Shown here: positions 1 through 64,000 of the stretch, piece after piece
How positions within the stretch are numbered: the first letter of the stretch is position 1
Layout: each line of letters starts with the position of its first letter
Assembly: GCA_051362555.1 (NCBI GenBank)
Contig: CM120640.1
Span: forward strand, 16,058,001 to 16,122,000
Direction: 5' to 3'
From: Lingula anatina
Lineage: Eukaryota > Animalia > Brachiopoda
DNA: 64,000 bases
Notes under the pieces: model-generated
What the model was told of the DNA's origin: nothing
Databases searched by the model: none
Seen by the model: only the letters and a program-made list of their open reading frames with translations
Made by a program: the position numbers and the translations under genes

Positions 1-19
1 TTAAATTCCTTAATTGTAC

Positions 20-1252
20 CTGTGTGTAAGATGTTTCCAAATTATCTTCATCTGCAGTGACATGGCTGTCTAAATGAATCAACCCCAAAAAGTTGAGACA
101 CAGTGGAGGAGTCAGACGACAGAGCAGGCTATGGGGGAAAAAAAATTAAAAAGACACTGGTAATGAAAATTCAAACTAAATTTTCAGATCTGTCAAAAAT
201 TTTTCTTTTACTCTGATGATTTTCAACGTGATATAAATTTCAAAAAGTCAAAATCAAAAATCTTTAATCACTTACATGCCAGCAAAGAGCAGGCTGTTGG
301 CATCAGTCTGGTGGTGGGAAGCAATGTAGTAGTAGTTGAACACACGGATCTTGAACACTGTGTAGTAAGCACACAGACTGAGATATGCTATGGTCACAAA
401 TGATGCAAGCTGAAACAAAAGAAAAAAAATAATGTATCAATGTCTGAGAACTTTTCAGTGTGACTGTACAAAAAGCAACTTTGCAAGCTTTACTATACTG
501 TGCAAGACCCCATTTATCTTAAGACAAGCAAATGTTAGAATTCAGGATATGTAGTTAAACGTCAAACTTACCACAGTGAACTCAAATGAACTCAAAGAAA
601 GAATGCATACATGTATCACATCTTTTGAAATCAAAATAAATATCAAAGAATACCCCAGGAAAAATATCTGTCAGTCAATAAAGCATCCATATGGAAAAGA
701 CACCAATTATTTTTATCATAAATTACAAGATATGTCAGACTTCATACTTACCTCAATATACAGATAGTTATAATTCTCCTTGGCAAGATTGATAAATATA
801 GCAAACAACGACAGAACAGGTTTCTTGTTGAAAAATGTGACCTCAGACCATACAACCATCATGGAGAAAATGGCCAAAATAACAGACACAATCTTCAGCA
901 CCCATGACTGGAACAAACACTTCCAGTACCACTCTGAAAAGTAAAAATTATATGATTAAATCATTACAATATATAATATGGAATAACAGTTACAGACAGT
1001 GCCTAGAACAGCTATAGTTGGATTATTCTCTGCTTATCATGTGACACTGGTTCAAAAAATAGACAAAGCTTTACATGACACATTTCCACATCATAATAAT
1101 ACATGCACAATATTGCAGGTTCCAAAATTCTAAAATCCATTACATTATTAAACAACATATGTTCAATATTCATAATCAGTAATTGTTCCCTTTATATCAA
1201 CTGCAGGTAACATAAATCAATTATGCAGCCAAGTTTAATAGTGTCTGTGCAA

Positions 1253-1313
<61 letters not shown>

Positions 1314-3972
1314 TCTAACAAGTCATACCAGCACAGGAAATATCTGACAATGCTCACCTACACTTGGACTGTGGCAAAGTTTAAAAAAGCCTTGATATTT
1401 CCCATAGGATCTCTTGAATCTTCTGTCTGGGCTCTTTAAATTAGACTCTATGTCTTCCAAGTCATATGCCTTTTGCACCAGCATGTCCCACTGGCAGTGA
1501 GTCCTGTGGTAGTTCTGAGAGGCCTGAAATAGGATAACAAGCTAGCTGTAACGACAAGAGAGAAATATGTCCACTGGTCTGGTTCTCAAGCACCATGAAA
1601 CAATAAAAAAGATTTCTGAATTTTGGGGGAAAATATGTTTACCACAGTCTATGAAGGTAAAATAGGAAAGCATATTACTATAGGATAAGGCAAGTTTTGA
1701 ATACCTTGAAGAAAGTTTTCCGAGCCAATCAATTTCTTGCATATGAACTGGTAACTGTAAGGTTTATTCCATGAATAACTTCATAATTACAAATATGCAT
1801 GGCTCTTGAGAGAAATGTTGCTTAATACGTACTGCAATGACTTTCTTGTGCAACTTAACCAAGTATTTTTCAGACGGAAGATCTCTGGGCTCCTCATAAT
1901 CCTGAAAGTCGTCCATGGCACCTCGCTTCACAGATTTCTGGAATTCTTCAGGACACTGGAAAACACATAGAGATACGTAAGGCTCTCTATTCACCTAATC
2001 CACTCTACCCTCCTCCCTCACCCCCACTTCCACATTTAAAAAAAATCTATCACAGATCTATCACTCATAAAAATTATATACCATGCATAGTACTTCTTAC
2101 CTTTTCTATCACAGTGTCCACATGCTTCCTCAATGGATTGTTATATCTCAGAACCTCTGAGGCTTTCCTGATATCCTTGAAAATAAGAATAAAGGCTTTA
2201 GTAAGTCTATTTATCATGCAAACATAACACAAAAGGCAAGCCAATTTTCAGTGACATCATTATAGTTGTTCAACAAAGCAAACACCAAAATGAGCCCCAG
2301 TTCAAAGCAACCCCTACCTCCAGTACATCCTCCAGGTTCTCCTCAGACTCTGTCCTCTCTGTGCTCAGCTTGGCCAGCTTGAAATAGGTGGTAGTCAGCT
2401 GGTGCCCTCTGGTGGAATTATACCACACTGTCCTGGGTACCTCCACCAGCCCATAACCTAGCAGGAACACCAACAGAAACAACCCCCAAGTATTGCTGGC
2501 TGTGATGCCTATAACTTTTAACTTGTCCCTGATAAAAAAATAGTATTATTTGTATTATTATAAAAGTGATTTTAAATGAAAAGCAAAAATATTAAAACAG
2601 AATTGTAAACTAAGGCTGCGTTCACATGAAAAATCTATTTTCTAAAAATCTAAAAATCTATTTGCTGTATCTTGTGATCACGGACTGTACCCTGAATACC
2701 CCGCGGCATAATTACTGGCAGCGACAATAATTAATTACAGCTTTGGTAGTAACTGGCTCGCACTGCCCGTAATTACGCCGTGGGGTATTCAGGGCACAGA
2801 CCGTGATCACAAGATACCGCAAATAGATTTTTAGATTTTTAGAAAATAGATTTTTCGTGTGAACACAGCCTAAGATATGGTGTTTATTTATTTACTCGAT
2901 ATCACATTTCCATTATATTACCCAACATATCATGTCCACCTTTATTAAGGTTTCTTTCAGATATTAGCATACTTATTCAAACTTCATATTAAGTTTCACA
3001 TAAGATTGCTACTTAAATTCACAGACTTATTCTGTGCAATATACATTGTACATATCCAGATTTCATTTCATGACCTGCTGACTGGCATACTGACTACGTA
3101 ATGACAATAGCTGGACCAAATACCCTTCAGAACATTTTATGGGAAAAACAGTGTCTCCTTGGAGTACATACCCACTGAAATGAATATCTGGCCTTGCTGC
3201 CACATAGATCAGACATATTCCAAAAATAAGGAGGTAGCTTCCATAGTAGATAGCATTCTCAATGAGGGCAGACTTGATCTTTCCTGCTGCAGTGAAATCT
3301 CCAGCATTGGCATATGACTGCATCAAAGGAAGAATCAACCTGATAAGGAAAATGGATAAAAATTAAACAAAATTTCATAATATTTATCTGTACTACACAC
3401 AAGCCACTCTGTGTTATAAATACAGCTATAAAATTTTAAAACATCAAATGCATCCTGTTTTTCAGCATTCTTTCATGATCCTGTTTATTTTTTTTCTTTA
3501 TGTTAACCAATGGTTGACAAGGAATCAAAATGTGTGATGATGTGCATATATATCTGTAACATTCAAATCTGCTTTCTAAATGAGAATTACCCACCATACA
3601 CAGTGACAATAAACAATACACCTAGTACAACTCGATACATACCATGTCAATACTTGTGATGTCCAGTACACAACATGCCACAGAGAAGGCAGGACATAGG
3701 CTGGTACAAATGACCAGGGGACCTCGCATGAACTGGCTGTAGTGCCCAGACCCTCTGCCTCCCTCCTGGCTCTAAATACTGGGGTTGCTGTTGTAGTAGA
3801 GCTACCATTGCTGACCACTGTCACATTGTCCAAAGGAACCGTGGTTGATTCATTCTGTGGGACAAGGGTCGTTGGGGGTTCGTTCTCATGTAAGCACTGT
3901 CTATAGAATGTCTGTAGAATAGAAACAAAAATACTTTGCTCCACAACATGTTGTTGTCAATGAAAAAAAATA

Positions 3973-4017
<45 letters not shown>

Positions 4018-4363
4018 AATAAATAAATAAATAAATAAATAACCTTATGCCTTGCTGGTGTGACAGTTTTTATCTTATGAAAGCAGTTTTGTAACATGCT
4101 TTAGACAAAGTGGAGACGCAGAGATCCTTTACCCTTGTCTATATTAATAAATTTTAACAGGTGGAGAATATTATCTGTTCCTAACTTACCGAAGATACAT
4201 CCAAAGGCAACATAAAAATAATCATGAATGAGAAATACCATGACACAAATGTTGCAATGGTGACCAGTATATGTTGCTTTCTCCAGTTACCATAGTGATG
4301 CAGAAGGAAAGCTGATAACACACAGACTAGGCCTATGTCCACAATCAGTGGCCCTATGCTCAT
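20..4363 (-). CDS. LMBRD2: LMBR1 domain-containing protein 2 (partial; 3' exons lie beyond the window start)
   Basis: Ten phase-compatible GT-AG exons: 4363-4190, 3911-3643, 3339-3172, 2528-2318, 2175-2101, 1955-1833, 1523-1358, 933-752, 409-276, 128-20. Translation shows LMBRD2 motifs [83 protein letters not shown] and [19 protein letters not shown]. Confidence 0.93.
1253..1311. repeat. (AAT)n microsatellite, LMBRD2 intron
   Basis: Direct reading of the sequence. Confidence 0.95.
2614..2870. mobile_element. PIF/Harbinger (Tourist-like) MITE in an LMBRD2 intron
   Basis: Near-complete palindrome GGCTGCGTTCACATGAAAAATCTATTTT...AAAATAGATTTTTCGTGTGAACACAGCC, flanked by a TAA target-site duplication (2611-2613 and 2871-2873). 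Confidence 0.88.
3972..4042. repeat. (TAT)n/(AAAT)n microsatellite
   Basis: Direct reading of the sequence. Confidence 0.9.
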
Positions 4364-4883
4364 GTTGAGAACTCCACACCAGTTCAGTTGAACTTATCTG
4401 GAAAATTTTAGGGATAAAATATAGTAAAATGAATGCAAAAGACATATTCTTTAATCTCATTCACAATTGAATTTGGCAGCTCACATATTGTCCTAAGTAT
4501 TAACTTATTTAAATGCTATCAAAACATCCACGTCGTCCATGGCATTACCAGCTGGAAGATGAAAATCTACAATCTTAAGGAAACCTTAACCGGTTTCACG
4601 GCCCTAGACATGTATATACAATAAAGGTAAAACGTGTACAAAAAGCGAAATAACCAAATCCATATGTGAATAGATGTCTGAATAAGCTGCAATGTTCTCT
4701 TATCCAAAACTTATTGATAAATACTGCCTTTGTTTAGATGTCAATGTCACACCAGTCTTATAGGAAAACATCAGAAGTGAAGTCTTTTTTGGCAAAGTTG
4801 CATTCACTACCTACATAAACAAGCGAAATTTATGTATAGTTTGCATATAAGGATAATTTCTTTTATATTAAAAATCGTCTTAC

Positions 4884-5160
4884 CTAATTAACATACAGAC
4901 GCGCCAGCGTCACAAACCTTTGCCATGAATCATAATGCCGTTAACTATGTCAAAATTATAGATTTTTCACTTTTTCGCTTAGCAGTAGAGCGGAAGTGCC
5001 ACGCGTTCGCATGCGCAATATACTTCCTTTGATAGTACGCGCAAAGCAGATGCGCAAACACACTGCAGCTTTGTATGGGTAAAAAACTTGCCTTTCTCGT
5101 GATATTGCGATGATTATTGTAAGCAAACAAGCCGTCACGTGGATAGAAACAATCGTAAGT
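4884..5160. promoter_or_regulatory. Putative bidirectional CpG-rich promoter of LMBRD2 (-) and CRCP (+)
   Basis: Local CpG enrichment. ETS site CGGAAGTG at 4991-4998, NRF1-like TCGCATGCGCA at 5007-5017, E-box GTCACGTG at 5134-5141. Outward-facing splice donors: minus AG|GTAAGA at 4883 and plus C|GTAAGT at 5155. Confidence 0.62.
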
Positions 5161-6222
5161 ACAAACCCATTGTTTACATACAGATATCGTATCCTTAAAA
5201 AATCTTTTTGTATATGAGATATCATAATAAGTAAAAAAACAACAACATGGACTTTGACACCAACCCTTGCCAAGGGACTTGGTACCAGGAACTTTGCCAC
5301 AATTTTTTACTGGGACCAGCTTCCTGATTCAAGTGAACTCAGTGACCTAAAAGAAATTTTGTGCAATACTAACAGCAAAAAGTAAACTATTTCAATTAAA
5401 TGTGAGTCATTGTGTTCAGTAATGCCTGGGAAATAAAGATAATTATCAAATAGTAATTTTGCTTTGGTTGAATAATAATTGTACCACCAGCGTTAGCGCT
5501 GGCGGTACACATGGTTTCGGTCTCGTCCGGATCGTTCCGCCGGCTCCGCCGGCTCCGCCGGACGGCTACCGTTACCGCTTCTCCTCCTAGACGGTAAGGC
5601 CCCCCATACCCATCTCATGGATTTAGGTCACCTATAATCTCAACTCGTTCCACGTAAAATTTGGGCTTTGTCGGTATTGGGGTCTGGGTGTGGCACTCAT
5701 TGCAATGCACCCTTGTCCAAAAATGGCAAAATTAAATGCTAATTATCTACCCTACGGAAGGAGTTACGGGAAAATTTTCTACAGACGGCTTTCCAAAAGT
5801 CATATGTGTAGATTTCAAATATACCCTCGGATTTGACCTTTGACCTTTACTTCAAGGTCAAATGGGCCAAAATTTTCAAAAAAATGAAATTTTTTACGAA
5901 AAAAAAATTTTTTGCCCTGTTATTCAGACACCACACAGACTTAACCAATAATATTATTGGAAAGTGTTACCCTTCAGGTCATCTTTCATCTCCGTGAATT
6001 TGGGGTCAATCGGTGCATTTTCACAGGAGTAGCGGCCATAAGATACCGAAACTGAAAACTGTCTCTAATTCGGGAACCGTTAATGCTAGAGACCCATTCT
6101 TTTTTGCATTTTGTAGAGCATGTAAAGCCCAACACTGGAGGTGGTCTCGGTTTTTTTGTATTCCATACGGTTTTCGAGTTACGCTGTATCAAAAAGTACA
6201 TATTGGTGGTGAAAGGAAAATG

Positions 6223-6308
6223 TACGGAAGCCCACTGGTGCCATATGTAGAAAAAAAAAATTATCTCGAAATTTCGAGATACTATTTTGAAATTTGAACA
6301 AAAAAATT
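6223..6308. mobile_element. Truncated left end of the IS3EU-like MITE within the duplicated HINE 5' arm
   Basis: TACGGAAGCCCACTGGTGCCATATGTAG... matches 7041 onward and stops where the second HINE 5' end begins (6309). Confidence 0.8.
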
Positions 6309-7040
6309 TACCACCAGCGTTAGCGCTGGCGGTACACGTGGTTTCGGTCCCGTCCGGTCCGTTCCGCCGGCTCCGCTGCCATGTTACCGTTACCGCTTCT
6401 CCTCCTAGACGGTAAGGGCCCCCGTACCCATCTCATGGATTTAGGTCACCTATAATCTCAACTCGTTCCACGTAAAATTTGGGCTTTGTCGGTATTGGGG
6501 TCTGGGTGTGGCACTCATTGCAATGCACCCTTGTCTAAAAATGGCAAAATTAAATGCTAATTATCTACCCTACAGAAGGAGTTACGGGAAAAATTTCTAT
6601 AGACGGCTTTCCAAAAGTCATATGTGTAGATTTCAAATATACCCTCGGATTTGACCTTTGACCTTTACTTCAAGGTCAAATGGGTCAAAATTTTCAAAAA
6701 AATGAAATTTTTTACGAAAAAAAATTTTTTTGCCCTGTTATTCAGACGCCACACAGACTTAACCAATAATATTATTGGAAATTGTTACCCTTCAGGTCAT
6801 CTTTCATCTCCGTGAATTTGGGGTCAATCGGTGCATTTTCACAGGAGTAGCGGCCATAAGATACCGAAACTGAAAACTGTCTCTAATTCGGGAACCGTTA
6901 ATGCTAGAGACCCATTCTTTTTTGCATTTTGTAGAGCATGTAAAGCCCAACACTGGAGGTGGTCTCGTTTTTTTTGTATTCCATACGGTTTTCGAGTTAC
7001 GCTGTATCAGAAAGTACATATTGGTGGTGAAAGGAAAATG

Positions 7041-7332
7041 TACGGAAGCCGACTGGTGCCATATGTAGAAAAAAAAATTATCTCGAAATTTCGAGATACT
7101 ATTTTGAAATTTGAACAAAAAAAATTTTTATCTCGAAATTTCGAGATAGCATTTTGAAATTTGAACAAAAAAAAAATTATCTCGAAATTTCGAGATAGCA
7201 TTTTGATATTTAAGCAAAAAAATTTATCTCGAAATTTCGAGATAGTATTTTGAAATTTGAACAGAAAAAATGCTATCTCGAAATTTCGAGATAATTTTTT
7301 TTTTCAACATATGGCACCAGTCGGCTTCCGTA
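7041..7332. mobile_element. MITE with TAC..GTA termini and 6-bp TSD (IS3EU-like), nested in HINE copy A
   Basis: 25-bp TIRs TACGGAAGCCGACTGGTGCCATATG / CATATGGCACCAGTCGGCTTCCGTA. AAAATG is duplicated at 7035-7040 and 7333-7338. Five internal ~49-bp units each contain the palindrome TATCTCGAAATTTCGAGATA. The empty site is visible in HINE copy C (~55325-55335). Confidence 0.85.
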
Positions 7333-7581
7333 AAAATGTGCAGTACGGTAATGGATAATAAATTTTGAACTCCGGAAAAATAAAACATAATGCTTGGCAA
7401 AGCAGACAACTTGTGGTCAAAAATGACATTATTTTATCAAATTTAAACTTCTGCAACTTCAGAGAACCTCCCATTTCAAGAACTTTGACCAAAATGACCT
7501 TTTCTTTATTTTAATTAATTTTTTCTGTAGGAAATTTATGGCACATTATGGTAACTCCAAAATTATAACATTTAGTCCCTT

Positions 7582-10470
7582 ATATCTCCAAAACTGGCAG
7601 AGATAGGTCCATAGTTACTATTGAAGTTGAATAGGAAGTCATATACTGGCAATCTTACTGTGACCTTGACATTGACCTTTGACCTACTTTTCACCATGAA
7701 CTGAACTTTGCAAATTTTGCTTCCCTTTTATCTCCAAAACTGGCAGAGATAGGTCCATAGTTACTATTGAAGTTGAATAGGAAGTCATATACTGGCAATC
7801 TTACTGTGACCTTGAAATTGACCTTTGACCTACTTATCACCATGAACTGAACTTTGCAAATTTTGCTTCCCTTTTATCTCCAAAACTGGCAGAGATAGGT
7901 CCATAGTTACTATTGAACTTGAATAGGAAGTCATATACTGGCAATTTTACTGTGACCTTGAAATTGACCTTTGACCTACTTTTCACCTTGAACTGAACTT
8001 TGCAAAATTTGCTTCCCTTTTATCTCCAAAACTGGCAGAGATAGGTCCATAGTTACTATTGAACTTGCATAGGAAGTCATATACTGGCAATTTTACTGTG
8101 ACCTTGAAATTGACCTTTGACCTTCTTTTCACCATGAACTGAACTTTGCAAATTTTGCTTCCCTTTTATCTCCAAAACTGGCAGAGATAGGTCCATAGTT
8201 ACTATTGAAGTTGAATAGGAAGTCATATACTGGCAATCTTACTGTGACCTTGAAATTGACCTTTGACCTACTTTTCACCATGAACTGAACTTTGCAAATT
8301 TTGCTTCCCTTTTATCTCCAAAACTGGCAGAGATAGGTCCATAGTTACTATTGAAGTTGAATAGGAAGTCATATACTGGCAATCTTACTGTGACCTTGAA
8401 ATTGACCTTTGACCTACTTTTCACCTTGAACTGAACTTTGCAAAATTTGCTTCCCTTTTATCTCCAAAACTGGCAGAGATAGGTCCATAGTTACTATTGA
8501 ACTTGCGTAGGAAGTCATATACTGGCAATTTTACTGTGACCTTGAAATTGACCTTTGACCTTCTTTTCACCATGAACTGAACTTTGCAAATTTTGCTTCC
8601 CTTTTATCTCCAAAACTGGCAGAGATAGGTCCATAGTTACTATTGAACTTGAATAGGAAGTCATATACTGGCAATTTTACTGTGACCTTGAAATTGACCT
8701 TTGACCTACTTTTCACCTTGAACTGAACTTTGCAAAATTTGCTTCCCTTTTATCTCCAAAACTGGCAGAGATAGGTCCATAGTTACTATTGAACTTGCAT
8801 AGGAAGTCATATACTGGCAATTTTACTGTGACCTTGAAATTGACCTTTGACCTTCTTTTCACCTTGAACTGAACTTTGCAAAATTTGCTTCCCTTTTATC
8901 TCCAAAACTGGCAGAGATAGGTCCATAGTTACTATTGAACTTGCATAGGAAGTCATATACTGGCAATTTTACTGTGACCTTGAAATTGACCTTTGACCTA
9001 CTTTTCACCTTGAACTGAACTTTGCAAAATTTGCTTCCCTTTTATCTCCAAAACTGGCAGAGATAGGTCCATAGTTACTATTGAACTTGCATAGGAAGTC
9101 ATATACTGGCAATTTTACTGTGACCTTGAAATTGACCTTTGACCTTCTTTTCACCTTGAACTGAACTTTGCAAAATTTGCTTCCCTTTTATCTCCAAAAC
9201 TGGCAGAGATAGGTCCATAGTTACTATTGAACTTGAATAGGAAGTCATATACTGGCAATTTTACTGTGACCTTGAAATTGACCTTTGACCTACTTTTCAC
9301 CTTGAACTGAACTTTGCAAAATTTGCTTCCCTTTTATCTCCAAAACTGGCAGAGATAGGTCCATAGTTACTATTGAACTTGCATAGGAAGTCATATACTG
9401 GCAATTTTACTGTGACCTTGAAATTGACCTTTGACCTTCTTTTCACCATGAACTGAACTTTGCAAATTTTGCTTCCCTTTTATCTCCAAAACTGGCAGAG
9501 ATAGGTCCATAGTTACTATTGAAGTTGAATAGGAAGTCATATACTGGCAATCTAAATGTGACCTTGAAATTGACCTTTGACCTACTTTTCACCATGAACT
9601 GAACTTTGCAAATTTTGCTTCCCTTTTATCTCCAAAACTGGCAGAGATAGGTCCATAGTTACTATTGAAGTTGAATAGGAAGTCATATACTGGCAATCTT
9701 ACTGTGACCTTGAAATTGACCTTTGACCTACTTATCACCATGAACTGAACTTTGCAAAATTTGCTTCCCTTTTATCTCCAAAACTGGCAGAGATAGGTCC
9801 ATAGTTACTATTGAACTTGAATAGGAAGTCATATACTGGCAATTTTACTGTGACCTTGAAATTGACCTTTGACCTACTTTTCACCTTGAACTGAACTTTG
9901 CAAAATTTGCTTCCCTTTTATCTCCAAAACTGGCAGAGATAGGTCCATAGTTACTATTGAACTTGCATAGGAAGTCATATACTGGCAATTTTACTGTGAC
10001 CTTGAAATTGACCTTTGACCTTCTTTTCACCATGAACTGAACTTTGCAAATTTTGCTTCCCTTTTATCTCCAAAACTGGCAGAGATAGGTCCATAGTTAC
10101 TATTGAAGTTGAATAGGAAGTCATATACTGGCAATCTAAATGTGACCTTGAAATTGACCTTTGACCTACTTTTCACCATGAACTGAACTTTGCAAATTTT
10201 GCTTCCCTTTTATCTCCAAAACTGGCAGAGATAGGTCCATAGTTACTATTGAAGTTGAATAGGAAGTCATATACTGGCAATCTTACTGTGACCTTGAAAT
10301 TGACCTTTGACCTACTTTTCACCATGAACTGAACTTTGCAAATTTTGCTTCCCTTTTATCTCCAAAACTGGCAGAGATAGGTCCATAGTTACTATTGAAG
10401 TTGGATAGGAAGTCATATACTGGCAATTTACTGTGACCTTGAAATTGACCTTTGACCTACCTTACAATGA
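7582..10470 (+). repeat. 146-bp satellite array (~20 units) inside HINE copy A
   Basis: TATCTCCAAAACTGGCAGAGATAGGTCC recurs with an exact 146-bp period (anchor at 7590, 7736, 7882 ... 10364). Confidence 0.97.
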
Positions 10471-11885
10471 ACTTAACTTTGATTGCACCATTTTTAGTTA
10501 TATATATTTTTTGCATATTTTGAAAATTCTTGTTGATTGCATTTTTACAGCTTGTCAAGCACAAGACTGGTGGCTGCACCCCTTATTTTGTGTATGTGGG
10601 GGTCTATACGAATGCGCTTGCTCCAGCTGGTGGTACAATATTCGGAGGCGGTATCGCCTCTCTGATCCTCTAGTTGAATATCTGCAGTTGTGCAATTGGG
10701 TGTACAATGAAACCTTTCATTACAACTTACTTGCACAAAGCACCATGTTATCTCAGAATAGTCAATACATTCAAATAATTACCTCATGCTAGAGTTTCTA
10801 AAATGTAATTGCGAGTGGTCACTGCATTAAAATGGATGATTTTACACACATTTTTACTCTCAACTAAACTCCATCCCCACATTAATTCGTTTAGATATTC
10901 AAGTATGGAAATGGTATGTACCCTACATTGACTAAATATGTTAATTAAAGCTCCATGGTGCATAATGTTTGGTTTCCATTCTTGAAAAAGGTCTCTTATT
11001 TACCCTATCATATAGGCTTCTCTGCATGCTTAACAATAACAGTCACTGCCATGTATAAAAAGGTCTTAAAAGAGAGCTTTGCAAACCACATCTTCGTATG
11101 TGTAAAAATTATATGAAAACATATCTTACTACACCATATTGTGTTGAAGATTTGTATCCAAAAACAAAAAGTAAAAATAAAACAGACTAAGAAAGGAAAA
11201 GAAAAACACCTGTTTTAATGGCCGACAAACTATCAGATTTTGCATCAGCATTCATTGAGCTTGAAAGCGAGAGCACCTGCTTTTGGAGTTATGTCCATCT
11301 ACTACACATGGAAGTATTTTATTTCATGCCAATATAACCGAATTATTACTGATCTCTGATTTTCTACACGTCATTTTAGTGGATAAATGATCGTTATCGT
11401 TCTACGATTAGGTCAGTTAAATTTTATTATATGTAAAACACATGTTCAGGTGTCTTCTGATTTGAAAAGGTAGTAAACTAATCTTAAGGGTTAGGCATTG
11501 CAGAAAACATAACAATCTTCACTTATCTCTCCATATCCTTGTTGAAACATGACTTATGGCAACCTATGCCTAGCCAGTGTTAACTTACAATGTAAACAGT
11601 GCCCAATTTTTTCATTAATTTCAGATCTTGGCAGTAATTGTGATCACATCTTGGGTTTATGTCATTGCTGCAGGCAGGTTTGCATCTCTGAAGTTTATAC
11701 CTGCATCACAGTGAGAATTACCAGAGAGAGAGAAGCCTTGAAAGACAAGTGATTTATGTGAGATCTCCAGAAATTTTTTAATTCACCAATCATTTAAAAA
11801 TTAACAGAGACTTAGCAGTTCGCTATCACTTGTGAAGTAATGAAATGCCCTGTTGGCCCTTCAAGAAGGTTCCAATGGATGCAAG

Positions 11886-12625
11886 ATGGAGGTGATAGAT
11901 GAGAATGCTTCTATGCTAAGCAATTTTGAGATTTACACTCTGTTAAAAGATATTCAGCAAGGACAACACGGGCAGAAAAAACCAAGCAAACAGCAGCAGC
12001 AGCTTTCCACCATTTCCTATGAAACAATCAAATACTTAGAGAAAACACCCTGCAAGCATCAAAGCCCAGAAATTATTGCTGACTTTATCAAGGCATTGGA
12101 GCCCTTCAAGCTGAGTAAAGCTGAAAAGATACAGCTGCTAAACCAAAGACCCTCCACTGCTGTAGAAATCCAGTTACTGATCGAGGAAAGTGAAGAGAGA
12201 CTGACAGAGGAACAGATTGAACAGCTTTTGGATTTGATTCTCAGTAAGTGGCAATTTTTTAAACAATACTGATAAGTTATGTTATGTTTTTACTTGTTTT
12301 TTTTTTTTTTTCTTTCTTTTTGGTCACGTATTTGTAATCACAGTCTCTTTAACTCTTATCTTTCGATCAGAAAGAATATCTCCCCTTAAAGGGTCTTTAA
12401 AGTAAAAAAAAATTATTTGAATGTTTAGATTTTTACAGTACTTCACTACAGAATTTCAATTTGTCTTTGTGTCTGATAGAGAGTATGTCACTGTTAAAGA
12501 TCTGCATTCCTTTAAGTTTTTGCTTGAATAATTAAATAATATTTGTACTTTTTTCAGATACACTCCCAGGAGACGAGACAGCTGAAGATTGTAGCGGGAA
12601 CGAACCAATGGAAGAGCAGTCTTGA
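11886..12625 (+). CDS. CRCP: DNA-directed RNA polymerase III subunit RPC9 / CGRP receptor component protein (~140 aa)
   Basis: Exons 11886-12243 and 12558-12625 (phase 1, GT-AG). MEVIDENASMLSNFEIYTLL..LSTISYETIKYLEKTPCKHQSPE..LSKAEKIQLLNQRPSTAVEIQLLIEESEERLTEEQIEQLL matches the RPC9/Rpb4-family signature. Confidence 0.93.
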
Positions 12626-15600
12626 TGACCACAGAGATTAGTTAAAAAGGACACAAAGTAAATAATACAGAGACCTGTGAAGTAGTCTGACTGATTCTGT
12701 TAGGAGAGACTGAGTTGAGACAACAACAATCATTACTGCGTTGAGTAATAATACTCCCAGACCATAGCATAGACCACTGATCTCAAGTGAAGACAGTCAT
12801 TATTGAAGCTAAGGATAATTCCCACTTTTTGATATCCAGCTAACTTTATCAGGTGATCCAAGCACACATTCCACGGTGTAAACTGTGCACAAACCTCTAG
12901 ACTTTTCATTACATTGTATAGCCACAGCCAGCATAATGTTGGAGTTGGACCTAGAGTCCCAGCTTGTGTACTATGTCATTGTGATCCCTATTACTGTCAT
13001 CATTGTGGCCTTGTATTCCTACATGGCCTGGTTTGGCAGGCAAATGTATGCTAGTAATGGGTAGTGGACAGGCCAAGGAAATAGGACAAGGGTTAAGTAA
13101 GGCAAAGTCAATTGATGTGAAGATAACATCTCGCAAGTCATTTGGTGTGGGTTTCACGAAAAAACTTATATTAAGAAAAATTGGTCTAAGTTTTTAAACC
13201 AGAAATCTAGTCTAGTTGAAGATAAATCCAGAGCAATCCACTTAAATAGTTTTTGTGTGAAACATTGTCCCTCTTGTTTTGAAATTGGGTGCAGTATTTC
13301 ATATTACTACTGATTTTTCTTGGGTCACGGTGGTTTAAATTTTGGTTTCAAGAGTTTGGAACAATTTTCGGGCTCAAGTAATTTTGTGGAATGCCCTTGA
13401 TTTATAGTCATTGTAAGTGGAATCTTTCTATCTTTGAAAAATTTTAAGATGGTGGTTTTTGAGTGAATCTTGTATTCAGTACAATGAAGAGTGTTGTGTC
13501 CTGTCCAATGAGTCCTAATCATCTTTTACCTTTTTATATATGCACTGAATAGTAATAAGTATGAAATAAGTTTTCAAAGAAGAAAACCTATTCTTTATTT
13601 TATTCTAGTGAGACATATTGCCCAGGTTAATGCATTTCAGTTTGCAAGAAAAAGAAGTTCAAGATACGTTACACCAGCACCAAAGCACAAAAGTCTAACA
13701 GTACTGCATCTCGTGAAAAAAAGACATTAAATGATGTTACCACATCAATAACAACACCTGCCAGATCGACCGACTAAAGGTGCTTTTTTTTTCTTTTGGT
13801 AAACTATGGAAGATAGCCAGGAATGAGTCATTGTAAGACATAGTAGTTCCACCTGAACATGTTTAATGTATTTTTGCCTATGGCTTGTAGAGAGTTCGTC
13901 ACCAACCACTCGCTCGCTACTATGTATCATTCTACACATGTCTCTATAGTTAGACGTTATTACTTACAAATCCAGATTTTCTTTTTGTTAATATATGATA
14001 TTTATCTATTTACTTTTGATGGTTAGATGGCCCTATAAGATGGCCTAACGTGCCTGGTGCTTTTGTGTACATTCATGTCGAAAAGATTATGGTTTGTAAG
14101 TGATGGTATTGGTTTTTTGTGTTTATAAAGAGCCACAGGTAGACATTTTTGAAATTTTTAATTCACCTTGCAAGATCTAATTTAAAACGTTGCATTCACT
14201 ATTTATAGTACTAGCATTTCATTCGTTTTCTTATTCAAATATTCTGCAATACGGGCCTTTGATCAGCAGATTCAGAGATCGAATTCTACATGGTGTCATG
14301 GTCAGCAACCTCGGACATTTGGTATTGAACCAGATGTTAATGGGAAAAGGAATATTTCATTGTTTGAGGACGTGTTGGTCACAGGTCCCCAACGTACTAC
14401 AAGCAGTCAAAACATTTTTATGTTCCTCCTTTTTTGTTTACTTCACTATGTGATATGATTTAGTTACAAGTTATAACTGGGCACCTTTGTTGTGGTATTA
14501 TTATCACAAAATCTTAATTATGTAAATAAAATATCAGAAAATATGGCGAACTGTTTTCAGTATGTTACTTCTGCTATATTACGTTATCGGAAACACGATG
14601 TATTGGACGATAAATTTTGCTATTATAATGCGACACCTTGTTCAGGAGGTAAATGAACCTACCCTCAATATATTAATTCTATCCAAGTCTGTATATCATT
14701 AATGTAAATGTAAATCTAAAAACAGGTTTGAGAGGAAAGGAGAAATTGGAGGGAGCGACATTCAGGAAACCCTCGCTTCTGGACGGAAACGCAATCAAGA
14801 TCGCATGTAAGACACGTTGGCTTTGATGTTGTAAACCAGTAGCGCTGGTTTTGTACCCGCTACTTCACCAGTCACGAGCACTATTGTTTTCGAGCTCTTG
14901 GTTGACGCATATATATATGTAAGCTTACTCTATCAATAACTCTCTGCGAAAAGTCACTCCATACATAGCCCGACGCGAGTTCACTTCATTTTAAAATTCC
15001 CTTACACGGCTATATCTCCCAAGAAGCGTGCATATATGGAAATTTGAAAATAAAGAAGCTGGCACCATCGGGTCTGGAGCACATAGTGAATATAGAAAAA
15101 GGGGTTTGAATTTGATTAAAATGTCTTATGTGATGTGAGACACTTAAAATGCAAGACAACAGTTGATCTTAAATTTAAAAGCCGACAGTTGTGGCCCATT
15201 TTCGTCCGGAATAATACAGAAGTCAGGGTGGTTGTAAATTTTCGATCTTGAAAATAAGACCAACTTTATGTTCGGAAGACGGGGTAGGTTTACTGGTCTT
15301 AGGTCAAGAGTGACCGAGTTCATAGGTACGTGAAGTCAAAGGCCACACTGTTCAACCTCAAGGACATCCTACCTATCGAAAATACAATATCACGCGATGC
15401 TATCTAAGGCAAAGTTGTTACCAGTTATGTCCAAGACGGGTAATTGACCATCATTCATAAACCTCAAGAAAATTTAGGATAAGTTTTACTAAACTTGTTG
15501 ATATTTGGTTACAATTTTTTTTTCGGGACTAGAAGCACATTGCCTAACGCGATTTTTAGTACTTGTTAATTTTTTCCCTATTGTCAGCACTCCAGGTGCC

Positions 15601-17325
15601 AATAAAATACTTCATTAACAACTGGAATTAAAATTGAGTCATCAGCAATGATGTAAAGATACCTTGCTAGAGGTAAAACTATTAACATGGTACCAATCTG
15701 TTTAGATAGAAAAACATTCACTGCCTGTTTAGAATAAAAATGTTCGTTGCCGCTCGCTCTTAATCACATTTATTTCGTAACTTGAATTTGAAAATATAGA
15801 TATAGTTTATCCCACTCTTTGACAAGCGTGTTAATGCAGTAAGTCCCAAAGTCACGCGGCCGTCCATGTGCCTTCCCCCACGGGCAGTGTCTTGTTGCAA
15901 ATGTACAAGGGTACTTTTCCATAGATGAGCGTCTGACCGGAAGATGAACTGTAAAGAAAAAAAGATAGGTTCAATAATAGGGACAGTTTACTGGGTAACA
16001 AAATATGTGTAAACCATAAATTATGTTGTTTACCGTGCTGTGTTCGTCGTCTTCTTTTTATAGGAACTATCAGCAATGTAATTTCCTTATGATGCTGGAA
16101 TGTGTCTTCTTTGTCAGTTCTCTTTTTCTGGCGCCGTGAGTATAATCTAATATGCTTGATGAAATTTTAAAAGATTTTTTTCTGTTTTCTTTAGCATACC
16201 TTTCTATATCATAGCAATTTAATCACCAGAGAAAGGGACTCAATGAAATAGATTGATCCAACGGACTTAGAAAGTATGACGTAAAAAGACCGTTATTCAA
16301 TCAAATATTGCATAACAACTGAAATGTAGCGAAATAACTTCGTCTTTTTGCTATTTAACTCAACCCTTTCCTCAGTTTGGCCACGTAGTGTATTAATTCC
16401 TTTTCTTCCTCACGAAACAAAAACGTGATGTTACCCGTCATTTTTTTTTCACGTGGCATTGAGAACGAGGTCACTCTCTGGAACACGTTTCATTCATTCA
16501 TTCATTTTTTTTGTATTGTCGTAAACATGTTGTGGACAATTTTATATGTTATGGTCATTCACCTACTCGTATCTCAATTTAAGTATATGTTTCAGTGTGG
16601 TGACACGTCCCTTTGAAAAGAAGTGGGGCGTGGTGACATACGGAACGGTTGGTGGGTGACCGTCCACGCGTAAACCTCGTGTGCGAACCTCTTACCATAC
16701 CTTCCAACGCTCCGGGTCATAAATTACATTTGCAAATCTGAAAAAAAAAAAACAATAACGAAAATTATACAGAATAAATTATCGCATGGATCTTCTTAAT
16801 TCGTCAATAAATGTCAGTGAAACGGAGGCAAACTTTATATAGCGTTCGCGTCTAAGCAATGCTCCCATAGTGTGATTTTGCCGAAGTTACAGGGCAGGTA
16901 AGGTATACGTCATCTTGGGAGGTATAAAACCCGAGACGTTCAAGTATACGGCACATTATAGTCTTGACACCCGGCGTGTATGGGGGAGAACAGGTGAAGA
17001 ATAGGGTCGCACACTCAGGTGGGCTATTTTCATCGTTATATTTGTTTGTTTCCTTTGTTTATTTACAAATATGCCGTACTCAAGTGTATATATTTGTATC
17101 ATCTTAATAAGTATACAAAATTGTTTTTATTTTGTTTGTTTTTTGTTTCATATTTCTATTTATTTATTTTTCTTTATTTTCTTTATCGTATTCTTTTATA
17201 ATATTTATTTTTAAGCATAAATCTGTACATATTTATTGATGTGCATTTAAGATCAAAAGACAAACAACATTTATTGCTAGGTATCTTACCAGTTAAAAGT
17301 GGTGTTGTCACATTTTTACAGAACA

Positions 17326-20300
17326 ATGGAGGATATTTACATTGAGCAGCAACAACAGTTTGCAGATTCTTCTGTTCGCAAGAGAGGTGTTTCAGACCCA
17401 TCCAAATTACAAGTGGACCGACCAGTCTTCACCCAGAAAGAGTTCGATGATGGCTACGACTTTCATGAAGACGAAAAGAAGACACTGAAAGAGCGCTTGC
17501 GAGCCTGCAAAAGACGCTGCTGCTTCTCGTCTGGCAAAAAAACGCGCGATTTCTTCCTCAGGTTATTCCCGTTTATTTCCTTGGTCAGAAACTACAAATT
17601 CCCGGACTGGATTCCAGGTGATATCATCTCGGGGCTGACGGTGGGCGTGCTGCAACTTCCGCAGGGTAAGTGAACGAAAAGCAGGCGTTTTCCGAGCGAC
17701 CTATCACTTGTAATGCTTTAGATTGTCATTAAAACACACCAGTTGTAATTTGAGTTGATAAAAAAATTATTTTGGTTATTATTAATTTTCTTCTTCTTCT
17801 TCTTCTTCTTCTTCTCCTCCTCCTCCTCCTCTTTATAGAACACATTCTGTAATTTTTCGAATTTAAAACGTATATTGGACGAGCTATTTATCGAATACGA
17901 TTGCGGTAAGAAATATTAGTGTTATTGTCTCATTTCACTAAAAGGGCAATTTAGATACATCTCTATATATTTTACGCTTCACAAAATATCTTTAGTTGTA
18001 AATTGTAACCAATGGACATTTTCGATTTGGCCAGGTTTAGTTATTCAGTCCGCCTTGGGGGCAAAATTTGACTGATTTCGTGATATCCGTTTCGTTTTGA
18101 TTATCTAAACAGTATATTGCGCCGGATCATTACACCCCGAAAAAGGGTGGCTTGAAGAAATTTGTCATGAACACAAAATATGGCAATTGAGCAAACAATG
18201 CGATTTAAGCCTTAGTTCGGAACATACCCATTAACAAAAACTGACGAACAGACGGGCATGCAGGAAAGGACGCACGCGCGCACACGCACTCACACAGAAA
18301 CACGCACACGCGTACCAAGAGAGAGAGAGAGAGAGAGGGAGAGATAGGGTGAGAGATCGTCCTTTTCACTGTATACTCACACAACGACAACGGTGCAAAT
18401 GAGATATACCTTGAACAAAAAGGTACACTTACGTTGTCAACAATCAATCAAATCTATCGAGACCGAGACAACGGTAACAGGGCTTTTATCAATGAAAGAT
18501 ACAGCCGCTAAGTAAATCCCTCCCAACACGCACGAATGCCTACTGAAAGAAGGACATTGTTATACTAGCAACTATCAAAACTTCCTTTAAAATAATGAAA
18601 ATGTCCGTCGTTAGTAAAAAGCTTTTTTTCGTAAATGTGTTGAGTTGCTTGCACGTCGTTTTATCCCGAAAATTCGTAGAATGATGGAGAATGGTATTTT
18701 TCCCGATAATGCACTGTGGTTTTGCTATTTCCTTTTTTTTTTTCATTACCGCACAAAATTACGTTGTGCTTCAAAAAATTAAAGGACATACGTTAATTGA
18801 AAAAAATAACCATTTATATCGCATTTTAAAAGCTCGTAACAAGGATAGGCAGGCAAGAAGGAACCTTTTGATCCATTATTTTCGATTGTCCATGGTATTT
18901 GTTTTTTGTTTAATTTTTAAAACTTTCATCTTTTTGTTACATTTCATGAAGTTTATGAAATTTGTCCTTTTTGTCTGTGTAATTAATTTATTTTCTATTT
19001 CAGGTGTTGCGTACTCCTTGCTGGCCAGTTTGCCACCAATCAACGGCCTCTACGTATCGTTTTTTCCTCCACTCCTTTACTTTTTTATGGGGACCTCAAG
19101 ACATGCGTCTGTAGGCAAGTTAACGGCGTGTACACCCACTTTGTTCTTAATATTCTTATGTCATAATTCTAATGCCTTTTCAGAACAACTTAATTTCGAT
19201 TATGAAGACCATTTTTATTGCATCACATCACGCGATTTTTGAGAACGGCATGGCCAACCTTAAGTTCTGAAACAGTCCAAGGTCGGTCGTTGCATAAGCT
19301 CAGCTAATCATTCAACATTTTCAGTCAGTGCTTTTTTTCTGAACAATGCCACTTCTGCTACGCTTGCGCAAGATGGATAGATTAATGTTCAAAACAAAGA
19401 ATACTTTGTGGATTGGTACTGTCCGTAGATGTTGCGCGTCGTTACGTGTGGTGCAAAAAAAGACAAAAGCTCTCTTTGATTGCACGCACCTAGCAATAGT
19501 AACGATGTCAAGATCTTAGACACGGTGTCTAACGAAGACGGAGATATACTGTTTTAATTGATTAATAACAAAATGCACGTTATACTCTTTCATTTGCCAT
19601 AACTAAATGGAATTACGCATGCTTGTTTGAAGTACCTGTCACGTTTCACAAGAGTGCATCTAGTAATATGCAAACGTTGGTTCGACGAAGGTTGAATGAA
19701 GGTTAAAGAAAATACAAAGTTGGAAAAATAGATATAAAGAAGTATTAAAATTTCTATTCATCACGAAATAATGAAATGATGGAAAAGAAAAAAAACATAA
19801 GGACACTAAATTTAAAAAAAATCATTAAAAATGAAAGAAAACATGTTTGTAAGAGAAGTTTTTTCGTTATCCAGGCACGATGGGCGTGACCTCCATTATG
19901 GTAGGGTCCGTAGTGGACCGGGAGGTGCTCAACTACTTCAGCCACATCAACAACACACTGGACCACTACAACGACGACCAAGACATGACGCAGTTTAAAC
20001 TGGGCGTGGCCACAGCTATCACATTCCTGGCAGGAGTTTGGCAGGTAAGGCGTGTGTGTGTGCGTGTGTGCGCGCGCGCGTGCGAGCACGCGCCAGTGGT
20101 ATATGTGCGGATGGGGCGGGTACACATGTAGGTGCATAGCACAACTGACTCTTGCTTTAAATTATTATTATTATTATTATTATTATATGCAAGTTCAACC
20201 CAGTTTTACAATATCTCTAGTAGTCGACTTTCAATCAACTACTCTGACCACAAAAAAACAGATTATTTTCTTACTTTAGATGCTGATGTGGATCAGTGGT

Positions 20301-21273
20301 CTGTCCCTAGTGGTGGACTACCTCTCTGACACCGTGATCAGTGCGTTTACCTGCGCTGCCTCCATCCACGTCATCTCGTCCCAGCTGAAGTATATATTTG
20401 GCGTCGATATACAGAGACACGCGGAGCCGCTCAAGTTGGTAAAAGTAAGTCTAATGTGAAATAAAAAACGGAGCCGCTCAAGTTGGTAAAAGTAAGTCTA
20501 ATGTGAAATAAAAAAAGGTTCGTGTCTGTGTTGGGGGGGGGGGGGGGGAGGGGGGGGGGAATAAAATCTTTCTCGTTGTGTGGACATTCGAGGAAATTTC
20601 AAAAGAAAATCAGCCCTTCATTGCTATCATTTTTGCAAAATTTAAGAAGCAGTTGTCGCTTTTTTATGAGATAAGTTGGTGTCACAGCTTTTTTCTGTCA
20701 CATTATTAGTGCAAAACAAAAAGGATAAAAAATAATGTTAACCAACATCTTCTGAGGGACAAGAAGAAAGTTTGCTTTCTTCAACATTATTATTTTTAAT
20801 ATTAATGATAATGATAGTAATAGGCAACTTTCTAGACAGGAATGAATTATAATCATAAAGATGTTATATTATAATTATATCTGATTTTCCTTGTAGACGT
20901 ACAAAGACATCGTCCTAAACCTGTTCAATACCAATGTATCAGAGCTGGTGATCTCGCTAATCTGTATTGCCAGCCTGGTCATAGTGAAGGAGTGCATTAA
21001 CGCCAGGTGTAGGAGGTCCAAACTCAAGGTGAAGATACCCGTCCCTGTGGATCTCATCGTGGTATGTAAGATATATATACATATATGGTCTACCTATCCT
21101 ATGCTCAAATATAAAAAAGTAAATGCCTGTCACTGCGGATCTGATTGTTGTACACCAACTAATAAATATGGTCTACCCATCCTTGGCTCAGATTTAGGAA
21201 GTAAATGCCTCGGGATCTCACTGTGGTAAGGAACAGGTTCGCCCTCCAATCCTATACCCATATTTAGAGAGTG

Positions 21274-21323
<50 letters not shown>

Positions 21324-24300
21324 AAATTAAATTGATGAATACGGCGTACAGCAACTTGACTTGCTTATGAACATGTGAAATCCGACAGTCATATTTTGAA
21401 ACGTTTCTACAAAATGGTCACATTGAACCACTAATTACCTAGGCAAAAAGGAAATAAACATGATTTATTTATTACAATTCTTCATTTGTTGTTTTAATAG
21501 TGTTTATATAAAGTCTGAATAAATGAATGAAGTAAGAAAAAATCAAACAAGATATCAAAGAATACATACAGATCAAAGATTCTCTTACCTTCTGTGAAAA
21601 GAGACAGACTGTTTACTTCCCTGTAAATAATTACAAGCAAAATCAAAAGATAAATATAATTGAAATTAAAAATGAAAATAAATAAATAAATGGAGCTAAA
21701 CCCACTGTTTCTTTCCCCTTTTAAGGTAGTTGCAGGCACTGTGATTTGTTACAGTCTGGACATGTCGGAACAGTTTGGGGTGGCAATAGTGGAGGACATT
21801 CCAACAGGGTGAGACCTGACAGGCCATCTGTGACTTCTCTGTCACACAATGTCTACCCTTTGTTCCTCTTGGTGGCGCTCAGACAGTCTGGTTCATTTTG
21901 TTGTGATGTTATGCATGAGACGACAAAATGTCTCATTCCCTTTACGCTCTCACCTGATGGTGCCAGCTGACATCATGTAAAAGATGTTCTTGCATGCAAA
22001 AGAATGTTGCCTCTTCCATAAAATGTATTGCTCAAGGTTGAAGCATTTAATCATTTCATACTTGAAGGATGTATGCCATTGCAGCACCATTCATAATTTG
22101 CATTAAAAACAATGACTCACAAAGCATTTAATAGTATTTGAGTTCCCATTCAGGTTTTTTTTTTTTTTTTTTTTATAATTGAGCCATTGCAACAACTAGG
22201 AGTTTTATGGTATAATGGACTTAAAACAACAAATGATTTTACTGAAAATTTTATGGTCTGTTTAAAACTTTTATAAAGAACTCTTCTTTATTTCATGATA
22301 ATAAGAGTATGTTTAAAGAAAATTTTTAAGAAAATGTTTAAATTTGTTCATCTCTTTTTTTTATTCTAGCATTCCAGTCCCCAAACTCCCACCCCCTGAA
22401 TACCTCATTAGCATTAGGTTCATAATCGATTCATTTAGCCTGGCTGTGGTTGGGTTTGCCATCTCTATCTCCATGGGCAAATATCTGGCTAAGCTGCATG
22501 ATTATGAGATCGATGCTGAACAGGTACTTGGCCACCAGTCTATTTAATGCACTAATTTAGTATTTGATGAAAAATATTATTTATATGCTATTTTCTATTA
22601 AGGAATTTATGCTGAAAAATAAAACGTAATAGAAAAACAAAGATGAATTTTCTCATATGATATTAAAAAGTTGTTTTTTATTTTATTTTTTGTCAACAGT
22701 ATTGATTACACAGATTTTCCATTATTGTGATGTATGTCCATCTTTTGAATTTTCAACTTGTCAAAATGTAATTAATGCAACCGTATGTGTTTATTTACAT
22801 GGTACAGTATTGTGTATATTTTTTCATTCCCCAGGAACTGCTAGCCTATGGTTTGTGCAATACATTCAGTTCATTCTTTAACTGCTTTGCCAGCTGTACG
22901 TCACTGTCCAGAAGTTTGGTGCAAGAGTCAGCAGGAGGAAACTCTCAGGTATTGGGTCTATCTGTACTCTCTGACCACAGGGTCCTACTAGTAGTCTGTT
23001 CCAAAATTATAGTATCTGCCTATACTTTAATTTTGTATACTGTTTAAGAGGACCCTGATATCAGAGGCTAATCTAATTTGTATGTTGTTCAGTAGTTTTG
23101 TCAAAGAACGTGAAATGAATAAAATGATTTTATAAACTGACAGGTTGATATTCAGATTTTGAATCTGAATTGAATACAATATACTTGACATCTCTTGAAG
23201 TAATTAAAAAAAAAAAAAAACTATAAGTCTCTTGTTCTCTTTGTCTAGAAATTTATATTTTTTTGATAATTATTATTATGTACATCACTAAATATTTCCA
23301 ACTATTTGTGTTGAGGAAACTGTTCAGTGTCAGCAAGCTATATTTGTATTTTAAATTTAAAATTTAAACATTTCTGTGTAGTTTGCCAGTCTTCTAGCCT
23401 GTGGTGTGGTTCTGGTGGTGATGCTGTATGTAGGACCTCTCTTTTACTATCTCCCTAAGGTGAGACAACTTATAATTGTAATTAATGCCACATGTACAAA
23501 CTTAATGTGCTTACATATAACATTTATTTCAGCAATTTTTTGCAGTTTGTCAGTTATGATTATTTTTTATGATTTATGATTTATTTATGGTTATGTTTTT
23601 CTTCTTTAACCCTGCCCCCTACATTCCACACACATGCACGTACATGAACAAACCAACACACGTGCACGCACACACACACTGTTGGCTGATTTTTCATCCA
23701 TTTAGCAATTGCATTATGAACACAGTGATGATTTTTATGGATTATATTGTGGATTTGTATGGCTTTGATGTGGACTTGAACATCTTTCTACTTCAGTGTG
23801 TTCTTGCCTGTATTATTGTGGTTGCCATGAAAGGCATGTACATGCAGATGGGAGAACTGAGAGGACTGTGGAAAAAATCAAAATATGAATTTGTAAGTGC
23901 ATATTAAAAAAGTTACCAGCAAGGTAAAAATCAATAATGAAAACCATTTGCAAATTACTAATTAAACGTAATAATATAGTGAATTGATTTGCAGAGACTA
24001 AATATATGTTTTTAGGATGTTTCAGCTCTTCTTTTAATTCCTATACTATATTTACACAATAAACAGTGAAATTTCTATTTTACCATAACTTTTAATTTTA
24101 ATTTTTTTCCTAACTCTGATTGTTTGATTTTAAAAGGTAATTTGGCTGGTGACTTTCCAAGCTGTGGTGTTGCTAGGCAACGACATGGGGTTGATGGTGG
24201 GAGTGGGATTTGCTTTGATTACAGTTGTCTTTAGAACTCAAAGGTCTGTCTATTTATTTATTTATTTATTTATTACATTTATAGGGAAAGATTTTGGGTA

Positions 24301-27300
24301 TTTGGTAACAATGGTAATGTTATATTACCACTTGAAAAAACCCAATCATATGTGATAAAATACTTTTTCTGACTACTTTTTAAAACCTGACAGTTGCTTG
24401 AGCATACTTATCGGAAAAAACTTTAAATCCTTGCTCCCAGTCCACCAGAAGTCTCTTACTTTTCTGTCTGTCAGTGGCTAGAGGACTACCACAAGAAGTA
24501 AAATTTTTCTTATTACATTTATTGTAGACCTTCAACATCTCCCCAAGCATTTTTCTCAGCTTGTGTGTGTTTTCTTTGACAGAAATGAAACTTAACTCAT
24601 ATACTTATTTTCAGACCATACACTTGTCTTCTGGGGAACATACCAAACACAGAGATTTACCAGGATAAACAAAAGTACCAAGCAGTAAGTTCTTTATTTC
24701 TTCTTTTCTTCATAATGTCAAACATAATTTACAAACTTTTTTAAAGATCTAGATCATTTAAAAATCTAAATATTTAAAAATCTCAATTAAACACATTTCA
24801 AGCAATTGTTGAGAGATTGAGAAAGGATGAATGTTTTGTTCCTTTATTTTTTCTTTCTTGATAATTTTTTATCAATTCTTTGAAATACTTATTTATAAGA
24901 AAGTCATCATGTTGAGGTGACCAGATATAACACATTTTTTTTTCATAACCTCAATAGGTCCAAGAAATTCCTGGGTTGAAAATCTTTCATTTTGAGGGCT
25001 CCTTGTACCATGCCAATGCTGAGCATTTCCGCAAAAAGCTGTTTGAACTCACAGAAACATACCCACTGAAACTGAAGAAAAAGAGACAGAAACAGGAAAA
25101 GCAAATGAAGAAACACAAGAGAAGGCAAGACGTGTTGAGGACTGAGGAGGACAAGAGAGCCAAGAAAGCTGAGAAACAGAAAAGAAGGGAAATGAAACTG
25201 GTAATGGTTGAGAAAAGCTGATTTTATTTATTTCACAAATTTTACATTGTTGTGATTTATGTCCTAAGAGCATATCTTTCTAATCTTTAGTTTAGCTCAA
25301 AATAAGATGCAGCATTAGTAAAATAATGGGATACAAAAATGTCAATACAATAATGCAATTCAATTCAAGGCAGTATGGCTAAAATATTAATACCAGTGTT
25401 AATTCTGTAACTTCAGGCTGGACACAGACTCCAAAATGACTTGGATCCTAACTTCATCTGCAGCATTGTTGATGAGTCAGAAGATGACCTTGATGACATC
25501 TATGCTGTCAGTGGAGCTAGGGTTACTATGAACAATTTTGAACTCCGTCACATCATCATAGACTGCTCTTCTATGGTTTATATTGACTCTGTTGGCATCA
25601 AAATATTGAAACAGGTAATTTGGGTCACTTTCTTTAAAATTTGAAAACTTTAAATATCTGTTTATATTTACCTACTATTGTTGTTACTAGTTTTTTTATT
25701 GAAGAAGTTGATTGAGAAGGTACGTGACCAACTTTCACGATCACTATTGTTGTAAAATTTTCCTAAAATTCACACAATGAGGTGGGAATGAGTGAATTTC
25801 ACTTGTGATGGTATAAAAATAGAAACCAAGAGCTGGAAAACAGATTAAAAAATTGTAATTTCTCAACACTTTTGGATATGTTAAAATTTCAGTAATGAAG
25901 AGAAAAGTGTTGAAATTTCCAGGGATATTAAATTGTTACTATATTTAAGCCTTACGCACATTGTATGCTTTTAAACAAAGTTTGTTTTATATATATACTA
26001 ACAGCGCTCTTTATTCCCTTACAGATCATGACTGACTGCAAGGAGGTTGGCATTACAGTGTTATTATGTGAATGTAGAGGTAAGTGTATGTTACCCAGAT
26101 TACAGTGTAAACAGATTACAAAGATGCATCACAGTAAAATATCTTGATTCTTAAAAATATTCTTTTCTTTTAGCAATTTTACCTACAAAGCAAAGAGAGA
26201 AGGAGATTGCACAACTTTATAAAATTTTTCAGTCAACCTGCGAGAATTGTTTCATAAACATCAGCTATTTGAGAAGCTTAACAGCAATGTGATCTACCTG
26301 ACCATACATGATGCAGTTATCAAGGCAACTTCAGCTACGGAAACAGTACCCTCAGAAGTAAGTAAAAAAAAAAAGTAAAAAATTAATCCTTGAATGGTTA
26401 ATTTATAATTATCTAAATTTTGTAATACTTTTGATCCTGCAATAGCTTAAACACAAATTAAACACAAAGGTCTATCATGCTCTTTATGTGCCTTTAAACA
26501 AACCATCGTTGATTTCTATTTCAGTTGTTGTTTTATTTTTATTTCAGTTAACATCTACTCTGCCACAGCCTCCCTCCATGTGTAACATGCTGGACTCTGT
26601 TCCTGTGCAACTGAGCATGCCATACAAGCCACTGACTAGATCAGAGACAGCATGCACAACTGTAGCCCTAGAGATGAGTCCCCAGAAGAACGAGGATCAA
26701 GTTTCAGCGGACGACTCGGCGTACAATTCCGCAGAGAAAATCCGCTACGCTCCCGAGCGCAGAGAGGCTGCAGTCCAGTACAATTCACATTCCCTCGCTT
26801 CCTCGGAGAAGTTAAAGTTTCTGTCTGGCACTGACATGGAACTGCCGGCTGAGTTGAACGCAAATTTTAGGGCATCAACGGGACAGATATATTTCCCTGA
26901 AAAAGACGAAGAATTTGAAATTGACTTCACATTGAGGACCTCTGTTGAGGGTATTCCTCAGACCAGTGATACAGTCTCTGGTCACTTCCAGGCAGATTTC
27001 AGTAGTGCCCCGTCTGACCCCCCACACCAACAACAACAACAGCAAATAGCAGAGGCTCCATTAATAGCAGACTTCAGTGCTGTGGAGAAGCAGCGTTCAA
27101 ACTCTTGTCTTGCAGAGCCCCTGGGTCAGTTTGAGGCAGACTTCAGCACACCCAAGGAACAGCTCGAGTTTCCACAAGTCCCTCTTACTGTAGCACAGTT
27201 CAACACCGAGTCTATGGAACAGTTAAACATGCCCCAGGTGAGTGATTTATTTCTCTCGCGTTCTTACGTGCAAGATAATACTTCTACTTCAAGAATATTC

Positions 27301-27643
27301 TTCTTAAATGTAACAGATGCTTAATTGGTTAATCTTAGTGATGAATATTTCCCTTATTCTATCAAAAAAAAAAAAAAAAAATTCAAAAAATTTCAGCTAT
27401 TTATTGTGTTGATGCATTTAATGATCGATGAAGTTGATAGCAATGATTCCATTGCATTTTGAATTGGTTAATTACATATATCATGATATTTATACTCTGT
27501 TAATTTGGTGCATTAACTTTTTCATGTGACAGCTGTTTGATGATGATGAAGAACCACTGTCTCGTACATCAAGCAAAAGAAGCTCAAGGAAGAGCCGAGG
27601 CTACTGTAATCTAGCTTGTTCTGCAGAAAGTTCAGAATGTTAG
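17326..27643 (+). CDS. SLC26A5: SLC26-family sulfate/anion transporter (prestin-like) with STAS domain and long C-terminal extension, ~1024 aa
   Basis: Eighteen phase-compatible exons: 17326-17665, 19004-19114, 19875-20044, 20280-20444, 20897-21061, 21726-21808, 22370-22523, 22835-22948, 23382-23459, 23797-23892, 24137-24243, 24615-24684, 24958-25200, 25417-25614, 26025-26079, 26233-26357, 26548-27237, 27533-27643. Motifs include [56 protein letters not shown], and [19 protein letters not shown] / YLTIHDAV. Exact vertebrate orthology within SLC26 is uncertain. Confidence 0.9.
20422..20515 (+). repeat. 47-bp tandem duplication of an SLC26 exon end and splice donor
   Basis: CGGAGCCGCTCAAGTTGGTAAAAGTAAGTCTAATGTGAAATAAAAAA occurs at 20422 and again at 20469. 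Confidence 0.92.
21273..21322. repeat. poly(A) tract (~50 nt), intronic
   Basis: Direct reading of the sequence. Confidence 0.9.
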
Positions 27644-28635
27644 CCGAACTGCCTTTAACATATAACATGGACTATATTTAAATGCTGACATAATGTTACT
27701 ATATTCTGAATTGTCACCTGTAGAATTTAAGCACAAGAGATATTTATTGTGAACCATGTGTGACTAAAGAATTAACATGGAATGAATGAATGTATAGGAT
27801 TGAATCAAGACAGTTTAATGGCTGGTCTGCTCTTGTATTACATATTGCTTTGAATTAAAAGATATATATTAAGGAAGTATAATATCAATGATTAAATTAT
27901 ACAAGCAAACATCATGGTATTTTTGTCTGCGAATTGTGTTCTGTATGGGTTAAGCCTTTAAATTGGTGGTCAGGTTTTATATGTTGTAGCTATTTGTTGG
28001 AATCATCAATTGTAACATATAACCCATTTATAAGTATTTTTTAGTTGTCCAGGCTGAATGCTTACTGTTGATGTTAGTGTGCTTTTTTTTTTACTTTGTG
28101 CCAGTCATACTGAGCGGCAGTCTTCAATTCTAAGTAATTATAACGTACTCAGAGGGGTCTGGCAACCAGAAACTGGTGTCGTTATTCAAAAACGATTCTG
28201 ATGCTGGGAAACCAGAGTGGTTTTTGTGGTGGGAGACAAGACTGGGCTGACGAAGAGGCGTCAGGCGATTAGCGTCTACTGCAACAGGTAATCTTACCCG
28301 TGAAAGCCGGCCATGGTGTTGCAGACAATCTCCGCTGTGCAGGAAGGACGGGATGACCGCCGATCGATCTTTACAGCGCACAGGTCGGCCCCTGGGTGTC
28401 TCGTCTTGTTGTATGGTTGACTAACTTGGTTATATTTGATAAGAATAAACAATTCTAGCAATTAAAAAACTAGTGCTGTTTTAAAAAAATGGTTCTTCCG
28501 CCTTGCTGCTCTTGCTTGCTGCTAATATATATACATATTTTGAACCCTCATGGAAAGCTAAAGGTATCACAAACAAAACAGTGCCCAAAAGGCACTGAGG
28601 AAAAGTTAAGAGAAAGTATCCTTCACGTCAGTTAG

Positions 28636-29544
28636 ATGTCCCCATGTTCATTTTGCCTGGAGTGCATCATTCTGGAAAAATATTGTCAATGCAAATCTAA
28701 GAAATACTTACGAGATATACAGCTGTCGATTTCAGTGCCATCTTTTTGGCGTACATGTGGCAGTAGCAGTAATATTGTATTGGACATCCTTCTCCATCTT
28801 CTACTGACCTCGGTTCTATCTGAGCATCTCTCACCAAAACGCTCACCTGATTTTGATGAAGAGGTCACCTACGAGTTCTTTCTTTGCGGACGCTTCGGTA
28901 CGAATAACCGTCTGATTTATGAGAAGACACAATAAGTCTCCATCTCAAAAAGAGGATTAGGGGTTGATAAAGTCACAATGACACACACACACACAAAACA
29001 AAAATAAATAAATAAAAATAAAAACGAATTTTCAAAGTCAACATACTTGATATTGCCTGACTGGGCATATCAATCAGCTTTCATAGGTCTAAAGAACCAA
29101 GAAGTTATTTTAAGCTCATGGTCAAAGTCAACCGGAAAGGGTGCAAACTTCTTGGAATATACCCGTGAATGGACTGAAAAAGTTAATAGGGGTGGTGTGT
29201 TTGAAATAAATGATGACATTTATATTTTTTTTGCAGAGTGGAAATGGTAGTTAGGTCGATGTTCAATGTAGTTTCTCAAAGCAAATTGTCACTTGCCAGT
29301 AGGGAAAATTATCCTATTCAACTTGCTGTCCTTAAAGCTAGTACAACTTGGCTGGTCTGCAATAACTAGAGATGTTGAGGAGGAATGCCACAGCACCTTG
29401 CTTTTTCATTGTGTTTTAAAGAAACATGTGGCCATCAGAGGATCAGCATTCACTCGTGTATGGAAAACAGGCAGGAAAGCTGTCAAATGTACAGACAAAA
29501 AGCAGAAAATAAAATTGCACAAAATAGGCTACTGTCAATTCTGA
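28636..29544 (+). pseudogene. Frameshifted transposon-associated ORF remnant with an RGG(L/V) motif, convergent to the P-type transposase
   Basis: Fragments FLEYTREWTEKVNRGGVFEINDDIYIFF, then (frameshift in a T run) CRVEMVVRSMF, and ..LKKHVAIRGSAFTRVWK.. resemble the RGGL-containing C-terminal helical region of P/THAP9-type proteins. Confidence 0.5.
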
Positions 29545-29896
29545 TGCAAAAGTACATTATGCTTAACTGCAAATTCAACATCAAATTTTAATTATGCTCA
29601 ACAGGTAATACCAATGTAAGTAAAATGTGTAACAAGCATAAGGCTTTAGGCCCATGGGGGTTCAAGTTCACACTTTGAAAATGCCAGAATGAGAAAAATG
29701 AAAATTTCATACAAAACTGCATAAATTCAATAATAAATGATAACCCAATTGAGCTGGCTTTCTAACTTGAACTGCATGCCAATCCTAAAAATCATACTTG
29801 TAAGTTAAAAATAATTATAAGTAACACAGTTTTCTTTTCATAATGTTTGTAGTAGCAGTGCAAAAAGATTTCTGTCAATTTTGATTACATAATAAA

Positions 29897-30857
29897 CTAG
29901 AGGATCAGAGAGGCGATACCGCCTCCGGATATTGTACCGCCAGCTGGAGTAAGCGCATTCGTATGGACCCCCCCCCCCAAAAAAAAAGGGACACCACCAC
30001 CAGTCTTGTGCTTGACAAGCTGTGTAAAATGCAATCAACAAGAATTCTCAAAATATGCAAAAAAAAATATATATAACTGAAAATGATACAATCAAAGTTC
30101 AGTTCATCGTAAAAAGTAGGTCAAAGGTCAATTTTAGGGTCACAGTGAATTGCCAGTATATGACTTCCTATTCAAGTTCAATAGTAACTATGAACCTATC
30201 TCTGCCAATTTTTGAGATAAAAGGGAACCAAATTTGCAAAGTTCAATTCATAGTGAAAAGTAGGTCAAATGTCAATTATAAGGTCACAGTAAATTGCCTC
30301 TAATGACTTTCTATTCAAATTCAATAGTAACTATGGACCTTTCTCTGCCAATTTTGGAGATAAAAGGGAACCAAAATTTGCAAAGTTCAGTTCATGGTGA
30401 AAAGTAGGTCAAAGGTCAATTTTAAGGTCACAGTGAATTGCCTCTAATGACTTTCTATTCAAGTTCAATAGTAACTATGGACCTATCTCTGCCAGTTTTG
30501 GAGATAAAAAGGAACTAAAATTTGCAAAGTTCAGTTCATGGTGAAAGGTAGGTCAAATGTCAATTATAAGGTCACAGTGAATTGCCTCTTATGACTTTCT
30601 ATTCAAATTCAATAGTAACTATGGGCGTATCTTTGCCAGTTTTGAAGAATAAGCATTAAAAAAGTTGCAAAGTTCAGTTTATGGTGTAAAGTAGGTCAAA
30701 GGTCAATTTCAAGGTCATAAGATTACCAGTATAAGACTTCCTATTCAACTTCAATAGTAACTAGTGACCTATCTCTGCCAGTTTTGGAGATAAAAGTTGC
30801 AAAGTTCAATTCATGATGAAAAGTAGGTCAAAGGTCAATTTCAAGGTCACAGTAAGA
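29897..30857 (-). mobile_element. HINE copy B (3' half only; ~5 diverged 146-bp satellite units)
   Basis: Reverse complement of the copy A 3' end (CTAGAGGATCAGAGAGGCGATACCGCCTCC..TTGTACCGCCAGC) followed by satellite units. It ends abruptly against transposase coding sequence. Confidence 0.9.
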
Positions 30858-32593
30858 ATACTGCATCAGCAATAAAGTACAGTTTAAGACCTTGTCCATA
30901 TAGATTTTCTGTCCAATAAACTACAGCATCTGGCCTGTGATTCACTGTGTTATGCATGCGGTAAAATCTGCGGTTTGGTGTTGCTGCATTGCAAACAGTA
31001 GCTCTCACTTTAAAACCTGCAGTTTCCAAGACACGGACATTTCCCCAAATTGTTGGATAAAGTTGTTCGGCATTGAACCCTACACAGGGGTAATGAGCCA
31101 ATGTAAAAGAGTAGCTGTCCACAATTCCCTGATCCATGGTCACCAGTACATGAGTCGCCAACTGGGGTTCTGCATCCTCTCCCTTTTCTACAAGGCTGCC
31201 GAATGTCCACAACTGCTCATTGAAACTGCCCATATTACAGAGCCCAACAAGCTCACCACTATTCTTTGAATACACAAGGTCCGACTTGATTTTCACTTCA
31301 TCAAAAGCAGAACAACATTTTTCTTAGCTTCTGGGAGTTTGGAGAATTCAATGGCTTCCACTTGCTGCTTGAGAAAATGAGCATTCACTTTGCCTGGGGA
31401 AAGAGAGGTGTAATGTTCATAGTCACATAATGTCCTGGATGTTGGCAGAGAAAAAAATCCTGACTTATTGATCAAGTCATAAGCTGCACGAGAAATTGAT
31501 TTCAGCTGCAGACACCAACGTATCATCATTGGATGCCATCTCATGCTCTTCTTGTTGCTCAGCTCAGCTTGTTTTTTTTTTTGTTGATCCCACAGCAGAA
31601 TCCGGCTGGAAGGTCCTACCAATGTGGGCATCACTGTCTGTCATAATCTTTTGTAAATCACTGGATACAGATTCATGCAGAGTTACCCCTTCTCTCTCCA
31701 CTAGTTTCGCCACATGCTGCATTAGAGCCTTCTTCTTGTTTGCCTCCAATGCTTGTTGAGATTTGACATTTGCTAGTCTCTCTCAAAGTTCCTCCGAATC
31801 CAAAAGTTTGAGGGGAATATGTGATGAAGCAGATGTTTTGTCACTTTCTTCCACCTTCTTGCTTCTGTGTAGTAATTGTTTTAGATTATTTCGAAAATTT
31901 ACACAACTGATACACCTGGTCCCCTTCACTAAAATTGTACAGTTTTTGTGGCGGATTGTCCTTTTAAAGGTTAAATTTCCACTGACAATTGGAAAACCCT
32001 GTTCTTCAGAAGCAATGATATCACCCATGGAATTTTCAAACTTGGCATTTCCAGATGGACTGCGTTGTCGGCAGATTGGGATATATTTTTCATCTGGATT
32101 ACCAGGGCACTTATTGTAAAATAAGACTATTTTAAACAACTGTTCAACGTCCTCTAGCACAGGCGGGATTTCAGATAAAAGCTGAGAGTGGGAAATTTCT
32201 TTTCCAAGAACTGTCACTTTCCAGGTTTTGTCATTTCTCAAGGTGAAAATGTGAGTAAAAACTGGCATTCTTAGTCCTCCAATCAAAGCAAATGAGGGTG
32301 TAGAGCCAAAGTTATATGAACCACCACCATCATCTCCTATCTCCAACAGTCCATATTTTGCACCAATTTGTCTGGTTTGTGTCAGGAAATCTGTTGTCTG
32401 TGGGGGTGAGAGCACAGAGCCTTGTGTCTCAAGTAGCTGCTGCGTACTTTCTACATCCTCCTGCTCCTGGGGCTGTTCAGTTGTGACTACATTTGCCAGC
32501 AAATCTAGAGAAGATACGTCATATGCCTCTTCTTGATCTGTGACCTTAAATGAGTAAGCACTAGGTATATAACAACACACAGATACTCGTTAA

Positions 32594-32665
<72 letters not shown>

Positions 32666-33068
32666 TAATTATTAATATTTTTATAATAATTATTAATATA
32701 TTTTAATTATATATAATTATTATTATTAAAAAAAAAAAAAGCACTCAAAAGGAAAATGCAGAGGTGAGCATAACAGGACTGATTAAGTATCAAGGTATTT
32801 GATAACTCGCCTGAAATCAAAACCAAAAACAATCAACAGTCACCTGTTGTGTGCTTTCTACATTCTGCTGCTCTTGGGACTGCTCCGTTGTGGCTACATC
32901 TGCCAGCAAATCTAGAGGAGTGATTTCATATGGCCCTCGTGTTTCGAGTGGCTGCTCAGTACTTTCATCATTGGGGGGTTGTTCAGTTACCTGCTTTGAT
33001 TTTCTCCTTTTCTTATGGGGTATGTGGGTCCCTTTCTTCCTGTAGGTCAGACCACGCCGTCTACCCAT
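30858..33068 (-). pseudogene. P-element/THAP9-like transposase pseudogene
   Basis: Exons 33068-32844 and 32544-~30858. Motifs MRWHPMMIRWCLQL..AAYDLI..SG..LPTSRTLCDY, L(F)DEVKIKSDLVY..GELVG, LATHVLV, LETAGFKV..VC(N)AA.PNRRF and LYFIAD. Frameshifts near 31783, 31580 and 31300; the second catalytic Asp appears as Asn; 3' truncated by HINE copy B. Confidence 0.85.
32598..32657. repeat. (TA)n microsatellite in the transposase intron
   Basis: Direct reading of the sequence. Confidence 0.92.
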
Positions 33069-33792
33069 TCTGAAATTATTATACATTTTAATAATAAAAA
33101 CCTACATGAAAAAGTAAGACGGGTTTGTCTAATTTTTCTAAAGCAATATATTCTGTAAAGCAGCCTCCTGACTATTCCACCTCAATAAGGTCTCTCTTAA
33201 ATACATGTTACAAATTAACTACAGTAAAAGAAATAATAGACAAAATATACAGTACTTATGACAGGATTGGTAAAAATGTCTCATTCAATTCTTTATATCC
33301 AATAAGTAACTTTCATTTATCATAAATGACCATTAACTCATCTAAGATAATTACGATAATTATAACTGATAACCAGGCAAGATATGTCAGGGAAGATTCT
33401 CCCTTCACCTGTGACATGCTAGCTGAATAGGTTATGCTGAATAGGTGTGGTGGGTCACTAGTTTTTCAGGTAGATACCATCAGGTAATTGAATGACCACT
33501 TTCACAATTGTGAAAAATTATTTGGGCTTACAAGTTGACTCTAACAGGAGTGTAATTACTTGGCTTTTAATAGAAGTGTAGTAACTCCCTGGTGAAGTCA
33601 AAATAAATTTACTAGCTACTATAGACAGTGTGAGTACAACTACCAGAAGTTGTAAATCCACTCTTAATAGAGCTGATGCAATAAATTTAAGTTTTCATTC
33701 TGAGTATAAACTGCATGAAGAATAATAGATCTATTTACACAAACAATACAAGTTGTGTGCGTTAATTCATTTTAAACAATAAGAACTATCAG

Positions 33793-34430
33793 ACCACCAT
33801 TTTGAAAAAGTCTGATGAAAAGTCTATTAAAAACAGTTTTTTATGAAAAGGATAGATTCATTTTATACCAAAATGATGTATTGTAATGATGCACGTGCTT
33901 AACTAACCAGAAAAACATAAATTATGTGCATACATCACATTAAAATTAACAAAAAATGTCCCAAACTGACACCCAACTGCCTCTCACCACTTTATGGACC
34001 CACCATTTTGAATAAGTCCGATGAAAAGTTAGTCTATTTGAAACGATGTTTTTCATCGGAATGATTGATTCATTCGACACCAAAATGATGTATTGTAATG
34101 ATGCACGTGCTTAACTAACCAGAAAAACATAAATTATGTGCATACATCGCGTTAAAATTTACAAAAAATGTCCCAAACTGTCACCCAACTGCATCTCACC
34201 ATCACCAGGTTATGGACCCGCCATTTTGAAAAAGTCCGATGAAAAGTTGTCTATTTGAAACGATGTTTTTTATTTAAAAGACTGATTCATTTAATACCAA
34301 AAAGATGTATTGTAATGATGCACGTGCTTAACTAACCAGAAAGACATAAATTATGTTCATACATCACGCACTCAAGAAGAAAAAAGTCCTAAACATGGAG
34401 GTCCCGCTGAATCGGCCTCACCAGCTATAA
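33793..34430. repeat. Three diverged tandem copies of a ~206-218-bp unit
   Basis: CC(A/G)CCATTTTGAA.AAGTC.GATGAAAAGT starts at 33794, 34000 and 34218. Each unit contains GATGTATTGTAATGATGCACGTGCTTAACTAACCAGAAA. Confidence 0.88.
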
Positions 34431-34645
34431 CCACGCTCGGCAGCACCTTGATTGGATAGTAAACGATTGTCGTAAAATCGCTAAATGATATTAAAACCGG
34501 GTGCATAAACTTGAAAACCACCTAGGACAACCTTAGACTGCCACATTAATCCAATACAATGCAAAAATAAACTATAACAAGTGGTTAAAGCCTTCAAACC
34601 GAATGTCGTAAAGTCCCCATATACCTCCATAGAGACAATAAAATA

Positions 34646-34805
34646 GGGTAAGCTGTCTATAGTCCGAAGGTTCATTGGACCGAAAAGTGGTAACATTTTC
34701 ATCGATTTTTTAATCAAGGGTTCATTGGTCCGAAGGTTCTATAGTGAACATTCGGACCAATGAACCTTCGGACTATTGAACCTTCGGACTATCGCTACGG
34801 CCCCC
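34646..34805. mobile_element. Small foldback/MITE-like element built from a 15-bp unit ATAGTCCGAAGGTTC
   Basis: ATAGTCCGAAGGTTCATTGG..CGAA at the left end versus TTCGGACCAATGAACCTTCGGACTAT(TGAACCTTCGGACTAT) at the right end. GGG..CCC-like termini; no clear TSD. Confidence 0.6.
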
Positions 34806-35344
34806 TTGAAACAAAGATGGGCGCTATTAAAGAAAAAAGTTTAAGATTCAAACGTAGGCCTACTTTGAATTGTCTTGTATTTATGATGCATCCAAAGGTA
34901 AATTTCCATACGTTAACTCTACAGAAATTATATTTTAACTGTATAGGCACGAATAAAATACACCTTAAAACTGACCAATATAATTGAAAGAATTGGTCTG
35001 TATATTTGTATTATATCAAGTTTCTTTTGTTTTGAACATTCTGAAAGAAAATGTTCGGCGCGTTGTTTCATTAAATCACTTTAACTAACTGTTAATTCCA
35101 TATAACTAACTGAGCGAAATTCATAAAGAAAATCTACAACATGCTGTGTAAAAAATCAGTTCAAGTTATTATTAATTACATCGTAGATAACGATTGGTGG
35201 TCGTCACCGCACGGCGGAGAGAGACTGTAATATTCATTCAGCACAGCTTCCGCGGTGAAGGTTACCCGGTCGCAATAGACGCTAATCGCCGGTCGTCTCT
35301 TCCTTCGTCCACTCCTGTTTCCCTCCGCAAAAATGATTCTGGCT

Positions 35345-35810
35345 TCTCAGTATTATTTTTGAAAAAACGACATTAGTTTCTGGTTGCTAAACTTGTTTTT
35401 CGAAAGACGACACTGGTTTCTACATATCAGAATCGTTTTTTTTTTAAACGACAGTTTTCTGGGCATCAGATTTGTTTTTGAAAAATTCAATGACATTAAA
35501 ATTTATACTTCAAACACCTTGCCCGGCCTCCATGGTAGAGGTTATTTGGTCGCGGCAAACGTTCTCCGGTCACCCCTTCATCCATCCACTCTTGTTTCCT
35601 TTCGCAAAAAATTATTCTCAGAATCGTTTTCGAAAAACAACACTAGTTTCTAGTTACCAGATTGATTTTTGAAAAGCGACACCAGTTTTTGGTTGCCAGA
35701 ATCGTTTTTGATATACGAAACTAGATTCTTGTTGCCAGGTGCGTTTTTGAAAAACGAGATTAGTTTCTAGTTGCCAGTTTCGTTTTTAAAAAACGAAACT
35801 GGAAACTAGC
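35345..35810. repeat. Degenerate 39-bp minisatellite (AATCGTTTTTGAAAAACGACACCAGTTTCTGGTTGCCAG-like)
   Basis: CCAG anchor at 35657, 35696, 35735 and 35774. A single inverted unit lies at 28158-28200. Confidence 0.8.
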
Positions 35811-37687
35811 GCTAGACACTAATTTCAGCGCTTAAATAGGATAAATGGAAGCTGTGATATAGACGGATAATTAATTTTGCTTTATTCCACCAAAAATGGA
35901 CACTTTTCAACATATACATCTTCAGTCCATCAATTACTGGAACGTAAATGACATATCCATACATGAACATACATATATGAAATGAAGAGATATTTTCTTA
36001 TTACTTGAGACCATTTTTCTACAACACAACAATAAAGGTAAACAAGAACACACAAATAGCAAATACTGACATTAAGCAACAACATAAACAGTCTGAACAG
36101 TGACTACAGTGAGTCATAACCAGTAGGTTTTCACACTGAAGATATACAATTTAAATTCACTACTTTTGAATAGTTTTGAATAGTTTTTTAAAACTATTTC
36201 TAAGACAGTCAGATTTTCAGATTTTGGTGCACCCTTGACAAAGCAGACAAGCTTATGAAAGTTAAATAGGCTAAACTCGTGATACACAGCATCCAAATAA
36301 TAATAAGTATAGCCATATTTCTCGATTCCCAGATTTTAATACATTTAATTATCAAAGAACATGGAACCATAATTGTCACCTGTAGATAAAAAAGCACTAT
36401 AAATGTACATAGTATTTCACTGATTAATTCATAATATCACTTGGATCACATGTCTATGTGTATTGCTAAGAATAGAGGTCAGTTCATTCTGGGAGTGCTG
36501 CACCCATTTGCAAAAGTATTAGGTAAGAGAGGTAAGATTTAAGGAATGCTATGTGAAATTTTTGTTGATGAAAACTGCCTGTGACAGACTTCATACCATT
36601 AATACTCCCATGTGTCTGTGACACTGTAAATTTAAAATACAAACATAACAATGTAATAAATCTTTAAAGCATGCATTATATACAACACTGTCTTTGACAA
36701 GAAAAACAATAAAATCAAACTGAATAGATAACAAATACAACCTTTAAAACTATCCATTGTTAGAATATAGCAGAACAAAACATTTATTACTGCCATATTA
36801 GAATACTTAATTTTTTTTTCAGATATAGAGACAATTATTAATACTCTGCTTCAATAGGGAAATATACTATTTGGACATTTATATAATTGATTTTAAACCT
36901 AACAGATGCAGCAAAGAGAAAACATGGTGACATCAAATGGGATTATCTTAAAAAGACAAAGAGAGAAAATTTTGTATCAAAATAATCTTGGGTGATGAAA
37001 ATCACATGGCCCAGAAATTCCATATTTCAGTGGAATATTCTGTGCAAAGAATTCCCCTTACCACACCCCACATGCCTTATGTGTACAATTCGTTATCAAT
37101 AAATTGGAAAATTGGAAACATCTATAATTTGTATCAAATCTTTGACTCACAATTTAAAAATATTTTGTGCATATCAATGTAGAATCCTGCTGATGGTGGT
37201 TCACCAAATTCACAACCAATACTCTCAAAGTATAGAGATAAAATATAAAATATTGCCCACATTGCATCTTAGTGAGGACCATAGAATATTGCTGTCAATA
37301 TTAGAATATGTCCATTTTATGAACATTAAAAACTTATGTATGATAAAAATATACATTTAAAGACAACATAAAACTGGCAATGCCAGAGACATTACACTAG
37401 AGAGACAAAGAAAATTGGACCAAGTGTCCAAACAACAAAGTCAGTCTTTCATATGGCACTCCAAGAGATATACTGACTGCATAACAAACACCAGCTGTAA
37501 CAAGTTTGCCATTTCTAAATTTTAAACAGAAACGTAAAATATCTACCATGTCTTGTACAATACAATTAAAACAAGATGCTTTAAAGTAACCATATTAAGG
37601 CTCAATTTCAAATCTGCTGATGGACAGAAAAAATATTCCTTTTAAAAAAATACATGATGTTATTGTATTGCACCAGATCAAATCATC

Positions 37688-40600
37688 CTATGATGGTAAT
37701 TTCTGTGCTAGATCTTTCTGTTCAACCTTATTCAGGGCACACTTCAAAGCAAACATGGTTGCTTTCTCAGGACCTTGTTTCTGCCTCCAATTTCTCAGCA
37801 ACTGTATTTTCTGCTCCATTAAGTCATCAGGATGCCTGAAATATGAGTTGCACATATTACACACAAAAAAAAACAACTTATTTTAATTTTACTATATATC
37901 TATTCTATTACAAAAACATTTTAAAATTACAAAATACAGACAGAGACCGTTAGGCCATCAAATAACAGACACTTTTAATTTTCAACTTTTTTCATGATAA
38001 AAAATCACAACAAAACTCTTTTTAAAGATAACTTTCTTTAACTTTAAGTAAGTTTCTTTTAATTTCTCCTAGTACCTATGTTGGACATTTTCTATTTCCA
38101 CATTGGTCAGTCCCAGGGCTCTGGCCAGTGGCCATGTTGCTCGTTGTCCAAGCTCACCAGCAATCACATCAAACACTTCTGACCACTCCTCTGGGCTGGC
38201 AGGATGCACAAGGAGCTATGATAAGAATGAGATTGTCACATTACTTAATATCTGTGGAATGATTAAAGATTTTCTGTTACTTCATTTTATATATCATATC
38301 ATTTTTAAAGATACAATTTACTATCATTATAAAATGGAGAACTTAAATTGCCATAAGTCACTGATAAGTAAAACTATTAACGATTCATTAATATACATTG
38401 AATATGTAAAGGAATAGTTAGCAAGAAGGGAAAACCTTGTTGAAAGAGCTTGCATTCATCTTTCCCATCCTCTGCAGCTCCTCATTGATGTAGATTGTCG
38501 TGGTGGCAAAAGCTGTCTCTCCATACTGTACACCAGACGAGCTTTTAGAAAATGGTGGAAACTTGATCTTGCTAGCCAGCACTGGGGACCTGTGTGTGAT
38601 TTCTATCACTGTGCTGAAACTGGTGTCCTTCAGCATAAATTGCGTGTTCTGCAGGACGTACTCTGCTGCCAATGGAGGGAAGTCACCATTGTGACAACAG
38701 ACTAGTTCCTCCACTTTCTTACACTGGAAATAATTTATATTGATAAAGCACGCATGTGTAAATAAGAAAGTCTCTCAATATCTCAGTAACTGGTTTTTCA
38801 AATGTAAAGTTGCTTTTATCAGCTTATATTTTCATTATCATTATTTCTGTTTTCTTTTGTTTCTGTTTTCTTTCTTTTATTATCATTATTATTATTTTTT
38901 TTTTTGCAAAACATTCAAAAGCATTAAAATGGACAAGAATTACTGGAAGTGGGATTATCACATCTGAATGAGTCATTGGTTTTGCACAAGGTAAATTACT
39001 GACAATTTGTTACATCTTTTAAAGGCAATCTGTAATGTAATGTAATGTTAATGTAATGTAATGTCTCCTCTCACCTGGCGCAGTGAGAAGATGTGAGGTC
39101 TCCAGCCCTCTGGCAAATTCCTGTCATCCAGCTCCATTTCAAACTCACTGGTTTGCCCACTTGCTTTGGGGGTCAATTCAATCCTCTTTTGATCAAGAAG
39201 AACCCTATTTTCTCTGGCTTTCAAGTGCTAGAAAAAAAAACATTAAAATTTTGTTGTATTGTATATCAGTATTTCTTTCAAAAAATATCCTTAACTTAAA
39301 TGAAATTATAAAAACATTGAGGTATAAAGAACGCTTGTTAGAAAATGTTAATGTACTTTACTTGCTCCCATTGATAATTGGCAGTAACATCCCATTTTTC
39401 TTTTAATGTTTTTATTTTTGTCCTCATATAGTGTAAGAAAGAAAACAAAACCTGTTAAAAATGTCACATACCTCCAAGTAATCCTTGATTGCATACAATG
39501 TGTCACATAGGTAGAGCCTCAGTCTGACTTCTCTGTTGGGTTTATTCTTAACGGTCTTCTCCGAGAAGGAACCAAAGACCACTGCATCAATCACCATGTC
39601 TTTATCACTGCGCTTTCGACATGTGCAGAGGAACAGGGTAAAATGTGTGGTTTGTAAGTATATGTAACCATCACGCAGGGTGAAATACATGTCTTGGTGT
39701 ACATTGTTCTCCTTGCTTTGGTATGGCACCTCTTTGAAGATGTAAGGGGCTGTGGTTGACTCACTGCAGAGCACTCGTATGTCTTCCCATAGGTCACGGT
39801 CTGCAATGCAATGTGGTATCTTGACAAGAACGTGCTTCTTAAAGGACTTGTCACCACACAGCTTGTATTCTACTATGGGGGATATAATTCTCTCGTCTGG
39901 GCTAACAGCAGACACAAATGGCCTTTGGTCTAGGATGACCCCATCTTGCACAGCAAATGTCTGTCCCTTGGGCACTGCCCCCCTTGGGATATGAAGCTCC
40001 ACGGCAGACCCCTCTCTGACCAGCTGACCTCCAGATGATGTGAAGAAAGACATATTCTGATTGTCATTCAGTTTCTGCTGGGAACTAGAATTTGACTCAG
40101 AGTCTGCCTGCAGTAAAGGCTGGGCAAGATTGGCATTGTTGGTCTTGACATGCTTCTGGAGATTGGATGGAACATGGAAAACTTCATCTTCGAGTTCTTC
40201 AGCTGCTGCTGGTGGGTGGTCAAAAACCCGCGAAGTTGAGGGCTGATCTGGTGACATCCGGTTTCCATCCTCATCGAGCCGGGTAAACTGTTTCAGTTGG
40301 ATTTGTGTTGTCAATGACGACATCTCATTCAGTTCTTTTCGGATCCCTTGTTCTTGAAGCCAGTTAGAGCCTTCAAACACCTTGGGTCTTACTTTCACCA
40401 AAGTTGCCTTCTTGATAAAGCCTTTTGTGAGGCTCTTCAGGGCCTCTTTTTTGTCAAAACCCTTAAGCTCGCTCATAGCATCATCTAAGAATACAGGGAG
40501 GGACGACGTGCTCTTGCATTCTCTCTTCAGCCCTGCAGGGATGGAAGTATGGTGATATAATGAAGCTGTTCTTCTCGAGAAATCAAAATGGGTGTCATCA

Positions 40601-43354
40601 TGGACCTGCTTCACAGTGACCTCTATGTGAGGAGGAAAGAAAGACAAGGAGCTCATAGAGTGGGACAACTTCTTGAGTTTGGGTTTCTCCCCTGAGAGAT
40701 GTGCCAGAAGATCTGCAGTGGACCTGGAAATGAGCCCTGGACTTTTCTGCTTCTTTTTGCCGGGTGATTTGCCTCTCTGTGGTGTGGTCTGTGTGTCCAC
40801 TGTGTGTAGCATTGGCCAGGTCTGGGCAATGTCCCTGTGAGTGGGGTCTCGTTCCAATACATCTTGATACTAAGAACCAAAAGCAAAAAAAAAACAATCA
40901 ACTCTTAACTGAACTGAAGACTGGTTCACATATGAAAACTAGAGGTAAAGTAAATAGAATATTTTATATGGTGCGCAGCTAGTATCCTTAAAGCAATCAA
41001 TATGTTAAAACAGAAAATAATAGTAAATGGCATCTTATAGCAATGTTACTTTTGGATAAAACTTTTAAAAAATTTTTTTAAATTTAAAAAAATCATAAAT
41101 GTCTCACTTCGAATAAAAAAAAATGTTCATCTATTCAATTTTCAATTTTTTGTGTATGTCAACTATTGCACAGTGACTACTACCAATAACAATAAGTGCC
41201 ATATATATTTACTCACCCTGACAGCAATCTCTACATGTTGCTGTCTGGCCCTATTCTTAAATCTGCGGTACACACAGCAGGCAATGAAGAACACAATGAC
41301 CAGCACACCTATCACAACCACTATGATGATCACTGGGGTTTCCCAGCTCGATGCTCCAGCAGTGTGGTCCACAGATATTGTATCTAGAGAGAGAGAGAGG
41401 GCAATCAATTAACACGATATTACATAGCATTTTGATTAGACTGATAACAGATGAGTGGCTGGGGTTGAAGTACTATCTTGTTTGTTGTTCATCCCTGTAT
41501 AAGTTTTATCTACACTTATTTTGTGAGCTTTTGATTTTTCTTGACAGGCAGGGAATTATATATATATATATTTTCAATTGCTTGTTTCTTGAACATAAAG
41601 CTATATGTTAGATTTAAGAGCCTTAATTCTGAATAATAAAATAATATTTACTATCAGATAAGGCTACAGACTTTAATATTTTCCCATCTTATAGGACAAT
41701 TAAATTTTTCAAAACACTTCACAGAGTTTACCTTCAGTATGGGCTATAGGAGTTTTACGTGTGCTGGGTTTAGTGGGAAGGACCTCGTAGGGAGCCGCTG
41801 GAGAACCACCTCGTGCTGCCACCTGCAGGCTGCCTGCAATATGCAGGAGGCGTAATGTATATCAATTATTAAATTTCAAAGTGAAGTACATGTCAACTCA
41901 CAATATATTTTTCATATACCAGTATTTTCAAAACTACAAGATATCTTAAAACTGTTACATTGTTTCCGAATAAAACACACCAGGTGTTATATTGTTTAAT
42001 ACTTTTACTTTTATTAATATAAGTATCTCTGACCAAAACAATTTTTAGAATAGAATAATACATCAGTTGATTCTGTATGGCCCAGGGAGTCATGACACTT
42101 TACATTTGAAATCTTATCAGTCAAGAAGACACATGTCAAATAAGTATCAACAATTATATCCATACAACATGTTTGTGTTTGTTCAGCTGACATTGATGAT
42201 AAACTACTGCAAGGAATAACCTGACAACAGCAAGTATGAATTGCTTAGCTACCTTAGCCATAAAACATCACTATATATCTCAAAGCCTGTAGCCATAAAA
42301 ATATGCTGGTGGTGGGAATAATTACTTTATATTTATTCATAATAGTAAAATATGGATGGTAAGATTGGCAGAATCTAGGCCAACAGAGGTAGGCCTATTT
42401 AGCATAGGAAATAATGTCAAATAAGACACTTACAGATTAAAACTATTCATTAGCTTGGTGGTTGGATCATATATGATTATTTTAAAACACAAAGTAAAAT
42501 TTAAAATATTTCAGCTTGTGTTTTATAATTATCATACATAAGACACAGGCTGTTATCCTCGTTTTTTTTTTATGCAACATTTTGGGCATAGGGGACATAT
42601 TTTTGTATCAACCTATCAAACCAAAGCAGATTTGTGAGTGATAACCCTTTTCTGACTTAAATTAGATTTATCATCTTTAAAACATTCACTGAAAAAACAA
42701 AATGAAAAAAAAAAGAAAGGAAATACATACAAATACACACATATGTACAAAACAACACCAGGTTTTCATCAACTTACCAATACACTTTGCATCTGTTGTG
42801 CTGGTACAAGACTGTGCCTTCAGTCCACTGCACTGAGAGCACGGAGTGCAGGCACCTGTGTGCTTCTTGTCTGCATAAAACCCTGGGGGGCAGGGCCGAC
42901 ATGGGGTCTCATCCTTAGGGTCACAGGGTAGAATAAGACCAGTGCCTGGGGGACAGTGGAAATGAGGGCTACACTGGTGACGCAGGGTGCGTTTTGTCTT
43001 TGCCTAGAAATGGATGGATGGATGTCAGTTTTAGTAGAGGAATGCTCTTCATACATATCTTAAAATAACTTAACTTGGAAATTATAACATTACTCTGACA
43101 ACATGTGTTTTCATGTTTAAATGCAGAGATTCCCAATAACTTTACACAACAAAATATTGTTTAGATATTCAAAATCCTTCAATTTATGAAATGTGTTGTT
43201 TATTACCTTGTAATGGAGTTATGGAGCATGGATGCATTAATTTCTGAAATTGCATTCAAGTTACCTGTGCCGTCTCTTCTAGGCTAGCAGCCAGCACAGA
43301 ATCCACACACACAGCAAGCACCAGGCTGGCTACAGCTACTTGAACACTGATCAT
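37688..43354 (-). CDS. TNF-receptor-superfamily-like type I membrane protein with cytoplasmic ZU5-UPA-death domain, ~903 aa
   Basis: Nine phase-compatible GT-AG exons. 43354-43265: signal peptide MISVQVAVASLVLAVCVDSVLA. 43003-42778: TNFR Cys-rich repeats CPPGTGLILPCDPKDETPCRPCPPGFYADKKHTGACTPCSQCSGLKAQSCTSTTDAKC. 41833-41732: Pro/Thr stalk. 41383-41217: TM segment VIIIVVVIGVLVIVFFIACCVY followed by RRFK. 40869-39472: disordered linker plus ZU5 GGQL..VELHIPRGAV..ISPIVEY..FKKHVLVKIPHC..HFT. 39227-39075 and 38723-38436: UPA-like. 38215-38076 and 37835-37688: death domain IAGELG..WPLARALGLTNVEIENV..EQKIQLLRNWRQKQG..AT..L..AL.KVEQKDLA. Confidence 0.82.
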
Positions 43355-46195
43355 TTTTCCATGGGTTCACATTACCTTCAGAGAGAAAAATAAAATACAA
43401 ATTCAAAAGTTTAATGAAAAATTGTGGAAAAAATCTACAGATTTTTTCAGCTTTAATTCTCTTAGGATTCTGAAGAATAGATATGCTAGAGTAAAGTAAT
43501 AATATTTTTTTATTTAAAAACTAGACAACATTTTCCCAATAAAATGTCCTTGTTTCAGTACCAGATTTTCAGACAATCATTTATTTATGTGTGTATGCTT
43601 GTTACAACACTCCAACCTAATAATACATCAGAGCCTAAGCAGAAACTTCATGTCAGCCTTATCACTATACTGCTTTATCAAATGAGTCAACACCTCCAGT
43701 AAACTTTTTACCATATCTCCTTCCTTTCAGGTAATGTAAATACAATTACTATAGGCAACCAATGTTCCGATCGCTAACCCTAATCTATCATTGTTTCCTG
43801 TCACAGTGTGCAAAGAGCAATTTTCAATGAATAATAAAGAGCTTGTTAGGTATATCATTTGGTTCCCTTGTTTTCTGTTGTGAAACATGACTGCAAAGAA
43901 AATGTTTAATCTTTTCCCCATTCAGAGCAATTTCAGATGAAAAGAACTACTCTGTGATTAATCCAATGCAATCGAAACTGAAAAATTTCCCCAATAATAA
44001 TCCATTACTTTAACCCAATGCAATCATCAGCTGTGCATTGCTGACATGAAACATTGTGATACTGGATCAATTTTCTCCACGTTAAGATGACTTCATTCTG
44101 ATAAACCTGCTTGCCTAATCACCTTTCAATAATAATGTCCTCCCAAGTAGAAAGAAATGGCCATCCTTAGGGCAAAGCACCTAGGGTGTATCACACCATC
44201 TCCAGATTAAACCATCCATAATGAATATAACTGTCTCCAAAACCATTACACTGACAACAGCTGTGTACAAGTAGTGCACGGTATGAACAGAGATTTACTC
44301 AACTATTGAGTGAACATGTGGGCGGGAGCATGTGCCCGGACATTCCAATTTGTGTTGATATTTGGACAGACTGATAAAGTGTCAGCAAATATATTACTGC
44401 ATGAGCTGATAAAATGGGCAGAATTGGATAGGGATACTATTTTGAGCAGTTTTAAAATGAATGTTTTTACCCCACTGGAATACATTGAACTGAACCATTG
44501 GGTTGAATAGAAAGCTCACATCCTGTCAGGTCTATAATTTCCAATAATGAATTATGAATAAGCTATGGATGAAAACATCTTCAGATCTCTTTGTGTCAGC
44601 TTCAAGACTAAGTATTGATTTAACAAAGATATGTTGTTAAAAATCCAACTCTACAATTCTCTCATTATTTTTTGTCCTGAAATCACACACATGGTTCAGT
44701 TTCAGGTTACAGATACCTTGAAAAGATATTCTACAGGTATGTTGTACACGTCCCAAGATTATATATAGCACAAACCTGCCTGCTTTTAAAGTTCATTCAT
44801 TCCTCCTTGTCCTTAAACCACGTATGTCTAGTATAAGCAGAAACCAGGTGAATGTATGGCTTTTTGCTGTGGTATAAGAATACTTACTTCTTACTTGTTC
44901 CTAATAAATAAACAAATTGCACACTGGCTGTCAGCTGATCTGTTGTAGCGTAAACCTGACTCTTTAAAGACAGTTGCTACACTGTTTGCTATTATGTCAC
45001 TCATATTAATCTCATGTGGCTATAAGGTGGACACAGGGACCAACAGTAGTCCATTGGTCATTATATGGATGAGTGGCATTTAATGAGTCAGCTAATGTCA
45101 CCACCTGAACACATAAACAGAGGTAGAGAACAATGGCAGATGACTCACTTAGCATTGTGGACACTATTCTACCTGTGATTTAGAGTGGCAAAAGGTTTAC
45201 CTTATATATCAGGACTTGTGGTCAACTTTTTTATATGGGTAGCAGCTTAAGTTTACCTTGTACTGAGGCTTGTGGTAAAGTTTTATACAGACAGCAGCTT
45301 CAGTACCAGGCATAGAGTAGTTTTTTGATACAGCACATTTCTGATGAGATTTTCAGTTTGGTAATATGTCTCAATTTAATACTGAAATCTAGTATCTGTG
45401 ACTTTGAGTGCCAACAACTTTATCTGTGACTATGCAGGCTTTATACAGAAGTGTAGTAGCTTAAAAACAGGGCAAAGGATGGTTTAACTTTGACTCGGTA
45501 TCTTTATGAGATATTGATTCAGTAAGATGTTTTCAATACTAAGTTCGTATTTTTTTGCCTCCATGCCATTCATTGCATGTGGGCATCACATGATCTGTTG
45601 CTTCAATGTTTGGCCTTTGTGACATTTTTAATATATATTCCCCACAAAAATGAAAAAATTGTAAGGAAGTTGATACAGAAAAAAGGGCTCACAAAATTTC
45701 ATATCACCCCACAGCAAAAGGTGAGATCGCATCTGGAGCAAATTAACAATATGTATATAAACCACATAATACATATGCGCCAAACTGATATCACAGTACA
45801 TATCTGCAGGAGTCCCATTATTTCTGTGGCATGGCAAGCTCCTGGTTAACCTTGTGCACATATTTATACACACACTCTCTCTCTGGCACCTTGGCATTTA
45901 GAAAGGTTCAAAACAGTTATAGTAAACAAGCCAGTCATTTTCATATAAATCATATAATCAATGCAGTTCTGTGTATGGTGCGTTGAAGAACAAAGACTGC
46001 AGTCCCTCCATATTAAAAGAGACAGGTTGCTGATATCAGATCGTAAAATGTATCGGTAAAATAAAGGTACAGCTATCTGACCTAAATTTGATTAAAACAC
46101 AAACATACTTGACTAGACTTCTACCTGTTGCTCTCTCGAACCACTTAAAAGGATCCTATTCACTTTAAATACAAGAATTTAAAAGAAACTCTTAC

Positions 46196-46345
46196 CTCAC
46201 CTCGCTTTGACCGGGATTTCTTTGTGAACATGGCATGTTCTGTGTAGTAGCCAGCAGGTAAATTGAGGGGAATCCCCTCCACTTCCTGCCACTGGAGTGA
46301 TGTCATCAGGTATATATAGGTAGCTCCTCAGGTGAGTCATTTACT
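46196..46345 (-). promoter_or_regulatory. Putative promoter and non-coding first exon of the TNFR-ZU5-DD gene
   Basis: AP-1 TGAGTCA at 46333-46339, TATA-like TATATATA at 46311-46318, CRE-like TGATGTCA at 46298-46305, ETS ACTTCCTG at 46281-46288, kB palindrome GGGGAATCCCC at 46267-46277, a second kB-like GGGATTTCT near 46213, and a minus-strand donor AG|GTAAG at 46195. Confidence 0.55.
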
Positions 46346-46441
46346 TTAGATACGGCACCTGGGCACCTTGAATGACTTACTGATCCACGTACAAAGAATC
46401 AAAATGAGGACGAGGGAGAAGAGATGCAGTGTGTGGAAATG

Positions 46442-46444
<3 letters not shown>

Positions 46445-46492
<48 letters not shown>
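46445..46492. repeat. (AG)n microsatellite
   Basis: Direct reading of the sequence. Confidence 0.93.
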
Positions 46493-46496
<4 letters not shown>

Positions 46497-49009
46497 TGGG
46501 AGAAGGGGGGGGGGAATGTTACTAATATAAAAGTAATACAAGAAAAATGGGTTCCAAATTGCAACCTTTTGTTTTGCTAGAGAAGATTAGAAATTCATAC
46601 GCTGACTTCAATTACATTTTTGTGAGCACATGTTATCAGTATACATTTGAATGCATTGTTCAATGCAGCCATGCTAAAGGAAAATAAATATTTTAACTTA
46701 AGAACCATTCAGGAGAAAAACAGTGCTATGTTGTAAACAATTACTTTATTTGCATTGTAAAAGAGTCTGAACATCAAACCATGCATTGGTTTATCTCTAA
46801 ACATAATGTCCAATGTAGCTGCACAATGTACAGTGACAAAATGAAATATAAAATGTCATTAAAGTGTTCATCATTAAAGCTGTTACAAGCACTTTTCTCT
46901 CCTTAACTCTACAATAAAGCTGCACTTTCTACTGAACCAATAACAATTTAAAACTAACAAATAATTACGTACTTATTACAACCAACAAACATATATGTAT
47001 ACAGTGTATATATATTATATATATATTGCACAGATTAGAGTTAAATTGTAAAATCTCTCTAAGCAGCCATAACAGACAAAATATAAGACAGATTTCTGCA
47101 CATTCACAATAACCAATATAGCATTGCAAACACTTTAAAGCATTAAAATGACCTATTTGTTATTAACAAACAGTTAAATTATAATCACATGACAATAACT
47201 GGCATGGAAAAAGATGCCTAATGTGGTTTTATGTTAGTTCAAGCTTATCTAAAATGATCATATCCAAGAAAAAAAGTGAGGCTCAGCTCCTAGCATCCTT
47301 CAGGAAGAATAACTTGGGTCCTTTTCGTCAGGTGGGTTATACACGTCAGTATTGAAACACTTAGGCTGGTCCTAACATGTTATTATGCAAGAAGGGATTT
47401 ACTTCCTTTTGCAAGTTCGTTACGGGATGTTTGGACCAATCAAAATTAATCCAGTTAACTCACCAAATCGAGGACTGGAGCTTTGTTTAAATAACTTTCT
47501 CACGTAACAGCAGGGCTAGTACATTGTTAATCTCCCTAAGTATTTTAATACCGATATGTGTTATGCACATCGTGGACAAAGCCTCCTTATTAACCTTAAC
47601 CTAAGACCTTAACCAACAAACAATTTAGACAAGAAATTAAGACAAATGAACTCACTTTTGAAATATCTGATGAATAACAATATCTTTGACATATCTATAT
47701 GTAAATTTGGTGATTGTGTTGGAAGCACAGTGTTATGAAAACAATAAATGTGAGCAATTAATATGGTGTTGTGCACCAGAAGTACATTGCAAATATTCCT
47801 CTATCTAGGTAAATCTTCAGTTGAACGGTTCAGTTCTTATCATTAGTCTTTTTGCTGAGGGAGTTTTTACTAGCTTCTTATATGAACTAAATTGCAAATA
47901 AAAGTGGTTACATATCTGCTTTCTATAGCATACCTGTAATAGTTTTTTATGTCATAGCCATTCACCTTTGTTTTGCTGTAAAATGATTAATTTATAAATA
48001 GTAAAAATAAATAACGATAAAATCATCACTGAGGTAAGCAGTCTTAGTTCAAAAAAAATTTTTTTTTGACTTGACAACAATAACTGTTACACAAACAGCA
48101 CCACCAGATATGCAATTTTCACATACTTTAACAAAAACGATATGTAATTTAAACATAACAGGATTCTTATGGTTACTCTTTTCAAATAAAAATCATTGGA
48201 AAAATAAAAAGATAAAGACTGAAGGATTTCAACAGGTAAATTTAACTGGTTTGCACTATATATATATTTCTTTGTTCTTCTAACTGTAAGTGAAACAACA
48301 AGATAACCAGCATTACCATACTATCACACGTATAACATGGGACTAACATTTCAACAGTACTTATGATGATGCTTGTGTTAAACAATCCAGAGATTTGACA
48401 TACAATATTAATATACTAGTATTTGGCATTCAACATATTATATAGGGGACTCTATAATCATGAGATATATGCATTCAAAACTAGAAAAATATTGCACCTT
48501 TACATAGAGGTTTGTAAAGCAAGTTGATACAAACATTGACTATAGAATGTCAAAGACATTCTTAAAACTATTTTGGAAGTACCTTTGTACAATAATTTTC
48601 ATATATATATATTTATGTACAAGGTAAATGGTTTAGAACAAATAAGTAAAGGAAGATTGGTTTTGATAAGGGAAATATGTGCACTTGGTAGCCAGTATAC
48701 AGGAAGGATTTCAAATGTCACAGGTATCAATGCCTTCTATATTACAACAAGAACACAAGATTACAATGTAAAAATTACCACATATGTTTTACTTGGTATT
48801 CATACAGTTCATACTTGCAGATCAAATGTATCCATGTAGTCTAAAAGGAAAAATACTCCGGAACTACCAGGTGCCCAATCATTTCATTTTGGTGCTCTAT
48901 GTATGTGTATTAATGTATAGGGATTGTTCTTTTGAACATGATCAATTAGATTAAAAGTCTTTGCAAAAAGTCCTTATACCGAGTGAAGAGCTGGAAGTTT
49001 TGTTGTATT

Positions 49010-49012
<3 letters not shown>

Positions 49013-49078
<66 letters not shown>
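49013..49078. repeat. (TA)n microsatellite
   Basis: Direct reading of the sequence. Confidence 0.93.
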
Positions 49079-49082
<4 letters not shown>

Positions 49083-49554
49083 CATTAATATGACCAATTT
49101 TTCTTCATCTTTTTCAATTGTCGTGTTACATCAGCAGCATGTTTTTTTCTGCTAAACACAGCCATATAAAAAGATTAAATATATCTTTAGAAATGGCACT
49201 TAGATTTAAGATTATAAGAGTCATCATCTTAAATCTTAAACTCAGAGAGCAACATCTTCCCTCATGCAGTTTAATTAACTTTTTGCTGGTGTGAAATTCA
49301 AAATATTACAGACCTCTTGAAACATGACTTCCAAAAATTGTTATGAAGATCTCTTCCATGATAAGGGACAGTTATAAATATTAACACACTGTATTCTGTA
49401 CTTCCTTTTTGGCCCCTTCAGTAAACCACCGACTTCAACTTGCAGATGCATGAAAGTTCCTGACTGATATCTCCTCTTACCACCAGGGGGCACCTGCTGA
49501 CTGAAGGAAAGGTGGGGGATATTGCAGTGTCACATCACCAGATGGAGTTGTCTG

Positions 49555-52500
49555 TCAAGAGGTGACCATAGCATTGGTGTTTCCGTTGTTTTGAACCTGG
49601 GGTTTCATTAGTCCTGTAGCCACAGCTGCCTCTTCAATCTAGAGAATAAAGACCTTCTCTGTAACCTTATGATACAAATATTTGTGACAGGTGCGCAACC
49701 TCTGCAAGCCCAATGATTTAAGATCTCATGAGGTTGTGTATTTGATCCATTGAGAACAACACAATCAACAAGTAATATAAAAAAATTTAAATTGATTTTT
49801 CTCTTTCGTTGGTAGAACCCTAGTCAAAAATTTTCACTCCGTTTCCTCTTTGGCTTACAACAAAAATTGTCAATACTGCTGAAAACCAAAATACTTTTTA
49901 AGTTCACAAGTACTTTTTTTTGTTCTGCACAATTCTGCAAAATTACAGCAAATGTCACTCTTTGGAAAGTTTAGAATTCAGTTGTTTGATTTGCCTATCC
50001 TTAGAAATAACCACACTCCTTCCCTTTATAAACCTGATCTCTGAAGATTACCTGTTTTAAGTAGTCATTACAGTCTTGTTTGGCCTGCATCAAGAGGTCT
50101 GCCTGGCCTTTGAGAACTCTGATATTCCAGGCAAAACTCTCCATGGCTTTATTAAGCTTCCTCGCCCTCAGTCCTGCCTGTTGACAAAGCATGTTTAACT
50201 CCTCATGCATCTCCAGACCTGCCTTCTGACTGTCACGCAGCTGAAAATTCAAAATGAAATGCTCATAATGAATAACGTAAATGTGACAGACACCACTGAA
50301 ATCCAAGCAGATTTTCAATCCTTCAAGGTGAGACTGAAATCCCAAACTAGCCAAGGCAGATTTAAAATCTGCCTGGCTATCAATCTGGTCTGTGACATAA
50401 ATATATAAGGTACGTGAGTCACCCCCTCCCCCCAAAAAAACATGTGAATTTTTCATATCGAATGTATGTAGATTGCATTATCTTACAAATGTACTCATAT
50501 AAATAATATAATAAAATGAGTCATGCCCACCCAGGTGTATGTGGTTGTATGCTACTGCTATATCATTATTTTCATCTTTTCATTAGTTAAACAATCTATT
50601 TTGTAACACTAATATTAAAAGTCACTGTAAAATACTAGAGGGTACTTGCAGTGAAAGAAATCATAACCAAGCACCAAAACGTATATGCAATTTTGTATTA
50701 CCTGTTGACAGACCTCTACTGCATTTTCCACCAAATTTCTGCATTCTGCCACTAGCTGAAACAACAACAGGGGGCACAGTTAGTAACTCTCTTCCTTATA
50801 AGCCCATCTATCAATGACTCAGACCAAACAAGAACCATGCAGAAATATTTTGGACATCAAATCATGACTGAAAATGCATCATTTTCATAATATAGATACA
50901 TCTGTGGTGCAATGTTATGCAGTAAACTTCGCCTCATTAAACAAGTACTGCCAATCTCATTTCAAAGTTTATCTGGCTACATAACAAAAAATAAACAGCA
51001 GCTAGAGACTCACCACGTCAAAAGCAACCACTGCCTTCTTAATAATGTCAGGAATATTGCTGTGGTTCTCAATATATGGCCACTGAAATTCAATTATACA
51101 TTCAATATTTAACTGATATTTTGTGATGAAAATAGTACCGAGTATGTAAAAACAGGTGTCTGTAAGAACAGGGGAACCTAGCAATGAATTTTAGAGGATT
51201 AGAAAGATATATCTAATAAGATATAAATATAAGTATATAGAAATATAAGTATCTGAATAAACAAATAATTAAATTATTGTATAAATGGGTGTTAAAGAAC
51301 AGGAAAATTTTTTTCAAAATCTCAGAATCAAAGACCTACCCCGTCTTTCTTAAGGATACATATGGATGCCTGGTCTGCAGAGCTCTGTATTCTGGAGGAG
51401 AGCACTCTGATACACTGTTTGAGGTTAGCTGTAGAAGCTTGACTGCAAGTTTCTTTGAAGGCCTCCAAGGCAATGAGGACACCATCCCGCAGGTCCGCAG
51501 CATCTGCAAGGCTCTGCACACCACTCTGGGAAGGCAATGAGTAAGCATTTTTAAGTTCAACTGATTATATTTCCTAAAATTTCATAGGCCAATACATACA
51601 AGAGGCAACATGGTAAAATGATAATAAAAATGTTAATGGTGAAATGTTATTTGAATCATTTGTGAGTTTTGTTTTCATTATTGTATACCAGTAGCCTTCT
51701 TTTACTTACCTTAAATGTGTCATCAATATTTTTCACCCCAGTGGTTTTCAGACTACAGTGATCACGCATTCGGCTTCTATTTTTCTTCACTGATGTTCCA
51801 CGCTTGGAAGATTTCTGTCCAAATTAAGACAATAAGTAGGAAAATGGAGTTACTTGTCATCATTACAAAGATCAAAACTTACATATGACACAATTTGGTA
51901 AAAAACATTCACACTGTAAACTTTTTGCACTCACCCCTCCACCACACTTGTCCGTAATTGCAATATGTACAAAAAGAGTGCAGTTTGGAATAACTTCACT
52001 GGTGTTGGAAAGTAGACGTATGTGCCGGTATCCTGAAAAACAAACAATACAGTTAATAGATATTCTGAAAGTCCAAGCAAATGACCATAGAAAGTTCACA
52101 TTTCCCAAGTGAGCCACAAGAAATGCATCTGTCAACAAAATGACAAAAAAAAAAAAAAATAAATAAATAAATAAAAATAAAAATTTAATTATGTGTTTGC
52201 TTGATTTCAATTTGGCATGTTTATAAGTCTTCATATGGGAGTTTACAGTCATATATTTTCCCAGATGCAATATCATAAACCAGACCCAATGGATGAAAGA
52301 AATCCAGGCAAAAATCTGAACCATAATAAGTTAACCAGAGTCACTGCCTGTGTGCTTACACCGCTCACCTGTCTGCATGCATTCAAATGGAATAGTATAC
52401 TGTCCAATAAACTCATCCCCTATGAAGTCATCATCAAGGACCACAAACCTCACCAAAGCCAGCTCAGGAAGGTTCACTTGAAACTCAAAACTCTCATCAA

Positions 52501-55500
52501 ACAGTGGGTTGTAACCTGGAAAACAAGGGTGAAGGGAAAGGATACAGTTTAACAATCAATCCATAAATGAAACAAATGTCACTTGAAATCATATTTCACA
52601 TCAGCATTTTTATGAAATGGTGTGGTTATGCTCCTTAATTTTATAAGATTAAATTAAACAGGTTCTTTGAAAATTTCAATAATTATTTCAGTTTTGTAAA
52701 ATTCCTTGAATTATAAATATTCAAAACCATGAAAATTTGGTTGCTTTTTTTAAACTATCTAATAGAAATTATACCACTATTTGCTGTAAAATAAGGACAA
52801 GACAGACATAACATGCGAATCAAGGGTAACATACCATTATGTGGAACAGTTTTGGTTCGCTCTTCTGCACAGTCAGCAGGAATACCGAATATTTCAATTA
52901 GCACATAGGGATCTGTAACATCCCCCTTTGCTCCAGAGCCTTTTGGCTTGGGAAATTGATGACCACTTATTACCTAAAACAAACAATAAATATATAAAAA
53001 TAAATAAAGTTATTTAGGAATTAACAAACTGCAAAGATAATGTGGTTATCTCCATAACTTTTTCTTATTACTGAAATGATTCACCACTAGCCTAACATGC
53101 CCCTTAGACCATATAAAGTGCATTCAGTCAGATCAATCAGCTCAATCAATCAATTCAAGCACATTAAAAACCCATCAGAGTGAACAAGAATCCAAAGATT
53201 TGTCATCTTTAAAACCAAGCCACATTTGTCTTCAGATTTAAGAAGCTGTCACTAGCTATTAGCCTTGCCAGGAGATAAGGAGGTACCTAGTTAGCTAGAG
53301 ACAAGCAGTAATCAATGCCTCAACCACACAGCAATGCACTCACAACCCTTACATCATATCACACAGTGACTTGCTGATTCAGGATTTTGGATGGAGGTCG
53401 CCACTTTTTTTTTTGTCTGTGTTCCTAACCTCAGTCACAGAATTTTCTGGGATAATAAATTGCAATTTGGACCAAGCACTTTTGTGGGACTCAAACAAGT
53501 CTCTTCTCCTTTTCTTGTATTTTGTAATTCCACTTCCAAAAAAGGACGCCTTAGTACATCCCTCTCCCCTATATCCACCTATGGACTCGTGCAATGTACA
53601 TCAGAGCTCAATAAAGATCTCATGTGAAATTAAAAAATGCTTTGTGTCCTAATAATGCTTATTCTGATAAACATCATTGTTAGAACAATTACAACCATGA
53701 TACAATCTTTAATAACAAAGGTGTCATACTGCTTTACTGTAATGGATAGTAACATTTTAACTGAATTCTCACATGGCATGCAATTACATTAAGATTGATA
53801 GAGTGTGCTATAAATAGTCATGTTGCTGTTACTTAACACCACTTAAAAGCTTGACTAGGAACTGCACTAAGTGGATATGTACATTAATCTAAACCACACT
53901 CTAAAACCCATTTACTAGGAAGAAAATTATGAACATACTAAAACTTGGGTTTTCATTTTCAATCTAAACAATGTTGCCTCAAATTTAAACAGTAAATAAT
54001 TACCATGTATGTACATAAGCAATTAAAAAAATAAACTAGAGGATCAGAGAGGCGATACCGCCTCCGAATATTGTACCACCAGCTGGAGCAAGCGCATTCA
54101 TATAGACCCCCACATACACAAAATAAGGAACACAGCCACCAGTTTTGTGCTTGACAAGCTGTAAAAATGCAATCAACAAGAATTTTCAAAATATGCAAAA
54201 AATATATATATAACTAAAAATGGTACAATCAAAGTTAAGTTCATCGTAAGGTAGGTCAAAGGTCAATTCCAAGGTCACAGTAAATTGCCAGTATATGACT
54301 TCCTATTCAACTTCAATAGTAACTACGGGCCTATCTCTGCCAGGTTTAGAGTTAAAAGAGAAAGAAATTAGCAGAGTTCAGTTCATGATAATAAGTAGGT
54401 CAAAGGTCAATTTCAAGGTCACACTTAGATTGCCAGTATATGACTTCCTATTCAACTTCAATAGTAACTATGGACGTATCTCTGCCAGTTTTGGAGATAA
54501 AGGGGAAGCAAAATATGCAAAGTTCAGTTCATGGTGAAAAGTAGGTCAAAGGTCAATTTTAAGGTCACTTTAAGATTGCCAGTATATGACTTCCTATTCA
54601 ACTTCAATAGAGACTATGGACCTATCTCTGCCAGTTTTGGAGATAAAAGGGAAGCAAAATTTGCAAAGTTCAGTTCATGGTGAAAAGTAGGTCAAAGGTC
54701 AATTTTAAGGTCACATGTAGATTGCCAGTATATGACTTCCTATTCAACTTCAATAGAGACTATGGACCTATCTCTGCCAGTTTTGGAGATAAAAGGGAAG
54801 CAAAATTTGCAAAGTTCAGTTCATGGTGAAAAGTAGGTCAAAGGTCAATTTTAAGGTCACATTTAGATTGCCAGTATATGACTTCCTATTCAAGTTCAAT
54901 AGAAACTATGGACCTATCTCTGCCAGTTTTGGAGATAAAAGGGAAGCAAAATTTGCAAAGTTCAGTTCATGGTGAAAAGTAGGTCAAAGGTCAATTTTAA
55001 GGTCACATTTAGATTGCCATTATATGACTTCCTATTCAACTTCAATAGTAACTATGGACCTATCTCTGCCAGTTTTGGAGATATAAGGGACTAAATGGTA
55101 TAATTTTGGAGTTACCATAATGTGCCATAAATTTCCTTCAGAAAAAATTAATTAAAATAAAGAAAAGGTCATTTTGGTCAAAATTCTTGAAATGGGAGGT
55201 GCTCTGAAGTTCCAGATGTTCAAATTTGATGAAATAATGTCATTTTTGACCACAAGTTGTCTGCTTTGCCAAGCCTTATGTTTTATTTTTCCGGAGTTCA
55301 AAATTTATTATCCATTACCGTACTGCACATTTTGCTTTCACCACCAATATGTACTTTTTGATACAGCGTAACTCGAAAACCGTATGGAATGCAAAAAAAC
55401 AGAGACCACCTTCAGTGTTGGGCTTTACATGCTCTACAAAATGCAAAAAAGAATGGGTCTCTAGCGTTAACGGTTCCCGAATTAGAGACAGTTTTCAGTT

Positions 55501-57797
55501 TCAATATCTTATGGCCGCTACTCTCGTGAAAATGCACCGATTGACCCCAAATTCACAGAGATGAAAGATGACCTGAAGGGTAACACTTTCCATTAATATT
55601 ATTAGTTAAGTCTGTGTGGTGTCTGAATAAGAGCGCAAATAATTTTTTTTTTCGGCAAAAATTTTGTTTTTTTGAAAATTTTGGCCCGTTTGACCTTGAA
55701 ATAAAGGTCAAAGGTCAAATCCAAGGGCATATTTGAAATCTACACATATGACTTTTGGAAAGCCGTCTGTAGAAAATTTTCCCATAATTCCTTCTGTAGG
55801 GTAGATAATTAGCATTTAATTTTGCCATTTTTGGACAAGGGTGCATTGCAATGAATGCCACACCTAGACCCCAATACCGACAAAGCCCAAATTTTACGTG
55901 GAACGAGTTGAGATTATACGTGACCTAAATCCAAGAGATGGGTATGGAGGTCTAGGAGGAGAAGCGGTAACGGTGACTTGGCGGCGGAGCCGCAGGAGCC
56001 GGCGGAACATACGGGTCGGGACTAAAACCATGTGTACCGCCAGCGCCTACGCTGGTGGTACAATAAATGAGAAGAATGATTTTAATTTGTAGACTGTTCA
56101 GAATAAGTTTTGTCAATCCAAGCTAATGCGCACTAACTCCATGGTTGCTCTAGCCGAATGCAATCAAATTAAGCAAAACTCACTCTGAATGGTCCCCAAG
56201 CCACCATACACTTACTCTAATATGAAGAACCTGTGGGGGGACCCCTGGTATGACATCTCTGGTATTGGCACTGAAGTAGGCAATTTCTTCACGCATTATT
56301 GCAGGTTTAATGACATAACCACAGCCTCCATTTTGAGCAAATTTTCCATCATAAAGGTCCATCATTAGTCCTCCTGTTTGGTAGTTTAAAGCCACTGTCA
56401 ATGAAAGAAATATCAACATCAACAATAATTTTCCTGGATAAATACTTGAATTCTTATTTAGTATGTACTGAATTCATTTCTATGTCCTTACAGTGAAAGG
56501 ATTTATAAGTTAAATATTCCAGATTTCTCTATAAACACATAGATTCACCAACTAACACTTTTTTTATTTACATTTCCCTAGGTCACCTCAAACATATTTC
56601 ATACCAAACCATTTCATGTTAAATACAGCACACTTCTACAACTACCACACACTGTCACACCTACCATATCTAGATCCCACCCACTCACCAAACACAACAA
56701 GAACAAACTCTACATGCTCCACAAACATATTTACCCTCACAACAATCTGTCATATCTACAGAGCAATGTCACACCTACCACAATGTCACATCTACCACAT
56801 CTACAGCACAATGGCACACCTAATACACTTGTGACTCCTCACATATCTAGAACACACCACCTAACCAAACACAACTAGCACAAACTGTACCTAGCTGACA
56901 GCCACAGTTCCACATGTCCTGTGGATTGTAGTTCCCAGAGTCCACTCTGGCACCATTGGGATAGACCCGAGACAGAAACCTCTTGTTGTGGTTCACAAAC
57001 TCTTCTGGAAAACTATTGGCAAGACGCAGGGCAAAACTTTCGCTGAAGGAGCACAGTTCCCATACATCCTCTGAAGGAACAAAAACAGTGATTGTCGGGA
57101 TAGCTGAATAGTACATAAAATATTTGTTTTCATACATTCAATGTATAGTTTGAAGCAGTGGAAATAAGGATTCATTATAAAGCTTTTTGTAAGTTAATAA
57201 ATACATAATCAATTTTTGAACAATATTTTGAAATTATGCCATAATGCCTTATAGTTATACTGTGAACAAACTCAAAAGTCAATGTGCCTTATCAGAAATG
57301 CCAAATCAAAAGAATGAGTGATTCCTACGGTGTGCTAAAAAATTCTAAGGCTCTTTAATGTGCCCAGGTTTGCTTACGTTCATCTGCTGCCGTCTCAAAA
57401 TCTGTAAACCTGACTGATTGACACCAAGACACCAGATCTGAGAGCTCCTTGGAAAGCAGGTACTTCCTTATAGCACCCTCTGGTGGCTGCAATCATATTG
57501 AGAAAAAACTAATACGTATATATTACTTTGCTGCAGTTGGCTACAACTGCAAAGTACTAGCTGCAATTACACAATATATGCACATACAAAAAGAAAAAGA
57601 AATACAGCTATAAATATGCAGTTCTTTTGCTTACCCCTCAAAAATTAAGAAAAACAGAAATACTGTCATAAAAAAAGGTGACATTACATGCGTCACCAAC
57701 AGAGGATCAATAACTTTCTAAAAAAAATTAGTCTATTTCCTGTACTCAGTAATTGTTTGGAATGTGATGCATAGACTACATTTTATTTCTTTATCAG

Positions 57798-57840
<43 letters not shown>

Positions 57841-57974
57841 AGGGGGGCAGGAGAGTAGGCATGACTTACTCTTTTATTATTTTTCTTCCTATTGTCAGTG
57901 GATTCAGCACCTTCATCCTCCTCCGTAACCCAGCCCTCAGAATTATCAGAGTCCAAGGGGAGTTTCTTGCACTA

Positions 57975-58017
<43 letters not shown>

Positions 58018-61000
58018 TAATAATAATTCATGCAATAAATTATACCCAGTATAAGTAAAACCAAATTTACCTAGTATAAATTTCTCTATATTTAATGACC
58101 CTGCATTGCGATGTAGTATATGGTATAGTGAACCAGTTATAACATTTCAAATATCTGCAAGATTCCAATTTAATTGGAAATATGTTGAGGAAAACCATGA
58201 TATCCTACCCTTATCAGCAGCTGAAATACTATTGCTCTTAAGCATTTACAACAACCTCTTCATTAGAGATAATATTAAGTACCAGGTCTTGAAAGGAAAA
58301 GGGGAATGACTTGGAAATGCTTTACCCACAGCACAGCAGTTAGAGACCTGAACCCAGAGAAATGAGTTATTTGTGTGCAGTTTCCTCCATAAGTCACATC
58401 ATATTACCAATCTCATTTCAAAAATAATTGCATGGAAATGTACAAAATGCCCCCCGAGTACCCAACTCCGGCAACTCTAAATTAAATATCACAACCTTGA
58501 CATTATAGACCCCCAGAACTAAGAGCATCTTTTCCGTTCTCTTTTCAATGCATGCCTTTCCAATATCCATGGAAATAACCCCAAATCCTGAGTCACTGGT
58601 TAAGTGTGCGCCCTGGGGGAATAAACCCATCACCTCAGTTGTTGACATTCAGCAGGTGTGTGCCCTGGAGAAGACAGGATGAAGAGAGGGACTACCCAAG
58701 TGGATTACTGTGCTCTACACTAGAAATAATTTTTTGTGGGGCAGAAAAAATTGTTGGTTGTTTTGGTGCAGATTGAAGTGGTGCTAGCTGGCAGTTTCAC
58801 GGTTTATAGGGACAACCAATTGATAGAACTCGATTGACACCGCTGAAACTTGATAAAACATGCAGATTGAAAAATTCCAGTTATGTGTATACAATCTTAT
58901 TTAAAATGATGGAAAATGAAATCACAGGACTGAGTTGTGAATGCCCTGGATGTGGGCATAAATCTTTGATAGGAGGACTAAATTAAATTGTAAATTTTTA
59001 ATTAAATGTACCATAGCAATGGATATTTTCCATGGATATCTGTATCCATTACACCATGGTTTTTGAAGTCTCTACAAAACATGGCTTTTGAACACCAAAA
59101 AGTATAGGATATATTTTTTGCCAAAGGATACTTCTTGATATCCTACATCTGCCAATTCACGTTATTGATATTGCATTTAAATCTGGTCTATCATACTGTC
59201 TATGGTAGTTGACCAACTATAATGCAGGTTCCTTCAACTATTAGATCTCACAAATAAAATATCTGTTTTGCAATTTTTGCTTCAATTTAAGTTCTCTGCA
59301 CAACTTGCATGTGACCCCACTTGCCCTGTTGCCCAACAAAACTCAGGTGTGCAGTAATAACATGTAGTCCTATGGGAGGAAGAAAGTTAGAATTACAATG
59401 TTTTCTGATCATATGTTCATCATTAAGTCTGGGTCTTGACATATTTGCTCACACAAAGTTTTAATAAAATACTAAGAGGGGGAAAAGATATCACAAGAGA
59501 GCAGCACCAAATTATACTGTTCTGACCTCAGCATCCCTCTGAATCAATCTAGGACTTAGTGCATGTATGCTATATATCACTATGGACTTTCATTACATAT
59601 ACCAGGGTTCACAAACTGTTGCTGCAAATAAGGTCCATTACTCTTCCTCTGAACACCGTCGACAAGGGCAATGTTACGTTTAAAATCTAAATCGATGTTT
59701 TACCTCACCAACTGCAAATTTACAAGGGCAATAACCGGTGAGGGGTACTTGATGCCTTCCCATTGATCTGACACTAATAGTGTTAGCAAATTTTACACAC
59801 AAAGGGCAGTGCAAACGAGACATTATCAGCACATGTCCTCCTGGGCCCTCCTTCTTTCTTGTTTGCATCATTATTGATTACAGAGACACTGTGTTGTCAA
59901 TGTGAGAGAAAAAAAAGGAGTAGGAATCTATGAACTATAGTACCTTTCTCCCCATCATCAATCTAATACAAGTCAAATATCATCTTTCTCATCCAGACAC
60001 CAAAATCTATGAAATTTCGAGTGCATTTTTCGCATATACTTTTCTCTACATTCCCTACCCTATGTACCTTTATAAGGATTTTTCCCTTTAGTTCTTCTGG
60101 TGAAGGCAATTGTATAGCATTCTCATCTGTAGGTTTAGCATACAGTTTGTCTCCAAACACTGCCTTCATATAGTGCACCATGGCCTGCTGGAGCTTGATA
60201 CAGCAGTGGTTTTCAATGGCAAGAATCACAGGGTACCTAGAGAAGCCAGAATGGGAGGGTATGAGTTGACAAAATAAAGAAAAAGTGTATGCAATATGAT
60301 GCTGCAAGAAGTTAAAAAAAATTGTAAAGCCTAAAAAATATGCATGGAAACCAAGAAATATCCCAAGGGTATCATTATGATAATGCACCTTTCACTCTTA
60401 AACCCCTCCAATCTTTACTTGGTAAAAAGAGTTTGCTTCAGATTTGGGTTCTTTCCGTATCATTGTACACAAACAATTAAGTACAGAGGGCAAACTCACA
60501 CAACACCAATGCTGAGTACATTACAGCAATTGCAATTACATTAGAGCTCCAAGGACGGCATAAGGAATTGGATTCAGACGGTTAATTGTAAAATTCCATG
60601 ACCTGATGCAATATCTCAGGACAAAAATCAGTAGGTGGTTAACAAAATCAATACACAGGCACTCTCACACCATCCCTTTTATCTAAGATCTAAAATGTAA
60701 TAACTAGATAGGTCTTGGTCTGATTTGATCATCTAGTGCAGTCTTTACAAACTATTCACTGATCTTGATAACATGGCCAAGGACTATAATAAAGTTTATT
60801 GTTATATTAAAAGGAAACACCACATTCAAATGAAAAGGAGCATACTTTGCTTCATATCTGCAATTTGTGTCAAGTACATTTAATTTGCCATCTTTGCCTA
60901 CTGAGAACAATTTTTTAATGGAATATTTCACCACAGCCATCTGATTCAAATTAATTTTTTAATGTACGGGTTTTACCCAACTTGGTATGTCAAAATAAAA

Positions 61001-63613
61001 AATATAGTACTAAAAACAGAGATCCACTCACTCTGATGCTTGGAAAGCATATTGGTTGATGGTATCTATCACAGATTTGAAGGAAACTTTGGAGGTGAGA
61101 GTATGGCCATGGTAGATCACTGGTTCATCATCGGGACCATCCCATGTGTCCACTGAAAAGAGAAATATAATAATATATTTATACACCACCTTCATTACTG
61201 GCATCTTTCACAATGACTATTATCCAACAATAATATCTATTTGAATATCAGTGCCTTTTAAAAATGACCATATAAGTTTATATTAATTTTTGCTTTTGAT
61301 ACCTTTTACAGTGATTATTACCAAACAAAACATGTTGTATTATAGAACATAAACTATCACTAAAATATGTAATAAGCAAACCACAGGGAGAAGACTTTTT
61401 GTCTCCCGAAAAAGTTGGAAATCTGCTGATTGTTGGAAAAATCTATTTAATGCCAATGATATTTTTGACTCCCAAAAAGACGGAAATCTGCTGATAATTG
61501 GAAAAATAGTTCTCTAATATGTGATCATATTTTACAGAAAGCATTTACCTTAATAGCACCATGAATATAAGCACTGTAGGCAGGCTCATTTAGTTATACA
61601 ATTTGTTTACTGTCAGGTAATCATTATAATGGAAATAAAACAGTTTACTTACTGCTTTCAAATGTCATATCAATATATTTTCAGAGGAAAATTGCAGCAC
61701 ATTTGTAGTCATGATAAATGAGGTGTTTAAAATAGTGCGGCAAAAAACCTCCAAGGACGATCTAAATTGAGATTGATGGTTTCTTTGAATACACCTAGTT
61801 CAGTGCAGAAATGCCAACACCTATAAGTGGCACATGGATATTTGATCAACGGCAACTGAAGTGGTCCCATTTTAAATATTCTTCTCTCTTACCTTTAGAA
61901 GTTTCCTACCATAGCGTTTTTAATTATTTTTTTTGTTAAATTTATCCAAAAATATTCAATTTAAGCATATTCAGGAAATAACTGGATAAAAACATTTGAT
62001 TGCCGTTTGCAATGGTGCATTTTAGAATGGAAGTTGATCTATTCTGCACTGTTACACAATTTCTGCTCAAAAGGCAGGTTTTCAGTTCAAAGTAACCATG
62101 CCTCAACAACAAAAAGTTTATAGAAAGAATAACATGAAGAAAACAGAGACCAGTGCACCAGAACCATTGTTAGCTATTTTGTTCTTTCTATGTTGTCAAG
62201 GCAGCATATCAGATACTTGTTATATATCTTAAAGTCAGGCAAAAATGCAACTAGAGAATGCTGTAAGCTTTACATAAATCCCTGACATTTTATAAGAAAA
62301 ATAAGCTTCCGGAGGAAATCACTTCTCTACTTACACTCCAAGCATCTGCAACCCTTTTTTAATGCCCTTTCATATGCCTCTGTGCTAGAAGGGCCCTTAA
62401 GCTGATCTTCTAGCAAATATCTAAATTGAAGGGAAAAAAACTTAATGTAACAGTAAAAAAATGCAAGTGATTACATTAGTCTGCAGTTAAATAATATCCA
62501 TAATTAAATAACACACTCATAATGGATATATTCAATTAGCATGAAAGGTAATGTGAAGAAAACTTGATTTTCAGGTAATTTTCTTGATTATTTTTAGCTT
62601 GTAATATATGTCTGATGGTTTAAGAGGATTCAATCTACAAATTGCCTTATTTTTGAGCATTAAATGTAATCACAGAAAAACTTTAATTCTACGGCAGCCT
62701 TTCAAGCAACTAGTAAAAGTACGATCCTGTCAGTTTAAATAAGAAATATACATTTGATACTTTTATGAACTTGAGATTGTGCCCGCATGCAATTGTTTTG
62801 GCAGAATAAAAAAAATAATGCAATTTCTGAGGCCTGATTTTGAAAAGTCGTAATTTTTGGGATATGTGTAGACTGCTTAAATTGGATAGCCAATTACACA
62901 AAGTCACAATGGAATATTGGTCTTTTTAATGAAGGCATTTGACATAGCTAAATCAGCTACTGTCACTACTGAGAGCAAAAACCATCCTCAACAAAATCAC
63001 AATTTCCTCAAAGGGCTTATTTAAAAGACCTTTTTAAAACTGTTTAAAACCTTTTAAATTGTCACAGATTAAACTTTTCAATTTCAACACAAATTTTGAA
63101 AGCTACTGTACCTCAGAGCTAACATTATGGTATTGTGTCAGATATGTGATAGGTTATATCTCCCACATAGTTTTTTGAAGGATGATCTTTTGAACAGTCA
63201 CAGAAAACATTGTTTTCATAGATAGGAAGTTCAAATAGTTGGGCAAAAGCTCCCGAAGGTAAAGCTGCTTTTAAAATGTGTATAGAAATTGAGAAATTTA
63301 ATCTTTGACAATGAATTCATACATTATCAAGTTATGTTAAATTGATGGTATGAAGCTCTACAAATCACACACTTTTACAGAACCTTTAAGATCCTTTTTC
63401 AAATGCAGCTTAATCACCCAAGCCTTAGCAGGCTCAGGTTTTAGGCCAAAAATGACCTAGGTCTTTTGTGAAATGGTCCCCTAACTAATACTTACGTATT
63501 ATGCGATGTTGCAATAAAATAATGGGACAAGGGGTGAGCCATGTCCTGACAAACTTTGCGATGTTCTGGGTCAAAGAGATCACAATCTTCTGATAACAAA
63601 TATGCAGTAAAAC
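49555..63613 (-). CDS. PLCL2: Phospholipase C-like protein (PLC-L/PRIP family; X-box, Y-box, C2, C-terminal helical region); 5' exons lie beyond the window end
   Basis: Exons 63613-63496, 62420-62335, 61152-61032, 60236-60068, 57971-57870, 57486-57378, 57070-56891, 56394-56216, 52973-52835, 52515-52369, 52032-51935, 51814-51710, 51525-51340, 51082-51014, 50755-50702, 50240-50052, 49638-49555. PLCL-diagnostic segments include [52 protein letters not shown] and [17 protein letters not shown]. Probably co-orthologous to PLCL1 and PLCL2. Confidence 0.9.
54036..56063 (-). mobile_element. HINE copy C (complete, ~6 satellite units, no nested MITE) in a PLC-L intron
   Basis: Both termini are present in reverse orientation: CTAGAGGATCAGAGAGGCGATACCGCCTCC at 54036 and ..GCTGGTGGTACAA ending at 56063. 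146-bp units span ~54240-55085. Confidence 0.92.
57801..58012. repeat. (AG)n and (AAT)n microsatellites flanking PLC-L exon 57971-57870
   Basis: (AG)n at ~57801-57835 and (AAT)n at ~57975-58012. Confidence 0.9.
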
Positions 63614-64000
63614 CTGGAAAACAATGCTACATAGTAATCTCATTAGAGTGAATGCTGTGGTTCCTTTTTATTTTTCTTCTCTCTTTTATCTATTATTAAT
63701 TATTTTGTTCTTTTTTAACTGAAATTATTTATATGTTCTGCACAAAACAAAGATTCTGTCCTCCCTTAACATCAAACAAAATCAATCATTTATAAATCCA
63801 TTTGTTTAAGGAAAAAAACAAACATTAAAGCCACATAAAGAACACAACATTATATCAATTACTAAAGAAGTCTTTTTTTCTCTTTTATTTTCATTTGTTC
63901 TCTTTGAAATAATTATTTCACCAATGAAAAATAATGCAGTGTTGCAGTACAGTAGAAATCATAATGATATTTACCATCAACTGCAAGCTGTCCTTTCTGC

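What the first reader, a model, noticed from the sequence alone, without database searches (positions are those of the whole stretch)
37688..43354. Chimeric death receptor: TNFR ectodomain fused to an UNC5/PIDD-type ZU5-UPA-death domain tail
Seen: nine exons join in frame into signal peptide, ~1.5-2 TNFR cysteine-rich repeats, stalk, TM, ~290-aa disordered linker, ZU5, UPA-like region and death domain. The signal-peptide, CRD and first DD exons are missed by the ORF track, so automated annotation would probably call only an UNC5-like fragment. Established: vertebrate death receptors (TNFR1, Fas, DR4/5, EDAR, NGFR) have no ZU5-UPA module before the DD. The ZU5-UPA-DD supramodule belongs to UNC5 netrin receptors (Ig/TSP1 ectodomain), UNC5CL, PIDD1 and ankyrins; in UNC5B the ZU5 holds the DD in an autoinhibited state. 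Inference: a TNF-family-ligand receptor whose death domain is gated by a dependence-receptor-style latch, arising by exon shuffling. Similar architectures may already exist in invertebrate protein databases; I cannot verify novelty.
Basis: partly seen in the sequence, partly recalled or inferred. Interest (0 to 1): 0.85.

Follow-up and report, generated by a model that had tools for sequence, protein, structure and literature searches.

The report
Self-cleaving TNF-type death receptor family
A brachiopod gene, spliced as one transcript across its two halves and with counterparts in molluscs, echinoderms and an acorn worm, joins a TNF-receptor-type outer part to a signalling tail that is predicted to cut itself and would then likely release a cell-death domain inside the cell.

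Summary
Observation confirmed. Nine coding exons give a 903-aa protein: signal peptide, 1.5 TNFR repeats, TM, 287-aa linker, ZU5, UPA, death domain. RefSeq already holds it whole and uncharacterised (Lingula anatina LOC106172725), so annotation did not miss it.

It is not a one-off chimera. TNFR-repeat + TM + ZU5 proteins occur in nine other species: three molluscs, five echinoderms, one hemichordate. The ZU5 ends in His-Phe-Thr (604-606), the PIDD1/UNC5CL self-cleavage motif; 86 of 88 relatives keep Ser, Thr or Cys there. UNC5B does not cleave here, and the model leaves the death domain outside the UNC5B closed position.

Best reading: a self-cleaving receptor holding a releasable 34-kDa UPA-death-domain fragment, more like UNC5CL/CARD8 than the proposed UNC5B latch. 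Ligand, cleavage and output are untested. Nine literature searches found no description, but key subscription papers were unreadable. The scan earlier noted this tail under an LRR ectodomain on other DNA, not this architecture.

The parts
46196..46260 (-). 3' end of an upstream exon, likely non-coding (donor at 46196/46195; its 5' end was not determined, 46260 is a placeholder)
   Evidence: Loose read ends at 43377 in runs X4 and X8 match the window from 46198; GT donor and 2820-nt GT..AG intron to 43375
43265..43375 (-). Coding exon 1 (acceptor 43375; ATG 43354; predicted signal peptide, residues 1-22, 43354-43289)
   Evidence: Hydropathy; joint to exon 2 in 13 reads
42778..43003 (-). Exon 2: 1.5 TNFR cysteine-rich repeats, 10 Cys, residues 41-104 (42973-42782)
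   Evidence: Pfam TNFR_c6 E 6.7e-10; model matches OX40, OPG, 4-1BB, RANK ectodomains, Foldseek E 1e-4 to 5e-4
41732..41833 (-). Exon 3: Pro/Thr-rich stalk
   Evidence: joints in 23 and 18 reads
41217..41383 (-). Exon 4: transmembrane helix, residues 156-178 (41336-41268), followed by basic residues
   Evidence: Kyte-Doolittle 3.67; joint to exon 5 in 34 reads from all 4 runs
40051..40869 (-). Exon 5, first part: most of the 287-aa cytoplasmic linker, no known fold
   Evidence: No Pfam or atlas match; pN/pS about 0.09 against a diverged population
39619..40050 (-). ZU5 domain, residues 469-612 (exon 5)
   Evidence: Pfam ZU5 E 2.6e-9; model pLDDT mostly above 90; fold match
39637..39645 (-). 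His604-Phe605-Thr606, predicted self-cleavage site (Phe|Thr)
   Evidence: H 77, F 86 and S/T/C 86 of 88 aligned relatives; lies in the loop before the last ZU5 strand; motif and chemistry per PMC3210808 and PMC9162469
38490..39618 (-). UPA domain, about residues 613-790, across exons 5, 6 (39227-39075) and 7 (38723-38436)
   Evidence: Superposes with ZU5 on 3g5b, NLRP1 7crw and CARD8 7jn7 (Z 20.0, 14.8, 14.7); atlas structure rows name PF17217 UPA
37688..38215 (-). Exons 8 (38215-38076) and 9 (37835-37688): death domain, about residues 815-901, and stop
   Evidence: Pfam Death E 3.2e-11; FADD DD Z 15.7, rmsd 1.4, 87 aligned

Best explanation
This is an expressed single-pass receptor gene with a TNFR-type ectodomain and a ZU5-UPA-death-domain tail, and the protein likely cuts itself at Phe605|Thr606 and would hold the freed UPA-death-domain piece as a releasable signal. 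Steps: (1, shown) one spliced transcript joins the CRD, TM and ZU5 exons. (2, predicted) Thr606 attacks the preceding bond, as Ser does in PIDD1, Nup98 and UNC5CL, giving a 65-kDa membrane piece and a 34-kDa UPA-DD piece. (3, inferred) The pieces stay together because the cut leaves the last ZU5 strand on the C-terminal piece. (4, inferred) Ligand binding, most likely a TNF-family protein, clusters the receptor and/or leads to removal of the membrane piece, with the long unfolded linker a possible degradation handle as in CARD8. (5, inferred) Freed UPA-DD oligomerises and recruits DD partners of the FADD/RIPK/IRAK kind for NF-kB or caspase signalling. My odds: architecture 0.97, cleavage 0.8, release as the switch 0.5.
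For: Junction reads. Motif column 606 holds S 46, T 34, C 6 of 88 rows. It is the only one of 164 well-filled columns that mixes the three residues able to do this chemistry at 85% or more; at 604, His is replaced mainly by Ser (8 rows), the NLRP1/CARD8 variant. All eight TNFR-bearing relatives from other species that are complete at this point keep HFS or HFT. The site lies between strands 597-602 and 607-613 of a confident model, and the model matches NLRP1 and CARD8 ZU5-UPA. Ser, Thr or Cys can be the nucleophile and fragments often stay associated (PMC3210808, parts 1-2 of 5 read; PMC9162469 passages). UNC5CL keeps the cleavage and canonical UNC5 does not (PMC10084454 passage). CARD8 needs a disordered N-terminal region for release (PMC7594595 abstract). 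UPA promotes death-fold filaments (bioRxiv 2020.06.27.175497 abstract).
Against: No cleavage, ligand or signalling was measured. The 88 relatives were found by likeness to this protein and chosen by me for ZU5 coverage, so H and F conservation is partly built in, and kin share residues. The ectodomain has only 1.5 repeats, so ligand binding cannot be assumed. The linker shows pN/pS about 0.09 (40 of 68 listed differences seen), more constraint than a mere unfolded handle would need. Pfam does not detect a death domain in the three molluscan relatives. No caspase-2 was found in Lingula (bioRxiv 2023.12.11.571055 passage), so a PIDDosome-type output is unlikely.
Confidence: 0.5

Rival explanations
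1. The protein self-cleaves as a maturation step only. The two pieces stay bound at the membrane and it signals like an ordinary death receptor, by ligand-driven clustering, with UPA aiding death-domain oligomerisation.
For: Same motif evidence. Cleaved fragments often remain associated. A TNFR ectodomain is built for clustering (established knowledge).
Against: In NLRP1 and CARD8 the cut serves release of the C-terminal piece. A long linker ahead of ZU5 is present in every TNFR-bearing relative aligned.
Confidence: 0.27
2. One reading: an uncleaved UNC5B-like closed supramodule in which ZU5 latches the death domain until ligand binding or loss opens it.
For: UNC5B 3g5b is the top fold match (E 7.5e-17; Z 20.0), with a single ZU5 and the same domain order. 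A latch could also coexist with cleavage.
Against: UNC5B has Leu677 where the cleaving proteins have Phe; this protein has the full HFT. In the model only ZU5-UPA superposes on 3g5b (chain 541-828), and the whole-chain rmsd is 23.7 A. Predicted domain placement is weak evidence, though.
Confidence: 0.13
3. The cysteine-rich part does not bind a TNF-family ligand. It binds another ligand (as p75NTR does) or is one of several exchangeable outer parts on a self-cleaving tail that senses proteolysis or stress.
For: The same tail carries Ser/Thr-rich, galaxin-repeat and Ig outer parts in relatives. p75NTR is among the sequence matches (E 3e-7). The repeat is short and divergent (17-26 bits in eight of nine relatives).
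Against: The repeat is kept in ten species of four phyla. Single-repeat TNFRs such as BCMA and Fn14 do bind TNF-family ligands (recalled).
Confidence: 0.09
4. Two neighbouring genes, or a mis-assembly, read as one.
For: Short reads only; no single molecule spans CRD to death domain.
Against: An unbroken chain of joints from exon 1 to exon 6 (the 3>4 joint in 3 of 4 runs, the others in all 4), a RefSeq model of identical length with 5 differences, and the same architecture in nine other species.
Confidence: 0.01

Closest known systems
UNC5CL (ZUD)
   Same: TM + single ZU5-UPA-DD tail with retained autoproteolysis (PMC10084454 passage); activates the IRAK cascade per the title of Heinz et al. 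2012 cited there (paper not read).
   Different: UNC5CL lacks the UNC5 extracellular domains; this protein has a signal peptide, TNFR repeats, a stalk and a 287-aa linker, and Thr in place of Ser. Orthology was not tested.
TNFR-superfamily death receptors (TNFR1, Fas, p75NTR and invertebrate p75-like 'PITA' receptors)
   Same: Type I topology, TNFR_c6 repeats, C-terminal death domain.
   Different: 1.5 repeats only, and a ZU5-UPA module with a cleavage motif between membrane and DD. The PITA survey, which includes Lingula, has 0 occurrences of ZU5 or UNC5 in its main text (its supplements could not be seen).
UNC5A-D netrin receptors (UNC5B, PDB 3g5b)
   Same: ZU5-UPA-DD order and fold (Z 20.0, rmsd 3.6, 283 aligned).
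   Different: Ig-Ig-TSP1-TSP1 ectodomain absent; UNC5 does not self-cleave (Leu for Phe); closed DD position not reproduced in the model.
PIDD1
   Same: His-Phe-Ser/Thr motif at the ZU5 end, yielding a UPA-DD piece (PIDD1-CC 37 kDa; here 34 kDa predicted).
   Different: PIDD1 has LRRs and two ZU5 domains and no TM; its partner caspase-2 was not found in Lingula.
NLRP1 and CARD8 (FIIND)
   Same: ZU5-UPA fold (Z 14.8 and 14.7) followed by a death-fold domain; unfolded region ahead of ZU5 in CARD8.
   Different: Cytosolic sensors with CARD and an SF/S motif; no ectodomain or TM.

Membership tests
TNFR-superfamily death receptor | Signal peptide and single TM helix (type I) | tested here: met
   Hydropathy peaks at 1-22 and 156-178; no dedicated signal-peptide predictor was run
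TNFR-superfamily death receptor | Extracellular TNFR cysteine-rich repeat | tested here: met
   TNFR_c6 above cut-off; fold matches are TNFRSF ectodomains
TNFR-superfamily death receptor | Cytoplasmic death domain | tested here: met
   Pfam Death 43.7 bits; FADD DD Z 15.7, rmsd 1.4, 87 aligned
TNFR-superfamily death receptor | Binds a TNF-family ligand and recruits FADD/TRADD/RIPK1 | not testable with these tools
   No ligand or adaptor sequence on hand; needs binding assays
UNC5 netrin receptors | Ig-Ig-TSP1-TSP1 ectodomain | tested here: not met
   The 155-aa outer part holds TNFR_c6 and a stalk only
UNC5 netrin receptors | ZU5-UPA-DD tail | tested here: met
UNC5 netrin receptors | Closed ZU5-DD autoinhibitory contact | tested here: inconclusive
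UNC5CL | TM + ZU5-UPA-DD with a self-cleavage motif | tested here: met
   HFT at 604-606; motif only, cleavage not shown
UNC5CL | No folded ectodomain | tested here: not met
   TNFR repeats present and spliced in
UNC5CL | Orthology by tree | not tested
   No vertebrate UNC5CL, UNC5 or PIDD1 sequence was among the tree rows
PIDD1 | LRRs, two ZU5 domains, no TM | tested here: not met
   One ZU5, no LRR, TM present
NLRP1/CARD8 FIIND sensors | FIIND followed by CARD, cytosolic | tested here: not met
   C-terminal domain scores as Death and the protein has a TM; only the ZU5-UPA fold is shared

The most novel reading that the evidence does not exclude
An undescribed, possibly pan-bilaterian class of TNF-family receptors that signal by inflammasome-style release: ligand binding outside frees a pre-cut UPA-death-domain fragment inside. 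Vertebrate UNC5CL would be its ectodomain-less remnant, linking TNF signalling and PIDD1/NLRP1/CARD8 self-cleavage in one ancestral molecule.
Probability: 0.25. Interest if true: 0.85.

Novelty: new variant of a known kind. Interest (0 to 1): 0.62.

Why it matters
In vertebrates, TNF receptors and self-cleaving ZU5-UPA sensors are separate devices. Here they are one protein, kept in at least four invertebrate phyla and filed in databases as 'uncharacterized' or 'Netrin receptor UNC5'. It offers a one-mutation test (T606A) of whether an outside ligand can drive a release-type death-fold switch. It may also show what the ligand-less UNC5CL came from, and it adds a missed branch to invertebrate TNF signalling, including in sea urchins, where it can be studied.

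Tried and rejected
No whole genome is held for the window, so paralogs and TNF ligands could not be counted. Word-index protein searches with this protein's tail found only itself, and the alignment search returned 6 proteins; these are insensitive and no evidence of absence. The run search listed no RNA holder; the runs laid came by species label. Complex prediction for ZU5-UPA against DD was not available, so the latch is untested. The linker gave no usable atlas hit. One TRAF-like PxQxS string at 402 and a dibasic site at 32-38 are short motifs, not treated as evidence. A second upstream-exon motif matched only at chance level. A recent origin from the Lingula paralog LOC106166144 was rejected (AU p 4e-5). 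Rejected as wrong: 'annotation would miss it'. Not readable: Liao et al. 2014 (PMC4258472), Heinz et al. 2012 (PMC3307986), the oyster immune-gene supplement and bioRxiv supplements. Amphioxus paper supplements: one ZU5 mention, no TNFR_c6. A 2018 survey of Lingula immune genes and the 2006 sea-urchin apoptosis and immunity papers (both recalled) did not appear in any listing and could already mention this architecture.
Full report
Gene model. Joined by coordinates they give 2712 nt, 903 aa and a stop, with eight GT..AG introns of 220-944 nt. Hydropathy shows an N-terminal signal-like stretch and one strong TM helix at 156-178. Pfam finds TNFR_c6, ZU5 and Death above their cut-offs and no UPA.

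Annotation. A search with the ZU5 region returned one protein among 886 candidates: Lingula anatina LOC106172725, XP_013409010-13.1, 903 aa, with Pfam Death, TNFR_c6 and ZU5 on record. It differs from the window's product at 5 of 903 positions without gaps. So annotation has the full protein, named 'uncharacterized'.

Expression and splicing. Four RNA runs from three studies were laid on 39465-43420, reading 6-26% of each. Joints: exon 1>2 13 reads, 2>3 23, 3>4 18 (none in X7), 4>5 34. Thirty-five loose ends at 39472 match the start of exon 6 (one run differs at one letter). Intron bins have no depth except a repeat-like stretch near 42450-42540 and a trace in one bin of X7. The two stranded runs place the RNA on the minus strand. 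No exon-skipping joint was listed. Exons 6-9 were not covered. Runs X7 and X8 come from a diverged population. Of the 40 of 68 differences shown, those in residues 322-655 are 26 silent and 9 replacing, pN/pS about 0.1 in both linker and ZU5-UPA. The gene is under purifying selection, linker included. Loose ends also show an upstream exon ending at 46196.

Structure. AlphaFold2 of residues 461-903 with 89 sequences gave mean pLDDT 88.1 and pTM 0.73. The best match is the UNC5B tail (Foldseek E 7.5e-17). ZU5-UPA superposes at Z 20.0, rmsd 3.6, 283 aligned; NLRP1 and CARD8 give Z 14.8 and 14.7 (rmsd 4.0 and 3.8, 247 aligned); the last 87 residues match FADD DD at Z 15.7, rmsd 1.4. UPA is thus supported by fold. 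The DD is not in the UNC5B closed position (whole-chain rmsd 23.7 A), which is weak evidence, as domain placement in one model is uncertain. The exon-2 model (pLDDT 77) matches OX40, OPG, 4-1BB and RANK ectodomains.

Relatives. A full HMMER scan gave 283 proteins at E<=0.001, of which the best 150 were listed. I ran Pfam on 55 of the stored proteins, chosen for length or a TM ahead of ZU5, and looked up names for 20. TNFR_c6 + ZU5 + Death occur together in Amphiura, Lytechinus pictus, L. variegatus, Strongylocentrotus and Antedon. TNFR_c6 + ZU5 occur in Ptychodera (truncated model), Lymnaea and Gigantopelta. Solemya has TNFR_c6 by Pfam, with ZU5 by phmmer only. Only Ptychodera passes the TNFR_c6 cut-off (35.9 bits); the others score 17-26 bits, but all nine show the repeat's cysteine pattern between an N-terminal hydrophobic stretch and a TM. 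The molluscan C-termini align with the DD but are not detected by Pfam. Other relatives carry the same tail under Ser/Thr-rich (amphioxus, a Lingula paralog, Owenia), galaxin-repeat (Potamilus and unnamed) or Ig (Dendronephthya) outer parts. Several, such as Biomphalaria, Elysia and Acanthaster, have no repeat in their models.

Trees. A quick 40-row ZU5-UPA tree (two rows mis-trimmed) was redone carefully on 24 rows, after dropping 16 long-branch, fragment or near-duplicate rows (bootstrap not fully settled). The window's protein groups with nine rows, 97/100: eight named molluscan rows, the three TNFR-bearing ones among them, and unnamed P0051/P0065 counted there only by position (seven named, two unnamed). 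The ambulacrarian TNFR forms lie outside, in an unresolved base. One clade for all nine TNFR-bearing rows against the four Ser/Thr and Ig rows is not rejected (p-AU 0.11), and not shown. Pairing with the Lingula paralog is rejected (p 4e-5). So the fusion likely predates the brachiopod-mollusc split; one bilaterian origin or two remains open.

Mechanism. The ZU5 ends in T-T-H604-F605-T606. PIDD1 and Nup98 cut at HF/S, NLRP1 and CARD8 at SF/S; Ser, Thr or Cys can be the nucleophile; UNC5B has Leu at the Phe position (PMC3210808, parts 1-2 of 5; PMC9162469 passages). UNC5CL keeps cleavage and canonical UNC5 does not (PMC10084454 passage). Among 88 aligned relatives, position 604 is H in 77 and S in 8, 605 is F in 86, and 606 is S 46, T 34, C 6. 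No other of 164 well-filled columns mixes these three residues so. Cleavage would give 64.9- and 34.2-kDa pieces, the last ZU5 strand going with UPA-DD. By analogy with CARD8 and NLRP1 (abstracts) I infer a held, releasable fragment. Nothing after the motif is shown: ligand, cleavage, release and partners are inferred. DD matches (Fas, PIDD, RIPK1, FADD; E 6e-5 to 3e-3) do not pick a partner. Caspase-2 was not detected in Lingula (preprint passage).

Literature and novelty. Nine full-text searches were read as listings with abstract openings; none showed a TNFR-ZU5 receptor. The search for six locus and accession ids gave 0 papers. Passages of PMC8195603, PMC11874512 and the PITA preprint do not describe it. 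The library lacks most subscription papers, and several supplements could not be seen, so prior mention is possible. The scan's own index had no look-alike sequence and no note with all the words; one note describes this tail under an LRR ectodomain in Owenia, which I did not check.

Verdict. A real, expressed, conserved receptor: a new variant that works, most likely, like UNC5CL/PIDD1/CARD8 on the inside and like a TNF receptor on the outside. It meets the sequence criteria of a TNFR-superfamily death receptor and is not a member of UNC5, UNC5CL, PIDD1 or FIIND families. Interest 0.62: unusual and directly testable, but built from known parts, already in databases, and one of several outer parts found on this tail.

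Noticed in passing
window 43362-43351 (-): A three-codon upstream reading frame (Met-Glu-Lys-stop) whose stop overlaps the main ATG at 43354; it could dampen translation of the receptor.
   Followed up: no
Run X1 shows a mixed loose-end consensus there, hinting at a second upstream exon that was not located.
   Followed up: partly
window 42469-42539: A 32-nt inverted repeat (81% complementary, 7-nt loop) in intron 2. About 250 reads of run X4 pile up on it but continue unlike the window, so it looks like a dispersed repeat transcribed elsewhere.
   Followed up: partly
window 43003-42975 (-), run X8: Loose ends after exon 1 show a diverged start of exon 2 in the second population (or a paralog), just ahead of the first cysteine; the basic K-x-K-R stretch appears kept.
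   Followed up: no
P0002, P0003: A second RefSeq locus, LOC106172703 on a 4-kb contig, repeats exons 7-9 at near identity, and an older 1082-aa model appends it. Probably an uncollapsed haplotype, not a two-DD protein.
   Followed up: partly
P0026, P0029, P0051, P0124, P0132: Proteins with galaxin-like repeats outside, a TM and the same ZU5-UPA tail (P0026 is from the bivalve Potamilus); they nest among the TNFR-bearing molluscan forms, suggesting an ectodomain swap.
   Followed up: partly
window 3579-3956 (-), 11844-12272 (+), 17281-21229 (+), 30847-32589 (-), 59963-60391 (-): Neighbours: LMBR1-like membrane protein, an uninterrupted RNA_pol_Rpb4-family frame, sulfate-permease (SLC26) exons, a broken TNP-like transposase and a PI-PLC X-domain exon. 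No immune gene cluster is evident among frames of 110 aa or more.
   Followed up: partly
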